Source: an uncultured Bacilli bacterium | Lineage (GTDB): Bacteria > Bacillota_I > Bacilli_A > RF39 > UBA660 | Reading direction: 5' to 3' | Assembly (NCBI GenBank): GCA_934101595.1 | Contig: CAKORR010000001.1 | Coordinates: 107,558 to 171,557, forward strand | DNA: 64,000 nucleotides | Shown here: positions 1-64,000 of the stretch, one piece after another | Layout of the letters: every line of letters starts with the position of its first letter | Numbering within the stretch: position 1 is the stretch's first letter | Position numbers and translations under genes: made by a program | The notes under the pieces: model-generated | Database searches by the model: none | The model's input: the letters and a program-made list of their open reading frames with translations, nothing else | What the model was told of the DNA's origin: nothing

Positions 1-430
1 CAAGAATTATAAGGCCACTAGTATCTTTATCAATGCGATGTACTACTCCAGGACGTTCAAGTCCCCCTATTTTACTTAATTTTTTATTATAATGAATTAA
101 AGCATTTACTAGTGTATTAGAAGCATTTCCACTACCAGGGTGAACTGTTAAACCGCTTTGTTTATTTACTACAATTATATCGTCATCTTCATATACTATA
201 TCAATGGGAATATCTGTACCTTCAAAAGGGCTGTTTCTTTTTTCTTCTTCAGATATGGTTATTTCGTCATTTTCTTTTACAATATAATTTGCTTTTACAG
301 TTTCATTATTAACCAAAATTAAGCCATTTTTTACCAAGTCTTGAATTTTTTCCCTACTCAAATCCACTTTTTTGACAAGGTATTTATCAATTCGCTCAAA
401 ATTATTATCATTTACGACTATTTTTTGCAT
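1..430 (-). CDS. rluD: RluA-family pseudouridine synthase (RluD-like), 3' end truncated by window edge
   Basis: Minus-strand translation from ATG at 428-430 reads MQKIVVNDNNFERIDKYL...HRIDKDTSGLIIL: an S4-like N-terminus followed by the RluA hallmark HRxDxDTSG. Sits next to lspA, a common pairing. Confidence 0.8.
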   Translation of the reverse strand, partial: MQKIVVNDNNFERIDKYLVKKVDLSREKIQDLVKNGLILVNNETVKANYIVKENDEITISEEEKRNSPFEGTDIPIDIVYEDDDIIVVNKQSGLTVHPGSGNASNTLVNALIHYNKKLSKIGGLERPGVVHRIDKDTSGLIIL

Positions 431-872
431 GATCTTCTCCTTTTAATATTGCGATTCCTAGTAAAATAACTCCAATAACAAGGGCTATATCTGCTAAGTT
501 AAATATCGGATAATTATAATTAAATATTCTAAAATCTAAAAAATCTCGAACATATCCTAACATAACTCTATCTAACAAGTTGCCCAACAAACCTCCATAT
601 AAAAGTCCAAAGGCAATTTTATTTCTTATATTCATCTTAAAATATGATTGATACCTAAAAAGAATAATTAATACTATAATAGAAACTATAATTAAAAATA
701 TAGTTTTGTTAGGTAAAATGCTCCACGCAGCGCCATAATTTTTGACCGGAGTTATATAGAAAAAATCAGATATTATAATCCGACAATCATCAATAAACAT
801 TTTTAATAATTGATCAATAATAACAACAACTGCTCCAAATATATATATAAATTTATTTTTCATTTTTATCAC
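408..872 (-). CDS. lspA: lipoprotein signal peptidase II
   Basis: 154 aa polytopic protein with the LspA motifs NYGAAWSIL and FNLADIALVIG. Confidence 0.85.
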   Translation of the reverse strand: MIKMKNKFIYIFGAVVVIIDQLLKMFIDDCRIIISDFFYITPVKNYGAAWSILPNKTIFLIIVSIIVLIILFRYQSYFKMNIRNKIAFGLLYGGLLGNLLDRVMLGYVRDFLDFRIFNYNYPIFNLADIALVIGVILLGIAILKGEDHAKNSRK

Positions 873-917
873 TTATTAAATTATACATTATTTTTTAAAT
901 AAAAAGAAGAGAAAATA

Positions 918-1145
918 CTAATCTATTTTAACCAAAATAACATCTTCTCCTACTCTATCTATATTTTTAATTGAAATAAAAACATCTGGATTATTTTTAA
1001 ATATTCTTAAAAAAAATCTTCTTTTTTCAACGGCAAAGTTTATTATTTGCCCATCTTCATTAATTTCCGCATCGATTATTCTTCCTAAATTTTTTCCATC
1101 CGTAACTGAGACAATGTCTTTTTTTTGCATATCAGATAGATACAT
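918..1145 (-). CDS. YlmC/YmxH-family PRC-barrel sporulation protein
   Basis: 75 aa, MYLSDMQKKDIVSVTDGKNLGRIIDAEINEDGQIINF... matches the conserved YlmC/YmxH pattern (D-G-x-x-LG-x-I-x-D). Lies near sigE/sigG as in other sporeformers. Confidence 0.7.
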   Translation of the reverse strand: MYLSDMQKKDIVSVTDGKNLGRIIDAEINEDGQIINFAVEKRRFFLRIFKNNPDVFISIKNIDRVGEDVILVKID

Positions 1146-1196
1146 AATATCACCAATTAATTATATGAAAAAAAGAAGAGTTTATCTTCTTTTTAA

Positions 1197-1679
1197 CTAT
1201 CTAAGACTAAGAATTTTTTCCTTTTTCGAAATGCAAGCAAGTACAACTACACCAGCAACACTTATAACTGAAGTGAAAACATAAAGTAAAATATTATCTG
1301 AAGTATTTGGAGTTTCTGTAACGTTTTCATTACCATCAGTTTTTATTTCATAAGTTTTTTCGTCAATTACTTTATCACCGTTTTTATGAATAACTTTAGC
1401 ATACTTTTCAGTTATTTCTTTTAATATAGGGACTTTAATGCTTACTGATTTTTTAATGGCCTCGTTAGGAATTTTCCTTTTCTCTCCACCATCAATTATA
1501 TAGTAAGGCTTAATATCATAAACTAATGTCTTAGAATTTTTATCATAAGATTTTAAAGACGCTTCTATAAATAAAGCTACTTTACTGTTATCAGTAATAA
1601 TAAGTTTTGATTTATCTACTGCATCTAATAAACCAGATTTACTATTATCAAGTTTTTCAAAGCCTTTAAACTTCTTCAC
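1197..1679 (-). CDS. hypothetical tail-anchored protein (C-terminal TM helix)
   Basis: 160 aa, no N-terminal signal. Hydrophobic stretch LLYVFTSVISVAGVVVLACI near the C-terminus followed by a basic tail. Confidence 0.45.
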   Translation of the reverse strand: MKKFKGFEKLDNSKSGLLDAVDKSKLIITDNSKVALFIEASLKSYDKNSKTLVYDIKPYYIIDGGEKRKIPNEAIKKSVSIKVPILKEITEKYAKVIHKNGDKVIDEKTYEIKTDGNENVTETPNTSDNILLYVFTSVISVAGVVVLACISKKEKILSLR

Positions 1680-1777
1680 TACTCAAATCTCCTCCCTAGT
1701 TTAGGGCTATCACACTATTTCAAGCGTTACAATTATTTTGTAAGAGAAAATAGTCTAGAATGTAAACTTTTATTAAC

Positions 1778-2554
1778 TCATTTAATTAATCTTCGCACAT
1801 TATTTATAGCATTTTTTTCAATCCTTGACACTTGAGCTTGACTAATATTTAAACTTTTGGCTATCTCCATTTGAGTTTTACCTATAATAAAACGTTCAAT
1901 TAAAATATCTCTTTCTCTTTTCTTTATATCATTTAATGCCTTTCTTAATGAAATATATAGGTCTTTATCTTTTTCGATATTATTCTTATCAGCAATCTGA
2001 TCTAGTAAATATATCGTATCTCCACCTTCATTATATACCGGTTCATAAAAACTTGATGGTTCTCTTAAAGCATCTAGAGCGTAGGTTATTTCATATTCCT
2101 CAATATTTAAGTTTTTAGCTATAATTTCATTACTAGGAAAAGCAGCATGTTCTTTAGCATAATCATCTTTAAAACGAATGATTTGATAAGCTAAGTCTTT
2201 TATACTTCGAGATACTCTTAATGACGTACTATCTCTAATACTTCGCTTACACTCACCAATAATTAAAGGACAGGCATATGTTGATAGTTTTAAGTTATAA
2301 GACATATCAAAATTATCAATTGCTTTTATTAGCCCTATCACACCCACTTGAAATAAATCATCTAAGTTTTCTACTTTATTAGAAAATCTTTTAATTATCG
2401 AAAGCACTAACTTGAGATTCCCTTTCACTAGTTTTTCTTTAGCAGTGCTATCTCCTTCGTGCATTTTTTTAAACAATTCCATATTTTCTTCATGACTTAG
2501 AGATTTCAAATTATTTGTATTCAACCCAGTAATTTCAACTTTTCCTTTTGCCAA
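1778..2554 (-). CDS. sigG: forespore sigma factor SigG
   Basis: 258 aa sigma-70 family protein with regions 2-4. Begins MAKGKVEITGLNTNNLKSL..., typical of SigG, and sits immediately downstream of sigE. Confidence 0.85.
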   Translation of the reverse strand: MAKGKVEITGLNTNNLKSLSHEENMELFKKMHEGDSTAKEKLVKGNLKLVLSIIKRFSNKVENLDDLFQVGVIGLIKAIDNFDMSYNLKLSTYACPLIIGECKRSIRDSTSLRVSRSIKDLAYQIIRFKDDYAKEHAAFPSNEIIAKNLNIEEYEITYALDALREPSSFYEPVYNEGGDTIYLLDQIADKNNIEKDKDLYISLRKALNDIKKRERDILIERFIIGKTQMEIAKSLNISQAQVSRIEKNAINNVRRLIK

Positions 2555-2606
2555 TCAAAAAACTCCTTTCATACCTTTATTGGTGCAAAAAGAGTTTTTT
2601 TATACA

Positions 2607-3290
2607 TTATAATCTCATTAATGATTTAAGTTTTTTAATAACCTTCTTTTCTATTCTCGAAATATAAGATTGAGAAATACCAAGCATCTCAGCAACTTCT
2701 TTTTGAGTGTATTCTTCCGTATTATTAAGTCCATAACGAAGGGTCATTATTTCCTTATCTCTACCCTCTAATTTTTTCACCTCCTCTTTTAATATTTCTA
2801 AATCTAAATTATGTTCAAATTCTTTGTGAACTATGTCACTATCAGTTCCAAGTATATCTTCCAAATGTAATTCGTTACCTTCCGCATCATAATTAAGAGA
2901 ATCTTCTAGGCTAATCTCAGTTTTTCTTTTCTTGTTTTTTCTTAAGAACATTAATATTTCATTGGCTATACATCTTGATGCGTATGTAGCTAATTTAATA
3001 TTTTTGTCAATTTTATAAGTGTTTATTCCTTTAATTAATCCGATTGAACCAATACTAACTAAATCTTCAATGTCATAGCCAGTATTTTCATATTTTTTGG
3101 CTAAAAAAACTACCAGCCTTAAATTATGTTCAATAAGAATATTTTTAGCTTCTTCATCTCCTTTTTTAGCGGCAATTAAATATTTCAACTCATCTTCTTT
3201 ATCCAAAGGTGGAGGTAACTTATCAGTACTTCCCACAAAGAAGCATTCATTGTATTTCTTTTTTAAATATTCTATTATTTTTTTAAGCAT
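2607..3290 (-). CDS. sigE: mother-cell sigma factor SigE (pro-sigma-E)
   Basis: 227 aa sigma-70 family protein with an N-terminal pro-sequence. Directly downstream of spoIIGA. Confidence 0.85.
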   Translation of the reverse strand: MLKKIIEYLKKKYNECFFVGSTDKLPPPLDKEDELKYLIAAKKGDEEAKNILIEHNLRLVVFLAKKYENTGYDIEDLVSIGSIGLIKGINTYKIDKNIKLATYASRCIANEILMFLRKNKKRKTEISLEDSLNYDAEGNELHLEDILGTDSDIVHKEFEHNLDLEILKEEVKKLEGRDKEIMTLRYGLNNTEEYTQKEVAEMLGISQSYISRIEKKVIKKLKSLMRL

Positions 3291-4113
3291 TAATCTCCTC
3301 CATCATTCTATAATTAAGCAAACATTCAACACCATCAATCGTAATATTTTCCTCAATTGTTCCAATTAAAATATTATTAAACGGATGATTTTTAATTAAA
3401 AATTGAGATGGTTTATAACATTTTATTAATGAATTTTTATTAACTGTTTTAATTGGCACATACATTGGACTACGATTATGAATAGCGCTTTTAATGATTT
3501 CTCTATTTACTAAAACGATTGCTTTATTAGTAATGGGGTCCTTTAACTTGTTTCCCGTATCTAAAAAGCCTATTAAATTAAATTTTTCTCCGTACAAAAA
3601 CAACTCAACATCATAGTAATAATTATAATTATTTTTTAATTCTCTGGATTGCTTTATATATAAATACAAAAATAATGGCATTATTAAGATAATTAAATAA
3701 AGATTTACTTTTAAGCCATTTTTACTTGCGACAAGTCCCTTAAATTCATAGGAAAAACTTGTATTAATAAAATATACCGCCCCTGCAAAAATTGTGCTTA
3801 CCATATATAAATAACTCATATTTTTAAAAAAATAACGCCACGAACGAAAGCCAAAAGCAATTAAGATCATAAAAACGCCTATTATTAATTTATATATGAA
3901 TAAATTAAAATTATTAAGTGGTATTAAGAGTAAAAATATACTCAATGCTCCACATAAAGATGAAAGTAATAATCTTTTTATTTTAGTTTTTCTTTTTAAA
4001 ATATATTTTACTGTTATTAAAAGCATTAAATCAATAAGAAGATTAAGTAAGAATAAAACATCTAAGTATATTACCATAATATCACCAAAATTATTATATA
4101 AAAAAAGCAACAT
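3283..4113 (-). CDS. spoIIGA: sigma-E processing aspartic peptidase SpoIIGA
   Basis: 276 aa with an N-terminal polytopic membrane domain. C-terminal domain has FLDTGN, the aspartic-protease DTG signature of SpoIIGA. Position between ftsZ and sigE is the expected one. Confidence 0.8.
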   Translation of the reverse strand: MLLFLYNNFGDIMVIYLDVLFLLNLLIDLMLLITVKYILKRKTKIKRLLLSSLCGALSIFLLLIPLNNFNLFIYKLIIGVFMILIAFGFRSWRYFFKNMSYLYMVSTIFAGAVYFINTSFSYEFKGLVASKNGLKVNLYLIILIMPLFLYLYIKQSRELKNNYNYYYDVELFLYGEKFNLIGFLDTGNKLKDPITNKAIVLVNREIIKSAIHNRSPMYVPIKTVNKNSLIKCYKPSQFLIKNHPFNNILIGTIEENITIDGVECLLNYRMMEEINA

Positions 4114-4138
4114 AAATTATGTCGCTTTAACAACTATT

Positions 4139-5212
4139 TTAAAAATCGTCTCTATTTCTTAAGAATGCTGGAATATCTAAATCATCAGCAGAGTCTGTGA
4201 CATTACGACGTTTAGGTAACTCATCAGTTACTTTTTTTGGTGGTTGTTCATCACCAGCAACAACGTCTTCATCAAAACCTGTAGCAATAACAGTTACGAT
4301 AACTTCATCAGTTAAATTTTCATTTTTAATTGCTCCGAATATAATGTTTACATCGCTATTAGCAGCTTCTCTAACTGTTTCAACTGCATCTTCAATTTCA
4401 AATAATGTTAAATTATTTCCACCTGTTACGTTAACAATGGCATTAGTAGCCCCATCAATTGTTGCTTCCAAAAGTGAATTAGCAACTGCTTGGCGAGCAG
4501 CTTCGATAGCTCTATTTTCACCAGCATTGCATCCAATACCGATAATTGCACTTCCACTTTTTTCCATGACTGCTTTAACATCAGCAAAGTCTAGGTTAAT
4601 AACTCCTGTTACAGCAATTAAATCAGAAATTGATTGGACACCTCTATGTAAAACATTATCTACTTCTTTAAATGCCTGCTCAAAGCTTGTAGTCTTGTCA
4701 ATAATGTCTCTTAGTCTATCGTTTGGAATAATTATTAATGTATCAACATGTTGCTTTAACTCGTCTAAACCCATTAAGGCATTTTCCATACGACGTTTTC
4801 CTTCAAATCTAAAAGGCTTAGTAACAATGCCTACAGTTAGTGCTCCTAGTTCTTGAGCAATTTCTGCAATTATTGGAGCAGCTCCAGTACCAGTTCCTCC
4901 GCCTAATCCACAAGCTATGAAAACCATGTCCGCGCCACGTAATTGTTCTTCTAATTCTGTTTTACTTTCTAAAGCTGCTGCTCTTCCTATTTCAGGATTG
5001 GCCCCAGCTCCTAAACCATCAGTTATGTTTGCGCCAATTTGAATTTTGTTTTCGGCATGAGAAGCATTTAACACTTGCAAATCAGTATTAACTACTATAA
5101 ACTCTACACCCTTAACTCCCTCATCAATCATTCGGTTAACAGCGTTACATCCGCCTCCACCTACACCAACAACTTTAATTTTGGCAATTTGATCCATTTG
5201 TAATCCGTTCAT
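4139..5212 (-). CDS. ftsZ: cell division GTPase FtsZ
   Basis: Tubulin signature [24 protein letters not shown], and a C-terminal DIPAFLR tail. Confidence 0.95.
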
Positions 5213-5224
5213 GCTACACTCTCC

Positions 5225-6469
5225 TTAATTGTCGAAAAAATATCCAAATAATTTACCTAGTATTGAATTTTCAGATATATTAATTTTCTTTGATAAACCA
5301 CTAAATTCTTCTTGCTCTTCTAAAGTGAAGATAGAATAATCTTTGTTTTTTAATTTTAATCTACTATTATAATATTTTATCATACCAACACATGTTGAGT
5401 ATTTATTATTTCTAACCCCTAATTCAAAAACTTTTTTTAACCTTGCTCTTGTTCCGTAAACATCTTCCAAAACAAGTTCAAAATCTTGTGTTTCTGTTAC
5501 TCCCCCTGTGACCATTATATAACTAATTTCTTTTTTTGTTAAGAGATTTATTTGTTTTTTGGTTAAATTTAATATTTCTTCTAATCTGCTCATCACTATT
5601 TCAGAAGCATCATATTGATTAATTTTTACTTCATCACCAAACTTATCAGTTAATGTCATACTCTCACTTGGCTCAGCAAGTCTATTGTGTGCTAAGGCTA
5701 GTTTTTCCTTAACTAATCTTGCATTTAATCTCGTTAATTTATAAACATACGCCAAATCATTTTCTATGTTCGCTCCGCCTATATCAATAACTTCACTATT
5801 TGTTAATATTCCACGGTTGAAAACAGAAACAGTGGTCGTTTCGCTTCCAATATTTATAATTGCACATGGTTCTTTATCAGATTCTTTAGTTTTGAATTCA
5901 TAATAATCTCCAAGTGGCGATGTTGCAATATCAATTATTGAAACGCCTATTTTGTTTAAACAAGCATTAATGGCCGCAACATTTTTCTTTGGCACTGTTG
6001 TTACAACTGCTTTTACGCTCAACTTATTAGCACTCATATTTAAAGGATTTTTAATTATTTCTGAGTCATTAATAGCAAAATTAGTAGGCATAATAGTCAC
6101 AAGTTCAACAGTTGGACCAATCTTATTTTCTAAGGCATTTTTTAAAGCATTTAATATATCATTGGAAGTTACCAATCCATTTTCACTATTAACGCTAACT
6201 CTGCCTTCCGTTAAAAAATAATCAGCCATATAAGAAGGTACACTTGCAATAACTTCTTTTACTTTTAAACCCAACATTGTTTCAACTTCATTAAAAACTT
6301 CACTTAATGCTTCGGTTGCACTTTCACTATTAACTACATAACCCTTTTTTATTCCACGACTAGGAGTTTCAACAGAAGCTAAAATATTTAATTTATTACG
6401 AAATACTTCTCCGACTACAAGCTTTATTGCATCAGAACCGATATCTAAACTGGCTATTATTCTTCGCAT
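5225..6469 (-). CDS. ftsA: cell division protein FtsA
   Basis: 414 aa actin-fold protein beginning MRRIIASLDIGSDAIKLVVGE. Immediately upstream of ftsZ. Confidence 0.9.
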   Translation of the reverse strand: MRRIIASLDIGSDAIKLVVGEVFRNKLNILASVETPSRGIKKGYVVNSESATEALSEVFNEVETMLGLKVKEVIASVPSYMADYFLTEGRVSVNSENGLVTSNDILNALKNALENKIGPTVELVTIMPTNFAINDSEIIKNPLNMSANKLSVKAVVTTVPKKNVAAINACLNKIGVSIIDIATSPLGDYYEFKTKESDKEPCAIINIGSETTTVSVFNRGILTNSEVIDIGGANIENDLAYVYKLTRLNARLVKEKLALAHNRLAEPSESMTLTDKFGDEVKINQYDASEIVMSRLEEILNLTKKQINLLTKKEISYIMVTGGVTETQDFELVLEDVYGTRARLKKVFELGVRNNKYSTCVGMIKYYNSRLKLKNKDYSIFTLEEQEEFSGLSKKINISENSILGKLFGYFFDN

Positions 6470-6573
6470 TTCTTCACTCCTCGTATTTTTCTAACAATTA
6501 TTATACCTAATATGCTTTAAAAACTCAAGGACTATATAAAATTTTAAATAAAAAAAGTTCATAAAAATGAACT

Positions 6574-8109
6574 TTAAGATATACCTAAATCTGCAAATGT
6601 ATTTGTTGAATAATATCCAAATTTAACGTTATTTTGATTTAAACTTGTATTACCTTCGAAAGGTTTTGCCGAAGTAGAACCAAGTGTTATAGTTTTATTA
6701 ATTGTTAAACTATTTAATTTATTATTTTTAAATGCCGATGAATCAATGGTTACTTCGGAGTTTATCTCTAACTCAGTTAAATCATTGCCATAAAAAGCAC
6801 TAGCTTCAATAGTTTTAATTGTCGTCGGTAAGTAAACATTCTTTAATCCGCAATTGTTAAACATTCCATTTGCAATTCTTTCTAAGCCTTCGGGCAATTC
6901 TAACTTGGCTATTTTAATTCCGGTAAAATAATTCACATCTTTTAAATTTAATTGTTTTAAATTACTTAAATCCACAAGATTGTAAAAACAGTCTGTTCTA
7001 CCATCGGTAGTTCCACTACATCCTCCCCAGTTAAATCCTCCAATGACATGGTCTTCTCCACCTTCATCAAGAGGCGTTTTTCCGGTATAGTCTGAGCCAC
7101 TTTTTAAAAACATAAACTTTATGTTCAAGTAAGCGTTGCTTCCATCGTCATTTTCATAAAATACTTGATCTTGACCCAGTGATAATTCTGGATTAATGCT
7201 AAATAAATCTTTGCTTACTTCATCAGATAATTCACTATATCTTATAATGCTTTTCGTTTCGTAGCCACTTTCACTAGCATCAAATTGATTTACTGCAGCA
7301 CTTAACGTATTATAATTAGCTTCATCAAGAATTACATAAACATCTTTTGATTCATTTGTGTCTTGATAATATAAAACATTTCCCTTTTGGAATGTTTGGT
7401 TAATCATATATTTTGCTGTTATTCCTTTAATTGTTTCGGGAACTATTATATTTTCACCACATTTATAATTGTTATAGTAACCCAAAAGTCCATTTGATCC
7501 TATCAAGAAACAATCTTCGCTACTTTCTTTTATCCCCTTTTGTGTTTGGCTTGCTACTACTACTACTTTACTATCAAACACCTTATTTTGTTCGGTCATT
7601 GGTGTATTTTCATCCATCCACATTTTTATACTATGAGTTTTGCTTTTATCCTTTTCACTTGTTCCTAATACTCCAACATATAGTTCTTTATCAAATCTTG
7701 CATTTGCCTCTTTTTTGACATTTACTGTTTCATATTTAGTAAGAGCTCTTCCCACTTTATTATCTAGAGCTATTTTTATATTACTTTCATCTATATAATT
7801 TGTATTTGTGCTATTTGTTAATGCCTCTAAATTTACAGAATATGATATTTCATTATTACAATTATTTGTTACGGTAAATTGATATCCGCTTCCTTTTATT
7901 CCTTCGCTATCTGGTGTTGGAAATGTATTATTTAGGGCTATTCCATCTCCATTATCACTAAAGTTTATATCCAAACATGACGAAGTTAATGTATTTACTC
8001 CACTTTGACTTTTTGTTACTTGCCATAACGCATATGTTCCTGCTACTACTAGTGTTATTAATAACATTACTATTATGCTTGTTAAAATTATCCTCCTTTT
8101 GGTATCCAT
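6574..8109 (-). CDS. exported surface protein, paralog 1: TasA/camelysin-like SipW-type signal peptide + beta-rich domain + BspA-type LRR C-terminus
   Basis: 511 aa. The N-terminus ...LLITLVVAGTYALWQVTKSQSG resembles SipW-cognate signals such as TasA GGGTWAAFND. The C-terminus has LRR_5/BspA-like repeats (LPTTIKTIEASAFYGN..., SSAFKNNKLNSLTI). N-terminal ~300 aa are near-identical to the 34560-36086 protein. Confidence 0.6.
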   Translation of the reverse strand: MDTKRRIILTSIIVMLLITLVVAGTYALWQVTKSQSGVNTLTSSCLDINFSDNGDGIALNNTFPTPDSEGIKGSGYQFTVTNNCNNEISYSVNLEALTNSTNTNYIDESNIKIALDNKVGRALTKYETVNVKKEANARFDKELYVGVLGTSEKDKSKTHSIKMWMDENTPMTEQNKVFDSKVVVVASQTQKGIKESSEDCFLIGSNGLLGYYNNYKCGENIIVPETIKGITAKYMINQTFQKGNVLYYQDTNESKDVYVILDEANYNTLSAAVNQFDASESGYETKSIIRYSELSDEVSKDLFSINPELSLGQDQVFYENDDGSNAYLNIKFMFLKSGSDYTGKTPLDEGGEDHVIGGFNWGGCSGTTDGRTDCFYNLVDLSNLKQLNLKDVNYFTGIKIAKLELPEGLERIANGMFNNCGLKNVYLPTTIKTIEASAFYGNDLTELEINSEVTIDSSAFKNNKLNSLTINKTITLGSTSAKPFEGNTSLNQNNVKFGYYSTNTFADLGIS

Positions 8110-8132
8110 TACAAATCTCCTTATCTTAGATA

Positions 8133-8161
8133 ATTATAAGAAAAATAAACAATTCAGTCAA
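8133..8161 (-). promoter_or_regulatory. near-consensus sigma-A promoter for paralog 1 (TTGACT-17nt-TATAAT)
   Basis: On the minus strand, TTGACT is the reverse complement of 8156-8161. A 17-nt spacer follows, then TATAAT (reverse complement of 8133-8138). AAGGAGA RBS lies 8 nt before the ATG. No homopolymer tract is present. Confidence 0.5.
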
Positions 8162-8194
8162 TATCTATGACAAAAATATTGCTAAATTGACACT

Positions 8195-9778
8195 CTAAGA
8201 GAACGGTTTGTAAATAGATATTATTTCTTCAAAAGCTTTTAGTCCGTCAATTGCTGCAGAAGTAATACCACCTGCATAACCTGCACCTTCTCCTATTGGG
8301 TAAACGCCTTTAATATTACTTTGCATATTGTCGCCTCTTAATATTCTGATTGGTGATGATGTTCTTGACTCCACACCAGCCAAAATAGCATCATCTCTAG
8401 AAAATCCATCAATTCTTTTACCAAAAGCATATATTGCTTTTTTTATGTTTTCATTAATACTATCTGTAAACAACTCATTTAAATTAGCAAATTCATATTT
8501 TCCTTTTATACAAGGCAAAAATTCACCAAAACCAGTACTAATTAAATTGTCTTTATAATCTTTATATAACTGGACGGGAATATTGCCATGTGCAAGCAAG
8601 AATGCTTTTTTTTCCAATTGCTCTTGAAATTTAACTCCATCAAATAGTTCTTTGCCATAATCATTTTCACTTACAGTTATAACTATAGCACTATTAGACA
8701 CCGCTTCGTCTCGATCATAATTGCTCATGCCATTTATCACTAATTTGTTTTCTTCACTTGAAGCATTAACAACAAAGCCTCCTGGACACATACAAAATGT
8801 GTATACTCCTCTATGGTCATTAGTTTGATATGTTAGTTTATAATTAGCCCCGGAAAGCAAAGCATTTCCATACTGAGAATTATCAATCATTTTTCTGGGA
8901 TGCATAATTCTTAACCCAACAGCAAAAGGCTTTTGCTCCATTTTGAAATTGTTTTGATGAAGCATTCTAAAAGTATCTCTTGCACTATGACCTATTGCCA
9001 AGACTAGACATTCTGTAAAATACTCATCTTTATTATTTACAATAACACTTTTAATTTTATCGTTTTCTATATTAATATCTGTAACTAAAGAGTTGTAATA
9101 AAACTTTCCCCCTTTAGATATAATTCTATTTCTCATATTCTTGATAACTTCTCGTAATTTATCAGTTCCAATATGAGGTTTATTAAGATATAGTATTTCT
9201 TCTGGAGCATTATTGGCAACAAATATTTCATATACTTTTTTTCCTCGATTAAGTTTGTCTTTTACTAAGGTGTTTAATTTTCCGTCCGAAAAAGTTCCAG
9301 CTCCCCCTTCGCCGAATTGAACGTTGGAATTTTTCTTTAAGACATTATTGTTCCAAAAATCATTTACAGATAAAACTCTTTTATCTATTTCTTCGCCTCT
9401 TTCAAATATAATTGGTTCGTATCCATTTTCAGCCAGCATATATGCGGCAAATAAACCTGCCGGACCACTTCCTACAATTATTGGCCTATGTTTTAAGGTG
9501 CTTTTACCAGTTATTTTAAAACTATATTTTTCTTCAGCATACTTACTTATATCCTTATTTTTAAAAATATGAATATCTTCATTTTTTAAATCTATTGCCA
9601 ATTCATAAACGAAGTAAATCACTGGCTTTTTGCGAGCATCTATAGATTTTTTAAGTATTTTTAATTCTTTTATATTAAGAATATTTATTGAATACTTTTT
9701 TGCTATTAAATCTCTTAAATCTCTATTATCATTAACATTAACTTTAAAATTACTGATCTTAATCATTTTTACCAACAC
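8195..9778 (-). CDS. FAD-dependent oxidoreductase (COG2509-like, uncharacterized FAD dehydrogenase)
   Basis: 527 aa with a GSGPAGLFAAYML dinucleotide-binding motif after a ~90 aa N-terminal extension. Confidence 0.55.
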   Translation of the reverse strand: MLVKMIKISNFKVNVNDNRDLRDLIAKKYSINILNIKELKILKKSIDARKKPVIYFVYELAIDLKNEDIHIFKNKDISKYAEEKYSFKITGKSTLKHRPIIVGSGPAGLFAAYMLAENGYEPIIFERGEEIDKRVLSVNDFWNNNVLKKNSNVQFGEGGAGTFSDGKLNTLVKDKLNRGKKVYEIFVANNAPEEILYLNKPHIGTDKLREVIKNMRNRIISKGGKFYYNSLVTDINIENDKIKSVIVNNKDEYFTECLVLAIGHSARDTFRMLHQNNFKMEQKPFAVGLRIMHPRKMIDNSQYGNALLSGANYKLTYQTNDHRGVYTFCMCPGGFVVNASSEENKLVINGMSNYDRDEAVSNSAIVITVSENDYGKELFDGVKFQEQLEKKAFLLAHGNIPVQLYKDYKDNLISTGFGEFLPCIKGKYEFANLNELFTDSINENIKKAIYAFGKRIDGFSRDDAILAGVESRTSSPIRILRGDNMQSNIKGVYPIGEGAGYAGGITSAAIDGLKAFEEIISIYKPFS

Positions 9779-10967
9779 TTTTCCCTACTATTATTCCCGT
9801 AATCCAGGCGTTCATTAAATTATAACCACCGCAAACGCCATCAATATCCAAAAGTTCCCCAGTAATAAATAAATTCGGAATTCTTTTGGACTCTAATCTG
9901 TCTATGTAAACTTCATTTAAATCTAATCCTCCTGATGTAACTTGAGAATCCAAAAATGATTTATATCCAGTTATATTTAGGCAGAATGCTTGTAAATTAT
10001 TTATTAAACGTTTTAATTCTGTCTCTGAAAGAGAACTTACAATTTTTTCTTCGTTTATTTCGGATTTTTTTAAAATTATTTTCACCACTTTATAATTAAT
10101 TAAGCTTTCTAAAAACTCCATGATCGTACTATTTGGCATTAGTTTTTTTCGTTTTTCAATAAAAGCAAAATGATCAGATGTAAATGGTAAAAAATCTATT
10201 TTAATTTCTTCGTGGTTGTTATTTGCTAGGCCTCTTATAATACCACTGCTTAAATTGAAAATGCATATACCACTTACACCATAATCAGTAAGTTGGATTT
10301 CGCCTTTCTCTTCTTTTTTTAACTTTCCGTCTTCAAACCATTTAACAGATACATCACATCTAATTTTAGCCCATTTATCAAAATATGTTTCACTGCCCTT
10401 TAGTTGGACAAGTGATGGAAGGGGTTTTATTATTTTATGACCAAAACTTTTCAATAGTTTATAGCCATTAAACATATCGGCATCCTTTAATGCTGATTTA
10501 CTTCCTGTTGATAGTACAAGATAATCACATTCAAAATCATTATTTACAATAAATTTATTAGATTTTCTTTCAATAGTGTTTACAAAAATATTGGTCTTTA
10601 TATTAACTCCACAACTTTCAGCTTCATTAATTAATGATTCTTTCATGCAATAAGAATTATTAGCAAATGGATAACAATAGCCATTTTTTACTTTTGGAAC
10701 AATACCAATATTTTCAAAAAATTCTTTAGCTTCATTTATATTATCTTCGCTAAATATCATTTTAGCTAATTCTTTATTTTCACTATTAATCTTAGTTTCA
10801 TCAAAATATTCATTAAAATAATTACATTTTCCATTACCAGTTAATAATAGCTTTTTTAGTACTTCATTATTTTTTTCTAAAATTGTAACATCAAGCCCTC
10901 TTTTTTTGGCATAAATACCTGCAACTATACCAGATGCTCCCCCACCTATAATAAGTAACTTTTTCAT
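9759..10967 (-). CDS. HI0933/BaiN-like NAD(P)/FAD-dependent flavoprotein
   Basis: 402 aa. Begins MKKLLIIGGGASGIVAGIYAKKRGLDVTILEKNN and ends GELLDIDGVCGGYNL, typical of the HI0933 family. Confidence 0.7.
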   Translation of the reverse strand: MKKLLIIGGGASGIVAGIYAKKRGLDVTILEKNNEVLKKLLLTGNGKCNYFNEYFDETKINSENKELAKMIFSEDNINEAKEFFENIGIVPKVKNGYCYPFANNSYCMKESLINEAESCGVNIKTNIFVNTIERKSNKFIVNNDFECDYLVLSTGSKSALKDADMFNGYKLLKSFGHKIIKPLPSLVQLKGSETYFDKWAKIRCDVSVKWFEDGKLKKEEKGEIQLTDYGVSGICIFNLSSGIIRGLANNNHEEIKIDFLPFTSDHFAFIEKRKKLMPNSTIMEFLESLINYKVVKIILKKSEINEEKIVSSLSETELKRLINNLQAFCLNITGYKSFLDSQVTSGGLDLNEVYIDRLESKRIPNLFITGELLDIDGVCGGYNLMNAWITGIIVGKSVGKND

Positions 10968-11019
10968 AAATTCACCTTTTTCATTAATATTTTAGCAAAA
11001 ACATTAACGATAAGTAAAG

Positions 11020-11352
11020 CTATTCTGTTTTCTGCTTATTCGAAGATAAAAATGTTACTTTTTCAGCTATAACATCAACGCTATACTTCTTTTCACCATT
11101 TTTTTCATAAGAAGAAGTTTGAATTCTTCCTTTAATACCAACTATATCTCCCTTTTTGCAATATTCTTTAGTATTTGAAGCAACTTGATTCCATAAAATA
11201 CATCTTATATAATCCGTATCATAAAGCCCATCACTGTTTTTAAAAGATCTAGCTACGGCTAAATTAACAGTCGTCTTTTTCTTTCCTCCTTCCATTTCCA
11301 CAACAGCCGGATCTTCAACTAATCTTCCAACTAAAACAACTTGATTTAACAT
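11020..11352 (-). CDS. single-stranded DNA-binding protein, short form lacking the acidic C-terminal tail
   Basis: 110 aa OB-fold beginning MLNQVVLVGRLVEDPAV. There is no D/E-rich tail with a terminal DDDIPF-like motif. Confidence 0.65.
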   Translation of the reverse strand: MLNQVVLVGRLVEDPAVVEMEGGKKKTTVNLAVARSFKNSDGLYDTDYIRCILWNQVASNTKEYCKKGDIVGIKGRIQTSSYEKNGEKKYSVDVIAEKVTFLSSNKQKTE

Positions 11353-11454
11353 AATAATTCTCCTTTCAAAAGTGTTATATCAATAAACAAAAAAAATAGC
11401 AAAACGCTAAAATTGTTTAATTAAAGTAAAACGATTACCAAAATATTATTTTAG

Positions 11455-11484
11455 CAAACAAAAAGATAAGATTTTGATCTTACC
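11455..11484 (-). terminator. intrinsic terminator downstream of sufB
   Basis: Minus-strand hairpin GGTAAGAT-CAAA-ATCTTATC followed by TTTTGTTTG. Also hairpin-plus-U-run on the plus strand. Confidence 0.5.
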
Positions 11485-11509
11485 TTTTTGCTAAAAAACA
11501 AATTTAATA

Positions 11510-12817
11510 CTATCGACAATTTAATAATCTATTTAACTCAACTGCGTACTCCATAGGAAGTTCCTTTTTAAAATCACTAATAAATCCCATTATAAGTAAC
11601 TCAACTGCTCGTTCTTCGGATAATCCTTTGCTTTGTAAATAAAACAGTTCTTCCTTTTTTAGTTTAGATACAGTAGCTTCATGTTCTAATGTTGAGGTGT
11701 TATTCTTTACTATATTTTTAGGGTATGTATCACTCTTTGAAGTATCATCAAGTAATAGTGTATCACACTTTATAACAGCTTTACTATTAATTGCACTTTC
11801 TTCTATTTTACTTACCCCTCTATAATTAGCAATCCCACCATCTTTAGCTATTGATTTACTCACTATGTTACTTCTAGTATTTTTACCAATATGAATCATT
11901 TTAGCTCCAGCATCAAGTGTTTGGCCTTCTTTAGCATAAGCAATACTTATTGAATTACCAACAGCATTATTTCCTATTAAAATACATGATGGATATTTCA
12001 TTGTAACTTTACTGCCTATGTTACCATCAACCCACTCCATTTTGGCATCATCATAAACAATCGCCCTTTTGGTAACCAAATTATAAACATCCAATGACCA
12101 ATTTTGAATTGTTGAATAACGCATTCTGGCATTATTTAACACAAAGATCTCAACCACTCCAGCATGTAATGAATTTGAGGAATAACTTCTAGCCGTACAG
12201 CCTTCAATATAATCAAGCTCTGCATGTTCATCAACTATAATAATTGTTCGTTCAAATTGACCTAAAGCTTCACTTTCAATTCGAAAATAGCTTTGAAGAG
12301 GTCTATCCAGTTTAGTATATGGTGGAACATATATAAAACTACCCCCACTCCATAGCGCTCCATTTAAAGCAGTAAATTTATTCTCATCATACTTTACCAA
12401 AGTGTTAAAATACTTTTTAAATAAATCAGGATATTTTTTTAAAGCATCATCAGTACTTAAAAAAATAACACCACTATCAAATTTATTTTTGTGATAAACA
12501 ACTTCACTTTCATATTGGTTAGTTACTCCGCCTAAGTATTTTTTTTCAGCATCAATAACACCTAAATCACAAAACTTTTTTTCTATTCCTTTGTCAACTT
12601 TGCTCCAATCGTCATAACTTTCGGAAACATCAGATTTATAATACATTATTTTGTCAAAATCAATATCTATATCAGGGCCAAAAGAAGGATTATCTAATTC
12701 TAAAAATTTATGATAAGCTTTTAATCTAAAATCAAGCATCCATTTTGGTTCCTTTTTTTTATTTGAAAGCTTGCGTATAAAATCTTCATTAAGTTTTTCC
12801 AATTTAACCACTTCCAA
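11510..12817 (-). CDS. sufB: Fe-S cluster assembly protein SufB (SufB/SufD family), stand-alone
   Basis: 435 aa with a C-terminal ...GFISDFKKELPMEYAVELNRLL matching the SufB C-terminal consensus. No sufC/D/S/U genes are adjacent. Confidence 0.6.
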   Translation of the reverse strand: MEVVKLEKLNEDFIRKLSNKKKEPKWMLDFRLKAYHKFLELDNPSFGPDIDIDFDKIMYYKSDVSESYDDWSKVDKGIEKKFCDLGVIDAEKKYLGGVTNQYESEVVYHKNKFDSGVIFLSTDDALKKYPDLFKKYFNTLVKYDENKFTALNGALWSGGSFIYVPPYTKLDRPLQSYFRIESEALGQFERTIIIVDEHAELDYIEGCTARSYSSNSLHAGVVEIFVLNNARMRYSTIQNWSLDVYNLVTKRAIVYDDAKMEWVDGNIGSKVTMKYPSCILIGNNAVGNSISIAYAKEGQTLDAGAKMIHIGKNTRSNIVSKSIAKDGGIANYRGVSKIEESAINSKAVIKCDTLLLDDTSKSDTYPKNIVKNNTSTLEHEATVSKLKKEELFYLQSKGLSEERAVELLIMGFISDFKKELPMEYAVELNRLLNCR

Positions 12818-12899
12818 AAAATATAATACACTATAATTTAATTTAAAACAATTGTATTTTTCTTACTTTTTTGTTACTATTATAAGGTAGGAGACTAAT

Positions 12900-13565
12900 A
12901 TGAAGAATATGGATAATGAAAATTATGACAACGACTTATTTTTTGATAACCTTAAAAATGATTATCCGCAGTTGGCTCAAATTAAGGTAAAAGAAAATGT
13001 CTTAACTTACAAAGATTATATTTTATCATTAAAAGGTTTTTCTTTATGTAGTTTAAAAAAAGAGACATTCTTATTGCTTCCATATGATTTTATAAATATT
13101 ATTAAAATACATCTAGATGTTTTAGAAGAAAATAATTATTTAGAAAAAAATGACTTTAACATAAATTATGCTTATTTAAGAATTCGAACTTATTTAGTTA
13201 AAAACCTTCTAACTGGTGATGAAATAGAAGAAATAAAATTTTTCATCCAATCATTTTTAGTATTGTTTAAAAATCAAGATTATTTAGTTGATAAAGCTTT
13301 GGATAAATTTATAAACATGCAAAATATTATTCGCGATTCACTTTACGATGCGAAACTAGATACTCCCGGAATTAGAATGATAAAGAATGAGTTAAATGGT
13401 AGTGATTTTTTAAAGGAAAAAGGCCCTAAACTAGTTTTAATAAATAGCAATTATCCAGAAACTATTAATTCAAAAGTAGGTAAAGAAGGATTTGGAGCCA
13501 CCACTCTAATAATTTACATTGTTATTAATATAGGAATTATTTTAGCTGTATTTTTACTTAAATAA
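12900..13565 (+). CDS. hypothetical protein with C-terminal TM helix
   Basis: 221 aa. One of only two clear plus-strand genes in the first 59 kb. Has a GGAG-type RBS and a C-terminal hydrophobic segment. Confidence 0.4.
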   Translation: MKNMDNENYDNDLFFDNLKNDYPQLAQIKVKENVLTYKDYILSLKGFSLCSLKKETFLLLPYDFINIIKIHLDVLEENNYLEKNDFNINYAYLRIRTYLVKNLLTGDEIEEIKFFIQSFLVLFKNQDYLVDKALDKFINMQNIIRDSLYDAKLDTPGIRMIKNELNGSDFLKEKGPKLVLINSNYPETINSKVGKEGFGATTLIIYIVINIGIILAVFLLK

Positions 13566-13593
13566 AAAGGATATTGGGTTAACCAATATCTTT

Positions 13594-16500
13594 TTATAAA
13601 CATTTAATCCTTTTTATAGCATCATATCTATTAAATGAAGGATATACTCTTACAATTTGAGTGCTATTTGGAATAGTTAAAATAGTCAAATAATTCTCGC
13701 CATTTAAACCAATATTTTCAAGATAAATAGAATAAATGTCATAGCCATTACTTTTTATAAATGTATCTTTTGATAACTTACTTTGGGCAAATTCTAAAAC
13801 CGTAATAATATCATATAAATCACTATTAATTAGATCTATAGAAGCATTAATTAATCTTTCAAAACTATAATCGCAAATTTGATTTTTACCATAAGTTTCT
13901 TTTCCATAAAATGAAACAGGTAACATTATGTTTAAAGCCTTTGACAAGTACGTGTATGTAAGTGTTGCATTTGCACTTGATGATTCAGCACGCATTAAAT
14001 CATTATTTAAGAAAAAAGCTTCTTCTAAATTGTTTTCATGAATGTACAAACTAACTAACTCACTTTTTGCATCAATATTATAGTTTACAGTAGATAAATC
14101 TTTTAAAAGCTTTTTGGCTAAATCATATTCCCCTAAAATAACATAAATTCTGGCAAGTTCCATTTTGGCATTATAACAATTACTAATATTTATGCAGCTT
14201 TCTAAAAACTTTTTAGCATTAATAAAATCTTCTTCGTAAATATAAGCCATGGCTAAATAAAAATACTTTTCTGTATCATATTTACTATTATTTATACTAC
14301 TTAATAATTCTAAACCTTTTTCTGGATTATCAAATTCCGTTAAAAATCTTCCTCTACACAACTTTATTAAATCAATATCAGCATTGTTTTTTTCTAAATT
14401 ATGAATGTAAATTTCAGCTTGAGATTTATCATGCTCTAATAGAGCTATTTCAAAGAGTTGTACTATCACAGTGTTTTTCATATTGTCATCATCAATTTCT
14501 AATAAATAACGTTTTGCTTCTTTATATAATTTCTCTTTTTTAGATTTTATACCCAATTTTAATAAAGAATCATTATCAATTTTTTCTTTCTTTATGCCAC
14601 CGTTTAGGGCAAGATTATAACATTCATTTGATTTATCAAAGTCTCTTAATATAGCATATATTCTAGATTCATTCATATAAGCCATTTTTTTATCCTCAGC
14701 TGATGTTGATTCAACGATTATTAACTCATAGTATTTTAAAGCTTCAGAAAAATTATTTAATGCAGAATATAAATTACCAAGTTCTAATAAAGCATATAAT
14801 CTATTATCAGTCATAAGTATGTTTTTAAATATTAAGATTGCCTCATTATATTCTCCTAATTTAGTTTTTATTTTGCCGTACTGTAAATAAGCCATATTAT
14901 TAACAGGAGGATTTATTAGAGGCTTTAAAACTTCTATAGCTTTTTTGTAATCCCCTAATTTATATAAAATACATGCATATTTTAAATATATATAATCAAA
15001 TACTCTGGTATTAGGCGTATTTTTAACTAGTTCTTCTATATATTTTAAAGCTTCTTGGTAATTATTTTCTTTTTCTAAAATTGAAACCATCATATATAAT
15101 GATTCGTCACAATTAAAATCTTCATTCAAATATACTTCATTAAATATTCTTTTAGCATTTTCATAATCATTCATTTGCAAATAACAGTTACTTAATTTTA
15201 AAAGTGCCTTAGCTTTATAAATACTATTTTTTTGATCTAACTCATGAAAACACTTTTCGGCTTTCTCTAAATTATTTTTCATCAAAGCAAGTTCTCCTTG
15301 CAATAATATATATAAATCTTTATTTATAGTGGGCCTTTTTAATATTTCACTAGCTAGAATTTCTAATGATTCACTATCTAATAAATTATAATCTAAGAAA
15401 TCATTAACAGTTTTTTCAAATAAATAAGTACCTTTTAATTCTAATAATAAATCACGAGCTTTTTTAAAGTCTTTATTTATGAGCGCTATTCTAGCGTATA
15501 AATATTTGCATCTAATAACGTCATTATAATTATTAGATCTTTTTAAAATTTCTATAACTTCTTCGGCTTCATCTATTTTTCTTAAGATTACATAAATAAC
15601 AGCTTTTTCATATAAGGCTTTATAATAGGACTTGCTATTTGGCAAAACTTTTTCAAGGCTTGATAATGCCAAATCATATTTAGATTCATTGCGATATAAT
15701 TTACTTAATTCAATCAAGGCTTCATTTTTATCAAATGAATTACTATCAATTAATTCTTTAAGAATGCGTTTTGATTCATCATATTCTTTAGCATGGAAAT
15801 AGTATCTTGCTTCATCTAGTTTCCCAAAATCTGTATTATTAATCTCACGTAATTTTTTAAAACATAGATTGGCATTTTCTCTATCATGTATAAGTAAATA
15901 AACCTTAGCCATTTCTAAGTAAGCCTCGGACTTATCACGCACAGTTCCATTTAAAGCTTTGTTTGCCCATGATAAAGCACTTTCATAATTAGATAAGTTT
16001 CGCTCACAAACAGACATACCTAAATATGCAATATTTTTGTCTCTCTCTTTACCTTTTAACATTTCTTGATAATATTCTTCACTCTTTATTAAATTACCAC
16101 TAAATTTTTCTATATTGGCTAGAAAATTAATAACTTTAAATTTTATTCCACTTATATTTGTTGATAATTCCAAATGCTTTCTTGCTTTATCATATAGACC
16201 TAACTTATAACAAGTTCTTCCATAATTAAAATTACGATATTTGTCCATCTTATCATCCAAGTTTTTTTCGTAATATTTTAAAGCGTTTTCATAATCATTT
16301 ATTATATACAAAACATTACCCATTGCTCTATTTGCATTAAAGTTTTTTTCATCTGTTAAAACAGCTTTTTTTGCCCATGATAATGATTCTTTTGTGTTTC
16401 CTTCTGCCAAATATACGTCAGATAACTCAGTATAAATACTTACTGCCTTCCTTCTAGATAATTCAAAATTATCTGCTATATATAAAAGAGTTTCAAGCTG

Positions 16501-16908
16501 TTTATCTCTATTTCTTGTATTTCTATAATAATCTACTAAGATAAACTGAGCATAAAGATTAGTTTTATAATTATTAATTTGTCTTAAATAAAAATTAAAA
16601 TTAGTTTTATCGCTTTCACTCTTAGGCTTTTTTAAAATATTATCTTTTTTTATTCTTTCACCATACATTTTAGCTAATAAATATGCAGCTTTAGATCTAG
16701 AGTCTTTGTTTTCCATCGTATTAAAAACTAATATTGCGTCATCAAAAAAGCCTAAATTGTAATATGAATTAAACAAAATATCTTTCATGTAATTATAAGA
16801 AAGTAATTCAGTGTTCTCGTTTATAATTTTTATTAACCCTTCATAGTCTTCTTTTTTTAAAAGTTCGTTTACAATACATCGAAAATCTTCGTATTTATAA
16901 TTATCCAT
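13594..16908 (-). CDS. large tetratricopeptide-repeat (TPR) protein
   Basis: 1104 aa. The A/Y/L/K-rich 34-residue periodicity is visible throughout, e.g. ...AEGNTKESLSWAKKAV..., ...LGDYKKAIEVLKPLIN.... Confidence 0.65.
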   Translation of the reverse strand: MDNYKYEDFRCIVNELLKKEDYEGLIKIINENTELLSYNYMKDILFNSYYNLGFFDDAILVFNTMENKDSRSKAAYLLAKMYGERIKKDNILKKPKSESDKTNFNFYLRQINNYKTNLYAQFILVDYYRNTRNRDKQLETLLYIADNFELSRRKAVSIYTELSDVYLAEGNTKESLSWAKKAVLTDEKNFNANRAMGNVLYIINDYENALKYYEKNLDDKMDKYRNFNYGRTCYKLGLYDKARKHLELSTNISGIKFKVINFLANIEKFSGNLIKSEEYYQEMLKGKERDKNIAYLGMSVCERNLSNYESALSWANKALNGTVRDKSEAYLEMAKVYLLIHDRENANLCFKKLREINNTDFGKLDEARYYFHAKEYDESKRILKELIDSNSFDKNEALIELSKLYRNESKYDLALSSLEKVLPNSKSYYKALYEKAVIYVILRKIDEAEEVIEILKRSNNYNDVIRCKYLYARIALINKDFKKARDLLLELKGTYLFEKTVNDFLDYNLLDSESLEILASEILKRPTINKDLYILLQGELALMKNNLEKAEKCFHELDQKNSIYKAKALLKLSNCYLQMNDYENAKRIFNEVYLNEDFNCDESLYMMVSILEKENNYQEALKYIEELVKNTPNTRVFDYIYLKYACILYKLGDYKKAIEVLKPLINPPVNNMAYLQYGKIKTKLGEYNEAILIFKNILMTDNRLYALLELGNLYSALNNFSEALKYYELIIVESTSAEDKKMAYMNESRIYAILRDFDKSNECYNLALNGGIKKEKIDNDSLLKLGIKSKKEKLYKEAKRYLLEIDDDNMKNTVIVQLFEIALLEHDKSQAEIYIHNLEKNNADIDLIKLCRGRFLTEFDNPEKGLELLSSINNSKYDTEKYFYLAMAYIYEEDFINAKKFLESCINISNCYNAKMELARIYVILGEYDLAKKLLKDLSTVNYNIDAKSELVSLYIHENNLEEAFFLNNDLMRAESSSANATLTYTYLSKALNIMLPVSFYGKETYGKNQICDYSFERLINASIDLINSDLYDIITVLEFAQSKLSKDTFIKSNGYDIYSIYLENIGLNGENYLTILTIPNSTQIVRVYPSFNRYDAIKRIKCL

Positions 16909-16915
16909 ATTCCCC

Positions 16916-17890
16916 CTACTTCTTAGTACTCAAAAATTCAAGTAGTATTTTTGGATCAGTTGGATTATTAACAATATTACTTAAAATATTGATAAAAGGA
17001 TATTTAATTTTTTTACTATGAATAATCGCATTTATTTCTTTTAAAGTATTAACGCCTTCCACCGTATTATTATTTAAATATTCTTTTAATTTAGATGAAT
17101 CTAATCCAGATCCAATCATATATCCATAAGTAAAATTTCTACTACTTGGAGATGTACAAGATAGTATTATATCACCAAATCCTGAAAAAGAAAGAATTGT
17201 TTTTTCTCTACCTCCCATTTTTTTAATAAATTTACGAATATCATTTAAGCTTTCTGTTAAAAACATAGCTTTAGTTGAATCCGAAACACCAAGGCCTTCT
17301 AAAATTCCCGATGCAATAGCTAAGACGTTTTTCATAGTACCACATAGCTCAACGCCCCTAAAGTCTTTAGTACGGCGCAACTTTAAGGTATCACTTTTTA
17401 ATGCTTTTAAAACAAGTTTATAAGTGACGTTATTACTAGCCGCCACACTAAGACCAACGTATGAATCATTAACTAAATCTTTGGCAAAACTAGGTCCTGA
17501 AATGGTACAAACCTTTTTTGTATTTAAAACTTCCTTAATGATTCGTGAAGCAAACTTATGAGTTTTTTCACAAATTCCTTTTGAAGCTATAACAATATGT
17601 TCCTTATTATAAAATGGTTTTATAAGTAAAGAAACATCTAAGACATATTTGCTTCCGACTGCTATAATTACTAACTGAACATCTTTGTAGGCTTCTTTTA
17701 TATCTGTAGATAAAGTTATGTTTTTTGGTAAGGTAAATGATGGCAAAGCATGCTCATTTTTTCGGGTGCTTTTTAAAGTTTCAATTTCCGATTTAACGCA
17801 ACTATATAAAGTAACTTTATTACCATTTTTATTTAATCTATAACTTAGTCCAAGGCCAAAAGCCCCGGCTCCAATAACTAGAATATTCAT
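16916..17890 (-). CDS. gpsA: NAD(P)H-dependent glycerol-3-phosphate dehydrogenase
   Basis: 324 aa. Begins MNILVIGAGAFGLGLS (Rossmann fold). Has the GpsA family motifs (GxxKNV...AIASG). Confidence 0.85.
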   Translation of the reverse strand: MNILVIGAGAFGLGLSYRLNKNGNKVTLYSCVKSEIETLKSTRKNEHALPSFTLPKNITLSTDIKEAYKDVQLVIIAVGSKYVLDVSLLIKPFYNKEHIVIASKGICEKTHKFASRIIKEVLNTKKVCTISGPSFAKDLVNDSYVGLSVAASNNVTYKLVLKALKSDTLKLRRTKDFRGVELCGTMKNVLAIASGILEGLGVSDSTKAMFLTESLNDIRKFIKKMGGREKTILSFSGFGDIILSCTSPSSRNFTYGYMIGSGLDSSKLKEYLNNNTVEGVNTLKEINAIIHSKKIKYPFINILSNIVNNPTDPKILLEFLSTKK

Positions 17891-17942
17891 ATAATCACCA
17901 ATTTAATATTATCATAATTAAATGTATTAAAAAAGAGTCCTT

Positions 17943-18197
17943 TTATTTGGACTCAACAATAAGTTTTATAGCTGTTTTTTCTTCGCCATTAATATTAATA
18001 TCATTAAAAGCTGGAATTAATACTAAGTTGCTTCCACTTGGGGCAACAAATCCCCTTGCAATCGCCACAGCCTTTATGGCTTGATTTAAACTTCCTGCTC
18101 CTATCGTTTGAATTTCAACCGTGCCATTATCTCTAAACATATTTGCTATCGCTCCGGCAACTTTGCTAGGATTTGACTTACTAGATACTTTTAACAT
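17943..18197 (-). CDS. spoVS: stage V sporulation protein S
   Basis: 84 aa, MLKVSSKSNPSKVAGAIANMFRDNGTVEIQTIGAGSLNQAIKAVAIARGF...: a near-canonical SpoVS sequence. Confidence 0.85.
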   Translation of the reverse strand: MLKVSSKSNPSKVAGAIANMFRDNGTVEIQTIGAGSLNQAIKAVAIARGFVAPSGSNLVLIPAFNDININGEEKTAIKLIVESK

Positions 18198-18259
18198 TTT
18201 TCCTCCTTAGTTTTATATTTAATAATATGATTTAAAAAGAAAAATATTAAAATAAATAA

Positions 18260-18847
18260 CTAATCATTTACCACTTTAATATACTCTATCACTGGTTGAT
18301 TTTTATACTCTACTGTACCATTATCATCAATAGCTTTAACGTCACTTATTTTTAATACAACATCCAACCCTGATGTAACAACACCAAAAGCTGCATACTT
18401 ACCATCAAGAAATGTGCTATCCTTAGTCACTATAAAAAATTGACTTGACGCTGAATCATAATCACTAGATCTGGCCATCGATATAACTCCCTTTTTATGA
18501 GAAATGTTATTGTTTACACCATTATCTTTAAACTCCCCTTTTATTTTGTTTTTACTACCACCTGTACCATTATGTAAAGGATCTCCACCTTGAATCATAA
18601 AATCCTTAATTATTCGATGAAATGTTAAATTATTATAAAAACCTTCATTTACTAAATTAACAAAGTTTGTAACTGTAATAGGTGCTACATCGGCATTTAA
18701 TTTTAAAATTATTTTTCCATAATCTTTAACAGACATTTCAACGTTAATAAACCCTCTTAATAATTTTTTATCACTTTTTTCAATTGTCACCTTACTACAT
18801 CCAGCTAGCAAAAATAACGATAACATTAACACAAATAATTTTTTCAT
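18260..18847 (-). CDS. cyclophilin-type peptidyl-prolyl cis-trans isomerase, lipoprotein
   Basis: Lipobox LLAGC. Cyclophilin motifs FHRIIKDFMIQGGDP and GKYAAFGVV. Confidence 0.8.
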   Translation of the reverse strand: MKKLFVLMLSLFLLAGCSKVTIEKSDKKLLRGFINVEMSVKDYGKIILKLNADVAPITVTNFVNLVNEGFYNNLTFHRIIKDFMIQGGDPLHNGTGGSKNKIKGEFKDNGVNNNISHKKGVISMARSSDYDSASSQFFIVTKDSTFLDGKYAAFGVVTSGLDVVLKISDVKAIDDNGTVEYKNQPVIEYIKVVND

Positions 18848-19542
18848 TTATTTAAAGTCCTTTCTAATTTCATAACTTCATCTGCAATTATGCCGTCACA
18901 TTGGCAATTTTTAAAGCGATGAAATAACTCTTCGGTTTCTTTATATAATAAAGTCCAAGTCCAAGCATACAATTTTTGCTCTGGCAACATATACTCTCTA
19001 TATTTTTTATAACCATATGGTTTAAAAAAATGCTCGCTTGATAAACCAATACCAAGACAATCATAAAATAGTTCCTTTTTTATAAGATCTTTTAAGCTTG
19101 TAAAAATTCTTGCAAGTATAATAATTTTTGATTCAGAAAAATGCTTCTTAACTTCCTCTAACAAAGAAATATCAAAGCTTTCAATTATATAGTTATCGGG
19201 ATTAAATTCTTTTAACAAAGGAATCAACATATCTTTTATTTTTTCAGTGTCAACGTAATCTTTAACATCTAATAATAAAGTCTTTCTTTCTTTTACTAAA
19301 TCATAAACTTCATTAATTGATAAGGCTTCTTTTTCATATTTCTTAATTTCCGAAAGCGAAAGCGTACTTATTTTCTTGCCTTTAATTATGGGATCATGAA
19401 TACATACAAATTTATTATCTTTAGTTAAATTTAAGTCTACTTCTATAATATCACAAGGAGAATCCAAAGCTTTCTTTATTTTACTTTCAGATACTACACC
19501 ACTGCCTTTTTTTATATTTGCAGCGTGAGAAATTATTTCCAT
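18844..19542 (-). CDS. glycerophosphodiester phosphodiesterase-like (GDPD/UgpQ-like) protein
   Basis: 232 aa, ...ISHAANIKKG...CDIIEVDLNLTKDNKFVCIHD, resembling the GDPD fold. Motifs are not fully canonical. Confidence 0.5.
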   Translation of the reverse strand: MEIISHAANIKKGSGVVSESKIKKALDSPCDIIEVDLNLTKDNKFVCIHDPIIKGKKISTLSLSEIKKYEKEALSINEVYDLVKERKTLLLDVKDYVDTEKIKDMLIPLLKEFNPDNYIIESFDISLLEEVKKHFSESKIIILARIFTSLKDLIKKELFYDCLGIGLSSEHFFKPYGYKKYREYMLPEQKLYAWTWTLLYKETEELFHRFKNCQCDGIIADEVMKLERTLNK

Positions 19543-19545
19543 ATT

Positions 19546-20793
19546 TTAATCTTGTTTTCCTTTCTTAAATAATTCATCATATATTTTCATTAATGCTAGC
19601 TTACCATACTCATAAGTCATTGAACCTTGTTGATATGCAACATAAGGACTTCTTATAGGGCCATCACATGATAGTTCTATACTTGATCCTTGAATAAATG
19701 AACCACTTGCCATTATTATTTCATCATCGTATCCCGGTGTACTAGTTGGCATTGGTATTACATTACTATCTATTAGAGAATATTTTTGAATTAATTTACA
19801 ATAATTTATTAATAAGTCTTTATCATTAAACATAATAGTAGTTACAATATCTACTCTCTTATCCTTGCTTTTAGGCTCTACTAAAATATTATTATCTTCC
19901 ATTAATTTACTAGTTAAAAGAGATATTTTAATACTTGATAAAACTACACTAGGAGCAAAAGCTAAACCTTGCAAAATACTTTTATTAGCTCCTAAACTAG
20001 GTCCAACTTCTTTAGCTTCCCCAACAACATTTAGCCTTTCACTACATAGTTTAATTAAATCTTTTCGACCTACTATATAGCCTCCATTTTCACAAATGCA
20101 ACCGCCTAAATTCTTTATTAGAGATCCTACACAAATATCAGCACCTACTTCGATAGGTTCCTCTTTATTTACAAATTCACAATAACAATTGTCTACCATA
20201 ACAATTATATTTCTATCTATCTCTTTTATTTTTTTTATAATTCGTTTAACTTTTTCGATAGATAAACTTTTTCTTAAGGAATAACCTTTACTTCTTTGGA
20301 TTTCTATCACTTTTACTTTATTATTTTTTATATAATTAATTATTTTTTCATCATCAAAGTCATTATTTTTTAAATCTATCTCATCATATTTTACTTGAAA
20401 ACTCATTAAAGAACTATCATTGTCTCTAATACCAATTACCTCATGTAAAGTATCATATGGTGTACCAGAAATTGATAATAATAAATCACCTGGCCTTAAG
20501 AGTGCAAATAAAGCCGTTTGGATAGCATGAGTTCCTGAAATAAATTGAGTTCTAACAAGGGCATCCTCCGCAGAGAAAATAGTTTTATAAGCCTCTTCAA
20601 TAGTATCTCTGCCTATATCGCCATAACCATACCCAGTTGTTTTATTAAAACTTGATTCTGACACATTACATTTTTTAAAAGCAGTTAATACCTTGTTTGA
20701 ATTATATAAACAAATATCTTCATAATAATCATAATCAAGATTTTCTTCTAGTTTCTTAAAGTATTCAATATTATTCATCTTTACCTCCATCAA
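19546..20793 (-). CDS. PLP-dependent methionine gamma-lyase-family / aluminium-resistance-family protein
   Basis: 415 aa, ...TGYGYGDIGRDTIEEAYKTIFSAEDALVRTQFISGTHAI..., typical of YnbB-like PLP enzymes. Confidence 0.55.
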   Translation of the reverse strand: MMEVKMNNIEYFKKLEENLDYDYYEDICLYNSNKVLTAFKKCNVSESSFNKTTGYGYGDIGRDTIEEAYKTIFSAEDALVRTQFISGTHAIQTALFALLRPGDLLLSISGTPYDTLHEVIGIRDNDSSLMSFQVKYDEIDLKNNDFDDEKIINYIKNNKVKVIEIQRSKGYSLRKSLSIEKVKRIIKKIKEIDRNIIVMVDNCYCEFVNKEEPIEVGADICVGSLIKNLGGCICENGGYIVGRKDLIKLCSERLNVVGEAKEVGPSLGANKSILQGLAFAPSVVLSSIKISLLTSKLMEDNNILVEPKSKDKRVDIVTTIMFNDKDLLINYCKLIQKYSLIDSNVIPMPTSTPGYDDEIIMASGSFIQGSSIELSCDGPIRSPYVAYQQGSMTYEYGKLALMKIYDELFKKGKQD

Positions 20794-21466
20794 CTCTAAT
20801 TATCGCATTATTAATATAACTAGCCTCATCGCTTGCTAAAAAGTAAATAACATTTGCTATTTCCTCTGGTTTTGCAAACCTTTTTAGTAAGATCTTACTT
20901 TCCTCTTCTTTTTTAAAGGACTCTAACATATTATCATTCATAGAAGTATTCACCCAACCAAGCATTAAAGCATTAACTCTTATATCGGGCGCATAATATT
21001 TAGCAAAATTCTTGGTAAGAGAATTTACGCCAGCTTTAGAGGCATCATAGTCACAACTTAATGGATAATAAGTATCCTTAGCATTAGTCGATGAAATATT
21101 AATTATTGATCCTGAAGGTAAAATATCTTTTATATATTTACACATTAAAAATGTTCCTGTTAAATTTGTATCTATAACCTTTCTAAAAACAGCTGCACTT
21201 TTAGAATTAATATCTTCGTCATAACAAATTGCAGCGTTATTTACTAAGACATCTATTCTTTCATAATCGCGTTTTATATCACTAATAAGTTTTTTTATGC
21301 ATTCTTCATCACATAGATCTAAATAATATGATTTAACATTTCGAATCCCATTATTATTTTTATAATAGGTTGTAATGACATTCCAATTATTATCTAAAAA
21401 CTTTTGAGCTGTTGCTTGAGTTATTTTTGATGATGATCCTGTTATTAATACTGTTTTCATGTTCAC
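20771..21466 (-). CDS. short-chain dehydrogenase/reductase (SDR)
   Basis: TGSSSKITQATAQKF (TGxxxGxG-like), NNAA, and YxxxK-like catalytic region (YDASKAG). Confidence 0.75.
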   Translation of the reverse strand: MNMKTVLITGSSSKITQATAQKFLDNNWNVITTYYKNNNGIRNVKSYYLDLCDEECIKKLISDIKRDYERIDVLVNNAAICYDEDINSKSAAVFRKVIDTNLTGTFLMCKYIKDILPSGSIINISSTNAKDTYYPLSCDYDASKAGVNSLTKNFAKYYAPDIRVNALMLGWVNTSMNDNMLESFKKEEESKILLKRFAKPEEIANVIYFLASDEASYINNAIIRVDGGKDE

Positions 21467-21525
21467 CTCTTAGGGTTTTATTATACCATTTATTAAAAAC
21501 TATAACAACACGAAAAAAGATAACC

Positions 21526-21681
21526 TTAATGGTTACCTTTTACTAAATCATCTGTTTTTTTTATTACATCACATAAAAGCTGATCAGCTTTTTTACTTGT
21601 TTTCTTATTCATTAAAGAGTAAGCCATCAAGCCCACTACACTTGCCGATATAGCTCCAGCCATAAATCCAATTTTTTTCAT
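21526..21681 (-). CDS. small hydrophobic protein (about 51 aa), not in the ORF track
   Basis: Minus-strand ORF MKKIGFMAGAISASVVGLMAYSLMNKKTSKKADQLLCDVIKKTDDLVKGNH, preceded by a strong GAGGTGG RBS. Confidence 0.45.
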   Translation of the reverse strand: MKKIGFMAGAISASVVGLMAYSLMNKKTSKKADQLLCDVIKKTDDLVKGNH

Positions 21682-21706
21682 TTTCCACCTCAGTATTAGT
21701 ATGGCT

Positions 21707-23902
21707 TTAATTTAAAAATCTATTCACTATTCTTTCTTTTAAGGTTGTTTTTCGATTAGTACTATAATCATTTAATACCGCACTAGTAAAAGCGTTAACA
21801 TCTCCTATAATTACAAGACTTTTTTTAGCTCTACTTACTCCTGTATAAATTAATTTATTATAAAGCATTTTTGAATACGATTTTGTAATAGGCATAATAA
21901 CGTGAGGAAATTCACTTCCTTGACTTTTATGAATAGTAATTGCATAAGCATGTTTAACATTAAACATATCTTCCTTTTTATAAATAACTTTAGTTCCTTC
22001 AAAATTAATAATTATTACATCTCTTTTACGTGGTGAAAATTCTTTTTTTATTTCCTCTATATAACCTATATCACCGTTATAAACATTGGCATCGGGATTA
22101 TTTTGGAGTTGTAAAACTTTATCTCCTTCTCTATAAGTGATGTCGCCGATTTTTATTTCCTTTTTATCTTTTTGAGGATTAAATATTTCTTGTAAAGTGA
22201 CATTTAAATTATCAATACCATTTTCTCCTTTATAAAGTGGAGCTAATATTTCTATATCATCAACACTTAAGCCCTTTTCTAGAGATAAATCACATATTTT
22301 AGCAATAGTATTTTTTATTTTTAGAGAAGGAACCTGTAAAAAATTATAATCATCTTTTTTAGAAAGTATATCTTCATCTATATTTTTTTCTTTAATATCT
22401 CTCGCTAAATACGGTATATATGAATCACTACTTTGCCTATATATTTCTTTCAAAGGACAGTACGAAAACATGTCACTATTAATTAAATCGCTAAGTATTA
22501 ATCCCGGCCCAACACTTGGTAATTGAAATGAATCCCCAACCAATACTAAAAGTACATTAGTAGTTATTCCTTTTAATAAAGATGAAAAAAGTAAAATATC
22601 TATCATTGATACTTCATCAACTATAATTAGTTTGTGATAATTTTTATTATATTCATTTATACCAAAATTATTTGTTTCTTTATTCCATTTTAAATATCTA
22701 TGAATTGTCATAGCTGGAAGAGATGTGGACATACTCATTTTTCTACTAGCCCTACCGGTCGGAGCAATAAGGGCAATGCTTTGGAAAACATCAATTGGAG
22801 ATAAATTATAAATAGAAGTATATATTTTTACAATGGCATTGATAATAGTTGTCTTTCCAGTTCCAGGACCACCACTTATGATAGTTACACGATTATTCAA
22901 AGCTTGATATATAGCATTTTTTTGCTCTTCGTTATATTTTATATGAGAACTATTCTCTATCTTTTTTATTTCTTCATCAATATTTCCTACTTTTTTTAAT
23001 GGTGTCTCAGTTATGGCATACAAATAATTTGCTATGTCAAGTTCCATTTCATAATACTCTTTTAAGTAATAATTTTCTTTTTCTAAAATTATTTTATTTT
23101 CCTCAATTAACATTTTAAGGATTTCATAAAGTGGTGAATCAGCTAGAGTAATATTAAAACTTATTGCCATTTCTTTTTTTATTTCACTAAAGCATGAATA
23201 AACATCTCCATTTTTGAAAGCTAAATATTCCATACTTTCTAAGGTACATGCTTTTAGTCTTGTTATATCTTCTTTATCATTAAATTTTGTAAAAATATCA
23301 TCTAATTTTTTAAAATCTATTATTTCTTTTAGTAGATAAATGTTACTTTTTATTATTTCTAGTGCTTCTTTATGATATTTATTATATATTTTAGTACTTT
23401 CATTCATTGAAAAACCATATTCTTTTAATTTAATGATTATATCTGAGACCGATTCATTAGCTAAGATGCTATTATATATTTTTTCAGCTTTATCTTTACT
23501 CATCCCCTTGATTTCCATAAGTCTTTCGGGATTATCTTTAATAATAGAAATAGCATCTTCTCCAAAGGCCTCAGCAATTTTTAATGCAGTTTTTTCACCG
23601 CATCCTTTAACTAAGGAACTACTTAAATACTCAACAATTGAATCAACATCACTTGGTTTTACTCTTTCATAGCTTTTAAATGAATACTGGTAACCAAATC
23701 TTTCATTATTAATATATTCTCCATATAAAATATACGTCTCTTCCATGTTTGCATCAAGTATCACACCAGTCACAGTTATAGTCTTATTTAAACTATCTTT
23801 TAATTCTATATCATTAGTTTCTTTAATACGAAAAAGAGCTACTTGAAAGCCCGATTCATTTTGATAAATTATTTTTCTTATTTTACCCTTGATGTAATCC
23901 AT
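21707..23902 (-). CDS. recD2: RecD2-like ATP-dependent DNA helicase (YrrC family)
   Basis: 731 aa. N-terminal HhH region. Walker A ISGGPGTGKTT, DEVSMID, and the C-terminal SH3-like/helicase motifs of RecD2. Confidence 0.85.
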   Translation of the reverse strand: MDYIKGKIRKIIYQNESGFQVALFRIKETNDIELKDSLNKTITVTGVILDANMEETYILYGEYINNERFGYQYSFKSYERVKPSDVDSIVEYLSSSLVKGCGEKTALKIAEAFGEDAISIIKDNPERLMEIKGMSKDKAEKIYNSILANESVSDIIIKLKEYGFSMNESTKIYNKYHKEALEIIKSNIYLLKEIIDFKKLDDIFTKFNDKEDITRLKACTLESMEYLAFKNGDVYSCFSEIKKEMAISFNITLADSPLYEILKMLIEENKIILEKENYYLKEYYEMELDIANYLYAITETPLKKVGNIDEEIKKIENSSHIKYNEEQKNAIYQALNNRVTIISGGPGTGKTTIINAIVKIYTSIYNLSPIDVFQSIALIAPTGRASRKMSMSTSLPAMTIHRYLKWNKETNNFGINEYNKNYHKLIIVDEVSMIDILLFSSLLKGITTNVLLVLVGDSFQLPSVGPGLILSDLINSDMFSYCPLKEIYRQSSDSYIPYLARDIKEKNIDEDILSKKDDYNFLQVPSLKIKNTIAKICDLSLEKGLSVDDIEILAPLYKGENGIDNLNVTLQEIFNPQKDKKEIKIGDITYREGDKVLQLQNNPDANVYNGDIGYIEEIKKEFSPRKRDVIIINFEGTKVIYKKEDMFNVKHAYAITIHKSQGSEFPHVIMPITKSYSKMLYNKLIYTGVSRAKKSLVIIGDVNAFTSAVLNDYSTNRKTTLKERIVNRFLN

Positions 23903-23910
23903 AATTTCTC

Positions 23911-24288
23911 CTATAAAAAATTTTTACTTGAATTATATAAATTAATAAGTTTATTAAATAAAATCTTATTATTTTTATTTTGTAAATATTCATTTTTAGC
24001 TGTATAAATTTTCCTTTTAATATCTGTTAATCCATTAAATTTGTTTTGATATTTAAGTTTTTCAATATCATTTTTAGAATAATGAATAAAGTTTTCATAA
24101 CGTAAAAGAGTATCATTAATTAAATTATCCAAATTATTAAATTGTTCATTTTTTAACAAAAACATAAATCCCGTATTAAATGGTTGATCATATTTTTTTA
24201 ACTTGTACATATCTAATTTTTGAAAAATGTCTATTACCCCAACAGGTTTACCATCTTTATTCTTTATTAAGTATCTCACTTTATTCAT
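23911..24288 (-). CDS. hypothetical cytoplasmic protein; candidate immunity/antitoxin partner of the upstream LXG-type protein
   Basis: 125 aa with no signal or TM. Sits immediately downstream of an LXG-like effector gene, where cognate immunity genes of polymorphic toxins usually lie. No recognisable motif. Confidence 0.35.
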   Translation of the reverse strand: MNKVRYLIKNKDGKPVGVIDIFQKLDMYKLKKYDQPFNTGFMFLLKNEQFNNLDNLINDTLLRYENFIHYSKNDIEKLKYQNKFNGLTDIKRKIYTAKNEYLQNKNNKILFNKLINLYNSSKNFL

Positions 24289-24329
24289 AAAATCATTCCT
24301 ATATCAATTATAATAAAATCAGAAAAAAA

Positions 24330-24363
24330 GTTCAATCAAAAAGGAACTAGTATTTAGTTCCTT
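24330..24363 (-). terminator. intrinsic terminator overlapping the stop codon of the 24362-25264 gene
   Basis: Minus-strand hairpin AAGGAACTA-AATAC-TAGTTCCTT followed by TTTTGATTG. Confidence 0.5.
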
Positions 24364-25264
24364 AATTATATTTTTCTATCGAAGTTATATTTCCCTTAAA
24401 TCTAGCATCGGAATTATAGTCACCGGTAGTTCCACCTTTGACTCTTATTGAATCTGGTGATGAGATATAAAACTCTACTAAATCTTTTTTAGTTCCATGA
24501 GAATGATACCAAGATCCTCCACTTGAATGAAAATTATTAGTATCGCTTCCCTTGGCGTCAACTATAATAACATCGAATTCATTTCCAGCATCGGTTTTAA
24601 CTTTAAAGGTGTCTCCCTCTGTACCATAATAAGTTCCCATTGCAACAGTATAGTATTTCTTTCCATCACCTTTATCGACATAACGCATTCCCGTATCATC
24701 AGTTTTAACATCAAAAGTTTGGCCTTCATATTTACCATATGGCATTGGTTTACCATTATTAATAGCATAAGCTGTTGTTGATTTATCTGTTACTTTCTCA
24801 TAATTAGTATATGATTTAAAAGATGTATCTCCACTTGGAACATCCATAGCGCTACCTACCGATGGTTCGGCTACATTAGTTTTTTGAGCTGCCTGTTCAC
24901 TTGCACTAGCGCCTAAAATAGCTTTAGCCGCTGCTACGCCAAATGTTAAAGGATCTTGTGAATAAACATCTTCTGCTTTTTTACCTTCAGATTCATCAAT
25001 TTTTTCTGTTTCTGTAGCTATTTCGTTTAACTTGGTTCTAACAGTTTCACCATAATTACCAAACTCTTCTACAAGGGCTACTAATTTGCTATAAGCAGTG
25101 GATATAGTGGCATTAGCAACACCTTGCAAATAGCCTTCTTCATTTATCTTATTTAGATTATTTTTATATTCAGTCAAACATGTATCAATATTATTTTTAG
25201 CTTTTTGTATTGTGCTTGCTAAGGTTTTTAATTCCTCAGGATTAACTTTTGTATAACTTGACAT
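24362..25264 (-). CDS. LXG-like N-terminal domain protein with uncharacterised C-terminal domain (candidate T7SS-type effector A)
   Basis: 300 aa with no signal peptide. N-terminal ~100 aa helical region with EEGYLQGVANATISTAYSKL (LxG + A-x-x-I-x-x-AY, like YeeF-type LXG domains). Linker ...DVYSQDPLTF.... C-terminal ~150 aa is a beta-rich D/G/K/T/Y-rich domain of unknown function, possibly 3D/YuiC-like (very uncertain). Confidence 0.5.
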   Translation of the reverse strand: MSSYTKVNPEELKTLASTIQKAKNNIDTCLTEYKNNLNKINEEGYLQGVANATISTAYSKLVALVEEFGNYGETVRTKLNEIATETEKIDESEGKKAEDVYSQDPLTFGVAAAKAILGASASEQAAQKTNVAEPSVGSAMDVPSGDTSFKSYTNYEKVTDKSTTAYAINNGKPMPYGKYEGQTFDVKTDDTGMRYVDKGDGKKYYTVAMGTYYGTEGDTFKVKTDAGNEFDVIIVDAKGSDTNNFHSSGGSWYHSHGTKKDLVEFYISSPDSIRVKGGTTGDYNSDARFKGNITSIEKYN

Positions 25265-25273
25265 AATACCTCC

Positions 25274-26167
25274 TTATTTCAAGTATTCATTAGACATTTC
25301 ATCATATTTTTGGTCTAATCGATTAGCTAAATCTTGTTTGGTTATTACCCCGTCCTTATTTAGATCTAATCCTGCATTATAATTATAATAAGACTCGCCT
25401 TTTGTTGCTAAAACATCTTTATTTGCTCTACCTGGTAAGAACATTATTGAATAAAGTGTTCCCGCATCAAGCTCTTGATCTTTATTATAATAATTGCAAT
25501 TTTTTACATATTTTTCAACTAAATCAAGTTGATCTGTTGCGGACATATTAGCTATTTCTTCAGTAGTGTAGCCTAAGCTTTTAGCTGTAGCTGGCATAAA
25601 TTGAATTAATCCTACTGCCCTAGTGCTTTTTTCAATGTGATTTGGATTTAATCCACATTCCGAATACATAATAGCTAGTAAGTCATTGGGATCACAATTA
25701 AGATTTTTAGCGACTTCTTCAACCTTAGCACTAAATCCTGGTTCAAACTTTTGATCCAAACTAGAGGCTAAATTAGCATCTATCACTGTTGTCGCAGTAT
25801 TTGAATTAGTTGTTTTAGCGTTTTCATTATAAGTAAGAGGATCCTTAGAATAGATATCCTCCTCTTTTTTCTGCTCTTCATTTTCAATCGCTTCAGTTGA
25901 CGAAACTATTTCTTTTATTTTACCATTAACAGTATCCGCATATTCTATAAAGTCATTTACCAGAGTAGTAATCCTATTATAGGCAATATTAATAGTTTCA
26001 TTAGCAATTCCTTGTAAGTAGCCATTACTACTAATACTATTTAAATTATGGCGATATTCTTCTAAATCAGATGCTAAATTATTCTTGACTGATTTAATGG
26101 AATTTGCTAAATCATTTAGCTCACTAACATTAACTTTAGTATAAGAAAAATTAGCCATTACTACCAC
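25274..26167 (-). CDS. LXG-like N-terminal domain fused to a family-1 lytic transglycosylase (SLT) domain (candidate effector B)
   Basis: 297 aa with no signal peptide. N-terminus has SNGYLQGIANETINIAYNRI. C-terminus has ...MYSECGLNP...AVGLIQFMPATAKSLGY (SLT E-S ... GLMQ...P-x-TA motif) and a Ca-loop-like DLNKDGVITKQD. Confidence 0.6.
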   Translation of the reverse strand: MVVMANFSYTKVNVSELNDLANSIKSVKNNLASDLEEYRHNLNSISSNGYLQGIANETINIAYNRITTLVNDFIEYADTVNGKIKEIVSSTEAIENEEQKKEEDIYSKDPLTYNENAKTTNSNTATTVIDANLASSLDQKFEPGFSAKVEEVAKNLNCDPNDLLAIMYSECGLNPNHIEKSTRAVGLIQFMPATAKSLGYTTEEIANMSATDQLDLVEKYVKNCNYYNKDQELDAGTLYSIMFLPGRANKDVLATKGESYYNYNAGLDLNKDGVITKQDLANRLDQKYDEMSNEYLK

Positions 26168-26451
26168 CTTGTGGCATTACTATCTTCTATTGCTCTTCTA
26201 TACAAAGCATAAGCATGTCTTGAAAGTACATTATTAAAGCTCTTTAACCATAGGCTACTACTTCTCATTTTGCCAGCATATCCAACTAGAGCTGACTTAT
26301 ATGCGGTAGCATCTACACCAACCCAACTTCTAGTATTATTAATAGCATTTAATAAATCATTGATTGTACTATTCATATCATCTAATAAAGAATCCATTTT
26401 TGCAATAGATGCTTTTACACTTTCATAATCAGCTGCGACTACATTCGCCAT
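26161..26451 (-). CDS. WXG100-family protein (EsxA/YukE-like)
   Basis: 96 aa. Two predicted helices with a central SWVGVDATAYKSAL (W-x-G at residues 43-45). Overlaps the start of the downstream gene by 7 nt (translational coupling). Confidence 0.75.
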   Translation of the reverse strand: MANVVAADYESVKASIAKMDSLLDDMNSTINDLLNAINNTRSWVGVDATAYKSALVGYAGKMRSSSLWLKSFNNVLSRHAYALYRRAIEDSNATRW

Positions 26452-26460
26452 TATATCACC

Positions 26461-26796
26461 CTATCCGTTAAAGTTTGTTGGATCAACACTTAATAAGTCA
26501 TTGTATTCTTTATTAAATTCTGATTCAATAGATTTTTCATCACTAATTATTCCATTAATATCATTTGCTACATTTCCACAATAATTATCAAATTTTTCAT
26601 AAACTTGTTTAATTTTAGTCATGTTATTATCAAAAGCCTCTAAAGCTGAACCTTCAATTTGTCCGGAATTAGCAAGCATTTGCATTGCACTAGAAAATGC
26701 ATTTAATGCATTTCCACAAACTCTTTGAGCTGTTTGCATACTTTTTAAAATATCGTTTAACTGATTTGTGTTAACTTGAGTATAACTATTATTCAT
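26461..26796 (-). CDS. stand-alone short LXG-like domain protein (truncated effector N-terminus?)
   Basis: 111 aa, MNNSYTQVNTNQLNDILKSMQ...NSGQIEGSALEAF.... Homologous to the N-termini of the 24362 and 25274 proteins. Ends ...SVDPTNFNG, right at the linker where the paralogs continue into cargo domains. Confidence 0.5.
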   Translation of the reverse strand: MNNSYTQVNTNQLNDILKSMQTAQRVCGNALNAFSSAMQMLANSGQIEGSALEAFDNNMTKIKQVYEKFDNYCGNVANDINGIISDEKSIESEFNKEYNDLLSVDPTNFNG

Positions 26797-26807
26797 TAAT
26801 ATTCCTC

Positions 26808-27101
26808 CTAATCAAAAATTCTAGCATTTCTGTCGCTTTGAGCTCTTTCATATAGTCTCTCGGCATGACTAATTGCTTGGTTCCCTGCAGCTTCCATCCA
26901 TGCTGCACTATTTTTTAATTTTTGGCAAAAATCTAAAAGTGCTGATTTATGAGCAGTTGCATCTACTCCTTGCCATTCTGTAGCATTATTAATTGCACTT
27001 TCTAAGTTGGAAAGTGCTCTAATCATTTCACCTCTTGAAGATGAAGTTTGGTTAATTCTTGATTTAACCAATTCAAAATTTGTTGCAATATTTGAATTCA
27101 T
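26808..27101 (-). CDS. WXG100-family protein (EsxA/YukE-like)
   Basis: 97 aa with a central EWQGVDATAHKSAL (W-x-G at residues 43-45). Paralog of the 26161-26451 protein. Confidence 0.75.
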   Translation of the reverse strand: MNSNIATNFELVKSRINQTSSSRGEMIRALSNLESAINNATEWQGVDATAHKSALLDFCQKLKNSAAWMEAAGNQAISHAERLYERAQSDRNARIFD

Positions 27102-27124
27102 TTCCCATTCTCCTTATCATTCTA

Positions 27125-27153
27125 AATATATAAAAAATATTCTTCAATGTCAA
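27125..27153 (-). promoter_or_regulatory. candidate sigma-A promoter of the WXG100/LXG operon 1 (TTGACA-17nt-TATATT)
   Basis: TTGACA is the reverse complement of 27148-27153. A 17-nt spacer follows, then TATATT (reverse complement of 27125-27130), about 20 nt upstream of the 26808-27101 start. Confidence 0.45.
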
Positions 27154-27164
27154 TTTAACATATG

Positions 27165-27191
27165 AATGTTTACACTATGCATGTAAACATT
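27165..27191. repeat. perfect 10-bp inverted repeat AATGTTTACA-N7-TGTAAACATT just upstream of the operon-1 -35 box
   Basis: Read directly from the sequence. It has no following U-run on the minus strand, so it is not a classical terminator. It overlaps the stop codon of the 27190-28587 gene. Candidate operator. Confidence 0.5.
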
Positions 27192-28587
27192 AATACTTCG
27201 ATAAAATAGTTCTAAAAGTCTTATCTCCTCTTGGTAAAGCATCAGTAATTCCATGATCAAACAATCCTGAATACCCGCCACCTCTAAATGATCCACCTCG
27301 TTTAATCCATGGAAAACTTGAGGTAGCAAAATAAGATAAGTTACCATACCAAGATTGATATTCAGTAGTATTTGCTTTAGTTTCAAAAGTAGCATCACCC
27401 AAATATCCACGGGTATGATCGAGCATTGCTCCATTATTGTACAATGTATAATACCTCGTTTCTTTAGGAAGTGAACCATTATATCCACCAATATTATCTG
27501 GAAGATTAGGACCACTAATAAGTCCCATTACACACTCCCAAGAACCACCTACCAAATCGTAAATACCATAGATATTACCTGTTGAAGAAGCACCTGTACC
27601 ATAAATTGAAACATCATATTGGTATCTACAATTTGCACTACCTCCAGTTGACACGGTACCAGCTGAACAACCAGTTAATTGATTATCCCAATTATCACTT
27701 CCCATGGCATTATTGATATAAACTCTTTTTACTTTAAAATCATTATTACCAGGTTTTCCATAATTGCTATAAGTAAAATAAGCAATAGCTCCCCATTCCA
27801 TATTTGTTATTATACGTGATGGAGTATCCAGTCCATAACTATCTTTAATCCCTGTTGCGTATTTCCACATAGTAGCCATATTAATGCTTGCTATAGGCTT
27901 TTTATTAGGAACAAGTCTTACTAAATTATTTTCAAGACTTGGTTCAAATTTAGCAATCCAAAAGCCATCTAATTCATAAGTATCTCCGCTTTTATATTGA
28001 GCGGTAAATGCTGGATGTGTATAGTATTCTCCATTTTTTATGGTAGTTTTCTTCGGCGTTGTTTTAGATACTATATTAATTTCAATAATTTGCTCTTTAA
28101 CAAGCTTTTTATCTACATTAAATAATTTGTACTCAAAACGCGGAATCCATACAAAAAAGCCTAAAATTTCATCTAAATTTATTATTTCACCAGGAAGAGC
28201 ATTAGAATATTTTTCGCGATACTCTTCTTTAGCTATTACTACATTAGCCCACCATTCTTTAGAATAATCGTACCATTTTTCTAAAGGATCAGCTTTTTTC
28301 CACGTTTTCTCTTCGAAATCATAATAAACCGGAATCATTGTATTATCAACTAATGGATCACTACCGTTAAGTGTCGGATCACTATACATAGATACAACTG
28401 GTTCATGATTTGGCTTCGCCTTTTCTTTTTCAAAAACATCAACACTTTTATACATAATATGTACATTTGGAAAGAATAATAAACCAAGCGAAATTAGAAT
28501 AAAAAATAAACTTAAATAGGTGATTTTTAACCATACATTTTTACCACTCATGCTTAACACCTTACTATCATTACTATGGTAACACAT
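27190..28587 (-). CDS. membrane-anchored protein with SUMF1/FGE-like (formylglycine-generating-enzyme family) C-terminal domain
   Basis: 465 aa with an N-terminal TM helix. C-terminal region has NMEWGAIAYF, VGGSWECV and WIKRGGSFRGG, reminiscent of FGE-sulfatase (DUF323) RGGSW motifs. Assignment is tentative. Confidence 0.4.
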   Translation of the reverse strand: MCYHSNDSKVLSMSGKNVWLKITYLSLFFILISLGLLFFPNVHIMYKSVDVFEKEKAKPNHEPVVSMYSDPTLNGSDPLVDNTMIPVYYDFEEKTWKKADPLEKWYDYSKEWWANVVIAKEEYREKYSNALPGEIINLDEILGFFVWIPRFEYKLFNVDKKLVKEQIIEINIVSKTTPKKTTIKNGEYYTHPAFTAQYKSGDTYELDGFWIAKFEPSLENNLVRLVPNKKPIASINMATMWKYATGIKDSYGLDTPSRIITNMEWGAIAYFTYSNYGKPGNNDFKVKRVYINNAMGSDNWDNQLTGCSAGTVSTGGSANCRYQYDVSIYGTGASSTGNIYGIYDLVGGSWECVMGLISGPNLPDNIGGYNGSLPKETRYYTLYNNGAMLDHTRGYLGDATFETKANTTEYQSWYGNLSYFATSSFPWIKRGGSFRGGGYSGLFDHGITDALPRGDKTFRTILSKY

Positions 28588-28629
28588 TATTTATTTTTTG
28601 TAAATAAATACAAAAAATAGCAAATACTG

Positions 28630-29499
28630 CTATTTATTTATTGTATCAATTTTTATATTTGATTTAGTTCCATCAGGAATTTTTAATTCTCCATAATTAG
28701 AATTACCAGTGCTTGCTGATAAAGTAGTTAAATCAAGTAAATTGATAATCTTTATCAAATCATCTAAAATATCAGCGCCTGCAGTAGCCTCTCCAGTATC
28801 AAATAAAGCAAACCTCATTAATTTATTGCTGCTGATAGGCACAAATATAATTACAGCTTCATTGGATTCAAATATTCCAAACTCTTTTCCTTTATAACTA
28901 CATTTTTCATATTCCAATTCCGTAAAGCCTTGAGAAGCAAAGTTTTGCATAAGCTCTTCATAATTATTGTCTACGTCATCCAAAGTTCCATTTAATATAA
29001 GAGTTGAATATGCAATCTTAATGAAATTTGAATAAATAATTAAATTATTATCTTTTACTGCAAATTCATAATCACTACTTTTTTTAAATTTGTAACCATT
29101 ATATATTTCATAATCACTACCTTTATCATCATTATCATTTTTTATATTATTTATGGAATCGTTTTTATTATCTTTATTTTTACCATTATCCTTTTTATTT
29201 TCATCTATTTTAACTGGAGTATCAGAATTTCTTTTGTTTCCAAAGTTATCAATAACTAATTTAGCCGAAACCACTCCAATTAAGATTAATAACAAAACAA
29301 TAATTATAATAAAAATAACATTACTATTTTTCTTATTATTTTGTGGGACGTTATTCACCACATTATTAATAGGAGTCTCATTATTTACAGGAGGTGTAGG
29401 ATTATTAATAGCAGGTTTGTCACTAACGACACTAGCTCCACAATTCGTGCAAAATTTCGCATCTTTATTTAACTCACTTCCACAATATTTACAATACAT
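28630..29499 (-). CDS. zinc-ribbon membrane protein (N-terminal CxxC...CxxC, one TM, extracellular domain)
   Basis: MYCKYCGSELNKDAKFCTNCG zinc ribbon, then a P/N-rich linker, a TM helix, and an N/K/D-rich exodomain. Confidence 0.5.
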   Translation of the reverse strand: MYCKYCGSELNKDAKFCTNCGASVVSDKPAINNPTPPVNNETPINNVVNNVPQNNKKNSNVIFIIIIVLLLILIGVVSAKLVIDNFGNKRNSDTPVKIDENKKDNGKNKDNKNDSINNIKNDNDDKGSDYEIYNGYKFKKSSDYEFAVKDNNLIIYSNFIKIAYSTLILNGTLDDVDNNYEELMQNFASQGFTELEYEKCSYKGKEFGIFESNEAVIIFVPISSNKLMRFALFDTGEATAGADILDDLIKIINLLDLTTLSASTGNSNYGELKIPDGTKSNIKIDTINK

Positions 29500-29514
29500 A
29501 ATTAATCCTCTTTT

Positions 29515-31494
29515 CTATTTTAAACTTACTGGCTTTGAGTAAGTTGTTTTACCATAAATATCATCTATTTTGAATATACAAATATAATCATCACTTTTAT
29601 CTAACGATACAAATTCAAAATTATCTTTTTTGCTAGTTTCAAATTCATATCCATAAATAGTTTTATAGCTTTTCCAGTCTTTTGTGAAATTACCATTTTC
29701 ATCAAATATTTTATACCAATATGTTAAAAATTCAAAATGAGTATAATCAGAAATATTTAATACTGATTTATTCGGTAATTCATTTAAATCTTCACGTCCC
29801 CTGGTAACAACATTGGTAATTGATGGTACTCCATTTAAATCTTTAAAGTAATAGTATACAGTTTTAATATCCCATATATTGTTATCTTTTAAAGTTTCTT
29901 TATTAAAGTTTGATATGGTACCAATTGCTCTATAGCCATCTTTTTTAGTATTAACAACCTGTAAATAAGCATTATCTATTTTATTCCCGTCGTTATCACT
30001 AACCTCTTTTATTTTAATTATCTTATTAGTAATATTCGTCTTCAATACCAAATCATCAGTTAATTCACTATCATCAGATGAATAAACGAAGTTATAATAT
30101 TCATCATTCATTTTTTTAAATATCATATATGAACTATTTGCGTATTCCCGTGCTTCATCTTGAGTAAGCTGCAAACTAAATTCATTATTATTTATCTTTG
30201 GATTAGATGAAGCCATACTTTCAACTGTTAGGGCTTTACTACTATTACCACTTTTATAATTATAAAAAGCATTTATAAATGATAAATAATCTTTTCCTTC
30301 ACTAAATAATTTATAAATATCCATAGTATATAGCTGAGCCTTATCTACTCCTTTAAAAGGAAAATATAAAGATAAACCCTTTAAATTATCATCACTTGAA
30401 TAATTATATAAAATTGCTTCATTTAAAGCTTTTAATACATCATCAGATTTAACTTTAGATTCACTACCTAACTTCTCAAAGAAATTATAAGCATCTACTG
30501 TATCATATTCAGGGGCATCCTCACCAAACTGATAGACGCTTTGTCTTACTTTTGAAATTGTTCCATAATTATCTTTTATATTTAACTTTTTGACATATTT
30601 ACTTATCTCATTAAATACATTATCGATCTTTTCTAAATCTATTATTGAATATGTCGTAACCCATTGTCCGTATGGATCTAATTTTTCCACATAATCTATA
30701 TATGATTTTATAAAACTTTTGCCTAAATCAAGGGCACTTTGATTTCTATTTATTCCATTTATGAAATCATAATATCCATACAACCCACCATAAATTATTT
30801 CTTCACTTGCTACTAAGTAATCGGCATAAGGACTAAAGGTTAGTGCAACCTCAGCTGTTTGCATCAAACAAGCCGTAAACATTAGTAATTCAAGCTTATT
30901 ATCACCATTAAATGGACTACTATTAAATGCAGTTTGGAATTCCTCCAAAGTAACAATATCATTTTTGAAATAGTCATCAGTAACTGCGCCTTGCAAGGCT
31001 CCACCATGGTCATAGATTATTAAATCATATTTATCGGTTTTAGAATAATCATAAGAATAATTCAAAAATGAGCTTAAAGTATTACCATCACCCATACTTG
31101 TTATTTTATAAGATTCTAGCTTTGTGAAACCATCTTCAGTTAACTTGTAAATAGCATTCTCATCATTTCTTATGAAATTGTGCCATTTGCTAGTTCCACC
31201 AGTATATAATAATACAGTTACGTCATCTAAGTTTACTTCCTTTGGATAAATAGTATTTAAATCCAAGGTAACAGATTTTGCATCTCGTTCTAAATTGGTT
31301 CCCGAAATATATATCATTAAGGTTCTCGTGCCACCAACATTGTTATCTTTTTTCTTATTATTAAAAGATAACAAGCCTAAAAGAATAAGCAAAATAAAAA
31401 GCAATACTATAATAATTATGTAATACTTCTTCTTACTATTATTAACATCTTCTTTATTCACAATAATCACCCTACAATAAAATTTTAACAGCAA
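29515..31494 (-). CDS. membrane-anchored clostripain-family (C11) cysteine peptidase
   Basis: 659 aa with an N-terminal TM. The His motif YDLIIYDHGGALQG and Cys motif LLMFTACLMQTAEVA match the C11 catalytic dyad context (…HG… / …DAC[LM]M…). Confidence 0.6.
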   Translation of the reverse strand: MLLKFYCRVIIVNKEDVNNSKKKYYIIIIVLLFILLILLGLLSFNNKKKDNNVGGTRTLMIYISGTNLERDAKSVTLDLNTIYPKEVNLDDVTVLLYTGGTSKWHNFIRNDENAIYKLTEDGFTKLESYKITSMGDGNTLSSFLNYSYDYSKTDKYDLIIYDHGGALQGAVTDDYFKNDIVTLEEFQTAFNSSPFNGDNKLELLMFTACLMQTAEVALTFSPYADYLVASEEIIYGGLYGYYDFINGINRNQSALDLGKSFIKSYIDYVEKLDPYGQWVTTYSIIDLEKIDNVFNEISKYVKKLNIKDNYGTISKVRQSVYQFGEDAPEYDTVDAYNFFEKLGSESKVKSDDVLKALNEAILYNYSSDDNLKGLSLYFPFKGVDKAQLYTMDIYKLFSEGKDYLSFINAFYNYKSGNSSKALTVESMASSNPKINNNEFSLQLTQDEAREYANSSYMIFKKMNDEYYNFVYSSDDSELTDDLVLKTNITNKIIKIKEVSDNDGNKIDNAYLQVVNTKKDGYRAIGTISNFNKETLKDNNIWDIKTVYYYFKDLNGVPSITNVVTRGREDLNELPNKSVLNISDYTHFEFLTYWYKIFDENGNFTKDWKSYKTIYGYEFETSKKDNFEFVSLDKSDDYICIFKIDDIYGKTTYSKPVSLK

Positions 31495-31545
31495 CTTACA
31501 TTAACGTCTATTTATATATTTTTTAACATGTAAAAAGAGTGTCTA

Positions 31546-32517
31546 TTAGTCACTCTCTCCTTCTTTCAACATTGATGTAATAAATATTCCATATCCACTT
31601 TTCGGTTCATCTACCACAACATGAGTTACAGCTCCTATTATTTTATCATTTTGAATTATTGGGGAACCACTCATTCCCTGTACTACTCCTCCTGTTTTTT
31701 TAAGTAATTCATTATCTGTTATTATAAATGAAATATTCTTTGTCTTAGATGTTTCATTTATACTAGTTATCTCTATATCATATGATTTAATCTCTTCATT
31801 TTCTAGAACCGTTAAAATACTAGCCTTACCAACTACGATTTCGTCTTTAGAAGCAACTGGTAAAGCTTTGGTGCTAGGAAGAGGATCATTATAAATTCCA
31901 TATATACCCTTATTAGTATTTTTTGTTATAGTACCATATGTCATATTCTTATAAAATTTAGCATTTTTACTTCCGGGATGTCCAGACATACTTTTAGTGA
32001 TTGAGGTAATAGTATTTTTAAAAATATTACCTGTTTTTATTTCTACAATTTTATTATGGCTTGATTCCACTATTTCATGGCCTAAGGCTCCATATATATG
32101 AGTTTCAGGATCTATATAACTAAGAGTACCAATTCCAGTTATTTTGTCTTTAACATATAAACCTGTTTTATATATATTATTTTCATATATTAAATTTAAT
32201 TTAGTAGTTAATAGTTTATCATCACGTTTATAAGTTATTGTTATACTATCTTTATCATTATTTTCAATTTCGTTAGTTAATTCTAAAATGGAAGAAACAT
32301 CCTTATCATTTACTTTTTTAATATAATCTCCTACTTTTAAATTGCTTTTATTTAGTTTACCATTTATTTCATAAAATCCTATCACCATTATTCCATCACT
32401 GTTTATTTCAATACCGAGGGTGTTACCTCCTGGAATAATATATTTAGAATATGCTAAAACTTCAAATGGAAACATGAAGCACATTAAAAACAACAATATT
32501 TTTTTCAAAATAATCAC
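31546..32517 (-). CDS. spoIVB: stage IV sporulation protein B (SpoIVB S55 peptidase)
   Basis: 323 aa: signal, PDZ domain, then catalytic YGALGHEI and GMSGSPIIQNDKIIGAVTHV. Confidence 0.85.
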   Translation of the reverse strand: MIILKKILLFLMCFMFPFEVLAYSKYIIPGGNTLGIEINSDGIMVIGFYEINGKLNKSNLKVGDYIKKVNDKDVSSILELTNEIENNDKDSITITYKRDDKLLTTKLNLIYENNIYKTGLYVKDKITGIGTLSYIDPETHIYGALGHEIVESSHNKIVEIKTGNIFKNTITSITKSMSGHPGSKNAKFYKNMTYGTITKNTNKGIYGIYNDPLPSTKALPVASKDEIVVGKASILTVLENEEIKSYDIEITSINETSKTKNISFIITDNELLKKTGGVVQGMSGSPIIQNDKIIGAVTHVVVDEPKSGYGIFITSMLKEGESD

Positions 32518-32582
32518 CTAGTACTATTATTTACAATTCTAAATAAATTAAAAAAACAATAATTGGTATTTACCAATTATTG

Positions 32583-32804
32583 CTATTCTTCAACATTAAA
32601 ATCTTCAAGTTTTCCATTCTCTGCCAAAATTTTATTAACCTTTTTTGTGGCATCATTTAATTTTTCACCACAAAACTTTGCCAGTTTCATTGCTTCAGTA
32701 TATTTATTTATGGCATCATCTAAAGATACATTACCGCTTTCTAATTCTTTAACAATTTCTTCTAATTCCTGTAATGAATCTTCAAAATTTTTATTTTCTT
32801 CCAT
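32583..32804 (-). CDS. xseB: exodeoxyribonuclease VII small subunit
   Basis: 73 aa, MEENKNFEDSLQELEEIVKELESGNVSLDDAINKYTEAMKL...: canonical XseB. Confidence 0.85.
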   Translation of the reverse strand: MEENKNFEDSLQELEEIVKELESGNVSLDDAINKYTEAMKLAKFCGEKLNDATKKVNKILAENGKLEDFNVEE

Positions 32805-32828
32805 TATTATTCCTCTTTTCCTTTATAA

Positions 32829-34091
32829 TTAATCTTTTTCAATAACTTTGGCTTTTATTTTTCCATCATGGAGTCTTATATTTATGGTATCATCTATTGA
32901 AACCTCAGAACTATTCTTTATAATATGACCATTAATATCTACCAAAGAGTATCCTTTTTCTAGTATACCAAGGGGATTAACCAATTTTAAAGTATTGATA
33001 AGTAATGTATAGTCATTTCTTTTCTTATCAAATAAACTCATAGGATTTTTAAAAACATAAGACATTTTTAATTCTTTGAGTTTTGCTTCATTAGTTTGTA
33101 AAATATTTTTTATATCTTTAGTTAAGAAATCAAGTAATGTATCTAGTTTTTGCTCTTTTACTTCATACATTGCCATAGGATTTTTTAAAATAAAATTATT
33201 TTTTAAACTACGCCATTTAATAAATTTAGTGTTAACCATATTTTTTATATTTTTATTAAGTCTAATTTTTAAATTATTTAAAAGATTGTTAACATCTAAA
33301 ACTGTAGGAACAGCCATTTCAGCTGCCCCAGTTGGAGTTGGAGCCCGTAAATCTGCGACATAATCTGCAATTGTCCAATCTATTTCATGTCCAACGGCAC
33401 TTATTATTGGTGTATTTGAGTCATATATTGCATGAGCAACAATTTCTTCATTAAATGCCCACAAATCTTCAATAGATCCTCCCCCACGGCCAACTATAAT
33501 TGTATCAACACCATATTCATCTGCTCTTTTTATTTGCTTAACTATATCTTGGGCTGCTTGTTTACCTTGAACTAAACAAGGAAATAAAATAGCTTCACAT
33601 ATAGGATATCTTCTTTTAATAGTGCTCATTATATCTTTTACAGCGGCACCGGTTGAAGCGGTAACAACGCCTATTCTATTTGGATATTTAGGAATTGGTT
33701 TTTTATGCTCACTAGCAAATAATCCTTCACTAGCTAATTTCTTTTTTAATGCTTCATATTCTATATAAAGTGCTCCTAATCCATCAGGCTGCATGTTATC
33801 AACATAAATTTGGTAACTACCACTAGCTGGGTATGCACTTATTCTTCCTTCAACTAAAACATTCATTCCATCTTCGGGTGTAAAAGTAAGCTTAGATGCA
33901 TTACCATAAAACATTACAGCGTTAATTCTTGACGTATCATCTTTTAAGGTAAAATATAAATGTCCTCTTGTGTGGTTTTTAAAGTTACTAATTTCTCCCT
34001 TTAGATATACCTTATTTAAAAATGCATCATTATCTAAAATTTTTTTTATATAATTATTTAAATCACTTATCTTTAAATATTTTTCATCCAT
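32829..34091 (-). CDS. xseA: exodeoxyribonuclease VII large subunit
   Basis: 420 aa with an N-terminal OB fold (...RGHLYFTLKD...) and catalytic region (...RGGGSIEDLWAFNEE...). Confidence 0.85.
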   Translation of the reverse strand: MDEKYLKISDLNNYIKKILDNDAFLNKVYLKGEISNFKNHTRGHLYFTLKDDTSRINAVMFYGNASKLTFTPEDGMNVLVEGRISAYPASGSYQIYVDNMQPDGLGALYIEYEALKKKLASEGLFASEHKKPIPKYPNRIGVVTASTGAAVKDIMSTIKRRYPICEAILFPCLVQGKQAAQDIVKQIKRADEYGVDTIIVGRGGGSIEDLWAFNEEIVAHAIYDSNTPIISAVGHEIDWTIADYVADLRAPTPTGAAEMAVPTVLDVNNLLNNLKIRLNKNIKNMVNTKFIKWRSLKNNFILKNPMAMYEVKEQKLDTLLDFLTKDIKNILQTNEAKLKELKMSYVFKNPMSLFDKKRNDYTLLINTLKLVNPLGILEKGYSLVDINGHIIKNSSEVSIDDTINIRLHDGKIKAKVIEKD

Positions 34092-34095
34092 ATAA

Positions 34096-34494
34096 TTATT
34101 TATCCTTACTAATCTTATCTAAAACAGCATTAATCATTTTACGAACGGCATCATCACTATACTTCTTAGCAAGTTCAAGAGCTTCATTAATCACTACTAA
34201 AGACGGCGTATCTGTATACATAAGTTCATAGATACCAATTCTTAATATAGTGGCCCCAGTTTTATCTAAGCGATCTATATTCCAATCAACCATATATTTA
34301 TTAGCAAGACTATTAATTGCTTCCATATTTGTAATAACGCCATATACTACGTCTTTAACAAATTCATTTTCAATATCAATGTTATTTTTTATAATATCAT
34401 CAATATTTTCTTTGATATGATTAGAGGTCATTATATCATATTGATATAAGATAATCATACATTTTTCCCTTAATTCAGATCTACTTAAAGCCAT
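34096..34494 (-). CDS. nusB: transcription antitermination factor NusB
   Basis: 132 aa all-helical protein with the NusB pattern (...ILYQYDIM..., ...DRLDKTGATILRIGIYEL...). Confidence 0.85.
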   Translation of the reverse strand: MALSRSELREKCMIILYQYDIMTSNHIKENIDDIIKNNIDIENEFVKDVVYGVITNMEAINSLANKYMVDWNIDRLDKTGATILRIGIYELMYTDTPSLVVINEALELAKKYSDDAVRKMINAVLDKISKDK

Positions 34495-34559
34495 AATAAC
34501 ACCTCAACTTAATTGATTATAACACGTTTAAAAAAAAAATACATTAAATAATGTATCTT

Positions 34560-36086
34560 TTAACTAATATTTAAATCTGCAAATGTATTTGTCGAATAAT
34601 ATCCAAATTTAACGTTATTTTGATTTAAACTTGTATTACCTTCGAAAGGTTTATACTTAGTAGAACTAAGTGTTATTGTTTTATTAATTGTTAAACTATT
34701 TAATTTATTATTTTTAAATGCCGATGAATCAATGGTTACTTCGGAGTTTATCTCTAACTCTGTTATGTTATTACTAGAAAAAGCGTTGTCGCCAATTTCT
34801 TTAAGAGTTGTCGGTAAATAAACATTTGTTAATCCACAATTGGAAAACATTTGCTGTGCTATTTTTTCTAGCCCTTCAGGTAATTCCAATTTAGATATTT
34901 TAATCCCAGGAAAGTATTCATAATCTCCTAAATTCAATTGTTTTAATTTACTTAAATCCACAAGATTGTAAAAACAATCTGTTCTATCTGAGTCATACAT
35001 GCAACTTGCAGAGTTATATAAACCAATTATATAATCTGTACCCATTACTACTTCGGTAGGATTATTTCCAGAATAGTCTGTGCCGCTTTTTAAATACATA
35101 AACTTTATACCATTGTATACGCTGCTGCCATCGTCATTTGTATAGTCGTCGCCAATGCCAATCATTGAATTTGGAATACTAAACAAATCTTTGCTTACTT
35201 CATCAGATAATTCACTATATCTTATAATGCTTTTCGTTTCATAACCACTTTCGCTCGCATCAAATTGATTTACTGCAGCACTTAACGTATTATAATTAGC
35301 TTCGTCAAGAATTACATAAACGTCTTTTGATTCATTTGTGTCTTGATAATATAAAACATTTCCCTTTTGAAAAGCCGGGTTAATCATATTTTTTGGCGTT
35401 ATTCCTTTAATTGTTTCGGGAACTATTATATTTTCACCACATTTATAATTGTTATAGTAACCCAAAAGTCCATTTGATCCTATCAAGAAACAATCTTCGC
35501 TACTTTCTTTTATCCCCTTTTGTGTTTGGCTTGCTACTACTACTACTTTACTATCAAACACCTTATTTTGTTCGGTCATTGGTGTATTTTCATCCATCCA
35601 CATTTTTATACTATGAGTTTTGCTTTTATCCTTTTCACTTGTTCCTAATACTCCAACATATAGTTCTTTATCAAATCTTGCATTTGCCTCTTTTTTGACA
35701 TTTACTGTTTCATATTTAGTAAGAGCTCTTCCCACTTTATTATCTAGAGCTATTTTTATATTACTTTCATCTATATAATTTGTATTTGTGCTATTTGTTA
35801 ATGCCTCTAAATTTACAGAATATGATATTTCATTATTACAATTATTTGTTACGGTAAATTGATATCCGCTTCCTTTTATTCCTTCGCTATCTGGTGTTGG
35901 AAATGTATTATTTAGGGCTATTCCATCTCCATTATCACTAAAGTTTATATCCAAACATGACGAAGTTAATGTATTTACTCCACTTTGACTTTTTGTTACT
36001 TGCCATAACGCATATGTTCCTGCTACTACTAGCGTTATTAATAACATTACTATTATGCTTGTTAAAATTATCTTCCTCTTATTCAT
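34560..36086 (-). CDS. exported surface protein, paralog 2 (TasA-like signal + LRR), driven by a poly-G-containing promoter
   Basis: 508 aa. Residues 5-225 are identical to paralog 1, then a mosaic divergent middle and a similar LRR C-terminus. RBS GAAGGTAGG. Confidence 0.6.
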   Translation of the reverse strand: MNKRKIILTSIIVMLLITLVVAGTYALWQVTKSQSGVNTLTSSCLDINFSDNGDGIALNNTFPTPDSEGIKGSGYQFTVTNNCNNEISYSVNLEALTNSTNTNYIDESNIKIALDNKVGRALTKYETVNVKKEANARFDKELYVGVLGTSEKDKSKTHSIKMWMDENTPMTEQNKVFDSKVVVVASQTQKGIKESSEDCFLIGSNGLLGYYNNYKCGENIIVPETIKGITPKNMINPAFQKGNVLYYQDTNESKDVYVILDEANYNTLSAAVNQFDASESGYETKSIIRYSELSDEVSKDLFSIPNSMIGIGDDYTNDDGSSVYNGIKFMYLKSGTDYSGNNPTEVVMGTDYIIGLYNSASCMYDSDRTDCFYNLVDLSKLKQLNLGDYEYFPGIKISKLELPEGLEKIAQQMFSNCGLTNVYLPTTLKEIGDNAFSSNNITELEINSEVTIDSSAFKNNKLNSLTINKTITLSSTKYKPFEGNTSLNQNNVKFGYYSTNTFADLNIS

Positions 36087-36106
36087 AACTACCTACCTTC
36101 TATTTA

Positions 36107-36137
36107 ACTATACCCCCCCCCCCGCGTATTTTGTCAA
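36107..36137 (-). promoter_or_regulatory. promoter with an 11-nt G homopolymer inside the -35/-10 spacer (putative phase-variation switch)
   Basis: Minus-strand reading is TTGACA (reverse complement of 36132-36137), AAATACGC, G×11 (plus-strand C run 36113-36123), then TATAGT (reverse complement of 36107-36112). Spacer is 19 nt. ATG lies 21 nt further downstream. Confidence 0.6.
36113..36123. repeat. homopolymeric C11 (G11 on the coding strand) tract
   Basis: Counted directly: C at 36113-36123. An 11-nt G/C run in a genome of very low GC. Confidence 0.9.
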
Positions 36138-36164
36138 GCAAAAAAACACGATATATTCGTGTTT
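36138..36164 (-). terminator. intrinsic terminator downstream of the 36177-36548 gene, abutting the -35 box
   Basis: Minus-strand hairpin AAACACG-AATATAT-CGTGTTT followed by TTTTTT, then GCTTGACA. Confidence 0.55.
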
Positions 36165-36176
36165 ACATATGCAAAT

Positions 36177-36548
36177 CTAATTATTATGAGCACTATCATT
36201 ATTTAGTGCCATTGATTCAATCTTAATACTATCACTAGCATTTTCAATGTCTTTTGAAACTTCTGTATCAGTACCTTGTTCAGCTTCTACAGTGTCGTTA
36301 ATAAACTTTGTCATATCGGCAAGTTCGTTTTGTAATGTTTCAATAATAGATTGTGATCCACTATTACAAAAGCTATTAAAATCTTCAAAAAATCTTTCGC
36401 TTTTTGGTCCGATCCATGATTTGTTTTCTTCAAGATTTTTAAAGTCTTTTAAAATGGTTTCAATATTTACGATAGTTGAATTCATATAGTCTTTTAACTT
36501 TGATGATATATTTAAAACTTCATCTGTATTTATATATTTTTCTTGCAT
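36177..36548 (-). CDS. WXG100-like small helical protein (W-I-G-P-K-S subtype)
   Basis: 123 aa with a central ...ENKSWIGPKSERFFEDF. Homologous to the 40493-40810 protein (YWLGPKSAIFAEKI). Acidic C-terminal tail. Confidence 0.6.
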   Translation of the reverse strand: MQEKYINTDEVLNISSKLKDYMNSTIVNIETILKDFKNLEENKSWIGPKSERFFEDFNSFCNSGSQSIIETLQNELADMTKFINDTVEAEQGTDTEVSKDIENASDSIKIESMALNNDSAHNN

Positions 36549-36555
36549 AATTCAC

Positions 36556-36825
36556 CTACCTATAAATATCTATTTGTTGATACTCTTTAATATATCTTGA
36601 AAGTTTTTCATTATAATTTTTTAATCCATTAACTACTTTTCTTAGATATACAAGGGTTTCTCCATTTATGTGCCTATCGAATGCTCTTTGATATTTACTA
36701 CTCCAAGCTGTGGTATTACCTGTTAAGTTTTGAATTAATGGAATATTTTCTTGCACTCTTTGGATTAATGTAGCGATATCTTGACAAGCATCAGAAACAT
36801 CTTGATATTTAATTTTTGTATTCAT
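36556..36825 (-). CDS. small helical WXG100-like partner protein (degenerate W-S-S)
   Basis: 89 aa, ...TAWSSKYQRAFDRHINGETLVYLRKVV... Homologous to the 40823-41095 protein (GEWKGKYQEEYDNHINGKTEKYLRKLV). Confidence 0.5.
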   Translation of the reverse strand: MNTKIKYQDVSDACQDIATLIQRVQENIPLIQNLTGNTTAWSSKYQRAFDRHINGETLVYLRKVVNGLKNYNEKLSRYIKEYQQIDIYR

Positions 36826-36840
36826 AATAATCTCCCTTTT

Positions 36841-38511
36841 TTATGAAGCTTTATTTGCTTTCGCATAAATGTTGCCTGTATTTATATAAGAACCTTTTTC
36901 TAATCTTGTATCAACCCCTTGTTTCTTTTGATAATAATTGGCAATCTCATCAGCACTTTTACCTGCTAACTCTTCTTCAGTAAAGTCTGTTTTAGCATAT
37001 TCCAAATGCAAATGGGTTCCAGATGATCGGCCTGTACTTCCCATTATACCAATTGGACTATCGTCTGTTATAACATCGCCGGCTTTAACTTTAGGAGTCT
37101 CTCTTAAGTGGGCATATCTACTCATATAATACGATATAGTTCCATCATCATTTATTACCTCGTGAAGCATAACAACTTCATTACCATAGCCATAATTTGA
37201 ATGTCCTGAATAGACTACAACTCCCTCTTGGATAGGTTTTATAGAAACATTTTCTCGTGATCCCTCAGGAACATAATCACAGCCCCTATGGTCAAAATAA
37301 CCATTACCAGTGCCGTCTTCACTCCATCTCGAATCTATGTATGAACTAATTCTATATGCGTTATTTAATGGCAAATTTATATCTGTTTTTTCAAAAGAAG
37401 AGGCTTCAACGCTCCAACTTGATTTTGAAAGTTTTTCGTAAGAAGCTAATTTATTTATAACTAATGGCTCTATTTCTTCTTTCTCGGCATCAATATAAGT
37501 TTTAGTTACATTTCCTAAATCATTAGAAGCACCTTTTACAGTTGAAGCTAAACCAGGGATTATTATAACTTGGCCAACTTCTATTTGATTTGGGTTAGAA
37601 ATAGTATCTCTATTTGCTTCATATATTTCTTCCCAATCAACACCATACTTTTCAGCAATTTTACTTAATGAGTCACCGCTTGCAATAGTGTATTTCAAAG
37701 GCTCTGTTTTTTTCTCTCCTTCTACTTCCTCATTTAAAGTTTCATCTGCTAAATCTATTAAAACAACGTCTTCATTATTCTCATATTTTGTAATATTATC
37801 AATATGATTTTTACTTTTAACTATAACATCTGTAGCAGCACTTTTTATTTTCTCGATATTTTTTATGATAACACTTCTAAAAGTGCCAATTGGTTCTCTT
37901 ATTATTTTCGCTTTACCATTATACTTTGATATAACTTCCAAAGTACGATTATCATATGTTGAATTACCTAAAGCAGTAATTGTATTTTCACATATTGTAA
38001 TAAGATTTTCGAATAAAGTCGTAACGTTTTCTGCAAAATCTGTTTGGATGCCGAAAACTTCATTTCTTATCATGCCCTGAACTGCAGGTATATTCCAATA
38101 AATTTTAAATTCTTCTCGTAAAATACCAATTCTACGTTGAGTATCAATAAGTTTATTTTTAGCCCTATAATATTCTTGCATATAATGTTCCCATACGGAT
38201 GTCGAAGCCGTACCATCATTTACATGTTCTTTCATAACGGCACAATTATCAAGAGCATCCATAAATTGCTGAAGATCTATTTTTTCTTCTTCAACAAGTA
38301 TAACCATTTCATCTAATTTATTTATTTGATTGATTACATTATTAACAGATGGATATCCAACACTATTAACCATATCTCTTAACTTTTGGCCAACTTGAAA
38401 AGCAACAAACCCCACCCAAGGATCGCTTTCGCTATCACCAAAAAGAGAATTCGGAGCAATTCTTCGAGAAGTTAAAATCCAATTTTGTAAATCAGTTGTA
38501 TTTATGGCCAT
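36841..38511 (-). CDS. LXG/WXG-like N-terminal domain + LysM + M23 (LytM-type) metalloendopeptidase (candidate effector I)
   Basis: 556 aa with no signal peptide. N-terminus has SLFGDSESDPWVGFVAF (L-x-G and W-x-G). LysM at YTIASGDSLSKIAEKYGVDWEEIYEANRD...GQVIIIPG. M23 motifs FDHRGCD (HxxxD) and GTHLHLEY (HxH) are intact. Confidence 0.65.
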   Translation of the reverse strand: MAINTTDLQNWILTSRRIAPNSLFGDSESDPWVGFVAFQVGQKLRDMVNSVGYPSVNNVINQINKLDEMVILVEEEKIDLQQFMDALDNCAVMKEHVNDGTASTSVWEHYMQEYYRAKNKLIDTQRRIGILREEFKIYWNIPAVQGMIRNEVFGIQTDFAENVTTLFENLITICENTITALGNSTYDNRTLEVISKYNGKAKIIREPIGTFRSVIIKNIEKIKSAATDVIVKSKNHIDNITKYENNEDVVLIDLADETLNEEVEGEKKTEPLKYTIASGDSLSKIAEKYGVDWEEIYEANRDTISNPNQIEVGQVIIIPGLASTVKGASNDLGNVTKTYIDAEKEEIEPLVINKLASYEKLSKSSWSVEASSFEKTDINLPLNNAYRISSYIDSRWSEDGTGNGYFDHRGCDYVPEGSRENVSIKPIQEGVVVYSGHSNYGYGNEVVMLHEVINDDGTISYYMSRYAHLRETPKVKAGDVITDDSPIGIMGSTGRSSGTHLHLEYAKTDFTEEELAGKSADEIANYYQKKQGVDTRLEKGSYINTGNIYAKANKAS

Positions 38512-38595
38512 ATTACCACGTCTCTTTCCCTATTCTTTATCATGTTAATTATAATATTATTCTCACATTAAATCAATTATAAAATTAAATACATT

Positions 38596-38623
38596 AAAAT
38601 AAAAATTACAGGGCACCCTGTAA
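38596..38623 (-). terminator. GC-rich intrinsic terminator between the LysM-SLT and LysM-M23 genes
   Basis: Minus-strand hairpin TTACAGGG-TG-CCCTGTAA (plus 38606-38623) followed by TTTTTATTTT. A TTGATT-17nt-TATAAT promoter candidate follows at about 38540-38575. Confidence 0.55.
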
Positions 38624-38627
38624 TCTT

Positions 38628-40484
38628 CTACATTATATCTCGTAACATTTCCGTATACTTCTTATTTAAACGATTAGCTAGATCTTGTTTAGTTATTACT
38701 CCATCGCCATCCACGTCTAAACCCCTATTATAAGAATAATAGCTTTCGCCTTTGACACATAAAGTATTTTTCTTGGCTCTACCTGGTAAGAACATAACCG
38801 CATATAATGTACCAGCATCTAATTCTTCGCCATTTTTGTAAGGACTAGCGCTTTTAATATATTTTTCAACTAAATCAAGTTGATCTGTTGCGGACATATT
38901 GGCTATCTGTTCAGTCGTGTAACCAAGATTACGAGCAGTGCTTGGCATAAATTGGATAAGGCCAACAGCTCTACTACTGCTTTCAATATGAGATGGATCA
39001 AGAGCACATTCTGAATACATAAGAGCAAGTAAATCATTTGGATCACAATTAACATTTTTAGCGACTTGTTCTAGTTTAGCACTAAATCCTGGCTCGAATC
39101 TGTCATCCAAACAACTTGCTAAAGCACTATCTAATACTTCTACTTTAGGAGAGCTAGTATTAGTACTTGTCTGAGCCGCGGATACTCCTTTTTCATTTGC
39201 TCTTTTATGGGCAGCTTCATTTCTATCTTTAGTTGCTTGTTCTCTTTCACTAATTTCCTTAGTATCACTTTCTTTAGATACAGCTTCTTTAACTTCTGTT
39301 TTTTCTTTAACCTCAGATTTTTTATCATCCTTACCAGATTCTGTTTCGTCAGTCTTTTTAGTTGCCACACTAACAGAACCAATGGCTGCAGCACCAATTA
39401 CGCCTTCAAATACTGGAGGGTTAATATCAAATGCTTCCTCTTCTTTTTCCTCAAACTTAAGACCTGTATATTTGCTAATAACATCTGCGGCACTTACAGG
39501 ATCATTACTTTCTTCTTTTTGACCTGGAATTGTAAGCACTTGTCCAGGATATATCAAGTTTGGATTATCGATCTTATCAGCGTTTGCTTCATAAAGCTCT
39601 TTCCAGTCAATTCCATATTTCGCTGCAATTTTAATTAAATAGTCACCTTTTTCAACAACATATGTTCCGTGATTAGAAGATGTACTATCACTACTAGTCC
39701 TTTTTCTTTCTTTAGCATATTCAAAGTCATTACGATATTCAAATTGTTTAATCTTGGCAAAATGATATTTTAACAAATTTAATTGGCGAGTTGCTTCATC
39801 AAGACATTTTTTAATATTAACTTTTATATTATTACACGCTGAATAGAAAAAACCACTAACTTGATAATCACTAGAAGATAAATCGTCATTGCCACTTGGA
39901 ATTTGAAAATCACTTGACCTCATGGAATTCATATTCAACATTTGCATATTTAAATATTTTACTATATTATTTAAGGGCTCAATGACTTGCTTCTCAAAAG
40001 TTGCTAAGTTTATCTCATATTTATCTGAATTATAGTTTTCCCATGGAGTAACCTCTATTTCCACAATTGGAGTTAAAACAGAAACTATTTCTTCTTTCTT
40101 TTTGATGATTTTCTTTTTTAATTCTTTAAGTGTCGAAGATATTATAATCTTTTGTTGAGCCAACATATAAACGTCCGCATGATCTTTATATGCAATTTCT
40201 TCATCTATAGTTTTGCACGCTTTGTATTTACTTTCATAAGATAACTTTAGGGCAAGTAAACCATCGGTTGGATTCATTACTAAATCAACCGCTTTGCTAT
40301 AATCTTTTAGCTGGTACATAATGCCTTCATTTTGGATATAGCTCAACATTCTATCAATAATATAGCATCTCCGCTTTAATTCAGCTGCTCTTTTTCCGTA
40401 AAACATCAAAGTTGCCGGATTAAATCTTTTAGATATCTGATATGCAAGAAAAATATTATTTGTATCTATTTTTACTTTAACCAT
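38628..40484 (-). CDS. LXG-like N-terminal domain + LysM + family-1 lytic transglycosylase (SLT) (candidate effector H)
   Basis: 618 aa with no signal peptide. N-terminus has ...LMFYGKRAAELKRRCYII (compare F-x-G-K-x-A-x-x-I-K of LXG domains). LysM at YVVEKGDYLIKIAAKYGIDWKELYEANAD...GQVLTIPG, then a K/E-rich low-complexity linker. The C-terminal SLT domain is about 70% identical to that of 25274-26167 (MYSECALDP...AVGLIQFMPSTARNLGY). Confidence 0.65.
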   Translation of the reverse strand: MVKVKIDTNNIFLAYQISKRFNPATLMFYGKRAAELKRRCYIIDRMLSYIQNEGIMYQLKDYSKAVDLVMNPTDGLLALKLSYESKYKACKTIDEEIAYKDHADVYMLAQQKIIISSTLKELKKKIIKKKEEIVSVLTPIVEIEVTPWENYNSDKYEINLATFEKQVIEPLNNIVKYLNMQMLNMNSMRSSDFQIPSGNDDLSSSDYQVSGFFYSACNNIKVNIKKCLDEATRQLNLLKYHFAKIKQFEYRNDFEYAKERKRTSSDSTSSNHGTYVVEKGDYLIKIAAKYGIDWKELYEANADKIDNPNLIYPGQVLTIPGQKEESNDPVSAADVISKYTGLKFEEKEEEAFDINPPVFEGVIGAAAIGSVSVATKKTDETESGKDDKKSEVKEKTEVKEAVSKESDTKEISEREQATKDRNEAAHKRANEKGVSAAQTSTNTSSPKVEVLDSALASCLDDRFEPGFSAKLEQVAKNVNCDPNDLLALMYSECALDPSHIESSSRAVGLIQFMPSTARNLGYTTEQIANMSATDQLDLVEKYIKSASPYKNGEELDAGTLYAVMFLPGRAKKNTLCVKGESYYSYNRGLDVDGDGVITKQDLANRLNKKYTEMLRDIM

Positions 40485-40492
40485 ACCTTCAC

Positions 40493-40810
40493 CTACTTTA
40501 CTGATTGTCCAATTGCGTCATCAGTTTCTTCAACTTGACCGCAGGCGTCTTTTATAAATTTTATTAATCCATCGAAATCACTTTCAACATTATCTAAAAT
40601 TGCTCCAGAGTTTTCATTTTTAGCAAAAAATTGAGCTATTTTCTCTGCAAAAATAGCAGATTTTGGACCAAGCCAATAATCGCTGGTTATTTTTTCATAT
40701 GATTGCTTTATAACATTAATATCAGTTAAAATTTCATTTTTCTTAGCGTTTAAAACATCTGCTTTGGCTAATAGTCTATCATAATCGACCATTTGGGTAT
40801 TATCGTTCAT
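40493..40810 (-). CDS. WXG100-like small helical protein (W-L-G-P-K-S subtype)
   Basis: 105 aa with a central SDYWLGPKSAIFAEKIAQFF. Confidence 0.6.
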   Translation of the reverse strand: MNDNTQMVDYDRLLAKADVLNAKKNEILTDINVIKQSYEKITSDYWLGPKSAIFAEKIAQFFAKNENSGAILDNVESDFDGLIKFIKDACGQVEETDDAIGQSVK

Positions 40811-40822
40811 TTCTTCACCTAC

Positions 40823-41095
40823 TTATTGATCTATTTTTTGGTAACCTTGCATAGTTTTTTCTAAATAATTATTAAAATCTTCAAAACAGGTTACCAATTT
40901 TCTTAAATATTTTTCTGTTTTACCATTAATATGATTGTCATATTCCTCTTGATATTTGCCTTTCCATTCACCATTAGAAATGGCATCGTTTAACATAGAA
41001 TCAATACTAAGTTGTAGTTGTGAAATATATCTTTTAATAAGATTAATTTCATTTCTAATTTCAGTATAATGAACAGAAACCTTCTCATTATTCAT
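40823..41095 (-). CDS. small helical WXG100-like partner protein (W-K-G)
   Basis: The track ORF extends to 41197, but the likely start is ATG at 41093-41095 (MNNEKVSVHYTEIRNE...), preceded by AAGGTG. 90 aa with a central GEWKGKYQEEY. The 5' extension would overlap the mutS terminator. Confidence 0.5.
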   Translation of the reverse strand: MNNEKVSVHYTEIRNEINLIKRYISQLQLSIDSMLNDAISNGEWKGKYQEEYDNHINGKTEKYLRKLVTCFEDFNNYLEKTMQGYQKIDQ

Positions 41096-41182
41096 TCTAT
41101 CACACACCTTACTATAATAATAATAGCATATTATTATTCGATTTTTTAATTTATACTTACATTTAATGTAAATAATATGTAT

Positions 41183-41209
41183 ATAAAAAAGAAACATTTT
41201 TAATGTTTC
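41183..41209 (-). terminator. intrinsic terminator overlapping the mutS stop codon
   Basis: Minus-strand hairpin GAAACAT-TAAAA-ATGTTTC followed by TTTTTT. Confidence 0.5.
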
Positions 41210-43755
41210 TTTCTCTCTTCTTTAAGTTTATATAATATATTTAAGGCATCAATTGGGGTTGTATTTAAAATATCAAGTCTATCTATTTCTTCTAAAATTT
41301 TGTTAGATTCTTGTAAGGTATTATCAAAAGACATAGACAATTGAACATTATTTTCTTTTTTCTTTTTAGTTGGATTATTCTCGTATTTTTTTAATATTTC
41401 ATCAGCTCTTTTGATAAGTTCATCTGGCATGCCCGCAAGTTTAGCTACATGAATACCATAGCTTTTATCAATGGCACCATCTTTGACTTTATGCAGAAAA
41501 ACTATTTTTTCATTTTCTTCATAAGCTCTAACATGAACGTTTTTAATAGATGGATAAACTTTTTCTAATGACGTAAGTTCATGGTAATGAGTTGAAAATA
41601 ATGTTTTACAACCTATATGTTTAGTAATATATTCAAGTATTGCTTCGGCAAGGCTCATTCCATCGAATGTAGCTGTACCTCTACCTAACTCATCAAAAAG
41701 TATTAAACTATTTTTGGTAGCGTTTACTATAGCATTTTTTGCCTCGGTCATTTCAACCATGAATGTAGATGATCCACTAACTAAATCATCACTGGCTCCA
41801 ATTCTAGTAAAAATCTGATCTATTAGGGGCAATGTCGCACTTTTAGCTGGGACAAATGAGCCCATTTGAGCCATTATAACAATAATTGCAAGCTGTCTCA
41901 TGTATGTTGATTTACCTGACATATTTGGACCGGTTATTAATAAAGTATTTATATTGCTATCCATAACGATATCATTAGGAACATACTCATCTTTAATTAC
42001 TTTCTCTACAACAGGATGCCTTCCATCACGAACGATTAATTTAAATTCATCTGAAAAGGTTGGACGTACAAAGTTGTATTCTTCCGCACAATGAGCTAGT
42101 GATGTTATGGCATCTAATTCACTAATTATGTATGCAGCTTTTTTTAAATCTAAAATTTCACTTTTAATTTTGTCTTTAATTTCTAAAAACAAATTATATT
42201 CTAACTCAATAATATTTTCTTCAGCGTTTAAAATAAGTGATTCTTTTTCCTTTAAAAGTGGCGAAATATATCTTTCACAATTACTTAAAGTTTGTCTTCT
42301 TTCCCATTTGAATTCATCTTTTACGTAACTGGCTTGACCTTTAGATACTTCTATGTAATATCCAAATACTTTGTTATAGCCAACTTTAAGATTTTTTATC
42401 CCTGTTTGTTCTTTAACCTCTTTTTCAAAATTAGCTAAAAAGTCTTTTCCTCCACTACGAACTTTTTTTAATTCATCTAATTCTTTATTATAGCCATCTT
42501 TTATTAAATATCCCTCTTTTAGAGAAACTGGAGGATTTTCATAAATACCTTTTTCTAGTAATTCATATAAATTATCAAACGTTTTAAATTCATAGTTAAA
42601 TTTTAAATCTTTAATTATTTTACTAATATCAGGAAATACTTTTAAACTAGTTTTTAATTGTAACAAATCACGAGCATTTATATTTCCACAAGTGATTTTT
42701 CCACACAATCTTTCTATATCATAAACCATGTCTAATTTATTTCTTAATTCATCTTTTAAAATAAACTCATTATTTAAAGTTTCAATTTTATCATAACGTT
42801 CATTAATTAAATTAACATTTTTTAATGGATTAAGTAACCAATTTTTTAAAAGACGACTGCCCATCGCTGTTTTAGTTTTATCAATCAACCAAATTAGCGA
42901 ATATGTTCTTTCTTTTAAGCGAAGAGTTTCCACAAGTTCTAGGTTTCTAATGGTATGAACATCCATTATTAGATAATCGTCTTTATTTATTACATTAACT
43001 TTATCGATATGATCAAGAATCTTTAACTCGCGTACTACTAGATAATACAAAAGATGCTTAACACCCATTTTAGCTCGTGCATCACTTACTGAATCAACTA
43101 TTTTTTCATACTTTTCTTCTAGAAATTTATCACTAATAGATACTTCAATTCCATAGTTGTTTTTAAGTGTATCTATAAGCTCTACCTGTAAATTATTTTC
43201 CAAAATAACTTCTTTAACATTTAGACTTAATAATTCACTAATTAACTTTGTCAAATCATGAGTAATAGATAAAGAATTAATAACTCCCGTCGAAATATCC
43301 GCGTAAGTAATCATATAGATATAATTAAAGTCAAGCACACTAGCAATGTAACTATTATCATGTTCACTTAGTAATTCATAGTCTGCAATAGTTCCCTTAC
43401 TTAATACTTCAACAACACCTCGTTTAACCATTCCTTTAGTTGTTTTAGGATCTTCCAATTGCTCACATATTGCAACTTTATATCCCTTATCAATCAACTT
43501 TTCAAGGTAAGGCTTTACTGAATGAAAAGGAACGCCACACATCGGAATTCGCTCAGAAAGTCCGGCATTTTTTCCAGTTAATGTTAATTCAAGTTCTTTA
43601 GATGCTGTTATACCATCTTCAAAAAAAAGTTCATAAAAGTCTCCCAAGCGAAAAAAAAGCAATTCTTCTGGATATTCGTTTTTAATTTCAATATATTGCT
43701 TCATCATTGGGCTTAATTTTTCAAAATCTACATCGTTTCTTTTCATATTTACCAC
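41200..43755 (-). CDS. mutS: DNA mismatch repair protein MutS
   Basis: 851 aa with an N-terminal mismatch-binding domain (...MKQYIEIKNEYPEELLFFRLGDFYELFFED...), Walker A GPNMSGKST, and a C-terminal HTH. Confidence 0.9.
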   Translation of the reverse strand: MVNMKRNDVDFEKLSPMMKQYIEIKNEYPEELLFFRLGDFYELFFEDGITASKELELTLTGKNAGLSERIPMCGVPFHSVKPYLEKLIDKGYKVAICEQLEDPKTTKGMVKRGVVEVLSKGTIADYELLSEHDNSYIASVLDFNYIYMITYADISTGVINSLSITHDLTKLISELLSLNVKEVILENNLQVELIDTLKNNYGIEVSISDKFLEEKYEKIVDSVSDARAKMGVKHLLYYLVVRELKILDHIDKVNVINKDDYLIMDVHTIRNLELVETLRLKERTYSLIWLIDKTKTAMGSRLLKNWLLNPLKNVNLINERYDKIETLNNEFILKDELRNKLDMVYDIERLCGKITCGNINARDLLQLKTSLKVFPDISKIIKDLKFNYEFKTFDNLYELLEKGIYENPPVSLKEGYLIKDGYNKELDELKKVRSGGKDFLANFEKEVKEQTGIKNLKVGYNKVFGYYIEVSKGQASYVKDEFKWERRQTLSNCERYISPLLKEKESLILNAEENIIELEYNLFLEIKDKIKSEILDLKKAAYIISELDAITSLAHCAEEYNFVRPTFSDEFKLIVRDGRHPVVEKVIKDEYVPNDIVMDSNINTLLITGPNMSGKSTYMRQLAIIVIMAQMGSFVPAKSATLPLIDQIFTRIGASDDLVSGSSTFMVEMTEAKNAIVNATKNSLILFDELGRGTATFDGMSLAEAILEYITKHIGCKTLFSTHYHELTSLEKVYPSIKNVHVRAYEENEKIVFLHKVKDGAIDKSYGIHVAKLAGMPDELIKRADEILKKYENNPTKKKKENNVQLSMSFDNTLQESNKILEEIDRLDILNTTPIDALNILYKLKEERKKH

Positions 43756-43803
43756 AAGTTTTATTATAACATAAAGATTAAAAAAAGTAACAATTTGTTA
43801 CTT

Positions 43804-44580
43804 TTATCTTCTTAATATCATAGCTATACTATCATTATATATTTCATTTCTATCATAATCATAACTACTATCAGTACTTTTATCTAAATAATATAATTCT
43901 TTATAAGCCTCTACTAATTCTTTTTCCTCTTTATAAGGAGTTACTTTTAAAGGATCATAGTTACTATATTTTAAATTAAAATCACCATAAGTATAATCAA
44001 ATCTATCTGCCCTAACAACTTTACAATAGTCTTTTAAAGCATTTAGAATAATTTCATATCCTTCATTATTTAAATAATGATTAATATAATTAATAGCACT
44101 CAAAACATTATTATCTTTCAAATATTCACAGTAAGTTTCTCTTTCTTTTTTAGAAAAACGACACTTTGATATTTCTTTTTCATTAGTATAAGCCCAATTT
44201 AATGCTTCATCAATTTCCATTTCCGATAACTCTTTTAAATTATCTTCATTTGTCATTTCCTCATAATAAGAAGTTTTTTTCTTAACTATTTCTAAAACTA
44301 TATCATTAAACTCGTTTGAATACCTAGCATATTTTAATACTTTATTAATTAAAGAAATACGTTCTTTATTAAAAACATAAGGAAACAAAGAAAGATCTGG
44401 GCTATAATAACAATCTTCTATTAATTCTTCAAAAGATGTGTATTCTTTTTCCTTACTTTTACATGCACTAGTTATTAAAAGTTGAGTAAATAAAAGAGAT
44501 ATGGCTATTACTTTTTTTAATTTCAATATAATCACCTTTTTTGCAAAGAATATATTAGCAGAGTGCGAATATAAAGTCAA
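43804..44580 (-). CDS. hypothetical lipoprotein
   Basis: 258 aa with an N-terminal ...LLFTQLLITSAC lipobox-like signal and a Y/E/K-rich sequence. True start uncertain. Confidence 0.45.
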   Translation of the reverse strand: MTLYSHSANIFFAKKVIILKLKKVIAISLLFTQLLITSACKSKEKEYTSFEELIEDCYYSPDLSLFPYVFNKERISLINKVLKYARYSNEFNDIVLEIVKKKTSYYEEMTNEDNLKELSEMEIDEALNWAYTNEKEISKCRFSKKERETYCEYLKDNNVLSAINYINHYLNNEGYEIILNALKDYCKVVRADRFDYTYGDFNLKYSNYDPLKVTPYKEEKELVEAYKELYYLDKSTDSSYDYDRNEIYNDSIAMILRR

Positions 44581-44583
44581 ATA

Positions 44584-45942
44584 TTACTTAATTTTTTCTA
44601 AAATTTCTTTGAAATGCATGCCATTACTAGCTTTTAATAAAATACAATCATTTTTATGTTTTATAGTATTTATAAACTCACTTGCTTCTTCATTTGTTTG
44701 AAAATGATAATTAGGTATTTTAACATATTTATTAATAATACTTGATTCTTTACCAACAGTTATCAAAACATCCAATTTAAGCATATTTATCTCTTTAGAA
44801 ATATTTTTATGAATCGTTTTACTATATTTTCCTAATTCAAGCATGTCTCCCAAAACGGCAATTTTTCTACCCTTTAAAGTGTCTAAATATTTCAAAGCCG
44901 CAACCATGGAATCATAATTAGCATTATATGTATCATCAATTATTGTAAAGCTACCCTTAATAATTTCCATACGGTTACTAGATAATTTAAAGTTTTCCAA
45001 GCCATTTTTAATTTTCTCTAAACTAATATTTAATACTTTTCCAACAGCTAGAGCACACAAAGCATTATATAAAAAGTGTTCTCCTCCAACAGGTACTAAA
45101 AAAGTTTGATCTTTATAATTAAACTTAGTATAATCCTCTTCTTTATCTATTTTAGAAGGCATTATATCTGACTTGTTATTTATTCCATAAGTTATAACAT
45201 CAATAGTTTTATTCTTACTGTTCCATTCATGCAATAAATCATTGTCATTATTAATTATTAAGGGGCCATTTAATCCGCTTAGTATTTCTAATTTAGCTTT
45301 TAAAATATTTTCACGACTCTTTAAGATTCCTATATGAGCGGTGCCTATGTTCGTAATTACCGCTACAGTTGGTTTAACAATATTTGATAAGACTTCAATT
45401 TCATGAGGATGATTCATGCCCATTTCCACAACTAAGGCCTCATGATCTTTTAGTTTTAAAATTGTCAAAGGAAGTCCTATATGATTATTATAATTACCGC
45501 TAGTATAAAGGGTTTTATATTCTTCACTGACTATTGACGAAACCATATCTTTTGTACTAGTTTTACCAACACTACCAGTTATGGCAATTACAGGTATATC
45601 ATATTTATTTCTTTTGTATAAAGCAATATCTTGTAAAGTTTTAATAGTATTATCTACGATTAAAATTGGAACATTTTTACTAATTATTTCTTCAGGTAGT
45701 TCTTTTTCGCTAATTATTAAAGATGCCTTTTTCTTAATTGCTTCCATAATAAAATCATGGCCATCGAAGTTTTCTCCTTTTATAGCAACATAAACGTCGT
45801 TTTCATTCATTGTTCTTGTGTCTTTTGAAAACTCGCCAAGTTCTATATCTTTTTTATTAAACAAAAAAGTATAATCAATATTGTTTATTATTTCCTCTAA
45901 AGTCATAATCCACCTCATATTAATTATACTATTGTTTTTCAT
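44584..45942 (-). CDS. murF: UDP-N-acetylmuramoyl-tripeptide--D-alanyl-D-alanine ligase
   Basis: 452 aa with the Mur ligase P-loop ITGSVGKTSTKDM and MurF domain order. Confidence 0.85.
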   Translation of the reverse strand: MKNNSIINMRWIMTLEEIINNIDYTFLFNKKDIELGEFSKDTRTMNENDVYVAIKGENFDGHDFIMEAIKKKASLIISEKELPEEIISKNVPILIVDNTIKTLQDIALYKRNKYDIPVIAITGSVGKTSTKDMVSSIVSEEYKTLYTSGNYNNHIGLPLTILKLKDHEALVVEMGMNHPHEIEVLSNIVKPTVAVITNIGTAHIGILKSRENILKAKLEILSGLNGPLIINNDNDLLHEWNSKNKTIDVITYGINNKSDIMPSKIDKEEDYTKFNYKDQTFLVPVGGEHFLYNALCALAVGKVLNISLEKIKNGLENFKLSSNRMEIIKGSFTIIDDTYNANYDSMVAALKYLDTLKGRKIAVLGDMLELGKYSKTIHKNISKEINMLKLDVLITVGKESSIINKYVKIPNYHFQTNEEASEFINTIKHKNDCILLKASNGMHFKEILEKIK

Positions 45943-48253
45943 TTTTAAATATTAAATTATATATTTCTTGATAATTTTTTACAGTTATAATACTTATGTT
46001 ATCAAGGATTCTCTTATCAAGTTCTTTTAAAATAGCTTTGTTTTCATCAGGTATGATAACAGTTTTAATATTGCTATTATAAGCCCCGATTATTTTTTCT
46101 TTTAAACCTCCTATTTTTAAAACGTCTCCTCTTAGCGATAACTCACCAGTCAAAGCAATATCTTTGGAAACCTTTTTTTTGGTAAACAAACTTATTAAAG
46201 ATGTTAATATAGCAACTCCTGCACTAGGTCCATCTTTTTTTTGACCACCTGATAAAAAATGAATATGAATATTTTTCTTATAAAAGTAGTTTTCATTTAT
46301 CTCATATTTATCTACATTAGCCTTTAAGTAACTAAGAGCTACATCAACACTTTCTTTCATAGAATCACCAAGTAAACCAGTTATTAAAACTTTTCCTGTT
46401 CCATCATACATAGTTGATTCAACTTGGGTAACCAATCCTTTTTGAGAAGTATAAGCAAGTAAATTTACAGTGCCAAAATAATTATTATTATTAATACTAT
46501 TATCAAACTTTTTCTCACCTAAATATTTAGGTAAATCATCTTTTTTTAAACTGATCTTTACTTGGGTTTTATTTAATAAAGACTCGGTAATTATTTTTCT
46601 AATTATTTTATCAAGCGATCTTTCAAGTTCTCTTACTCCAGCCTCGGAAGTATATGAATTAATTATATTTTTTATAATATCATTGTTAATTTTTATTTCA
46701 TTTTTTATTTTTACTTTTTGAAACAATCTTGGAATTATATAATTATTAGCAATGTCTATTTTTTCAAACTCAGTATATCCTGGAATTTCAATTATTTCTA
46801 ATCTATCACGTAGCGGTTCTGGGATTAAATTTAAATCATTAGCAGTTAAAATAAATAATACCTTTGATAAATCAAATTCTTCATCAATATAATTATCTAT
46901 AAATCTACTATTTTGATTACTATCTAAAATATCAAGTAAAGCACTAGCCGGATCACCCTTTATGTCTTTGACCATTTTATCAACTTCATCAATTAGAATA
47001 ACCGGATTAGCAGTTTTACATTTAATTAAAGCATTTACTATTTTTCCAGCACTAGCTCCAACGTAGGTTCTTCTATGTCCAATTAATTCTGCTGTGTCAT
47101 TTAACCCTCCAACACTTATCTTAGCAAAGCTTTTATTTAACGATTTAGCTATACTTTCAGCAAGGGTTGTTTTACCAACCCCCGGAGGTCCAACCAAACA
47201 TATTATGGGTGATGGAATAGAATCATTTCGCGTACTAACAGCAATATACTCTAAAATTCTATTTTTAACTTCAAGAAGAGCATAATGGGTATCATCCAAA
47301 GAATTTTTAATTTTTGTTAAATCTGTTTCATCAGTACTTTTAACATTCCAAGGTAAAAGAAGTATAGTTTCAAGATAGGTACGAACAATACTCATTTCAG
47401 GGCTTGCTTCTGAGATTAAAGCATAAGATTCAATTTCACCTTTTAATTTAATTTTAAGTTGCTCGCTAATTTCTAAAGTTTCTAATTTGTTTTTAAAGTT
47501 TTTAACATCTTCTTTTATCAAAGAATCTTCTTCATTTAATTCTTTTTTAATTTCTCTTAATTTTTCTTTTAAAAGATATTTCTTCTGAGCTTCATCCAAA
47601 TCATTACTTAACGATTCCTCTATTTTAGCATCTAATTTTAATACTTGAATCTCAAAGTTAATATCTTCAATTAAATTTTTAGCACGATACATAGCGTTTA
47701 TTTCTTGCATGTAAGTAAGCTTTTTTTCTATACTTAAAGGCAAAAATGAGGTTATCATATCTGTCATTGAAAATAGAGAACGGCACTTTTCTAATCTGCT
47801 AAAAATGCTGTTGGAAATATGAGGCGCAGCGTTAACGTAATTATTAAGCATTTCTTTTAGTTTTCTTTTAACTGCTTCTTCCTCGGAAGCATCATACTTA
47901 GGAATGTGAACACTTGTAATTATACTATCAAGGATTTCACTATCCTCATCATTATTTTTATATTCAATAACTGAGACTCTTTCTAAGCCCTTTAAAGTAA
48001 TCCTTAGATTATTATTTGGTAAAATTAATTTACTTACAATTTTACTTAAAACGCCCACAGTTGGCAAATCTGTAACATCAGGGCTTTCCTCTTTTTGATC
48101 AAGCGGACATACCACTAAAACTTTGCCTTCAGATTTTTTTAATGATTCACTCACTACTTTTTTTGTTATCTCATTATTAAGTTCAAGTTTTACTTCTTGA
48201 TTAGGCAAAATAACAAAGCTTTTTAATAGCATAACAGGTAGTTCATTACTCAT
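45929..48253 (-). CDS. lon: ATP-dependent Lon protease
   Basis: 774 aa with the Lon N domain, AAA+ Walker A GPPGVGKTT, and proteolytic domain (...DGPSAGVAI... Ser, ...K... dyad). Confidence 0.9.
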   Translation of the reverse strand: MSNELPVMLLKSFVILPNQEVKLELNNEITKKVVSESLKKSEGKVLVVCPLDQKEESPDVTDLPTVGVLSKIVSKLILPNNNLRITLKGLERVSVIEYKNNDEDSEILDSIITSVHIPKYDASEEEAVKRKLKEMLNNYVNAAPHISNSIFSRLEKCRSLFSMTDMITSFLPLSIEKKLTYMQEINAMYRAKNLIEDINFEIQVLKLDAKIEESLSNDLDEAQKKYLLKEKLREIKKELNEEDSLIKEDVKNFKNKLETLEISEQLKIKLKGEIESYALISEASPEMSIVRTYLETILLLPWNVKSTDETDLTKIKNSLDDTHYALLEVKNRILEYIAVSTRNDSIPSPIICLVGPPGVGKTTLAESIAKSLNKSFAKISVGGLNDTAELIGHRRTYVGASAGKIVNALIKCKTANPVILIDEVDKMVKDIKGDPASALLDILDSNQNSRFIDNYIDEEFDLSKVLFILTANDLNLIPEPLRDRLEIIEIPGYTEFEKIDIANNYIIPRLFQKVKIKNEIKINNDIIKNIINSYTSEAGVRELERSLDKIIRKIITESLLNKTQVKISLKKDDLPKYLGEKKFDNSINNNNYFGTVNLLAYTSQKGLVTQVESTMYDGTGKVLITGLLGDSMKESVDVALSYLKANVDKYEINENYFYKKNIHIHFLSGGQKKDGPSAGVAILTSLISLFTKKKVSKDIALTGELSLRGDVLKIGGLKEKIIGAYNSNIKTVIIPDENKAILKELDKRILDNISIITVKNYQEIYNLIFKNEKQ

Positions 48254-48356
48254 AATCTTGCCTCCTCAAGTTATTGGTTTTTATTATAAGTACTAAATCT
48301 TGTTTTGTAAACATAATTAGACATTTTTTGACACAAAAAAAGAAGCGATTGCTTCT

Positions 48357-50030
48357 TTATAATTCATATTTAACTACAGCATCACCGCTCCAGTTACTTC
48401 CTAAAGTCATTCCTGTTGCATCAGCTCTTTTTATAGTAATTGTTGATGCATTAGTTAGGCCATTAAATGCTCTATCATCTATTTTGGTTACACTATTTGG
48501 AATAATGACATTTGTAATTGTTGACTGAGCAAACGCGGCGTTATAAATTTCCGTATATCCTTGGGCAATTTCTAATTTATTAATTTTCATGTTTGTGAAT
48601 GCGCCATTAGCAACTGTTTCATTAGTATTAATATGGCCTAAAATATCATGACCAGTTACATACGTAAATGTTAAATTATTAATGGTTGACCCTTCAAAAT
48701 ATCCTATTGCACTATACTCATTTACAGGGTTAAATATTAATGATCCATAAAGTTCTAGAGTATCAATATTACTATAGGCAAATGCTCCAACACCAATTTT
48801 TATATCACTAGTATTAACTCCAAAATTTAGACTTGTTAGTCCAACTCTTTGAGTTTGTGTTGTATCAAGTTCATATGATGTTTTTCCATCACTTGTCGTC
48901 TCTTTATACATAACATTTGAAAATGCAAATTTTTCTATTTCTTCTAGTTTAGTGGCTTTTGAGAAATTAACACCTTTTATTACTAAAGAAGCACTAACTT
49001 TTGGCGTTTGGCTTACCGTCATTTCACCGTCTTCACTTTCAGGTAAAATATAATATAATCCTTCTTCTCCAGCCGTTGCCGTTTCGGGTACATCAGATTC
49101 TTTAGTTACATAAGTAATAGTTGCTGTTTGATCCTCTTCTGTTAAACCATTTAGTAATGCTTCTATACGTGATCTATTTGATTCATTTTTTACAAGAATA
49201 TAATATTTCATTCCTATGTAAACATCGTTAGTAGAGTCATATGTTGCATTTGATGAATCATTCCACATCATAAAATCAGTTAAGTCCTTTTCTTGTCTAA
49301 ATGCACTTGTTGCTATTTTCTTAACATCTTTTTTATTAACACTTTCAGGAATAACTACATTTTCTCCACATGAAGTATCATATGCGGTAATCACTCCATT
49401 AGAATCTATTGTAAAGCAGTTTTCTGGAGTAGCAACTAAACCTTCATTGTCATTTTTAATTCCTTGTCCACCCGTTATAAATATTTTTCCATTAAATTGT
49501 TTTCCTTGTTCAGTAATAGGTGCATTTTCATCAATCCATATTTTTAGCAAATGAGTCTTAGTGGCATTACCACCTATAGATGCGGTTTTTAATTCTTTTG
49601 ATGATCTATAAGTATCAGGGCCTTCGATATCATTTAAACTACCATATGTTCCTAAAACCTCATTATCTATAGATAGTGCAACAGCACTATCTGACATATA
49701 TCCCGTATTTGCATCCCCATCTACTGATTCCAAACCTATAATATAATTTACGGCATTACTACAATTATTAGTTACCGTAAAAGTGTATCCAGTTAAATCA
49801 TTTTGAGCATTAGCACTAGTCATTGGCCAGCTATTTTCTAAACTGATGGGTGTGCCTTCGCCTACTTTATTAAGATCTAAATCTAGACATGCCGCGATCA
49901 TGCTATTTTTATCTTTTTGAGTTTTAGTTACTTGCCATAAGGCATAAGTCGAAGCAACTATTATTAAAAGAACTAAGCAGATTCCAATAGACATACCAAT
50001 AATTTTATTACGTCTAACACTATTTTCCAT
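48357..50030 (-). CDS. exported surface protein, paralog 3 (TasA-like signal + LRR)
   Basis: 557 aa. N-terminus ...LLIIVASTYALWQVTKTQKDKNS. Shared core CFTIDSNGVITAYDTSCGENVVIPESV. LRR-like C-terminus. Upstream TTGACT-18nt-TATTAT promoter candidate has no homopolymer. Confidence 0.6.
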   Translation of the reverse strand: MENSVRRNKIIGMSIGICLVLLIIVASTYALWQVTKTQKDKNSMIAACLDLDLNKVGEGTPISLENSWPMTSANAQNDLTGYTFTVTNNCSNAVNYIIGLESVDGDANTGYMSDSAVALSIDNEVLGTYGSLNDIEGPDTYRSSKELKTASIGGNATKTHLLKIWIDENAPITEQGKQFNGKIFITGGQGIKNDNEGLVATPENCFTIDSNGVITAYDTSCGENVVIPESVNKKDVKKIATSAFRQEKDLTDFMMWNDSSNATYDSTNDVYIGMKYYILVKNESNRSRIEALLNGLTEEDQTATITYVTKESDVPETATAGEEGLYYILPESEDGEMTVSQTPKVSASLVIKGVNFSKATKLEEIEKFAFSNVMYKETTSDGKTSYELDTTQTQRVGLTSLNFGVNTSDIKIGVGAFAYSNIDTLELYGSLIFNPVNEYSAIGYFEGSTINNLTFTYVTGHDILGHINTNETVANGAFTNMKINKLEIAQGYTEIYNAAFAQSTITNVIIPNSVTKIDDRAFNGLTNASTITIKRADATGMTLGSNWSGDAVVKYEL

Positions 50031-50130
50031 ATATTAACCTACTTTCTATGTTAATAATACAATTAACTCTTTTGGATAGTCAATATAAATTAAATAAATA
50101 AACATTTTTTTACATAAAAAAAGCCCTATA

Positions 50131-51951
50131 TTAAGGCTCAAATTTAATTGTTGCATTGCTACTCCAATTTTCACCTAAAGTCATGCCATCTAGATTTGCT
50201 CTTTTCATAATTATTGTGTCTTTTTCTATAGCACCAGCAAATGCCTTTTCGCCAATAATCTTAACATTTTTAGGCACGACTATAGAAGTTAATAAAAAGT
50301 CGTTTTCACTATCTTCATCACTAAAAACAAATTGATATCCGCCAATTTCGATTAATGATTCTGGCAAATTTACATTTTTTATAAATACGCTTTGAAATGA
50401 TTGTTCACTTATTTTAGTAATGCCTTCGCTTATATTAACAGTTGTAACATAGGATAGAAAAAATTGGCCGCTTAAAACCGATCCGATTACTCCGCCAACA
50501 GTTGTATCATCAACAGTTTTATCTTTATAGTCAATCACAGTATTATCCTTAGATGGTTTAATTGTTAGATTATTAATTGAACTCATACCAAATGTTTGTG
50601 AATTGTATCCTTTTTCTATAGTGCCTGTAAGCGAATTATAAACTGTTAATTTATCAAGTTTGCTAAACAAAAAAGCCCCCGTACCTATTTTTATGGCATT
50701 ATCATTAGCCCCAAAATTAATATAAGTTAATCCAAAATCTAAAGAATTATCAAAATTATCTTTACCATTAGCAGTTGCCTTATCATAATTTGCTGAAATT
50801 TTATCAAGACCAGCTTCGGTCGTACCATCATAAAGGGTAAATGCATATGGTTCTATTTCTTCTAAGTAAATTGCTTTTGAAAAATCTACTCCTTTAATAG
50901 TAAATATATTGTCCTTATAAGGAGTTTGAGCTAATAAAAATTCATCCTCGCCATTCTCATCCTTGGCAATAATGCCATACTTACCTTCTTCTGTTTCACT
51001 CGCTGTTGTTGGAAGTTCTGATTCGTTATTTATGAAAAAGTTATTTGAGGCTTCTTCTTCAGATACTTTTTTAAAAAACTCTTCTATTCTACTCTTGGCT
51101 TTGTCATTTTTAACTATTATATAATACTTTATTCCTGTAGTCTTATCTTCTTTTTCATCATACACCGAAGAACTTAAATCTTCCCAAAGCAAAAAATCTG
51201 TAACATCTTTTTCTGGTCTAAATGCGTTAGTAGCGATCTTTTTTACTTTGACATTGTTAACGCTTGCAGGTATTACAACCATTTCTCCACAAGAATCATC
51301 ATATTTAGAAATAATTCCATTAGAATCTATTGTAAAACATTTTTCCGGAGTTGCTAATAACCCTGGATTATCATTTAAAATTCCTTGACCACCAGTTATA
51401 AATATTTTTCCATTAAAGGCTTTTCCCTGTTCCGTAATAGGAGCTCTTTCATCAATCCATATTTTTAATAAATGCGTATTGGTTTCTTTTCCCTTGATTT
51501 CAGCAGTTTTTATTTCTTTTGATAAAATATATGTATCAGGGCCTTCGATATCATTTAAGCTATTAAATGTTCCTAACACATCGTCATCAATTGCTAATGC
51601 AACTGCTGATGCACTTAAACTTGCTAGCCTTTCATCTTCTAATGATTCAAGTCCTATTACATAACTTATTGGCGTATCACAATTATTAGTTACGGTAAAT
51701 GTATATCCTGTTAATTCTTTTACGGCATCAACCGCATTCATAGGCCAACTATTTTCAAGGTTAATAACACTACCTTCACCAGTTTTGTTAAGATCAAGAT
51801 CTAGGCATGCCGCAATCATACTATTTTTATCTTTTTGCGTTTTAGTTACTTGCCATAAGGCATAAGTCGAAGCAATTATAATTAGAAGTACCAGAGCAAT
51901 TCCTATAGATACCCCTATAATTTTGTTATGTTTATTATTTTCACTTTTCAT
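50131..51951 (-). CDS. exported surface protein, paralog 4 (TasA-like signal + LRR), driven by a poly-G-containing promoter
   Basis: 606 aa. N-terminus ...LLIIIASTYALWQVTKTQKDKNS. In tandem with paralog 3. RBS TAGGATGG. Confidence 0.6.
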   Translation of the reverse strand: MKSENNKHNKIIGVSIGIALVLLIIIASTYALWQVTKTQKDKNSMIAACLDLDLNKTGEGSVINLENSWPMNAVDAVKELTGYTFTVTNNCDTPISYVIGLESLEDERLASLSASAVALAIDDDVLGTFNSLNDIEGPDTYILSKEIKTAEIKGKETNTHLLKIWIDERAPITEQGKAFNGKIFITGGQGILNDNPGLLATPEKCFTIDSNGIISKYDDSCGEMVVIPASVNNVKVKKIATNAFRPEKDVTDFLLWEDLSSSVYDEKEDKTTGIKYYIIVKNDKAKSRIEEFFKKVSEEEASNNFFINNESELPTTASETEEGKYGIIAKDENGEDEFLLAQTPYKDNIFTIKGVDFSKAIYLEEIEPYAFTLYDGTTEAGLDKISANYDKATANGKDNFDNSLDFGLTYINFGANDNAIKIGTGAFLFSKLDKLTVYNSLTGTIEKGYNSQTFGMSSINNLTIKPSKDNTVIDYKDKTVDDTTVGGVIGSVLSGQFFLSYVTTVNISEGITKISEQSFQSVFIKNVNLPESLIEIGGYQFVFSDEDSENDFLLTSIVVPKNVKIIGEKAFAGAIEKDTIIMKRANLDGMTLGENWSSNATIKFEP

Positions 51952-51973
51952 ATTTTACTACCATCCTATTTTA

Positions 51974-52003
51974 ACTATACCCCCCCCCGGAGCATTTTGT
52001 CAA
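51974..52003 (-). promoter_or_regulatory. promoter with a 9-nt G homopolymer inside the -35/-10 spacer (putative phase-variation switch)
   Basis: Minus-strand reading is TTGACA (reverse complement of 51998-52003), AAATGCTCC, G×9 (plus-strand C run 51980-51988), then TATAGT (reverse complement of 51974-51979). Spacer is 18 nt. The flanks are conserved with the 36107-36137 cassette. Confidence 0.6.
51980..51988. repeat. homopolymeric C9 (G9 on the coding strand) tract
   Basis: Counted directly: C at 51980-51988. Confidence 0.9.
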
Positions 52004-52034
52004 ATAAAAAAACATATGCTTTTAACATATGTTT
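52004..52034 (-). terminator. intrinsic terminator downstream of the TPM-domain gene, abutting the -35 box
   Basis: Minus-strand hairpin AAACATATG-TTAAAAG-CATATGTTT followed by TTTTTTATT, then TGACA. Confidence 0.55.
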
Positions 52035-52048
52035 ACATAAGAAAAATT

Positions 52049-52801
52049 TTAAAAACCACGTGAACTTCCGCCACCACCGGAAGAGCCTCCACCTCCAGAG
52101 AATCCTCCAAATGATGAATGACTAGACGAAGAGTCACTATCGCCAAAGCCAAAGAATAAAGTGTTATTTCTTCTTCGACCACCAGGTTTTTGATTACGGC
52201 TTGCAATAAGGACGATTATAACGAATATAAAAATTATACCCAAGCGAAAGAACACTTCATAATCTACATTGCTTTCTTTTTCTGGACTATCTACAGAGCC
52301 ATCATAATTATAATAGTCAGCCACTTCTTTAAAAAATGCTTTATAACCATTTAACATTCCTTCATTAAAATCATTAGTTTTAAAGTAAGGAATCATATAC
52401 TCATCTTGAAATCTTCCTGTTTTACCATCTGGTAATATGCCCTCTAAACCATATCCAACTTCTACGCGCATTTTTCTTTCTTCCAAAGATAATAACAATA
52501 ATAAGCCATTATTCTCATTCTTATTACCAATCTTGAAATTACGGAATAATTGTGTAGCATATTCTTCCAAACTTGCTCCATTTAAATTTGGTACTGTTAC
52601 TACAACGATTTGAGCTGTTGTTTTACTGGCAAGTGCTACACTATGCTCTTGGATATAATTTTCAGTTTCACTATCTAGTATGTTAGCATAATCATTAACA
52701 TAATAATTTCTTGTTGGAGTAACAGTTTCAAATGCTAAAACGTGTTCTTTAGGAATACATAAAACTACTAAAAAAAGAAAAAAGAATAAAATCTTTTTCA
52801 T
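52049..52801 (-). CDS. TPM-domain (YgcG-like) protein with Gly-rich C-terminus
   Basis: 250 aa: signal peptide, TPM/phosphatase-like domain (...YANILDSETENYI...QIVVVTV...), a TM helix, then a GGGGSSGGGGSS tail. Immediately downstream of lemA, a conserved pair. Confidence 0.7.
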   Translation of the reverse strand: MKKILFFFLFLVVLCIPKEHVLAFETVTPTRNYYVNDYANILDSETENYIQEHSVALASKTTAQIVVVTVPNLNGASLEEYATQLFRNFKIGNKNENNGLLLLLSLEERKMRVEVGYGLEGILPDGKTGRFQDEYMIPYFKTNDFNEGMLNGYKAFFKEVADYYNYDGSVDSPEKESNVDYEVFFRLGIIFIFVIIVLIASRNQKPGGRRRNNTLFFGFGDSDSSSSHSSFGGFSGGGGSSGGGGSSRGF

Positions 52802-52802
52802 T

Positions 52803-53366
52803 TTAGAACTCTACTTTTGGAGCATCAGTTTTACTTTGATCTGCTTCAAAATAAGCTTTTTTATCAAATCCGAACATATTAGCTAAAATATTAGTTGGGA
52901 ATGTTTTAATAGCTGTATTGTATGAAGTAACAGCATCATTATAGTCGCGTCTTGCCGTAGCTATTCTATTTTCAGTCCCCGCAAGCTCATCAGATAATTG
53001 AATAAAGTTTTGACTTGACTTTAAGTCAGGATAATTTTCAACTACTACCATTAATGCATTCAAAGCACTAGTTAACTCGCTATTAGCAGCACTTTTCTCA
53101 GATACAGTATTTGCTTTTAATAAATTTTCTCTAGCTGAAGTAATTTTATTAATTATTTCAGTTTCATGAGAAGTATAACCCTTTACTGTACTAACTAAGT
53201 TAGGTATTAAATCTGCTCTTCTTTCTAATTGGACATCAATATTAGATAATTCTCTATCCACTTTTTCTTTTTTAGCAACTAATCCATTATAACTACCACC
53301 AATACTAGCAATAATAATGATAACGATTGCCACAACCCCTAATAAAATCATTGTTGATTTTTTCAT
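52803..53366 (-). CDS. lemA: LemA-family membrane protein
   Basis: 187 aa with an N-terminal TM followed by ...YNGLVAKKEKVDRELSNIDVQLERRADLIPNLV..., the LemA consensus. Confidence 0.8.
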   Translation of the reverse strand: MKKSTMILLGVVAIVIIIIASIGGSYNGLVAKKEKVDRELSNIDVQLERRADLIPNLVSTVKGYTSHETEIINKITSARENLLKANTVSEKSAANSELTSALNALMVVVENYPDLKSSQNFIQLSDELAGTENRIATARRDYNDAVTSYNTAIKTFPTNILANMFGFDKKAYFEADQSKTDAPKVEF

Positions 53367-53454
53367 AACTCACCTTCCTAAAATAAGAATAACAATACTT
53401 AATTAAAAAAAGAAGACTATTTCTCATTTGTTTACATTTTTAGACATTTTGATA

Positions 53455-53483
53455 ATTTAAAAACATATGCAAAATGCATATGT
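53455..53483 (-). terminator. intrinsic terminator downstream of ileS
   Basis: Perfect 11-bp inverted repeat AAACATATGCA-AAA-TGCATATGTTT with a U-run on the minus strand. TGTTTACAT motif lies nearby (53429-53437). Confidence 0.5.
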
Positions 53484-53489
53484 TTAATT

Positions 53490-56400
53490 TTAAATTTTCT
53501 CGATATCAATTAGTACTTCATGAGAATTTATATCAAGCTTCTCATTTAAATTATCCTTTTTAGAAATTTCAACAGCTAAAGTTTCATCTTTAATATATTG
53601 TTCAAATTCTTTGAATGATTTTTCTATTTCTTGATCAGCATTGTAATATAATTTTATACGATCAACTACATCAAAGTCTTTATTTTTTCTTAATTGTTGA
53701 ACTTTAGAAACGATTTCTCTAGCATTTCCTTCAAGAATTAATTTATCTGTTAATTCAGTATTTAAAATAACAAATAAATTATTATCCATGCCAACATTAA
53801 AGCCTTCTTTATTAGAAATTCTAATATCAATTAGATCACGAGTAATTTCATAATCCTTACCATTTATTTTTAAAGTAACAGATTCACTATTTTCTAGTTT
53901 TTTAATAGAATCTTTGTCTAACTCTTTTAAAGCATTTTGATATTCTTTAATATCTTTGCCAAATACTTTACCTGCCTCTTTAAAGTTCGGTCTAATTTCT
54001 AAATTCATGTATTCATTTAAATCATCATTAAACTTAACATTTTTAACGTTCAACTCTTCTTCAATCAACCATACTAAATCATCAATAATAGCTTTTTTTC
54101 CGCCATCTAAGATAATCTCACTTAAAGGTTGACGAACCTTTATTTTGTTTTCTTCCCTAACCATACGTCCAATCGAAATTAAATCTCTTACTAAATCCAT
54201 CTTTTCTTCTAATTTATCATTTATTAGCGATAAATCATACTTAGGGAAATCTTCTAAATGAACAGATTCTTTGTCAGTCAAATTGGTAAATATTTCCTCA
54301 CTAATAAAAGGAGTGATTGGGGCAATCATTTTTGATAACCCAACTAATACATCATATGTAGTTTTATATACAGCTTTTTTTGAATTATCTAAATCGCTTT
54401 GCCAGAACCTTTTTCTATTTCTTCTAATATACCAGTTAGATAAGTCATTTGAAACAAACTCTGTTACAGCTTTGACAACTTTATTTAAATCATATTCATC
54501 ATAACTATCAGTAACATATTTTAAAAGTTTATTATATTTTGATAAAAGCCACTTATCTATTTCTTCTAAATCATCATATGATACATCACATGCATTAATA
54601 TCAATCTCATCCGTATTAGCATACATAGCAAAGAAATTATAGGTGTTTTTTAGAGGATTAAAGAATTTAGAATATACTTCTTTCATACCATTTATATCAA
54701 ATTTAAGTGGAGTCCATACTGGTGATACGTATGGTAAATAGAATCTTACTACATCAGCACCATACTCTTTAATTGTTGTAAATGGTTCGACTATATTGCC
54801 TCTACTTTTAGACATCTTATGTCCATCTTTATCTTGAATTAGATCATTTACTAATACGCTTTTAAATGGGCTTACCCCTTTTACAAAAACTGAAATAACA
54901 AGTAGCGTATAGAACCAACCTCTTGTTTGATCTATGCCTTCACAGATAAAATCAGCAGGAAACTGAGAATTGAACAACTCTTCATTTTCAAAAGGATAAT
55001 GATACTGAGCAAATGGCATTGATCCAGAATCAAACCAACAATCAATTACATCTTTTGCACGAGTCATTTTTCCTTGACATTTAGGGCATCTTAAATGAAC
55101 ATTATCTACATATGGTCTATGTAATTCAATAGATGTATCAATATCTTCGATTGCAAGATCTACAAGTTCTTTTCTACTTCCAACCATGATACTGTGACCA
55201 CATTCACAAATCCAATATGGAAGTGGGGTTCCCCAATATCTTGAACGAGATATTGCCCAATCTTTTAAATTCTCAAGCCAATTTCCAAAACGCTTCTCGC
55301 CAACATATTCTGGATACCATTTAACTTTTTTATTTGCTTCAATTATTTTATCTTTAATTTTTGTTATTTCAAGATAATAACTAGGTTTTGAATAGTAAAT
55401 AAGTGGTGAATCACATCTCCAGCAATGAGGATAAGCATGAACTATTTTTTGCTTTTTAAATAGTTTATCATTTTTCTTTAAATATTCTATAACTAACTTG
55501 TCGGCATCAAAAACGTTCATACCTTTCCATGGACCGTCTAAATATTTTCCATCTTCTCCTACTGGATTTAAATATGGTAAATTATATTTTTTACCTACGT
55601 TAGCGTCATCTTCACCAAATGCAGGAGCTAAGTGAACAATACCGGTACCATCTTCCATTGTTACATAGTTATCTACAGTTACGTAAAATGCCTTTTTGTT
55701 AACTGATAAGCCAGGAATTAATTGCTCATATTCACTATACTCTAAATCTTTACCTAAATAAGTTCCTAATATTTCATATTCATCTCCTAGAACCTTATTA
55801 GCTAATTTTTTTGCTAAAATAAATTTATAACCTTGAGAAAGAACTTTAACATATTCTTCATTAGGATTTACACATAATGCCACATTGGCAACTAAAGTCC
55901 AAGGAGTTGTTGTCCATACTAAGAAGTAAACATCCTCATCTTTTTTCTTCATAGGAACAATAACTGTTTCTACTGAAACATCTTTATATCCTTGCGCAAC
56001 TTCATGTGAAGCTAAACCTGTTCCACATCTAGGACAATATGGTAATATTTTAGATCCTTCATAAAATAGTCCCTCATCAAAGAATTTTTTTAATATCCAC
56101 CATTCAGTTTCAATATAATCATTTTGATAAGTTACATAAGGATGTTCCAAATCAATGAATTGGCCCATTTTACTAGTCAATAATGAAAAAGCCTTTTCAT
56201 TTTTCCAAACACTTTCACGGCACTTTTTATTAAATTCTTCGATACCATATTTTTCGATATCTTTTTTGCCACTAAAGCCTAACTCTTTTTCTACTTGCAA
56301 CTCAACTGGAAGGCCATGAGTATCCCATCCAACTTTTCTTAATACTCTCTTACCTTGCATTGTTTTGTACTTACAAAATGTATCTTTTAAAAACTTAGCA

Positions 56401-56585
56401 AGCATATGATGTAAACCTGGAAGTCCGTTAGCTGTTGCAGGGCCATCATAAAAAACAAAGTTTTCACAATTTTTTCTATTTTCAATTGTTTCTTCTAATA
56501 TCTTGTTAACTCCGCCCCATTTTTTTAGAATACTTTCTTCAACTTGATCAACAGGTCTTTTGTCTAATTCTTTAAAATTTTTCAT
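53490..56585 (-). CDS. ileS: isoleucine--tRNA ligase (long, type-2-like form)
   Basis: About 1030 aa class I aaRS with a HIGH-region variant (...GLPGLHHMLAKF...) and KMSKSRGN. Size and insertions fit IleRS. The start is set at MKNFKEL (ATG 56583-56585) with an AAAGGA RBS rather than the longer track ORF. Confidence 0.85.
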   Translation of the reverse strand: MKNFKELDKRPVDQVEESILKKWGGVNKILEETIENRKNCENFVFYDGPATANGLPGLHHMLAKFLKDTFCKYKTMQGKRVLRKVGWDTHGLPVELQVEKELGFSGKKDIEKYGIEEFNKKCRESVWKNEKAFSLLTSKMGQFIDLEHPYVTYQNDYIETEWWILKKFFDEGLFYEGSKILPYCPRCGTGLASHEVAQGYKDVSVETVIVPMKKKDEDVYFLVWTTTPWTLVANVALCVNPNEEYVKVLSQGYKFILAKKLANKVLGDEYEILGTYLGKDLEYSEYEQLIPGLSVNKKAFYVTVDNYVTMEDGTGIVHLAPAFGEDDANVGKKYNLPYLNPVGEDGKYLDGPWKGMNVFDADKLVIEYLKKNDKLFKKQKIVHAYPHCWRCDSPLIYYSKPSYYLEITKIKDKIIEANKKVKWYPEYVGEKRFGNWLENLKDWAISRSRYWGTPLPYWICECGHSIMVGSRKELVDLAIEDIDTSIELHRPYVDNVHLRCPKCQGKMTRAKDVIDCWFDSGSMPFAQYHYPFENEELFNSQFPADFICEGIDQTRGWFYTLLVISVFVKGVSPFKSVLVNDLIQDKDGHKMSKSRGNIVEPFTTIKEYGADVVRFYLPYVSPVWTPLKFDINGMKEVYSKFFNPLKNTYNFFAMYANTDEIDINACDVSYDDLEEIDKWLLSKYNKLLKYVTDSYDEYDLNKVVKAVTEFVSNDLSNWYIRRNRKRFWQSDLDNSKKAVYKTTYDVLVGLSKMIAPITPFISEEIFTNLTDKESVHLEDFPKYDLSLINDKLEEKMDLVRDLISIGRMVREENKIKVRQPLSEIILDGGKKAIIDDLVWLIEEELNVKNVKFNDDLNEYMNLEIRPNFKEAGKVFGKDIKEYQNALKELDKDSIKKLENSESVTLKINGKDYEITRDLIDIRISNKEGFNVGMDNNLFVILNTELTDKLILEGNAREIVSKVQQLRKNKDFDVVDRIKLYYNADQEIEKSFKEFEQYIKDETLAVEISKKDNLNEKLDINSHEVLIDIEKI

Positions 56586-56619
56586 AACCATTTCCTTTCT
56601 AAAATAAAAAACACCCATC

Positions 56620-56800
56620 CAAAGGACGAATGTTTCGTGGTACCACCTTAATTATACTCATCTTAATAACGCCATCTAGACGGATTATCTTACACTTATT
56701 TCAGATAATCAGCTCCCAAGTGATTTTAGATAATTTCTTCTTCTTAGTTTTCACCAACCACTAATTCTCTTTAAGAATAGATTACCTAACATGTCTTGTT
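56620..56800 (-). promoter_or_regulatory. T-box riboswitch leader (Ile specifier) upstream of ileS
   Basis: Minus-strand AATTAAGGTGGTACCACG (reverse complement of 56636-56653) matches the T-box consensus AAUUAGGGUGGUACCGCG at 16 of 18 positions. AAAGAGA K-turn-like stem I start (about 56761-56772). GAAAUUAUC contains Ile codons AUU/AUC in the specifier-loop region (about 56728-56737). The terminator region precedes the RBS. Confidence 0.7.
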
Positions 56801-56849
56801 CATTGCTTTTATAGTCATTAGTATATCACAATTTTTTTAAATATCTAGT

Positions 56850-57083
56850 CTATTTTATTAAATCTTTGTAATAATTTAAAACTTTTTTTAATTCTTCTTC
56901 ACTATCTAATTTAGTTATATAGGTCTCATTATCATTATAATCTTTTACTAGTTTTCTAATTTCAATATCATTATCATCATCTACGCTTGCTAATAAAAGA
57001 TAAACCACATTATCAATCATATCTTTTTTCAATTCATAATATTCTTTATCGTTTTCTAACTTTACAACGTTTTTTTCTATCAT
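56850..57083 (-). CDS. hypothetical small acidic protein
   Basis: 77 aa, D/E/K-rich, no motif recognised. Confidence 0.4.
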   Translation of the reverse strand: MIEKNVVKLENDKEYYELKKDMIDNVVYLLLASVDDDNDIEIRKLVKDYNDNETYITKLDSEEELKKVLNYYKDLIK

Positions 57084-57086
57084 GGC

Positions 57087-57869
57087 CTAACTCCTTTTTA
57101 TATCATCAGTATTATGATAAGCTTCTTTTATAACATCACTATAATTAAATTCTACTGTTTTACCATGCTCTATGCCACCCTTAAATTTCTTAGCAATAAG
57201 GTCTTTTACAGTTCTAGCCTTGGCTTCTAAATCTGCAAATGATGAAACACCTAATTCGTGTATGAAATCTTCCATGTTATCCGGGCCAAGTAAAATATTA
57301 TAATCGCTTTTTCCAATTTCAATTATATGATTATAAACAGTCATAGTTTCAAGCTCAGGGTCTACAAATGACTTTTTTTCTAAAAAGTTGCAATATAAAT
57401 GTCCTAATGTTGCTAATAAATAATCTTTATCTTGAAATCTTTCATCTTTAAAATACTCAGTAGCAATTTTACGCTCATCATATTGATATTTTCCGGTTTC
57501 ACCAAAATATACTCGTCCGTCATCTTCATTCACAAAGCATGATTCAATTAAGGATTGAGCATGATTATTAGCTTGATTATTATCATAAGCCATGTAAGAT
57601 GCACCTAATATGGTAAGTGCTGCTAAAGCTGTAGCAAGGGCTTTTAAAAGTTTTTTTCTTATTTCATCCCTGCTAACTTTTCTTTTTTCTGGTTTATATG
57701 TCACTTTTTTTGGAACTTCGTTTTCGTTTCTTACCGAAGATGAAAAGCTATCAAATGATTTATTTTCTTTTAAAAATTCATCATCTTTTCTTGTTATAGC
57801 ATCAGCTATTTTTTCAGTACGGGCATTTAACTCTTTATAGCTTTCAAAAATTTCATTATTCACTTCCAT
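57087..57869 (-). CDS. hypothetical membrane protein (single TM, extracytoplasmic domain)
   Basis: 260 aa with TM ...LLKALATALAALTILGASYMAY... after a ~70 aa cytoplasmic N-terminus. Confidence 0.45.
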   Translation of the reverse strand: MEVNNEIFESYKELNARTEKIADAITRKDDEFLKENKSFDSFSSSVRNENEVPKKVTYKPEKRKVSRDEIRKKLLKALATALAALTILGASYMAYDNNQANNHAQSLIESCFVNEDDGRVYFGETGKYQYDERKIATEYFKDERFQDKDYLLATLGHLYCNFLEKKSFVDPELETMTVYNHIIEIGKSDYNILLGPDNMEDFIHELGVSSFADLEAKARTVKDLIAKKFKGGIEHGKTVEFNYSDVIKEAYHNTDDIKRS

Positions 57870-57896
57870 ATTTAAAGAAGGATTATTAATGTTATT

Positions 57897-58076
57897 TCAT
57901 CTATTTCTATAAATTTCAGATTGATACAAATCTTTCACTATCTCCATTAGTCTAGCTACTTCTTTTTCAGTGGGTGTAATTGGAAATGGTAGCCCTGTTT
58001 CACGTAAATATATTTCTTCTGCTTTGTATCTATATTTGTTCATCATATTTTTTTCTTGATCACTAAACTGGGTCAT
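57897..58076 (-). CDS. small hypothetical protein (59 aa), not in the ORF track
   Basis: Minus-strand ORF MTQFSDQEKNMMNKYRYKAEEIYLRETGLPFPITPTEKEVARLMEIVKDLYQSEIYRNR with an upstream AGGGA-like RBS. Forms an operon with the two downstream hypotheticals. Confidence 0.35.
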   Translation of the reverse strand: MTQFSDQEKNMMNKYRYKAEEIYLRETGLPFPITPTEKEVARLMEIVKDLYQSEIYRNR

Positions 58077-58196
58077 GTTATCCCTACTTTCCTATAAAAA
58101 TTCTACTATTAATATAAAGTTTTGTCAAACCATGTGCAAAGTTATTTACGCATTTTAACAATGTTTGTTACAATTAAGAAAAGGATGGTAGATATA

Positions 58197-59552
58197 ATGG
58201 ATTATAATATTTTTCGAGCCTATGATATAAGGGGCGTTTATCCTAGTACAATTAATAAGGATGTAAGTTATACCATTGGTAGAGCTTATGGAAGTTACAT
58301 CAGAGAAAAACTTGGTAAAACATTTTGTGTGGTATCCCATGACAATAGATTAAGTAGTGAAGAATTATCTAGCTTTTTAATTAAAGGCATAACTGAAAGT
58401 GGATGTAATGTTATAAATTATGGATTAACTACAACTCCTATGAATTATTATGCTAGATATTTAAACAATTCTTTAGGAATAATGGTAACGGCTAGTCATA
58501 ATCCCAAAGATGATAATGGATTTAAGTTTTCTTTTGATAACTTAGCTAATGCTCGTGGCGAAATGATAACTGATTTTAAAAATTATGTTATGGCTGGCAA
58601 GTTTTTAAGCGGAACTGGCTCTGTTACTAATAATGATATGGTAAATAAATATATCGAGTATTTTAAAAATGGTATTTCAATGGGTCCTAATAGAAGAAAA
58701 GTCATTATCGATTGTGGAAATGGTGTTACATGTACTGTAGCAAGGAAAATCCATGAAAATTTTAATATTGATTTTGAAGTTATTTGTGAAGAAAATGATG
58801 GTAGTTTTCCTAACCACCACCCTGATCCAAACGTTGAAGAAAATCTAAGTATGTTAAAGAAAAAAGTTTTGGAAACAAAAGCAGATATTGGCATTGCTTA
58901 TGATGGTGACGGCGATCGTGTCGGAATAATAGATAATGAAGGAAAATATGTTACAACTGAAGAATACATGATTTTAATAATCAGAGATATTATTAATAAG
59001 GTCAAAAATAAAACATTTTTATATGATGTAAAATGCTCAAAATCCCTAGAAGATGAAATTTTAAGACTAGGTGGTACACCTTTTTGTTATCGTACTGGAG
59101 CAAGCTATACCCAAGCTAAAACTAAAATGGATAACTTAGCCTTTGGTGGTGAGTACTCAGGTCATATTTATTTTAGAGATCGTGTTAATGATATTAATAG
59201 TGGTATTTATGCGGGATTAAGACTTGTCGAGATATTATCAAAAACATCAGATAAATTAAGTGATATGACTAAAAACATTCCTAAATATTATCATACTCCT
59301 GAACTAAGAATTCCCGTAAGTGATGATAAAAAATTTATGGTAGTAGAAAAAATAAAAGAATACGCTAAAAGCGTTAACTTCCAAATAAATGATATAGATG
59401 GCGTTAGAATTAATTTTTCTAATGGTTGGGCTTTAATAAGAGCAAGTAATACGGGTCCAAATCTTACTGTTAGAGTTGAAGCTAATGATAATGATTCAAT
59501 GGTTAGATTAAAGGAATTTGTATTAAAGTTAATCGATACATATAGTAAATAA
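58197..59552 (+). CDS. phosphomannomutase/phosphoglucomutase-family phosphohexomutase
   Basis: Start set at MDYNIFRAYDIRGVY (ATG 58197-58199; the track ORF starts at 58122). Active-site TASHNP and GEYSGH. Confidence 0.8.
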   Translation: MDYNIFRAYDIRGVYPSTINKDVSYTIGRAYGSYIREKLGKTFCVVSHDNRLSSEELSSFLIKGITESGCNVINYGLTTTPMNYYARYLNNSLGIMVTASHNPKDDNGFKFSFDNLANARGEMITDFKNYVMAGKFLSGTGSVTNNDMVNKYIEYFKNGISMGPNRRKVIIDCGNGVTCTVARKIHENFNIDFEVICEENDGSFPNHHPDPNVEENLSMLKKKVLETKADIGIAYDGDGDRVGIIDNEGKYVTTEEYMILIIRDIINKVKNKTFLYDVKCSKSLEDEILRLGGTPFCYRTGASYTQAKTKMDNLAFGGEYSGHIYFRDRVNDINSGIYAGLRLVEILSKTSDKLSDMTKNIPKYYHTPELRIPVSDDKKFMVVEKIKEYAKSVNFQINDIDGVRINFSNGWALIRASNTGPNLTVRVEANDNDSMVRLKEFVLKLIDTYSK

Positions 59553-59582
59553 AAAAGATTTCGTTTGAAATCTTTTTTTATT

Positions 59583-61334
59583 TTATAAATATCTCATTAA
59601 TATGAAAATTAATAATAAACATAACAACATACCTAAAGCAAATTTCCAGATATATTTTATGTAGTCTTTATAATCAACATCAGTATAAGTTAATCCAGCA
59701 ACCAAAATAATACTTGTTGGAGCAATGAATGCTACAAACCCAAACATAGCAACAAATATAAATACTATTAGATTAATATTAGCTCCAAATGCTTGCAACA
59801 TATATCCAGATGTAGTGTATCCAGTATAAACCATATCGTTATGGAAAATATGAGTAATAAATGCAGCAAGTGTTGTTTTAGCTATACTAAAATCAGTATC
59901 TACATTAACATTTGGATATCCATCTTGATCAGAATCATAATTTAATGTTGATGTATTACTACTTTTACTATATGTTTTTTCGATTGTTTCATCAGCTTCG
60001 GTAATCTTGCCATCGCCATCAAAATCTAGATAAGCATCAGGCCATCCATCTCCGTCAGTGTCACAATTAATTGTACATGACTTATTTTTAGTAGCATCAT
60101 TAACTAAGTTAAAATCTGCTTTTTGATCGTTGTCTTTATCTAAGTTAAAGAACGCTATTCCACTACCCTTATAATCTATATTAATATCAGGACGTCCATC
60201 AGTTTTAATTAAATTATGAGTAATAGTGCTCATCATTGGTGAAAAATAGAAAATTATGTATACTGAATAAGCGGCTACTACTAAAAGACTAACTTTTCCC
60301 ATCTTTTTAAGTCCATTTAAAGCAGCATCTTTAAATTTAGTGAAATCAATTCTATAAATTATTATTAATAATAAACTAAATACTAAAAGTAATGCATCTA
60401 AACTATAAAGATTAAATTTTGCATAATCACTTAATTGATTTCCGAATGGTGCTAATGAACTACCTAAAATGCTGGCAATCAATTTAAAATCATTCTTACC
60501 AATTGAAAGCGAAGTTAACCATTCATGGAAACTATTAAAGGTTGTTATACCAAAATTTCCATTCCAATCTATTATTCCTAAAACCGTAATAACTAAGATA
60601 ATAGCCATTAACACAATTAGAGGAATATAGCTTTCTTTACTCTTTTTACTTTCAACTTCGAATACATCATTTTTAGATTCATTTACATTTTTCTTTAAAA
60701 CATTCTTGATATGAATTATTGTAAAGAAATTAAATAAAATTAATGATACAACTAGAACTAATACTCTGTACCAAACATCTATTTTCATGAAATTTAGAGT
60801 TGATTGTTGAGTAATATAACTATTTAACCAATAAAAACCATCTGTACCAAATGTTGCTCCTAATGTTCCAACTAATATCGATCCAAAAGTTACCATAAAT
60901 GCCGTCATCTTATCCATTTTAGCATTCAAGATAATACTTATGATAAATGGAACAAATACTAATACTCCAAATGAAGTAAAACTAAATGATGTTAATACAG
61001 CAATAAGTACTGATGATATAACTGCAAATAATATTTCCTTTCCTTTTATTTTATTAGCTATTTTTAAGACTAAATTATTATAAGCAGGAATTTTTTGTAA
61101 TATTCCATAGAATACACCCAAAACAAGTAAGAACAATACTTTATCTATACTCATGTAAATCATAAAATAAAGTAAGTTTCCTAAATCTGCTAAACCAAGT
61201 CTAACTTTTTCTCCAGCAACATATTCTGCTCCATTAAATGATCCGGTCGGAACAATCCATGTTAGAACAAATGCTAGAACAAAAAATATAGCTAATAATT
61301 TACCTAAACTATGTTTTTCAAAAAACTTTTTCAT
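59583..61334 (-). CDS. YfcC-family polytopic membrane transporter with inserted acidic Ca-binding-type D-x-D-x-D-G repeats
   Basis: 583 aa. N-terminus ...AIFFVLAFVLTWIVPTGSFNGAEY matches YfcC (…FFV…TWVVPVGMF…). An extracytoplasmic insertion has CDTDGDGWPDAYLDFDGDGKITEADE, DSDQDGYPNVNVDTD. Confidence 0.55.
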   Translation of the reverse strand: MKKFFEKHSLGKLLAIFFVLAFVLTWIVPTGSFNGAEYVAGEKVRLGLADLGNLLYFMIYMSIDKVLFLLVLGVFYGILQKIPAYNNLVLKIANKIKGKEILFAVISSVLIAVLTSFSFTSFGVLVFVPFIISIILNAKMDKMTAFMVTFGSILVGTLGATFGTDGFYWLNSYITQQSTLNFMKIDVWYRVLVLVVSLILFNFFTIIHIKNVLKKNVNESKNDVFEVESKKSKESYIPLIVLMAIILVITVLGIIDWNGNFGITTFNSFHEWLTSLSIGKNDFKLIASILGSSLAPFGNQLSDYAKFNLYSLDALLLVFSLLLIIIYRIDFTKFKDAALNGLKKMGKVSLLVVAAYSVYIIFYFSPMMSTITHNLIKTDGRPDINIDYKGSGIAFFNLDKDNDQKADFNLVNDATKNKSCTINCDTDGDGWPDAYLDFDGDGKITEADETIEKTYSKSSNTSTLNYDSDQDGYPNVNVDTDFSIAKTTLAAFITHIFHNDMVYTGYTTSGYMLQAFGANINLIVFIFVAMFGFVAFIAPTSIILVAGLTYTDVDYKDYIKYIWKFALGMLLCLLLIFILMRYL

Positions 61335-61430
61335 ATAATACCTCCCTGTTTTTTAGTATATCACTATAAATTGGCAAAAAAAAGACTTTTATGTCGATTT
61401 TCTATGAAAAAATCTTCACAAAAGTACTTA

Positions 61431-62915
61431 TTATTCATTTGGTTTCATTATTGGGAATAAGACTACATCCCTTATTGATGGTACATCATAAATAAGCATC
61501 ATTAAGCGATCAATACCAAATCCCAAACCTGATATTGGAGGCATTCCTTGTTCCATAGCAAGCAAGAAATCTTCATCCATATCCATTGTTTCTTCGTCTC
61601 CTTGAGCTTTTGCTCTTAATTGGCCTTCAAAGGCATCTCTTTGTTCTATTGGATTAACAAGTTCTGAATAAGCCTTACATAATTCAGTACCAGCAGCTAC
61701 AACTTGGAAAACATCGATACGACGTTTGTCATTATCATTTCTTCTAGCAAGTGGTATTAACACTGCTGGATAGTTATAAATGATTGTTGGTTGAACTATA
61801 TTTACCCTAATTTTCTTTTTATAAACAAAATCTATAATTTGACTTACTGACTTATAATCTTCTAGATCTTGATATGTGAATAACCCTTGACTAACAATTT
61901 TTTCCTTTAAAATATCTGGCTCTGTAATATCTAAAAAGTCAAATCCCAAAACTTTAGTTAATTCTTCACAATAATTTATTCTATCCCAGTTTTCTTTAGA
62001 AAAATCAAGCTCAACATCATGATATTTGATTATATTAGTATTAACTAGTTCCATTAATAAAGCTTTAATAAATCCTGTATAAAATTTTATATTATCTTCA
62101 AAATCCCAATATGAAGCATACCACTCAACTTGAGTAAATTCCTGTAAATGTTCCGAATCCATACCTTCATTGCGAAAACATTTAGCAACTTCATATACTT
62201 TATCAAAGCCACCAGCTATACACTGTTTCAAGAATATTTCTGGAGCAATACGTAAGTTACAATCCAAATCAAGAGCGTTGTGATGCGTATAAAAAGGTTT
62301 AGCGGCAGCACCACATACCGATGTTTGAATTATTGGTGTTTCTACTTGTAAAAAGCCATGCTCTGCTAAATATTTATGTAAAAACATATAAAACTTACTA
62401 CGTCCCAAAAATACTTTACGTGATTGCTCATTAGTTATTAAATCAACATATCTTTGACGATATTTAACTTCTGTATCAACAAGTCCATGGAATTTTTCTG
62501 GTAATGGACGAAGAGCCTTTCCTAAAAATTCAAAAGTATGTACTCTTAAGGTTTTTTCTCCAGTTTGGGTTGTAAATATTTCTCCTGTAGCTCCAATAAA
62601 ATCACCAGTATCAATATATTTTTTAAAGAAATCATATTTATCTAATCCTACTGTGTCAACTTTAAACTCAAGTTGCATGTCTGCTTCTAAATCACGAATT
62701 CTTACAAAGCTTAATTTTCCCATCTTACGCATAAAAATAATTCTTCCAGCTATACTAACGTCTGTAGTTTCATCATCCAAATTCTTAGCATCTTTTAAAG
62801 CGTGAGTTTTTATAAATTTCTCAGGATAAGGATTAACAATTTTACTAATTTCCTCTAATTTGTTTCTTCTAACAATCTCTTGTTCTGAATATTCTCTCAT
62901 AAATCTCAACTCCAT
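61431..62915 (-). CDS. lysS: lysine--tRNA ligase (class II)
   Basis: 494 aa with an N-terminal OB anticodon-binding domain and class II motifs (...FRNEGMD..., ...GLGFGIDRLMMLI...). Confidence 0.9.
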   Translation of the reverse strand: MELRFMREYSEQEIVRRNKLEEISKIVNPYPEKFIKTHALKDAKNLDDETTDVSIAGRIIFMRKMGKLSFVRIRDLEADMQLEFKVDTVGLDKYDFFKKYIDTGDFIGATGEIFTTQTGEKTLRVHTFEFLGKALRPLPEKFHGLVDTEVKYRQRYVDLITNEQSRKVFLGRSKFYMFLHKYLAEHGFLQVETPIIQTSVCGAAAKPFYTHHNALDLDCNLRIAPEIFLKQCIAGGFDKVYEVAKCFRNEGMDSEHLQEFTQVEWYASYWDFEDNIKFYTGFIKALLMELVNTNIIKYHDVELDFSKENWDRINYCEELTKVLGFDFLDITEPDILKEKIVSQGLFTYQDLEDYKSVSQIIDFVYKKKIRVNIVQPTIIYNYPAVLIPLARRNDNDKRRIDVFQVVAAGTELCKAYSELVNPIEQRDAFEGQLRAKAQGDEETMDMDEDFLLAMEQGMPPISGLGFGIDRLMMLIYDVPSIRDVVLFPIMKPNE

Positions 62916-62929
62916 ATTTGTATGATAAC

Positions 62930-62956
62930 ATAAAAAAAGCCTTAAATAAAGGCTTA
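62930..62956 (-). terminator. intrinsic terminator overlapping the stop codon of the 62954-63517 gene
   Basis: Minus-strand hairpin AAGCCTT-TATTT-AAGGCTT followed by TTTTTTT. Confidence 0.5.
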
Positions 62957-63517
62957 AATTTTATACATCTTAGTTTTTTTTCTACTAGTTGCTAGTACTG
63001 TTACAACACCAGCTGATCCTAATGCTAAAGCTACATATGGAATGGCATATCCAGTTTCAGCACCACCACCTGATGATCCGCCACCTTTTGTATCTTCACC
63101 AACTTGTTTAAATCCTAATGAACAATCTTCACCATTATTCTCAGCAAGAATTGTAAATTCACCAAGTATAATAGATTCTCCAGCATTTACATCATCAAAA
63201 CTTACACTAATTTGATCAGCGTTACCATTATCTTTTTGAGTAACACTTGGGCTATTAGGTTTAAACTCATAAGATTTTACACCAGTACCCTTTTTAGTAA
63301 CTTGAACAGTTAAAGTTGTGCCCTTAAATGTTTCCGTACTTGTATTTTTTGCAGTCCATGTACATGTTACAGTTTTAGTTTTATTAGCTACATCAATCTT
63401 AGGATTTTTGTTATCACAATCAATAGAACTAAAATCAAGTTTTGCTGCTGCTGAAACACTTATTGGAAGTATAACTAGTGTAAATAACATGCAAAGACTA
63501 AAAAGAATTTTTTTCAT
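62954..63517 (-). CDS. secreted protein with a C-terminal Gly-rich / hydrophobic / basic tripartite anchor
   Basis: 187 aa with signal peptide ...ISVSAAAK, a T/K-rich beta domain, then ...TKGGGSSGGGAETG + YAIPYVALALGSAGVVTVLA + TSRKKTKMYKI. Confidence 0.5.
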   Translation of the reverse strand: MKKILFSLCMLFTLVILPISVSAAAKLDFSSIDCDNKNPKIDVANKTKTVTCTWTAKNTSTETFKGTTLTVQVTKKGTGVKSYEFKPNSPSVTQKDNGNADQISVSFDDVNAGESIILGEFTILAENNGEDCSLGFKQVGEDTKGGGSSGGGAETGYAIPYVALALGSAGVVTVLATSRKKTKMYKI

Positions 63518-63660
63518 ATTAACCTCTCTCTTTCTTCTACCTTTATTATGACTTAATTATAACATAAAAATACAAAATTCAAACTGTTTTTTATTTTTTT
63601 CGATATTTTATTTTAAAAAATGTAAAGTTATGGTATACTAATTTACAGTAGGTGTTTCAA

Positions 63661-64000
63661 ATGAAAAAAGTATTAATTTCTATAAAAAAGAATTATTTAG
63701 CCTTCTCTTATCGTAAAAACACTAATAGTGAGCAAAAAAAAATTTTAAACACCAATATTATTAGTGACAACGAACTAATATTTTCAGAAGACTATATATT
63801 AAATAATCCTAAAATAGTATCTTGCTTTTTAAAAGAAGTATGTGAACAATATAAAATAAGAATTATTTCTTTTCAAAAAAATGATATGTTTGACTTGATT
63901 TTTCCACTTTTTAGTAAAATATCATTTGTAAAAGTTCTATATCTTTTTGAGGAAAAAAGCTTACCCTATTATATATGTGAAGGCGTAATCAAATCTAAGA
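63661..64000 (+). CDS. hypothetical protein, 5' portion (runs off window end)
   Basis: ORF MKKVLISIKKNYLAFSYRKNTNSEQKK... still open at position 64000. No motif recognised. Confidence 0.35.
   Translation, partial: MKKVLISIKKNYLAFSYRKNTNSEQKKILNTNIISDNELIFSEDYILNNPKIVSCFLKEVCEQYKIRIISFQKNDMFDLIFPLFSKISFVKVLYLFEEKSLPYYICEGVIKSK

Follow-up and report, generated by a model that had tools for sequence, protein, structure and literature searches.

A poly-G tract in the promoter spacer of a leucine-rich repeat protein gene as a candidate slipped-strand switch in uncultured gut Bacilli

In the DNA of an uncultured Bacilli bacterium, a run of 11 G residues lies between the near-consensus -35 and -10 hexamers of a gene for a leucine-rich repeat (LRR) protein, hereafter gene B. 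By comparing this locus (site 1) with its counterparts in other metagenome assemblies and with related genes, we conclude that the run is probably (roughly 0.8) the slippage-driven, variable part of the spacer of a housekeeping-sigma promoter, and that the expression of gene B would switch with its length. Such a slipped-strand contingency switch had been proposed in an initial annotation of this DNA, and the reading stands because length polymorphism is confined to the tract and because the arrangement recurs across paralogues and species. The sequence-level features of promoter-spacer phase variation by simple sequence repeats (SSRs), a class that includes porA, TP0126, vlp and hif, were found here. 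The positions of the main elements in the window (the whole stretch of 64,000 nucleotides that was analysed) and the alleles of the two tracts are listed in Table 1.

Table 1. Promoter elements, genes and tract alleles of the LRR gene family in the window and in other assemblies
Feature	Position or assemblies	Strand	Remarks
-35 hexamer TTGACA, gene B	36137-36132	minus	same in 10/10 strain assemblies
Non-repeat part of the spacer, AAATACGC, gene B	36131-36124	minus	AAATACGCC in most other strains
G11 homopolymer, gene B	36123-36113	minus	variable element; G8-G11 in other strains
-10 hexamer TATAGT, gene B	36112-36107	minus	kept in all strains
RBS GAAGGTAGG, gene B	36100-36092	minus	read from sequence
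Intrinsic terminator of the upstream 123-aa gene	36164-36144	minus	8-bp stem, loop of 5, T7
A/T-rich hairpin and T run 3' of gene B	34556-34530	minus	read by eye
-35 hexamer TTGACA, gene D	52003-51998	minus	sequence read, joint-pattern match
G9 homopolymer, gene D	51988-51980	minus	spacer AAATGCTCC + G9 = 18 nt; G10 in one other assembly
-10 hexamer TATAGT, gene D	51979-51974	minus	sequence read
Gene A	6574-8109	minus	511 aa, close paralogue of gene B; repeat-free promoter TTGACT (8161-8156), 17 nt, TATAAT (8138-8133)
Gene B	34560-36086	minus	intact 508-aa ORF; N-terminal hydrophobic helix ending TYA-LWQ, Cys-containing beta-rich domain (conserved), C-terminal BspA-type LRR
Gene C	48357-50030	minus	557-aa paralogue; repeat-free promoter TTGACT (50083-50078), 18 nt, TATTAT (50059-50054)
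Gene D	50131-51951	minus	606-aa paralogue; C-terminal LRR_5
Site 1 allele ACGC+G11	window, L048		spacer 19 nt
Site 1 allele ACGCC+G10	L011, L014, L015		spacer 19 nt
Site 1 allele ACGCC+G9	L016, L047, L049		spacer 18 nt
Site 1 allele ACGCC+G8	L007		spacer 17 nt
Site 2 (gene D) allele G9	window, L001, L002, L047
Site 2 (gene D) allele G10	L003		at a contig end

Length of the tract and the proposed switch

The order of TTGACA, G11, TATAGT and ATG given in the initial annotation was correct to the base when read on the minus strand, including the 19-nt spacer composed of AAATACGC and G11. The same annotation had called an 11-nt G/C run improbable in so AT-rich a genome, which is borne out by base composition: with a G+C content of 28.5%, the numbers of runs of 11 nt or longer that are expected in 64 kb are 2.4e-4 for C and 1.8e-6 for G. 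Only two G/C runs of at least 6 nt were detected in the 64-kb window, namely this G11 and a G9 (51980-51988) in the promoter of the paralogous gene D, approximately 16 kb away, and both read as G on the coding strand. Moreover, the joint pattern TTGACAAAAT-N(8-30)-TATAGTTAAA was found twice in the window, versus 0 occurrences in 100 shuffles. Both runs are of slip-capable length (a homopolymer of about 7-8 nt or more, far above chance).

Orthologous loci were collected from independent human-gut metagenome assemblies by exact-protein look-ups and one pattern scan. Among these searches, look-ups with gene B and P0001 gave no match, and the one with the 258-aa middle gene gave a single 2.3-kb contig; the DNA-pattern scan returned 0 matches in one-genome-per-species contigs and six in JGI metagenomes, of which L007 was the sole orthologue and the other five were chance matches. 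Across ten independent assemblies, site 1 carries G8, G9, G10 or G11, corresponding to spacers of 17-19 nt. Aligned over 4.5 kb, the strains share 96-99.7% identity with the window, and outside coding sequence they show no indel other than the tract. Within coding sequence, the indels are in-frame, consisting of single 3-nt events and one compensating pair (gaps of 1 nt and 4 nt, 9 nt apart, in a divergent stretch of gene B) that keeps the frame. Three other homopolymers that served as controls, T10 (34530-34539), A8 (34040-34047) and T7 (36140-36146), are constant in every assembly, as are the flanks. The comparison of homologous loci had been suggested earlier as a check, with an invariant tract as the refuting outcome; this outcome was absent.

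The relationships among the strains further indicate how recently the tract has changed. L011, L014 and L049 are only 3-6 substitutions apart in 4.5 kb, with 0 in the 1.55 kb upstream, yet they carry G10, G10 and G9, respectively, and a second clade (L015/L016) also holds both G10 and G9. Since near-identical strains differ and both lengths occur in two clades, the tract has changed repeatedly and recently.

In the proposed mechanism, slipped-strand mispairing during replication would add G residues to the spacer of gene B or remove them, and expression would switch with tract length in a heritable yet reversible manner. A spacer of approximately 17 nt is expected to be strongest, one of 18 nt intermediate and one of 19 nt weak or off. 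The window allele of gene B (19 nt) would probably be low or off, the G9 alleles of site 1 would be intermediate, and the G8 allele of L007 would be the strongest. That 19 nt corresponds to an OFF or dimmed promoter may reasonably be inferred from the spacing rules for sigma-70/SigA and from porA and TP0126. Gene D would be an independent switch of the same kind, intermediate in the window with its G9 and 18-nt spacer, and genes A and C would be expressed from fixed promoters, so that a cell could vary which family members are displayed. The benefit would presumably lie in varying exposed proteins against host immunity, phage or niche.

An intact-looking mutS gene (TIGR01070, 1026 bits; 41200-43755, minus strand) was observed between the two switch loci. 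Mismatch repair is therefore presumably active, and the rate of switching may be moderate. When MutS was used as a query for taxonomic placement, the matches were MAGs (metagenome-assembled genomes) labelled simply 'Bacilli bacterium' or 'Firmicutes bacterium'.

The gene family and its promoters in other genomes

Four members of the family are present in the window. The earlier description of gene B as an LRR gene is supported by the Pfam model PF13306 LRR_5 (BspA-type), which matches residues 391-502 of its product with an E value of 6.5e-17 and 62.1 bits against a cut-off of 27.7; LRR_5 also scores above the gathering threshold in genes C and D. In the N-terminal 244 aa, genes B and D share 34% identity. 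A stretch of approximately 650 nt, beginning about 20 nt past the ATG, is 100% identical in genes A and B, whose upstream regions are unrelated. The sharing of this N-terminal domain by a constitutive and a tract-bearing copy probably reflects gene conversion.

Every family member starts with a hydrophobic helix, which ends in [ST][YF]A-[LY][WF], plausibly a signal-peptidase site. Neither a lipobox nor a C-terminal anchor was found in the family proteins, and the first Cys in or after the hydrophobic helix of the gene B product is residue 44. Judging from this N-terminal signal or anchor, the product is predicted to be secreted or surface-exposed. The N-terminal domain of the family has no match among the Pfam and NCBIfam models, and the AlphaFold2 model of the gene B product (mean pLDDT 55) is confident in the LRR region alone.

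Several assignments to known protein types were considered and rejected. The match to the HupY/LrrG adhesin (NCBIfam NF047961) reached 22-37 bits versus an equivalog cut-off of 1250, representing local LRR similarity only. For a SipW-dependent signal of the TasA/camelysin type, no NCBIfam or Pfam match was found over the N terminus; the N-terminal motif [GAS][ST][YF]A[LYI][WF] resembles GGTFAYFSD, which we take to be a resemblance only. A lipoprotein of the Mycoplasma Vlp type was discarded because there is no lipobox and the C terminus consists of LRRs, not of charged tandem repeats. As a separate observation, gene C is split into parts of 340 and 184 aa by a 25-bp deletion in L002 (1997-3645), and the end of contig L003 coincides exactly with the point of this deletion; gene C may be a pseudogene in this strain, or the assembly may be at fault.

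The relatives returned by a profile search with the paralogues all belong to gut metagenome-assembled genomes (MAGs) of uncultured 'Bacilli bacterium' from human, goat and rabbit. The human MAG JAZRRD01 (SGB_6794), whose family proteins share about 30% identity with gene B, contains 15 distinct promoters built of a terminator hairpin, TTGAC[AT], 3-10 nt, G8-G15, TATG[AC]T, an RBS and a start codon, the terminator preceding nearly all of the copies. Where the contig continues, each of them stands ahead of an intact family ORF of approximately 520-750 aa, and no G/C run of 7 nt or longer was found at these loci apart from the promoter tracts. The non-G bases of the spacer differ between paralogues (AAATACGC, AAATGCTCC, AAAGGTC, TTTGATGTCT and AAA), whereas the hexamers and the tract persist, which is the signature expected if selection keeps spacing and mutability. 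The pentamer TTGAC is invariant across the paralogues of two species.

The lengths of these spacers bear on how the tract might act. They range from 15 to 19 nt in JAZRRD01, with clusters at 16 and 18-19 nt, and five of the ten site 1 assemblies have 19 nt, presumed to be the weakest spacer. The optimum could thus differ from 17 nt, or off could be the commoner state. The same values would also fit a model in which the tract is hypermutable and conserved and acts through overlapping regulator binding, or through the bendability or twist of DNA, instead of through hexamer spacing, in which case the ON length could not be predicted by the 17-nt rule; regulator-dependent tracts have been described for meningococcal opc (proposed) and for tprE/G/J of T. 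pallidum with CRP (PMC7864442). However, in two species every copy of the promoter has its tract placed exactly between hexamers close to the consensus, and the non-G bases of the spacer vary from paralogue to paralogue, so that no shared operator can be seen. We consider this explanation unlikely, and variation of the spacing by slippage is preferred.

In addition to promoter tracts, poly-G tracts within the 5' coding region were found in two related MAGs. The rabbit MAG CANQRX01 (CANQRX010000068.1; L036 3215-6546) has five short tandem paralogues with the tract at codons 13-16; a copy with G11 keeps its frame (195-197 aa), and one with G10 is frameshifted, with a stop following within 16-42 codons. 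A G9 forms codons 8-10 (GGG GGG GGG) in frame in the Hadza MAG CAKOMW01 (CAKOMW010000002.1; L043 7386-7560), where the ORF reads MINKHSSGGGQNT...TLSTYALYNN, a signal of the family type. Related species thus appear to place poly-G on the same kind of gene as a putative transcriptional or translational switch.

Taking these genomes together, we lean towards the view that a gut 'Bacilli' lineage, as represented by the human, goat and rabbit MAGs, has a genome-wide poly-G phasome devoted to one secreted LRR family. In one genome, 15 or more of the genes would be switchable. The tract would serve as a promoter dimmer or as a first-codon on/off switch depending on the species, and switchable copies would be paired with near-identical constitutive ones, the two exchanging sequence by gene conversion as for genes A and B. 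If true, commensal Bacillota with a cell wall would gain their first described system of this type, and metagenome reads would give direct access to the variation of antigens or receptors in gut bacteria that cannot be cultured.

Placement of the promoter and reliability of the tract lengths

The region around the G11 tract leaves little space for a different promoter. There are 20 nt (36106-36087) between TATAGT and the ATG of gene B at 36086, with GAAGGTAGG within them, and transcription is predicted from the position of the -10 hexamer to start at approximately 36100-36101. The upstream 123-aa gene ends at 36177, and its terminator ends 6 nt ahead of TTGACA; as it abuts the -35 hexamer, there is no room for another promoter there. 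At gene D, 22 nt separate the -10 hexamer from the ATG at 51951, and a terminator hairpin likewise lies directly ahead of the promoter. The fixed promoters of genes A and C are 23 nt from the ATG, and the -10 hexamers of genes B and D are 20 and 22 nt from it. The same promoter-to-ATG distance in the tract-less genes supports TTGACA/TATAGT as the promoter of genes B and D. This pair is taken to be the only plausible promoter of gene B.

These features bear directly on another explanation, in which the true promoter is elsewhere and the G run lies in a 5' UTR or in read-through RNA, its length acting on the RNA (through structure, reiterative transcription or translation) or having no effect. 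Such a placement would fit the shortness of the leader predicted from the gene B TATAGT, about 14 nt. It appears quite improbable, because the T7-bearing terminator hairpin upstream of TTGACA at site 1 has equivalents at site 2 and at nearly all JAZRRD01 copies, the stretch from terminator to tract cannot accommodate another -35/-10 pair, and the only good promoter of the tract-less paralogues is at the same distance from the ATG. Moreover, an Rfam scan found no element at the G11 or the G9 tract. The G11 tract as a promoter spacer thus remains the preferred reading. On the 3' side, gene B has its own hairpin and T run, and nusB, which lies beyond this hairpin, has its own -10 hexamer; with its own promoter for nusB and the terminator upstream, gene B is monocistronic.

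The tract lengths represent the consensus of short-read metagenomes, which is error-prone at long G runs, and it may be asked whether the length differences, or even the tract itself, are a poly-G artefact of Illumina sequencing or assembly. Three contigs begin 19-41 nt upstream of the site 2 tract, and the sole G10 allele of site 2 is at a contig end, as an artefact of this kind might predict. At the same time, the tract lies in the interior of contigs of 63-364 kb produced by different projects and assemblers (SPAdes NODE, MEGAHIT k141 and scaffolds), and it is always found at the same base, on the coding strand and in the same gene family. The poly-G artefacts of two-colour sequencing are a feature of the ends of reads and do not arise between flanks that are unique and conserved. 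The control runs T10, A8 and T7 never vary, and the invariance of T10 in particular argues against a wholesale length artefact. An artefactual origin is therefore judged highly improbable. A G-quadruplex can be dismissed by reasoning, as an intramolecular one needs more than a single run of G.

The starts of the three site 2 contigs (L002 1-47, L003 1-29 and L047 1-50, three of the five contigs covering the site) may reflect breaks in the assembly graph, due either to heterogeneity or to low coverage around the tract and hairpin.

Known systems and genomic neighbourhood

Most of what is known of phase variation in gut commensals concerns the invertible promoters of Bacteroides, and repeat-driven switches are known mainly from pathogens and mycoplasmas. 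The poly-G tract in the porA promoter of Neisseria meningitidis was reportedly described by van der Ende et al. in 1995. The vlp family of M. hyorhinis, with poly-A in the promoter spacer, is said to have been characterized by Yogev in 1991 and by Citti and Wise in 1995, and in M. mycoides Vmm and M. capricolum Vmc the promoter spacer contains TA repeats.

In porA and TP0126, poly-G lies between the -35 and -10 hexamers with an optimum of 17 nt (PMC7864442). The arrangement at gene B is similar to that of N. meningitidis porA, in which about 9-11 G residues inside the sigma-70-type spacer of a surface-protein gene set the spacing and thus transcription (PMC7864442), an effect that would apply here by analogy. 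However, porA is a single porin gene of a Gram-negative pathogen, whereas here the device is copied across an LRR multigene family of low-G+C gut Bacilli; in addition, the 17-nt spacer corresponds to the longest common tract of porA (11 G) but to the shortest one seen here (G8). In T. pallidum, TP0126 (an OmpW homologue) and the tpr genes also have poly-G of 7-12 nt between the hexamers, with a 17-nt optimum and a separate tract for each tpr paralogue (PMC7864442). The differences are that T. pallidum is a spirochaete, that its genes encode outer-membrane beta-barrels and that some tpr tracts overlap the -35 hexamer and need CRP, whereas the present system is known from sequence alone.

The vlp system is likewise a multigene surface family of a low-G+C relative of Bacillota, in which each gene cassette has a repeat between -35 and -10 and ON and OFF states are combinatorial. 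The repeat of vlp, Vmm and Vmc is poly-A or TA, whereas here it is poly-G, and Vlps are lipoproteins with repetitive C termini, in contrast to the proteins with BspA-type LRRs and no lipobox found here. Unlike mycoplasmas, the present host encodes peptidoglycan hydrolases and uses the standard genetic code, as translation by table 11 leaves its ORFs intact.

The closest biological analogue is Candidatus Mycoplasma girerdii, an uncultured, host-associated low-G+C bacterium with a large BspA-like LRR surface-protein family, in which approximately 28 BspA-like genes, eight of them phase-variable via simple sequence repeats, were found in metagenome data (PMC5476646). Its switches are dinucleotide repeats in coding regions and are translational, whereas poly-G in the promoter spacer was found here, with 5' coding poly-G in the two related MAGs.

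In the literature, no description was found of poly-G or other SSR promoter switches in RF39, in uncultured gut Bacilli or in BspA-type families. The mechanism is textbook, and its host lineage, the family of proteins concerned and its apparent use at both the transcriptional and the translational level are new. The system would represent a pathogen-style contingency switch over a whole secreted LRR family in uncultured gut Bacilli of humans and animals. If this is confirmed, tract lengths in metagenomes could be read as a record of the surface proteins expressed in each population, and it would become possible to test for selection by host, immunity or phage on these bacteria, which cannot be cultured. 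For annotators, it would mean that such promoters and 5' coding sequences are deliberately unstable and should not be taken for assembly errors or pseudogenes.

The neighbours of the two loci include nusB, xseA, mutS, lon, ileS with a T-box leader, and ftsA/ftsZ, and these genes indicate that the DNA is chromosomal. Upstream of gene B (36177-41197), genes for small WXG100-like proteins of 123, 105 and 124 aa (weak TIGR03930 matches) and an 89-aa ORF were observed, interleaved with two LysM cell-wall hydrolases, an M23 peptidase (36841-38511) and an SLT transglycosylase (38628-40484). This cluster may be a secretion or cell-wall remodelling module. The T-box leader (Rfam RF00230, 118 bits; 56619-56812, minus strand) lies upstream of the isoleucyl-tRNA synthetase gene (53490-56618). 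Directly upstream of the gene D promoter are a LemA-family gene and a TPM-domain gene (52803-53366 and 52049-52801), the TPM protein having a Gly/Ser-rich tail and a weak YxzE-like match.

Follow-up and report, generated by a model that had tools for sequence, protein, structure and literature searches.

Which proteins do two pairs of small WXG100-like genes serve in an uncultured Bacilli bacterium, and by what route would those proteins leave the cell? The pairs lie on the minus strand of the 64,000-nt stretch of DNA analyzed here, which is referred to as the window. LXG effectors require two cognate small helical partners (PMC9600955, PMC10801868). Among these, Lap1/Lap2 correspond to DUF3130/DUF3958 and Lap3/Lap4 to DUF5344/DUF5082, and the effectors concerned are TelC, TelD and TelA of the Streptococcus intermedius T7SSb (PMC9600955, PMC10801868). 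Also required is an acidic residue in the C-terminal export arm (PMC10801868), and Lap1 is defined by the motif set DxxTxxxGN plus FxxxD (PMC9600955). A first-pass annotation of the window had interpreted the small genes along these lines, and we analyzed the families, the neighbouring genes and the related loci to see how far that interpretation holds.

Results

Two operons in the window

The four small genes and their two large neighbours fall into two operons, with the following features:

41185..41210 (-), likely mutS terminator, an AT-rich hairpin and T-run overlapping the mutS stop codon, read from the sequence
41120..41149 (-), promoter-like site of the A1-B1-SLT operon, sigma-A-type by consensus only (TTAAAA, 18 nt, TG-n-TATTAT)
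40823..41095 (-), A1, 90 aa, family A, WXG100-like hairpin; W44-K-G46 turn at 40958-40966
40493..40810 (-), B1, 105 aa, family B, WXG100-like; W46-L-G48-P-K at 40667-40675; start 12 nt after A1
38628..40484 (-), effector 1, 618 aa; N-domain 39690-40484, LysM 39525-39662, SLT 38892-39065; start 8 nt after B1
38601..38628 (-), intrinsic terminator at the end of operon 1, 12-bp stem and T-run
38548..38576 (-), promoter-like site of the M23-A2-B2 operon, sigma-A-type (TTGATT, 17 nt, TATAAT)
36841..38511 (-), effector 2, 556 aa; N-domain 37717-38511, LysM 37555-37692, M23 36991-37290
36556..36825 (-), A2, 89 aa, family A; W41-S-S43 at 36697-36705; Y82-Q-Q-I-D86 at 36568-36582
36177..36548 (-), B2, 123 aa, family B; W45-I-G47-P-K at 36408-36416; start 7 nt after A2
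36144..36164 (-), intrinsic terminator at the end of the M23-A2-B2 operon, splitting it from the LRR gene's own promoter

The gene order is A1, B1 and SLT effector in operon 1, and M23 effector, A2 and B2 in operon 2. All four small open reading frames are present with the motifs first reported for them, namely YQEEYDNHING in A1, YQRAFDRHING in A2, YW46LGPKS in B1 and SW45IGPKS in B2. The longest open reading frame for A1 (124 aa, from 41197) is an over-extension, since a start at 41095 is indicated by the alignment of the family, by the ribosome-binding site AAGGTG and by the terminator of mutS. This terminator likely separates the A1-B1-SLT module from mutS. The start of A2 lies 15 nt past the stop codon of the gene encoding the LysM and M23 domains, with the ribosome-binding site AAGGGAGA in front of it. 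The LRR gene forms a unit of its own, inserted between the terminator of the M23-A2-B2 operon and nusB.

Two families of small proteins

Pairwise alignments gave similarities far above chance across the two pairs, in line with the homology proposed in the first-pass annotation: A1 and A2 are paralogous, with 33% identity across 82 aa (E=9e-16), as are B1 and B2, with 23% identity across 99 aa (E=1e-8). Profile-profile comparison of A with B yielded a probability of 35–43%, with W aligned on W; judged by this comparison, the two families are distinct and only remotely alike. Together with the order A then B, which is kept in every related locus recovered, this bears out the proposal that two distinct subfamilies occur as ordered pairs.

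Family A is rare. An exhaustive profile search retrieved 21 cluster representatives out of 1.84 billion, and it was only by this search that relatives were recovered; word-indexed homologue searches, performed either with A1 or with a 19-sequence A alignment, returned almost nothing outside the same species. We also employed a degenerate DNA pattern for W-x3-[YF]-Q-x2-[FY]-x2-[HY]-x29-Y-x3-D, which matched both A genes of the window and had zero matches in shuffled sequence. Searches with this pattern, which fits only ~13/19 known members, so that a lack of matches is not proof of absence, gave only 12 chance matches containing stop codons in 185,579 species genomes, a single real match in the JGI metagenomes (one same-species contig) and zero real matches in viral contigs.

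Members of family A are 87–115 aa long. W44, Y85 and D89 (A1 numbering) are invariant, with Y85 and D89 found in 19/19 representatives; in A1, these two residues delimit the C-terminal motif Y85-Q-K-I-D89 (40829-40843, minus strand). The C-terminal YxxxD of the family, with its conserved acidic residue, resembles the YxxxD/E-type export arm of T7SS substrates in general. The residue at W+2 is S in 13/19 members, G in 3/19, A in 2/19 and T in 1/19. W-x-S is the norm of the family and the G of A1 the exception; the turn of A2, which had been taken as degenerate with its G lost, is therefore not a sign of decay in pair 2.

With regard to the similarity to WXG100 proteins, A1 matched the Pfam WXG100 model (PF06013) with E=1.1e-4 and 22.8 bits, under the cut-off of 27.3, while A2 had no match to it. 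Family A reached 18.3 bits against TIGR03930 (NCBIfam), under the cut-off of 44.85. Matches to Pfam WXG100 at E<0.01 were detected for 6/19 members (best E=3.9e-7), ESAT6_2 gave sub-threshold matches as well, and two members matched a YwqH-like model (1.3e-3 and 3.7e-3), which had zero matches from family B. Against the PDB, the family A profile matched the LXG domain of TelA (8gmh_B, E=9.3e-5) and EsxB of Bacillus anthracis (E=3.6e-3), and coiled-coil proteins were also among its matches. The AlphaFold2 model of A1 is a hairpin (pLDDT 88.5) with helices at residues 10-40 and 47-89. When this model was searched with Foldseek, the top matches were EsxB, EsxA, a GBS WXG100 protein, CFP10-ESAT6, EsxGH, TelA-LXG and PE25, at TM values of 0.65–0.77 and with weak E-values (0.04–0.4); nearly all top matches were WXG100 proteins, TelA-LXG or PE25. 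Family A thus has both the length of about 100 aa and the helix-turn-helix fold of WXG100 proteins and, since its members score below the curated cut-offs, it is to be considered a divergent relative rather than an annotated member.

WxG is invariant in 11/11 family B sequences, in which W, G and D are the invariant residues. B1 matched Pfam WXG100 below threshold (E=2.5e-3) and B2 had no match, whereas the family B member of the related locus L071 matched the same model at 5e-4 (sub-threshold) and T7SS_signal at 1.6e-3. The best PDB matches of the family B profile were the ESAT-6-like MAB_3113 (0.014) and EsxB (0.036–0.057), and its top matches were enriched in ESAT-6, EsxB and EsxA structures with WxG aligned. 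In five related loci (L004, L072, L073, L075 and L077), B forms the N-terminal domain of a 295–324-aa protein, in which a linker joins it to a C-terminal domain, an architecture that reads as that of a secreted carrier; B2 has a tail of ~25 aa where these relatives have the linker and cargo domain. The domain C-terminal to the linker in the long B proteins had no match in Pfam, NCBIfam, PHROGs or the PDB; any likeness to a wall-binding domain of the 3D or double-psi beta-barrel kind is an impression of ours.

The Lap1 models DUF3130 and TIGR04197 had zero matches from any A or B protein, as did DUF3958 and DUF5082. DUF5344 (Lap3) had none from B and one weak match from 1/19 family A members (E=0.0085). 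Of the similarities anticipated in the first-pass annotation, the one to WXG100 was recovered below threshold, but those to DUF3130 and DUF3958 were not. The description of the small proteins as WXG100-like escorts is likewise supported by sub-threshold Pfam and NCBIfam matches, PDB profile matches and the A1 hairpin model, but none of the four small window proteins reaches a curated WXG100 cut-off.

Large neighbours with predicted cell-wall hydrolase domains

Effector 1 has an N-terminal helical domain of ~265 aa with an F28-Y-G30 turn, followed by LysM (Pfam, 1.1e-15) and SLT (3.4e-7) domains. The SLT match (PF01464) scored 30.3 bits against a cut-off of 21.3 and covers only the first half of the model; its catalytic Glu is assumed from a 'YSEC' context. 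The protein is without a signal peptide, its maximal 19-residue hydropathy being 1.43, with no such segment at the N-terminus. Effector 2 has an N-terminal helical domain of the same length (~265 aa) with a W32-V-G34 turn (38410-38418), followed by LysM (2.6e-15) and M23 (1.2e-14) domains. Its M23 match (PF01551) scored 54.7 bits against a cut-off of 28.7, the zinc-ligand motifs HxxxD and HxH are intact (H408RGCD and H500LH) and, by hydropathy, it also has no signal peptide. Throughout the window and its relatives, the effectors combine LysM with SLT, M23 or glucosaminidase and are without a hydrophobic N-terminus.

All nine effector N-domains examined carry [W/F]xG at residues 22-62. The reading of the neighbouring effectors as LXG proteins is not supported: six N-domains gave zero matches to the LXG model (PF04740), and the turn is [W/F]xG. 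Sequence and profile searches of the PDB with the N-domains returned zero matches, profile comparison with A or B gave nothing significant, and a word-indexed homologue search with the M23 N-domain found almost nothing outside the same species. An AlphaFold2 model of effector 1 from the single sequence, with no alignment, had a pLDDT of 39 and was not usable. What persists of the Lap-like T7SSb logic is the presence of ordered pairs beside large signal-peptide-less proteins with extracytoplasmic domains, but not membership of the Lap families.

Related loci and genomic setting

The locus lies between mutS and nusB in 6/6 related loci with enough flank. The commonest order among relatives is effector-A-B, found in 8 modules over 7 loci, and the arrangement M23, A, B is present in L004, L005, L072, L073, L075 and L077. 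A hydrolase effector adjoins every A-B pair with enough flanking sequence, and orthologues of the M23 effector, which is conserved and not polymorphic, adjoin A-B pairs in seven other loci. The catalytic cargo otherwise differs by lineage, being SLT or glucosaminidase. Two effectors and two A-B pairs are found in the window and likewise in L077, and in L071 a bona fide WXG100 gene (29.3 bits, cut-off 27.3) lies directly upstream of the A-B pair. From this synteny, the locus appears to be vertically inherited rather than carried on a mobile element.

The layout of a terminator followed by a promoter downstream of mutS was also observed in L004, L073, L075, L077 and L078, and a TTGAnn / TGnTATnAT-like site precedes every module in the relatives. 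As consensus matches only, the promoters of 9/9 modules look sigma-A-type; promoters for the sporulation sigma factors (sigma-E, -K, -F and -G) were looked for, and none was seen. The host lineage has ftsA-ftsZ-spoIIGA-sigE-sigG, i.e., it is an endospore former, and SpoIVB, SpoIVA and SpoIIID are close to the locus in relatives.

No immunity-gene candidate was found in any locus, with the modules directly abutting mutS and nusB. Genes for the T7SS core (EssC, EsaA and EssB) were found neither in the 64-kb window, nor in the 10 kb past each of its ends, nor in the related loci. A phage or plasmid origin of the locus was also considered and was rejected, there being zero phage, plasmid or viral-contig matches.

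These loci bear directly on the version of events given in the first-pass annotation, in which the small proteins were Lap-type escorts encoded upstream of LXG toxins and pair 2 was an orphan whose toxin had been replaced by a phase-variable LRR gene. Pair 1 does precede an effector, the order in L078 is A, B, M23, and the LRR gene is missing from the mutS-nusB interval of the relatives, which indicates an insertion. However, A2 follows the M23 gene within one promoter-to-terminator unit, effector-A-B is the order that recurs among the relatives, and nusB comes directly after B in them, leaving no space for a lost toxin. The lack of LXG model matches, and of Lap model matches other than the weak one to DUF5344, points the same way. 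The orphan pair is already contradicted by this synteny, and we consider the version as a whole extremely improbable.

Discussion

Tripartite export modules as the favoured interpretation

What was observed is the structure and paralogy of the genes, the WXG100-like fold and motifs, the limits of the operons, their synteny and the domains they encode. On this basis, we lean towards the interpretation that each operon encodes a tripartite export module of T7SS type whose cargo is a peptidoglycan hydrolase, probably an autolysin; that a complex forms, that export depends on a T7SS, and the physiological role are what we infer. The resemblance to T7SS substrates, combined with enzymes that have no signal peptide, makes export by a T7SS route likely, although no secretion machine was seen.

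Each of the two operons would be an independent and self-contained type VII-style export module for one peptidoglycan hydrolase. One component would be the enzyme, in which the ~265-aa helical targeting domain with its [W/F]xG turn precedes LysM and then SLT (operon 1) or M23 (operon 2). The others would be protein A, a 90-aa WXG100-like hairpin ending in the invariant YxxxD, and protein B, a WXG100-like hairpin with the invariant WxG. A and B may bind the helical domain of the enzyme to form an elongated helical bundle, in which the YxxxD of A, placed beside a WxG turn, would create a composite 'export arm', a layout that would parallel those of PE-PPE, EsxB-EsxA and LXG-Lap1/3-Lap2/4. An EssC-type ATPase, presumably encoded elsewhere in the genome, would recognize this arm. 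As the enzymes have no Sec signals, they would reach the wall by this type VII-style route, and there LysM would bind peptidoglycan while the catalytic domains would cut glycan strands or cross-links.

Alternative interpretations

The most serious challenge comes from the sporulation background. Instead of being exported, the hydrolases may be leaderless enzymes that act after lysis or in sporulation, for example in mother-cell lysis or in spore coat or cortex processing, with A and B as their cytoplasmic helical stabilizers or inhibitors. In endospore formers, mother-cell enzymes acting on the spore can be without a signal peptide and need no special secretion, which counts against a T7SS, and coat-associated LysM enzymes of this type are known (SafA, SleL and CwlJ). 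The sporulation genes of the lineage and those near the relatives' loci, as well as the absence of T7SS core genes from the window and its 10-kb flanks, fit this alternative. Nevertheless, we regard it as rather unlikely: the nine module promoters have a sigma-A-type look by consensus, a mere inhibitor would hardly account for the invariance of the C-terminal YxxxD and of the W/WxG turns, a canonical WXG100 gene adjoins the pair in L071, and B is found in fusions with cargo. Those same fusions, in the five loci with long B proteins, could be taken to mean that B acts like a substrate and not like a chaperone. On that premise, A and B would be an autonomous EsxB/EsxA-like secreted heterodimer, with the LysM hydrolases as separate co-substrates or as accessory wall-openers outside the complex. 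A supplying YxxxD and B supplying WxG would mirror the division of labour between CFP-10 and ESAT-6 (PMC9600955), and Lap3 and Lap4 are themselves secreted (PMC10801868). However, the window and L077 have one A-B pair per effector copy, as expected for effector-specific targeting factors, and the effectors have their own WxG-type N-domain, which would need a YxxxD partner; we regard an autonomous heterodimer as distinctly unlikely.

Granted export, the modules might still be interbacterial weapons that deliver bacteriolytic effectors against competitors through a T7SS. Most characterized large T7SSb substrates are antibacterial toxins, among them TelC, which targets the cell-wall precursor lipid II (PMC5555719, PMC9600955), and the catalytic cargo varies across lineages between SLT and glucosaminidase. 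Against this stand the direct abutment of the modules on mutS and nusB with no immunity-gene candidate at any locus, the syntenic and apparently vertical inheritance away from any mobile element, and the conservation rather than polymorphism of the M23 effector, so that a role as weapons seems very unlikely to us. For the favoured export modules, interbacterial killing is less likely than remodelling of the cell's own wall (autolysis, cell separation or path-clearing ahead of the secretion machine), because the locus is vertically fixed, its promoters are of housekeeping type and it has no immunity gene.

Comparison with known systems

The modules share with the LXG-Lap systems an ordered pair of different small alpha-helical WXG100-like proteins beside a large protein, in which an enzymatic domain comes after an N-terminal helical domain of ~200–260 aa. 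In both, every effector is matched with a pair of its own, one partner has a conserved acidic C-terminal motif (FxxxD in Lap1, NKxxDD in Lap3 and YxxxD in family A), the large partner has a hydrophobic-x-G turn, and the family A profile matches the TelA LXG chain. They differ in having no Lap-family or LXG model membership beyond the one weak DUF5344 match, in a true YxxxD at the extreme C-terminus, which is analogous to the Lap1 motif in role without belonging to the Lap1 motif set, and in an effector turn that is [W/F]xG and not LxG. Furthermore, the small genes mostly follow the effector gene, no immunity gene accompanies the LysM-anchored peptidoglycan hydrolase that forms the cargo, the locus occupies a fixed site flanked by housekeeping genes instead of lying in a variable toxin island, and B often has a cargo domain of its own fused to it.

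In the EsxB/EsxA and PE/PPE pairs of T7SSa, the composite signal is likewise split between partners; in the present modules, YxxxD/E is on one hairpin (A) and its counterpart (B and the effector N-domain) has WxG. The small genes form bicistronic units in both and, by Foldseek, the A hairpin matches EsxB, EsxA, EsxGH and PE25. In contrast to those pairs, the host is low-GC and Firmicutes-related and not an actinobacterium, family A has mostly W-x-S, the partners are tied to enzymatic cargo, and no ESX-type core genes were seen in the window, its flanks or the related loci.

The Sec-dependent LysM autolysins of Firmicutes, such as AcmA, AtlA (glucosaminidase plus LysM) and LytM-type M23 enzymes, have cleavable signal peptides. 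The effectors described here combine LysM with the same catalytic domains and probably also remodel the producer's own wall, but a ~265-aa WxG-bearing helical domain and two small partners stand in place of the signal peptide. To our knowledge, EssH is the only wall hydrolase with a T7SSb link that has been well studied, and it is exported through Sec. This peptidoglycan hydrolase of Staphylococcus aureus, which has a Sec signal peptide and a CHAP domain, is associated with T7SSb and is explicitly not a T7SS substrate (PMC13059805). The likeness is that a wall hydrolase is linked in function to type VII secretion and may open the wall locally; the difference lies in the Sec signal peptide and CHAP domain of EssH and in its lack of WXG-like partners.

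Significance

A further-reaching proposal, which we offer as a tentative possibility, is that this clade of uncultured, low-GC, spore-forming gut bacteria swapped the Sec signal peptides of its core autolysins (M23 and a glycan-cleaving enzyme) for a tripartite WxG/YxxxD signal, composed of a new N-domain family and two new WXG100-like families. The whole module would be fixed between mutS and nusB as a housekeeping locus, and B would serve also as the secreted carrier of a further cargo domain. If so, type VII-style secretion would be a housekeeping route for wall remodelling and not a weapon and, if these genomes have no EssC, the signals would feed a different, undescribed exporter.

Most of the large T7SSb substrates known so far are antibacterial toxins that are polymorphic and are encoded, along with immunity genes, in variable islands. 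If the favoured interpretation of tripartite export modules is true, a conserved chromosomal module that sends LysM-anchored peptidoglycan hydrolases out by a WXG100/YxxxD-type signal would bring housekeeping wall remodelling within the range of type VII-style export, and three unannotated families (A, B and the effector N-domain) would join the repertoire of substrates and targeting factors. The two paralogous, presumably orthogonal modules in one locus would then constitute a compact natural system for partner specificity and for the composite export arm.

Organization of the locus downstream of mutS

Downstream of mutS (41200-43755), the minus strand carries six genes. They encode two small proteins of family A (A1 and A2), two of family B (B1 and B2) and two large proteins, termed effectors 1 and 2, and are followed after B2 by a BspA-type LRR gene, nusB and xseA.

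Genes and regulatory elements of the locus
40823-41095, minus strand, A1 (90 aa)
40493-40810, minus strand, B1 (105 aa)
38628-40484, minus strand, effector 1 (618 aa)
38601-38628, minus strand, strong terminator 3' of the effector 1 gene
38548-38576, minus strand, promoter-like TTGATT-17-TATAAT 5' of the effector 2 gene
36841-38511, minus strand, effector 2 (556 aa)
36556-36825, minus strand, A2 (89 aa)
36177-36548, minus strand, B2 (123 aa)
36144-36164, minus strand, second terminator, closing the effector 2-A2-B2 unit before the LRR gene's own promoter

The mutS stop codon is overlapped by a hairpin and T-run. Next come a promoter-like site, a good ribosome-binding site and then the ATG at 41095, which was therefore taken as the A1 start; a 124-aa ORF from 41197 was rejected as an over-extension. 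Intergenic gaps are 12 nt (A1-B1) and 8 nt (B1-effector 1) in the upstream group, and 15 nt (effector 2-A2) and 7 nt (A2-B2) in the downstream one. Taken together with the terminators and promoter-like sites, these gaps indicate two predicted operons, A1-B1-effector 1 and effector 2-A2-B2.

Between murF and mutS, a 258-aa minus-strand ORF (43804-44580) with a lipoprotein-like N-terminus (LLITSAC) is without a recorded Pfam family; it recurs within the same species (L001 and L006). Further, G tracts on the minus strand, G11 (36113-36123) and G9 (51980-51988), are located upstream of the LRR gene (34560-36086) and of a 606-aa ORF (50131-51951), respectively, within promoters of near-identical design (TTGACA, 8-9 nt, G tract, TATAGT). 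As the tracts fall within the 19- and 18-nt spacers, slippage could switch expression; G11 showed no length variation among the three assemblies compared (the window, L001 and L003).

The GC content is 28%. Judging from the classic ftsA-ftsZ-spoIIGA-sigE-sigG cluster at approximately 1778-6469 and from the spoIVB, spoIVA and SpoIIID-like genes found near the locus, downstream of nusB, in three relatives (L073, L075 and L077), the host is an endospore former of an uncultured lineage known from metagenomes alone.

Effector architecture

In both effectors, the N-terminal approximately 265 aa (N-domain) lacked a database match, including against the LXG model and PDB sequences. Next comes LysM in either protein, then the catalytic domain: an SLT lytic transglycosylase in effector 1 and an M23 peptidase, its HxxxD and HxH motifs intact, in effector 2. 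These domains are of kinds that act outside the membrane; the N-terminus is not hydrophobic in either protein, and no convincing membrane span is present. A [W/F]xG turn, located within residues 22-62, is common to all nine effector N-domains from the window and its relatives, and in all nine the motif H-x3-I-x2-[FYL]-E-[NY] ends the N-domain just before LysM.

Positions of the motif ending the N-domain, the same in all relatives
37780-37809, effector 2, for example NHIDNITKYENN
39735-39764, effector 1, for example YHFAKIKQFEYR

Families A and B

The first-pass annotation had described the small proteins as two subfamilies of WXG100-like escorts of the Lap kind (LXG-associated targeting factors), in two homologous pairs. 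The motifs it quoted are all present in the respective ORFs, and pairwise alignments confirmed the homology across pairs (A1/A2, 33% identity, E=9e-16; B1/B2, 23% identity, E=1e-8). A and B are indeed separate families, with only a remote profile-level likeness in which W aligns to W.

Family A is scarce: exhaustive profile searching of 1.84 billion proteins, starting from A1 and A2, retrieved just 21 cluster representatives. W44, Y85 and D89 are invariant in a 19-sequence alignment, the signature consisting of the turn W-x-S-K-Y-Q-K-x-F-D-x-H and the extreme C-terminus Y-[KQ]-x-[IL]-D. The glycine of WxG occurs in only 3 of the 19 members, so that W-S-S in A2, previously read as a degenerate turn, is typical and W-K-G in A1 unusual. 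Pfam WXG100 was matched by six of these members (best E=3.9e-7), while NCBIfam ESAT-6 models matched below threshold; the family profile also matched the TelA LXG chain 8gmh_B (E=9.3e-5) and Bacillus anthracis EsxB (E=3.6e-3). From seven sequences, AlphaFold2 modelled A1 as a confident hairpin (pLDDT 88.5), whose Foldseek matches were mostly EsxB, EsxA, other WXG100 proteins, TelA-LXG, EsxGH and PE25. All 11 family B sequences compared have W-x-G, and an F and a D are conserved close to the C-terminus; the best PDB matches of the family B profile were ESAT-6-like and EsxB/EsxA structures, each marginal on its own. The WXG100-like character of both families is supported. Their assignment as Laps is not, since no A or B protein matched DUF3130/TIGR04197 or DUF3958.

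Conservation of the modules in relatives

Genomic contexts were obtained for ten further A genes.

Gene order at related loci
L004, L073, L075: mutS, LysM-M23 protein (584-596 aa), A, B, nusB
L077 (NCBI MAG GCA_045650425.1): mutS, LysM-M23, A, B, LysM-glucosaminidase, A, B, nusB
L078: mutS, A, B, LysM-M23, nusB
L005 (short contig): M23 protein, A, B, second effector-like gene
L072 (short contig, ending within B): M23 protein, A, B
L071 (1-kb contig): canonical WXG100 gene (L071:2-256; WKGQSADSY; 29.3 bits, above the Pfam cut-off) directly 5' of A, B

Every locus with enough flank occupies the mutS-nusB interval, every effector comes with an A-B pair of its own, and each module is preceded by a terminator and a promoter-like site (TTGAnn / TGnTATnAT). 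No candidate immunity-protein gene was found in any locus. The most frequent order, effector-A-B, removes the earlier proposal that pair 2 had lost its effector to the LRR gene: pair 2 belongs with the M23 protein encoded upstream of it, and the LRR gene is a lineage-specific insertion past the module's terminator. The second-module effector of L077 (6145-7908) carries a glucosaminidase domain in place of SLT; both lineages therefore pair an M23 endopeptidase with a glycan-cleaving enzyme, each with its own A-B pair.

Searches of phage, plasmid and viral collections did not find the family, nor did a scan of 185,579 species-representative genomes with a degenerate DNA pattern that matches approximately 13 of the 19 known members. 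Upstream of mutS, L073 and L078 encode N_methyl (prepilin-type) domain proteins and large unannotated ORFs, which look like a pseudopilus or competence-type cluster rather than a T7SS.

Five modules have a long B protein, which measures 295-324 aa when encoded by a complete gene. Its N-terminal domain corresponds to B; a linker rich in Pro, Thr and Ser connects this to a C-terminal domain of approximately 150 aa without match in Pfam, NCBIfam, PHROGs or PDB. Window B2 has just a 25-aa tail at this position. The predicted architecture is that of a secreted carrier, not of a cytoplasmic chaperone.

Genes for long B proteins
L004:3368-4342
L073:10279-11247
L075:10297-11184
L077:8210-9100 (second module)
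L072:1467-2021

Proposed export of cell-wall hydrolases

In the tripartite signal of T7SS substrates, the large partner carries a hydrophobic-x-G turn, beside which one small hairpin partner places a conserved C-terminal acidic export-arm motif, and the other small partner binds at the opposite end (PMC9600955; PMC10801868). The parts of this locus fit such a signal, with WxG supplied by the effector N-domain and B, and YxxxD by A. LXG-Lap is the closest system and shares the logic of these modules; however, their proteins belong to none of the Lap or LXG families whose models were tried, the small pair usually comes after the effector instead of before it, and the modules differ in cargo and genomic setting. 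The motif set is nearer to PE/PPE or EsxB/EsxA. EssH, a known T7SSb-linked hydrolase, is Sec-dependent and not a T7SS substrate (PMC13059805).

T7SS core genes were not seen in the 84 kb examined or in the related loci. The main rival, a role outside T7SS linked to lysis or sporulation, is less likely; both the promoter type and the invariance of the export-arm motif speak against it. A T7SS-type export module formed by A, B and the N-domain, whose hydrolases remodel the cell's own wall, is the most likely account of the locus, with moderate confidence. A and B would bind the cognate N-domain, and the complex would be exported by an EssC-type machine encoded elsewhere. Once exported, the enzymes, anchored by LysM, would cut peptidoglycan, and the fixed synteny, housekeeping-type promoters, conserved M23 cargo and lack of immunity genes favor remodelling of the own wall over antagonism.

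Follow-up and report, generated by a model that had tools for sequence, protein, structure and literature searches.

Modular surface proteins of uncultured gut Bacilli with a TasA-like signal-peptide end and probable G-run promoter switches

The 64-kb stretch of DNA analysed here (the window) carries four genes, A–D, whose products probably belong to a large family of modular surface proteins that occurs in uncultured gut Bacilli and has hitherto had no annotation. In our model, a constant N-terminal module (N-module) of TasA-class export and attachment would be joined to variable C-terminal domains, and G-runs in promoter spacers would switch individual genes. We assign this model a probability of roughly 55%.

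Four paralogous genes with a common architecture

The original prediction described four proteins whose N-termini all have a basic residue, then a hydrophobic helix, then the sequence TYALWQVTK. A six-frame motif search of the window retrieved TYALWQVTK exactly four times, always in a long minus-strand open reading frame (ORF) and about 25–30 residues from the N-terminus. The alignment confirmed the common start of A–D, a K/R-rich segment followed by 16–20 hydrophobic residues and (A/G)(S/T)TYALWQVTK, and also the predicted pattern further downstream, which reads CLD(I/L)..., G-Y-x-F-T-V-T-N-N-C, ...(I/V)-(S/N)-Y in all four proteins. Genes C and D lie where the family had been placed, at 48357–51951, whereas A and B are found elsewhere in the window.

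All features located below are on the minus strand. The ORF of gene A (6574–8109, 511 aa) is flanked by an FAD-dependent oxidoreductase gene and ftsA, and encodes a predicted signal peptide at residues 1–27 (8029–8109) within an N-module spanning approximately 7540–8109. Gene B (ORF 34560–36086, 508 aa), with nusB downstream, has its predicted signal peptide at residues 1–26 (36009–36086) and its N-module at approximately 35517–36086. The ORF of gene C (48357–50030) encodes 557 aa and that of gene D (50131–51951) 606 aa; in D, the predicted signal peptide covers residues 1–31 (51859–51951), the N-module extends to about residue 192 (approximately 51376–51951) and LRR_5 is found at the C-terminus. 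Compared with C, protein identity is 55% for D and 33% for A and B; the coding DNA of A and B is 90% identical. Judged by these sequences, A–D are true paralogues, and chance matching is ruled out.

Each protein consists of a signal peptide, a beta-sandwich of ~160 residues with two invariant cysteines, and a BspA-type LRR region. The LRRs had been predicted correctly: the C-terminal region of every one of the four proteins matches LRR_5 (PF13306) significantly, with E-values from 4.6e-11 to 6.5e-17 and bit scores of 51.5 (C), 43.1 (D), 59.5 (A) and 62.1 (B), all above the gathering score of 27.7 bits. AlphaFold models of the N-domain and of full-length C (pLDDT 84.6 and 82.4, respectively) show a transmembrane helix, a stretch with pLDDT <50, a sandwich and a solenoid, in this order. 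The low-confidence stretch comprises residues 36–43 in the N-domain model and 35–46 in the full-length model. Along the C sequence, the signal peptide (residues 1–30; 49941–50030) is followed by a conserved segment of low model confidence (residues 31–47; 49890–49940), the predicted beta-sandwich (residues 48–190; 49461–49889) and the LRR/beta-solenoid (residues ~200–557; 48360–49433), the last of these recognized by LRR_5 (E 1.2e-13) as well as by AlphaFold. Among known structures, 4fdw, 4cp6 and 4h09, all of the BspA LRR type, are weak matches to the full-length model. As for the TasA/camelysin-like sandwich that had been proposed to follow the motif, a sandwich is indeed predicted, but sequence similarity to TasA does not reach past residue ~65.

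The N-module defines a large family

No Pfam or NCBIfam model describes the N-module. An exhaustive profile search retrieved 3920 representative clusters at E≤1e-3, 2049 of which pass E≤1e-10, and in nearly all of the best 150 of the 3920 matches the N-module is located at the protein N-terminus. The exhaustive search was required: word-indexed homologue searches were nearly blind, returning one match with the N-domain and two with the N-terminal profile. A sequence search of the PDB with the N-module profile gave nothing at E≤10.

The carriers are metagenome-assembled genomes (MAGs) of uncultured gut Bacilli or 'Tenericutes', in which the N-module is fused to LRR, LamG or DUF285 domains. LRR_5 is the C-terminal partner in 37 of 74 relatives, DUF285, LRR_8 and FNIP also occur, and one family member carries a LamG protein name. 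Single MAGs hold 15 or more copies, up to about 18 per genome. Stand-alone N-modules of 174–230 aa exist among the relatives (P0001, P0049, L024 and L034); the 64-kb window contains no such stand-alone gene. Residues C48, P69, F84 and C90 are invariant and Y29, A30, W32, Q38 and N42 are at least 90% conserved. A thioester domain, suggested by the conserved Cys and Gln, was dropped as a candidate: Q38 lies only 10 residues before C48, and in thioester domains the Cys is far upstream of the Gln.

The signal-peptide end resembles the TasA/SipW class

In the cleavage-site logo of 189 family members, position P3 is Thr or Ser in 98%, P2 is Tyr or Phe in 99%, P1 is Ala in 94% and P2' is Trp in 97%; P5–P3 are small or polar (G/S, S/G/T, T/S). 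The resulting motif, [ST]-[YF]-A↓x-W, parallels T-W-A↓A-F of TasA/CalY, including the aromatic residues at P2 and P2'. The A–D site itself, (S/G)TYA↓LW, follows the pattern T-aromatic-A↓x-aromatic in the same register as GGGTWA↓AF of TasA. Conservation continues beyond the site (W 97%, T 80%, Q 98%, N 98%).

Profile comparison points in the same direction. With hhalign, residues 1–65 of the family profile aligned with residues 1–63 of TasA (probability 65.6%, P 5.8e-5), whereas the other ~130 residues of the module aligned with nothing in TasA. Against TasA, the first 45 residues of the mature part scored 15.6; none of 150 column shuffles reached this value (mean 7.3, s.d. 1.7, maximum 14.8). 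A TasA HMM that we built also matched family members over residues 1–65 only, at 12 bits or less. Of 78 relatives, 16 matched TIGR04088, the model of the SipW-cognate signal class to which the N-termini had been assigned, with E≤0.1 (best 1.5e-4), and 8 matched TIGR04090, but A–D remained below the curated TIGR04088 cutoff of 19 bits: the whole proteins gave no match at E≤1, and the N-terminal peptides of C and A none at E≤10. One relative scores 18.5 bits. PF12389 (Peptidase_M73) was not matched by A–D at E≤1 and was matched by one of 74 relatives (E 2.2e-4). Thus, of the models that the original prediction named for A–D, LRR_5 was found in all four proteins, and TIGR04088 and PF12389 were not. 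The class assignment is partly supported: the end of the A–D signal peptide resembles that of the TasA/SipW class, and the alignment over residues 1–65 and the matching relatives agree with this.

Other signal types were rejected, as the signal peptides, read from their sequences, contain no conserved lipobox Cys of lipoproteins, and the conserved motif comes after the hydrophobic stretch, not before it as in type IV pilin-like signals.

We searched for a cognate peptidase with an HMM made from two real sipW genes and with the catalytic motif. Neither revealed a sipW-like gene in the window and 49 family loci (661 kb in all), and of about 50 family genes, none has a sipW or tapA-like partner beside it. 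Past the right end of the window, the Pfam-annotated genes of the next ~9.5 kb include a sortase-domain gene but no signal peptidase I.

G-runs in the promoter spacers of B and D

Upstream of D, a promoter at 51974–52003 consists of TTGACA, an 18-nt spacer made of AAATGCTCC and G9 (9 nt + G9), and TATAGT. It is one of the four top-scoring promoter-like sites (11/12) in the 34–53-kb region, and its G9 run (C9 on the plus strand) occupies 51980–51988. The promoter of B (36107–36137) has the same hexamers around a 19-nt spacer of AAATACGC and G11 (8 nt + G11), with the G11 run (C11 on the plus strand) at 36113–36123. The two promoter cassettes are about 80% identical over 82 nt, and their runs are the only G/C runs of at least 7 nt in the 64-kb window. 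A and C have no G-run switch: the promoter of A (8133–8161; TTGACT-N17-TATAAT) and the promoter-like site of C (50054–50083; TTGACT-N18-TATTAT) lack a homopolymer run. In two other assemblies, the A promoter is nearly identical, with few substitutions and none in the hexamers.

Across seven independent assemblies, the D run is G9 in four, G10 in two and G11 in one, these lengths being those of assembly consensus sequences rather than reads, and short-read homopolymer lengths may contain errors; the flanks are otherwise near-identical. The observed D spacers measure 18, 19 or 20 nt, none of them the optimal 17 nt. In the closest MAG, a TTGAC[AT]-N-G8-11-TATGAT design is found upstream of nearly all paralogues. 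Phase variation of B and D is well supported by the position of the two runs and the length polymorphism of the D run between assemblies, and judging by their promoters both genes are probably switchable on and off through the length of the G-run. The phase-variable control originally proposed for the family holds for B and D.

An intrinsic-terminator-like hairpin follows each gene, including D (50121–50139) and C (48339–48358). Because the first of these comes after D, the two genes are separate transcription units. The original prediction also considered a role in spore appendages, which is disfavoured because the promoters are of the sigma-A type; an Ena-like appendage is rejected on the grounds of these promoters together with the Sec signals.

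A model for export, attachment and variation

Each gene is transcribed separately, from a sigma-A-type promoter to a terminator of its own. In our model, slipped-strand mispairing at replication would alter the G-run, and hence the spacer length, in B and D; such a change, seen as polymorphism between assemblies, would be expected to turn individual paralogues on or off. The products would be exported by Sec through a signal peptide of ~26–31 residues that ends in the TasA-class site. Since P2 and P2' are aromatic, the ordinary P-type signal peptidase likely cuts this site poorly. Cleavage would then fall to an ER-type (SipW-like) enzyme, or would be slow, with the peptide serving as a temporary membrane tether. 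In the mature protein, the strongly conserved, probably flexible segment in which W, T, Q and N are nearly invariant would come first, followed by the beta-sandwich as a 'base' domain with its invariant Cys pair and, last, by the variable BspA-type LRR solenoid responsible for binding. The N-module would thus be a constant handle for export and attachment, with surface variation arising from the C-terminal domains and the promoter switches.

The N-terminus could instead be an uncleaved signal anchor of a type II membrane protein, with Tyr and Trp of the motif forming an aromatic belt at the membrane surface and the sandwich acting as a membrane-proximal stalk that holds the LRR outward. Many surface proteins of Mollicutes are held in this way, and MAGs labelled Tenericutes are rich in members of the family; for such hosts, membrane anchoring would be the natural solution. 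Generic single-transmembrane anchor models, FliL (37 of 78) and MapZ (18 of 78), are the commonest matches on the N-termini, more common than TIGR04088. In the AlphaFold models, one unbroken helix spans residues 2–35 of C and includes the motif. The C-termini of A–D, read from their translations, contain no recognizable sorting signal, and Pfam and NCBIfam report no anchor domain. Against a permanent anchor, the small or polar P5–P3 and the P1 alanine constitute a c-region pattern that an anchor does not need, the sequence of the hydrophobic core is not conserved in the family, and the similarity to TasA is in register on both sides of the cleavage site. We consider a permanent anchor doubtful.

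A fibre like that of TasA or BsaA, in line with the fibre-forming module of the original prediction, is somewhat less probable. Here, SipW-type cleavage would free the conserved N-terminal segment to act as a donor strand inserted into the sandwich of the next subunit; the fibre would display LRRs (LamG or DUF285 in relatives), and a last, uncleaved subunit would anchor it in the membrane. The donor strand of TasA comprises residues 28–38 (PMC9674648), and no part of the family is more conserved than the segment aligned with it. This segment is also the only part of the N-module that AlphaFold cannot place as a monomer in either model, which is reminiscent of BsaA, where residues 28–38 are disordered in the monomer (bioRxiv 10.1101/2024.11.04.621531). 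The stand-alone N-modules of relatives could be plain fibre subunits, and the lack of a C-terminal wall or membrane anchor means that retention must come from the N-terminus. However, the fold of the sandwich is no more similar to TasA than to dozens of unrelated beta-sandwiches, the sequence similarity is confined to the N-terminal part, sipW and tapA-like partners are missing beside the family genes, and the window holds no gene for a plain subunit. Every subunit would moreover carry a C-terminal domain of 350 residues, for which we know of no precedent among TasA-type fibres.

A more elaborate version, likewise improbable as a whole, would place the N-module in the TasA/BsaA donor-strand-exchange superfamily, as a new and strongly diverged branch turned into a polymerising 'handle' of universal use. 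Interchangeable LRR, LamG and DUF285 heads, each with its own G-run promoter switch, would co-assemble in membrane-tethered fibres whose mix of adhesive heads differs from cell to cell. Q38/N42, nearly invariant in the donor-like segment, might with K177 and conserved acidic residues lock the subunits covalently, as N35-K74-E56 does in BsaA. In the conservation lists, a BsaA-type N-E-K triad is not evident at equivalent spacing, and no conserved Lys lies ~39 residues after N42.

Equally unlikely is an ordinary Sec protein, from which the housekeeping P-type signal peptidase I would remove the peptide; any resemblance to TasA would then be due to convergence or have no bearing, and the conserved residues beyond the site would just be part of the folded domain. 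Thr at –3 and Ala at –1 conform to the general (–3,–1) rule, A–D are not matched by TIGR04088, and sipW was not found near any family gene at the 49 loci. However, AlphaFold does not place the conserved post-site segment in the fold, and the highly conserved P2' Trp is at odds with such processing. Aromatic P2 and P2' residues are linked to the SipW dependence of TasA and are reported to block the P-type peptidase LepB on it, and an aromatic P2' impairs cleavage and is absent from 143 verified LepB substrates (PMC10269814).

Significance

The family comprises thousands of sequence clusters, the members of which are named in current databases by their C-terminal domain only. For a widespread group of uncultured gut Bacilli, it appears to be the principal repertoire of variable surface proteins. 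The constant N-module would tie the family to TasA/SipW export and bears on how adhesins may be displayed without sortase signals in wall-bearing and wall-less relatives. At the sequence level, the G-run promoters are evidence that classical phase variation occurs in this lineage, and the lengths of the runs can be taken straight from metagenomes. Were the proteins to form fibres as described above, this would be the first TasA-type fibre with adhesin domains.

Comparison with known systems

The closest comparison is with TasA, CalY (camelysin) and BsaA (PF12389; TIGR04088, TIGR04090). The signal peptides have similar lengths and end in T-aromatic-A↓x-aromatic, profile similarity is in register from the signal through the ~35 residues that follow it in the mature protein, the conserved N-terminal segment is unstructured in the monomer model, the body is a beta-sandwich and the hosts are Firmicutes. 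In contrast to these proteins, A–D have no significant match to the three models, and the similarity stops at residue ~65. Their family lacks an adjacent sipW or tapA, contains an invariant Cys pair, in most members adds a large C-terminal LRR, LamG or DUF285 domain, and is scattered over each genome as many paralogues instead of forming one operon.

With the BspA-type LRR proteins (LRR_5; Tannerella BspA, pneumococcal PcpA, 4cp6, and BACOVA_01565, 4fdw), A–D share the C-terminal repeat type, the predicted solenoid and a presumed ligand-binding role at the surface. Those proteins are exported and anchored by other means (choline-binding repeats, lipoprotein signals or T9SS), and to our knowledge none has the N-module of A–D.

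Phase variation through a homopolymer in the promoter spacer occurs in Mycoplasma hyorhinis vlp (poly-A) and in Neisseria meningitidis porA (poly-G) and opc (poly-C). As in these promoters, the run in B and D lies between the two hexamers and fixes the spacer by its length, the proteins concerned are variable surface proteins encoded by a multigene family, and run length differs between populations. The A–D system differs in that its host belongs to a spore-forming, walled, uncultured lineage of gut Bacilli, that the run is poly-G in a genome of 28% G+C, that only some paralogues have a G-run, and that the promoter cassette is common to paralogues only 33% identical in protein.

Four paralogous LRR proteins in a core chromosomal region

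A six-frame search of the window found four copies of the motif TYALWQVTK, each lying 25–30 residues into a long minus-strand ORF: gene A (6574–8109), B (34560–36086), C (48357–50030) and D (50131–51951). The original prediction had assigned the family to 48357–51951, a range that contains C and D but leaves A and B outside. The encoded proteins can be aligned over their full length, and all four N termini have the anticipated layout, in which a K/R-rich start is followed by 16–20 hydrophobic residues and (A/G)(S/T)TYA-LWQVTK. A region of ~160 residues with CLD(I/L) and G-Y-x-F-T-V-T-N-N-C blocks comes next, and the C-terminal region is formed by BspA-type LRRs in every case (Pfam LRR_5, 43–62 bits), as had been proposed. 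At the protein level, C and D are 55% identical to each other and 33% identical to A and B. We conclude that A–D encode exported LRR proteins of modular build, probably located at the cell surface, which together form a phase-variable family.

The window belongs to the core chromosome of a spore-forming Firmicute (28% G+C): it carries lspA, sigG, sigE, spoIIGA, ftsZ, ftsA, spoIVB and nusB, as well as mutS, murF, lon and ileS, which were recognised by eye, and identical proteins are encoded on metagenome contigs of up to 405,683 bp. The gene order ftsA-ftsZ-spoIIGA-sigE-sigG (1778–6469), together with a SpoIVB scoring above its curated cutoff (31546–32517), indicates that this uncultured ‘Bacilli’ lineage is a spore former or descends from one; relatives with the same surface-protein family carry the label Tenericutes. 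A–D are dispersed between housekeeping genes. Promoter-like sites precede all four genes; a terminator scan of C and D showed an intrinsic-terminator-like hairpin for each.

In two gene groups (24362–26796 and 36177–41197), cell-wall hydrolase modules are fused to N-terminal domains that are WXG100-like or helical, and B lies immediately downstream of one of these groups. The modules are SLT/phage-lysozyme (25274–26167 and 38628–40484) and LysM plus Peptidase_M23 (36841–38511). Small WXG100-like proteins are found at 24362–25264 (N terminus) and 40493–40810, and probable ones at 26461–26796, 36177–36548 and 40823–41197. The encoded proteins resemble substrates of type VII secretion or toxins of the LXG type. 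Between the two groups (29515–31494 and 27190–28587) are a clostripain-family protein (Peptidase_C11, 659 aa) with an N-terminal TM segment and a membrane-anchored protein of 465 aa that has no Pfam match. Just past the right end of the window lies a Sortase-domain protein of 533 aa (8256–9857 of locus L063); A–D have no LPXTG-type signal.

G-runs in promoter spacers

Of the functional features of the family, phase variation has the best support, and the predicted phase-variable control is well supported for B and D. Only two G/C runs of at least 7 nt occur in the 64-kb window, C11 (36113–36123) and C9 (51980–51988). On the coding strand they fall within promoter spacers: B is preceded by TTGACA-(8 nt + G11)-TATAGT and D by TTGACA-(9 nt + G9)-TATAGT. 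The D site is among the four top-scoring promoter-like sites (11 of 12) in 19 kb. Across seven independent assemblies its run is G9 (four), G10 (two) or G11 (one), giving spacers of 18–20 nt between near-identical flanks; such changes would switch expression on and off. Two metagenome contigs begin 76 and 58 nt before the D start codon, at the -35 box or just upstream of it, as would happen if assembly broke at mixed run lengths.

In the closest MAG, nearly all paralogues are preceded by a terminator hairpin, TTGAC[AT], 8–10 nt, G8–G11 and TATGAT; more distant MAGs mostly lack G-runs at this position. At three loci of MAGs CANPZX01 and CANORV01 (L044, L047 and L050), G10 runs are placed not in a promoter spacer but at the 5′ end of family ORFs or a little way into them, which hints at translational (frameshift) phase variation in these distant relatives.

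B and D, whose proteins are only 33% identical, have a promoter cassette in common (36087–36170 versus 51952–52050; 80% identity over 82 nt). When 6574–8250 is compared with 34560–36230, the coding DNA of A and B proves to be 90% identical and their promoters unrelated. This pattern suggests that recombination shuffles promoters and coding regions among paralogues. The promoters of A and C are plain TTGACT-N17/18, that of A being near-identical in other samples. A spore-appendage role had also been envisaged; the sigma-A type of the promoters argues against this and any other sporulation-specific role.

A constant N-terminal module new to databases

Residues 1–200 (numbering of protein C), termed the N-module, have no model in Pfam or NCBIfam; in NCBI, the only names given to two members are ‘leucine-rich repeat domain-containing’ and ‘LamG domain-containing’ protein. 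When 1.84 billion representatives were searched exhaustively with the family profile, 3920 proteins matched at E<=1e-3, 2049 of them at E<=1e-10, and the module is N-terminal in nearly all of the best 150 hits. Its C-terminal partners include LRR_5 (37/74), DUF285, LRR_8 and FNIP. Among species-representative genomes, the family was seen only in uncultured gut ‘Bacilli’/‘Tenericutes’ MAGs, with ~18 copies in one and ~17 in another. The constant N-terminal module is new to databases.

Stand-alone N-modules of 174–230 residues are known. Two come from related MAGs. At L024 (9968–11730), a module of 195 aa stands in tandem with another family member downstream, whose C-terminal domain is different and unannotated; the module at L034 (228 aa; 9947–10633) adjoins ComG-like pseudopilin genes.

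Over two alignments (146 and 74 sequences), C48, P69 and C90 are invariant, F84 is invariant in one and at least 90% conserved in the other, and Y29, A30, W32, Q38, N42, Y82, N88, Y96, W165 and F179 are at least 90% conserved in both. A disulfide is likely. AlphaFold with the family alignment was confident for residues 1–200 (pLDDT 84.6; whole protein 82.4). Both models have a helix to residue ~33–35, a stretch with pLDDT below 50 (residues 36–43 in the 1–200 model, 35–46 in the full-length model) and a beta-sandwich of seven to eight strands (~47–190). A beta-solenoid with one helical and one disordered insertion follows (~200–557), and the full-length model matches the BspA-type LRR structures 4fdw, 4cp6 and 4h09 weakly.

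Relationship to TasA-type proteins

Setting the conserved Ala as P1 in 189 members gave a cleavage-site logo with T/S at P3 (98%), Y/F at P2 (99%), A at P1 (94%), Y/L/F/W at P1′ and W at P2′ (97%), where P3 is unbiased and the P2–P2′ frequencies are conditional, these positions having been used to locate the motif. Downstream are T at P5′ (80%), Q at P8′ (98%) and N at P12′ (98%). Alignment-based conservation is consistent with the conditional frequencies. In 110 TasA/CalY proteins, P3–P1 are T, W and A, and P1′–P2′ are A and F. None of 143 verified substrates of LepB, the ordinary P-type signal peptidase, has an aromatic P2′, which slows cleavage; in TasA, P2 Trp and P2′ Phe hinder LepB, and the dedicated ER-type SipW makes the cut (PMC10269814). 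By analogy, cleavage would occur after the Ala and need a SipW-like enzyme. HMM and motif searches, with an HMM built from real B. subtilis and Gorillibacterium sipW genes, found no sipW homologue in the window or 49 family loci (661 kb), nor was one present among the Pfam-annotated genes of the window's right-end extension.

Aligning family residues 1–65 with TasA 1–63 in hhalign gave a probability of 65.6% (P 5.8e-5), pairing GTYAxW with GGTWAAF and ‘N.i.saCLdI......I.L.na.P’ with ‘n.FAaGTLDL......FdLsNlKP’. Without signal peptides, the first 45 mature residues scored 15.6 against TasA, a value reached by 0/150 column-shuffled TasA controls (mean 7.3, sd 1.7, maximum 14.8). TIGR04088, the SipW-cognate signal model, matched 16/78 diverse N-terminal peptides at E<=0.1 (best 1.5e-4), one relative reaching 18.5 bits where the cutoff is 19; the BsaA model TIGR04090 matched 8/78, and Peptidase_M73 1/74 full-length relatives (E 2.2e-4). 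Generic TM-anchor models (FliL, MapZ) match N-terminal peptides more often than TIGR04088.

The predicted SipW-class signal is favoured by the logo, the alignment of residues 1–65 and the relatives' TIGR04088 matches, but A–D themselves match neither this model nor TIGR04090 or Peptidase_M73 (PF12389). Likewise, the ~150 residues after the motif contain the sequence blocks predicted to be TasA-like, yet similarity to TasA ends at residue ~65. Sequence comparison lends the TasA/SipW link real but sub-threshold support: judged by it, the signal and cleavage region of the N-module are of the TasA class, and the module may be distantly related to TasA.

That N-modules would also form fibres, in the manner of TasA or BsaA, we consider unlikely. 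The TasA donor strand comprises residues 28–38, right after the cleavage site (PMC9674648); the same residues of C. perfringens BsaA are disordered in the monomer and, on insertion into the next subunit, are locked by an N35-K74 isopeptide bond, the newest subunit staying membrane-tethered until cut by SipW (bioRxiv 10.1101/2024.11.04.621531). In our family, the segment equivalent to the TasA donor strand is both the most conserved part and the sole part that AlphaFold fails to place, and A–D have no C-terminal anchor of any kind; this combination would fit assembly of the kind described for TasA and BsaA.

Follow-up and report, generated by a model that had tools for sequence, protein, structure and literature searches.

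A variable poly-G tract in a predicted promoter spacer as a probable slippage switch for a BspA-type surface-protein gene of an uncultured Bacilli bacterium

Introduction

Can a run of nine G residues, placed between the -35 and -10 hexamers of a predicted promoter, act as a switch for the surface-protein gene that follows it? The question is raised by a locus on the minus strand (52003..51974) of a 64,000-nt stretch of DNA, referred to here in its full length as the window, from an uncultured Bacilli bacterium (GenBank assembly GCA_934101595.1, contig CAKORR010000001.1, positions 107,558 to 171,557). Contingency loci driven by repeats are textbook material in Neisseria, Haemophilus, Campylobacter, Helicobacter and the mycoplasmas. 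In the tpr family of Treponema pallidum (poly-G) and the vlp family of Mycoplasma hyorhinis (poly-A), each member has its own promoter-region homopolymer, which allows combinatorial ON/OFF expression of surface antigens; the tpr tract lies upstream of the transcription start and is ON at eight Gs or fewer. These systems involve other protein families and other lineages than the locus described here. To our knowledge, repeat-driven loci have hardly been described in uncultured low-GC gut commensals, where attention has mostly been given to invertible promoters.

Results

Read on the minus strand, 52003..51974 is TTGACA-AAATGCTCC-GGGGGGGGG-TATAGT, which confirms an earlier note on this DNA that had described a TTGACA element, a spacer of 18 nt closed by nine Gs, and a TATAGT element. 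The -35 hexamer (51998..52003) is perfect and the -10 hexamer (51974..51979) matches at five of six positions, making this the best promoter-like match (11/12) in a scan of positions 48000-53500. The spacer consists of 9 nt of non-repeat sequence (AAATGCTCC, 51989..51997) and the G9 tract itself (51980..51988, C9 on the plus strand), which is the variable element and takes up spacer positions 10-18, or half of the spacer. The -10 hexamer sits 23 nt upstream of the ATG (51951) of an ORF of 606 aa (50131..51951, minus strand), separated from it by a short leader (51952..51973) that contains a Shine-Dalgarno-like GGATGG at 51966-51961; transcription is predicted to start near 51967, from the usual spacing after a -10 element. 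In length the tract falls into the slippage-prone class of homopolymers of at least 7-8 nt. It ends 28 nt upstream of the ATG and hence outside the ORF, and is thus not a frameshift locus of the 606-aa gene.

Such a run is unusual in a window with a GC content of 28.5%. Just two G or C runs longer than 5 nt were found in the 64 kb, G9 and a G11 run at 36113-36123, and runs of G8 or longer, of which 0.10 would be expected in the window, were observed twice. Both long runs occupy the spacers of promoters scoring 11/12 upstream of paralogous genes. The placement of G9 exceeds chance.

The promoter appears to belong to a self-contained unit. Upstream lies a gene for a TPM-domain membrane protein of 250 aa (52049..52801, minus strand; Pfam PF04536, E 7.8e-41), with 45 nt between its stop codon and the -35 element. 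Within this gap a terminator-like hairpin (52010..52034, minus strand) has an 11-bp stem formed by AAACAUAUGUU and AGCAUAUGUUU (RNA fold -8.9 kcal/mol, z -3.7), and the T-run that follows it merges into the -35 element; the hairpin would shield the G9 promoter from read-through out of the TPM gene. A second terminator-like hairpin (50121..50139, minus strand) overlaps the stop codon of the 606-aa gene and would confine the switch to that single gene. Further downstream is a tandem paralog of 557 aa (48357-50030, minus strand) with a promoter-like element of its own, the tract-less TTGACT-18-TATTAT at 50083-50054, which brings the whole feature to 48357..50083. Given this separate promoter and the intervening hairpin, the tract would therefore control the 606-aa gene alone. 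Direct repeats between the two tandem genes are 76-78% identical.

The controlled gene encodes a BspA-type leucine-rich repeat (LRR) protein and putative surface adhesin. The 606-aa protein matched Pfam LRR_5 (PF13306) with E 4.6e-11 and 43.1 bits against a gathering cut-off of 27.7, and its paralogs scored 51.5-62.1 bits; in the NCBIfam scan, LRR matches (HupY/LrrG) were weak and far below threshold. Its N-terminus comprises a transmembrane helix and a conserved Cys-containing beta domain, followed by C-terminal BspA-type LRRs. In an AlphaFold model (pLDDT 72), residues 4-37 form a helix and residues 50-187 a beta domain, accompanied by LRR-like strands, and the hydrophobic helix in the model suggests a membrane anchor or signal. 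The best Foldseek match of this model in the PDB was the pneumococcal surface antigen PcpA (4cp6, E 7e-5), and another of the top matches was an LRR protein of Eubacterium ventriosum. The whole-model search gave weak matches to LRR and beta-sandwich folds, with no informative match to the conserved N-terminal domain. The model and these matches are consistent with a membrane-anchored protein of the surface or adhesin type, to which an adhesin-like function may be ascribed.

Four paralogs of this family are found in the window (6574-8109, 34560-36086, 48357-50030 and 50131-51951), which share an N-terminal hydrophobic helix, the conserved motif 'YALWQVTK', an N-domain with Cys residues and LRR_5 repeats of the BspA type. 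They form two closely related pairs, and in each pair one member has a G tract and the other an ordinary promoter. The second tract belongs to the 508-aa paralog (34560-36086): a sister switch at 36107..36137 on the minus strand reads TTGACA-AAATACGC-G11-TATAGT with a 19-nt spacer, the 508-aa gene lying about 14 kb from the 606-aa gene. The earlier note had called G9 a second copy of the same switch on a tandem paralog. The alignment upholds one part of this, namely that the same promoter cassette precedes a paralog; the word tandem does not apply to the sister, since the G11 gene is about 14 kb away and the tandem partner of 50131-51951 is the tract-less 48357-50030. The note was also right that the two loci are in different tract-length states, G9 and G11. 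Their spacers differ by a single base (18 versus 19 nt) despite the difference of two Gs, because G9 is combined with 9 nt of non-repeat sequence and G11 with 8 nt. An ortholog of the sister locus in the metagenome assembly OIYS01 (L063) has ACGCC followed by G8, which results in a 17-nt spacer. An exact-sequence look-up of the 508-aa paralog gave no match.

The 508-aa protein and the 511-aa paralog at 6574-8109 have almost identical N-terminal halves and different promoters, the tract-less TTGACT-17-TATAAT at 8161 for the 511-aa gene and the G11 cassette at 36137 for the 508-aa gene; the homology of the two genes ends near the start codon. The 606-/557-aa tandem pair is mosaic in other strains (L007, L050). 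Two orthologs of the 606-aa type (P0011 and P0012) contain residues ~241-350 of the 557-aa type, and one ortholog of the 557-aa type (P0014) contains residues ~60-240 of the 606-aa type. On the aligned sequences, this mosaicism suggests gene conversion between the tandem genes, which would add a second layer of surface variation. In contig L002 (1997-3645) the 557-aa paralog has lost 25 bp and is broken into two ORFs (340 and 184 aa), a change that is likely a pseudogenisation or another off state.

We gathered orthologous loci from public assemblies by means of the exact 606-aa protein, of orthologs with 86-99% identity to it, and of the TPM protein encoded next to it. Fifteen independent contigs were counted. 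L080 and L081 were left out, as they derive from the contigs already represented by L001 and L007, and because L001 and the window do not differ across 4700 nt, these two were treated as one observation. By assembly consensus from short-read metagenomes, a type of data in which poly-G runs are error-prone, the tract was G9 in seven of these metagenome contigs (window/L001, L002, L004, L049, L051, L083 and L084), G10 in five (L003, L006, L050, L082 and L086) and G11 in three (L005, L007 and L085). A uniform length had been named in advance as the result that would speak against a switch; instead, lengths from G9 to G11 were present among the 15 contigs, near-identical strains included. For example, just 2 substitutions across 2987 nt separate L003 from the window, yet L003 has G10. 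The spacers were 18, 19 and 20 nt, and G8 (a 17-nt spacer) was not seen among the 15 orthologous contigs. Judged from the alignments, this variation is the pattern that a selected, fast-mutating tract would produce.

Beyond these orthologs, a profile scan of species-representative genomes found the paralog family only in metagenome-assembled genomes (MAGs) labelled uncultured 'Bacilli bacterium' and 'Tenericutes', from sources that include goat caecum and rabbit; a single-protein scan of a genome contig collection did not find a close relative. In the MAG JAZRRD01, 20 promoters follow the pattern TTGAC[AT]-N-G8..15-TATG[AC]T, nearly all of them upstream of a family ORF, with spacers of 15 (three promoters), 16 (six), 17 (one), 18 (five) and 19 nt (five). 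Every one of the 20 has a hairpin and T-run upstream, equivalent to those before the G9 promoter, and the sister switch is preceded in the same way. If the JAZRRD01 promoters were instead read with an extended -10 (TGcTATATA), the case for the spacer model would be weaker in one class of promoter.

In the rabbit MAG CANRKL01, nine paralogs (L035, L037, L039, L041-L045 and L047) have the G tract inside the gene, in codons 7-10. At eight of the nine loci a G10 tract leads to a stop after 11-15 codons, and at the remaining one a G9 tract leaves the ORF intact. From its reading frames, this tract is an unambiguous predicted frameshift switch within the same protein family, with eight of nine copies OFF in the assembly.

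OIYS01 came from a scan of metagenomes for G8 followed by TATAGTTAA. In three of its contigs (L066, L067 and L075) a Gn-TATAGTTAA cassette lies in front of genes for unrelated proteins, membrane-anchored or secreted, of 252, 377 and 497 aa. The cassette of L066 differs very little from the one before the 606-aa ortholog in L050, which suggests from sequence similarity that the poly-G cassette moves between genes. Together with the family tracts of JAZRRD01 and CANRKL01, the OIYS01 cassettes therefore point to a reusable surface-protein device in the clade. The scan gave 28 metagenome matches to GGGGGGGGTATAGTTAA, most of them unrelated sequences of high GC or of other kinds, and only the four OIYS01 contigs were retained as relevant.

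Discussion

We consider it probable, at roughly 80%, that G9 is a hypermutable homopolymer in the spacer of a sigma-70/sigma-A-type promoter and serves as a contingency switch driven by slippage. Slipped-strand mispairing during replication would add or remove single Gs, and each change would alter both the distance between TTGACA and TATAGT and their rotational phasing, as in the 18-, 19- and 20-nt states read from the contigs. Given the sensitivity of RNA polymerase to spacer length, the change in spacing would raise or lower transcription of the single downstream BspA-type LRR gene. With terminator-like hairpins insulating the unit on both sides, the tract alone would set expression of the 606-aa gene, and would do so independently of the sister switch at 36113-36123. 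The expected outcome is a heritable, reversible and stochastic ON/OFF switch, or a 'volume control', for one member of a surface-protein family.

Which tract length corresponds to which state can be estimated from the promoters native to the window. Near-consensus -35/-10 pairs on the gene strand peak at a spacer of 17 nt (16 of the 58 pairs scoring at least 10/12), and four near-consensus promoters that lie just upstream of start codons (58128, 48311, 27153 and 8161) all have 17 nt. One-base steps in the tract should therefore matter, and G9, with 18 nt, would therefore be one step off the optimum. Since native promoters favour this spacing, G8 is probably the full-ON length. On the same sequence grounds, G9 as found in the window may be a reduced or intermediate state that still permits some transcription, and G10 and G11 (19 and 20 nt) should be poor or OFF. 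The label 'ON-like' that had earlier been given to G9 is plausible at roughly even odds. With eight of nine CANRKL01 paralogs OFF, the commonest assembled tract state may be a low or OFF one.

Against the slippage switch stands, first, an improbable alternative in which the tract is real and mutates fast but is a neutral, slippery spacer, the gene being controlled by other means. Drift in an unselected tract could give what was observed here, spacers of 18-20 nt that never include the 17-nt optimum. A long G run should nevertheless decay quickly in a genome of 28.5% GC unless selected, and this one has been kept. In the 86%-identity ortholog L050 the non-repeat spacer (AAATTAACC) and the leader have diverged, with TTGACA, G10 and TATAGT retained; the other variant of the non-repeat spacer among orthologs is AAATGCCTC. 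Tracts are likewise present at the sister locus, in the ~20 paralog promoters of JAZRRD01 and before other surface-protein genes. A neutral spacer would also leave unexplained why the tract is found, without exception, precisely between conserved hexamers: the -35 hexamer is unchanged in every spanning ortholog contig, L050 included, and TATAGTTAA at the -10 is invariant across all aligned cassettes. Finally, the same family in CANRKL01 uses a tract within the ORF, where an effect is unavoidable.

A slightly less probable explanation still is that the length differences are sequencing or assembly errors and that the tract is a fixed spacer of one true length. Illumina chemistry miscalls long G runs, all the data are consensus contigs, and some contigs (L002, L003 and L020) break near the tract or at paralog repeats. 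Random error, by contrast, would not be expected to follow the flanking sequence as the lengths do. Two flank haplotypes were found, ...GCTCC (ctcc) and ...GCCTC (cctc), of which ctcc holds G9 and G10 and is mostly G9, while cctc holds G9, G10 and G11 and is mostly G11, and this partial association argues against pure sequencing error. Two assembly pipelines, the k141 contigs in ENA and the Logan contigs, gave the same range of 9-11. In the ~4.7-kb alignment of close orthologs, four A7/T7 runs are invariant and, apart from the tract, the promoter and 606-aa gene show no non-triplet indel; the sole other one in the alignment is the 25-bp deletion in the 557-aa gene of L002. Paralog tracts, moreover, span 8 to 15 residues.

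Five independent Logan contigs (L082-L086) all end exactly 134 nt after the tract. These ends lie ~100 nt into the 606-aa gene, where the N-terminal coding stretch of the tandem paralogs is nearly identical, and the assembly was probably broken by this paralog repeat and not by the tract.

Unlikelier again is the proposal that the G run is a regulator binding site, or an A-form or G-rich structure, such that control is regulated and the length incidental. In all ~40 instances the coding strand is the one with the Gs, which could mean a strand-specific function, but descent of the cassettes from a common ancestor explains it equally well. For a binding site one would expect a fixed length, whereas here the length alone varies and the hexamers are fixed, and the tract of the relatives works inside the ORF, where frame alone matters. 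We rejected a quadruplex because a single run of nine Gs is too short, and no single run of 9-11 Gs can form a three-tetrad quadruplex. Control by site-specific inversion of the promoter (an inverton) has a negligible probability and was rejected, since the only flanking inverted repeats are short and AT-rich (10-16 nt, 81-100% complementarity, at chance level) and the promoter has the same orientation in all ortholog contigs.

In the related loci L008-L048 (~193 kb), every G or C run of at least 7 nt is G on the gene-sense strand and none is C. The sense strand of the window is also its G-rich strand, presumably the leading strand.

The slippage reading of G9 can be extended to the lineage in more tentative form. 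An insulated poly-G cassette, composed of a hairpin, a T-run fused to TTGACA, Gn and TATAGTTAA, may have been spread by duplication and recombination before many different surface-protein genes of an uncultured gut clade of Bacilli/Tenericutes type, with an in-ORF G tract replacing the cassette in sister lineages; we would put the chances of this somewhat below even. If it is true, commensal Gram-positive-type gut bacteria would possess a large undescribed simple-sequence-repeat (SSR) 'phasome', with ON/OFF states that could be read directly from metagenomes.

The class of mechanism is already well established, and it is the lineage that is little-studied. In Neisseria, poly-C or poly-G tracts between the -10 and -35 elements control fetA and porA (PMC5320596). 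As cited there (van der Ende 1995, Carson 2000), the length of the poly-G tract of porA and of the poly-C tracts of fetA (frpB) and opc is strain-dependent and sets promoter strength through spacing. The present locus resembles these in having a G/C homopolymer of ~9-14 nt between the -35 and -10 of a surface-protein gene. It differs in its host, an uncultured Bacilli bacterium of Gram-positive type with 28.5% GC rather than a proteobacterium; in its gene, which encodes a membrane-anchored BspA-type LRR protein; and in its cassette, which has a terminator fused to the -35 as insulation and recurs throughout a large paralog family.

A closer parallel in protein family is Ca. Mycoplasma girerdii, in which at least 28 BspA-like surface proteins vary through simple repeats, as seen in metagenomic reads (PMC5476646). 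Both are host-associated organisms related to the Mollicutes or Bacilli with a multi-copy BspA-like LRR family and simple-sequence repeats. The repeats of Ca. Mycoplasma girerdii are mostly in-ORF dinucleotides that cause frameshifts, whereas the tract described here is a mononucleotide G run in a promoter spacer and would act on transcription; the CANRKL01 relatives from rabbit have their G tract within the ORF. In Streptococcus pyogenes, a one-nucleotide indel in an intergenic homopolymer at Spy1336/R28-Spy1337 is reported to change the transcript levels of a surface-protein gene (PMC7098570). This example is Gram-positive, but it concerns a T tract in the divergent intergenic region of a pathogen, whereas the tract described here consists of Gs, lies in a promoter spacer and recurs within a paralog family. 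Literature searches on RF39, gut Firmicutes and homopolymer phase variation returned no description of such switches in this lineage. The points of interest are the insulated cassette used family-wide and the way in which sister lineages place the tract either in the promoter or inside the ORF.

If the slippage switch is real, this clade varies a large BspA-type surface family gene by gene through single-base slippage, some lineages using the promoter for this and others the reading frame, which would bear on the evasion of IgA or phage and on the choice of adhesin. Assemblies and gene calls at poly-G loci show only the majority length of each sample, and metagenomic reads could then be used to follow expression state, with tract length as the marker.

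Other features of the window

Upstream of the sister switch, positions 36841-40484 (minus strand) encode two large LysM-containing proteins resembling cell-wall hydrolases, one combining LysM with an M23 peptidase and the other LysM with an SLT transglycosylase. Their presence suggests an organism with a peptidoglycan wall, although relatives are labelled 'Tenericutes'.

A T-box leader (56619-56812, minus strand; 118 bits against a gathering cut-off of 93) lies directly upstream of the isoleucyl-tRNA synthetase gene at 53490-56618, an arrangement that is usual in genomes of the Firmicutes type. A positive plus-strand GC skew (+0.14) occurs in a single stretch of the window, 58001-60000. Outside this stretch the genes of the window are almost all on the minus strand, and 58001-60000 may be a short block of opposite orientation.
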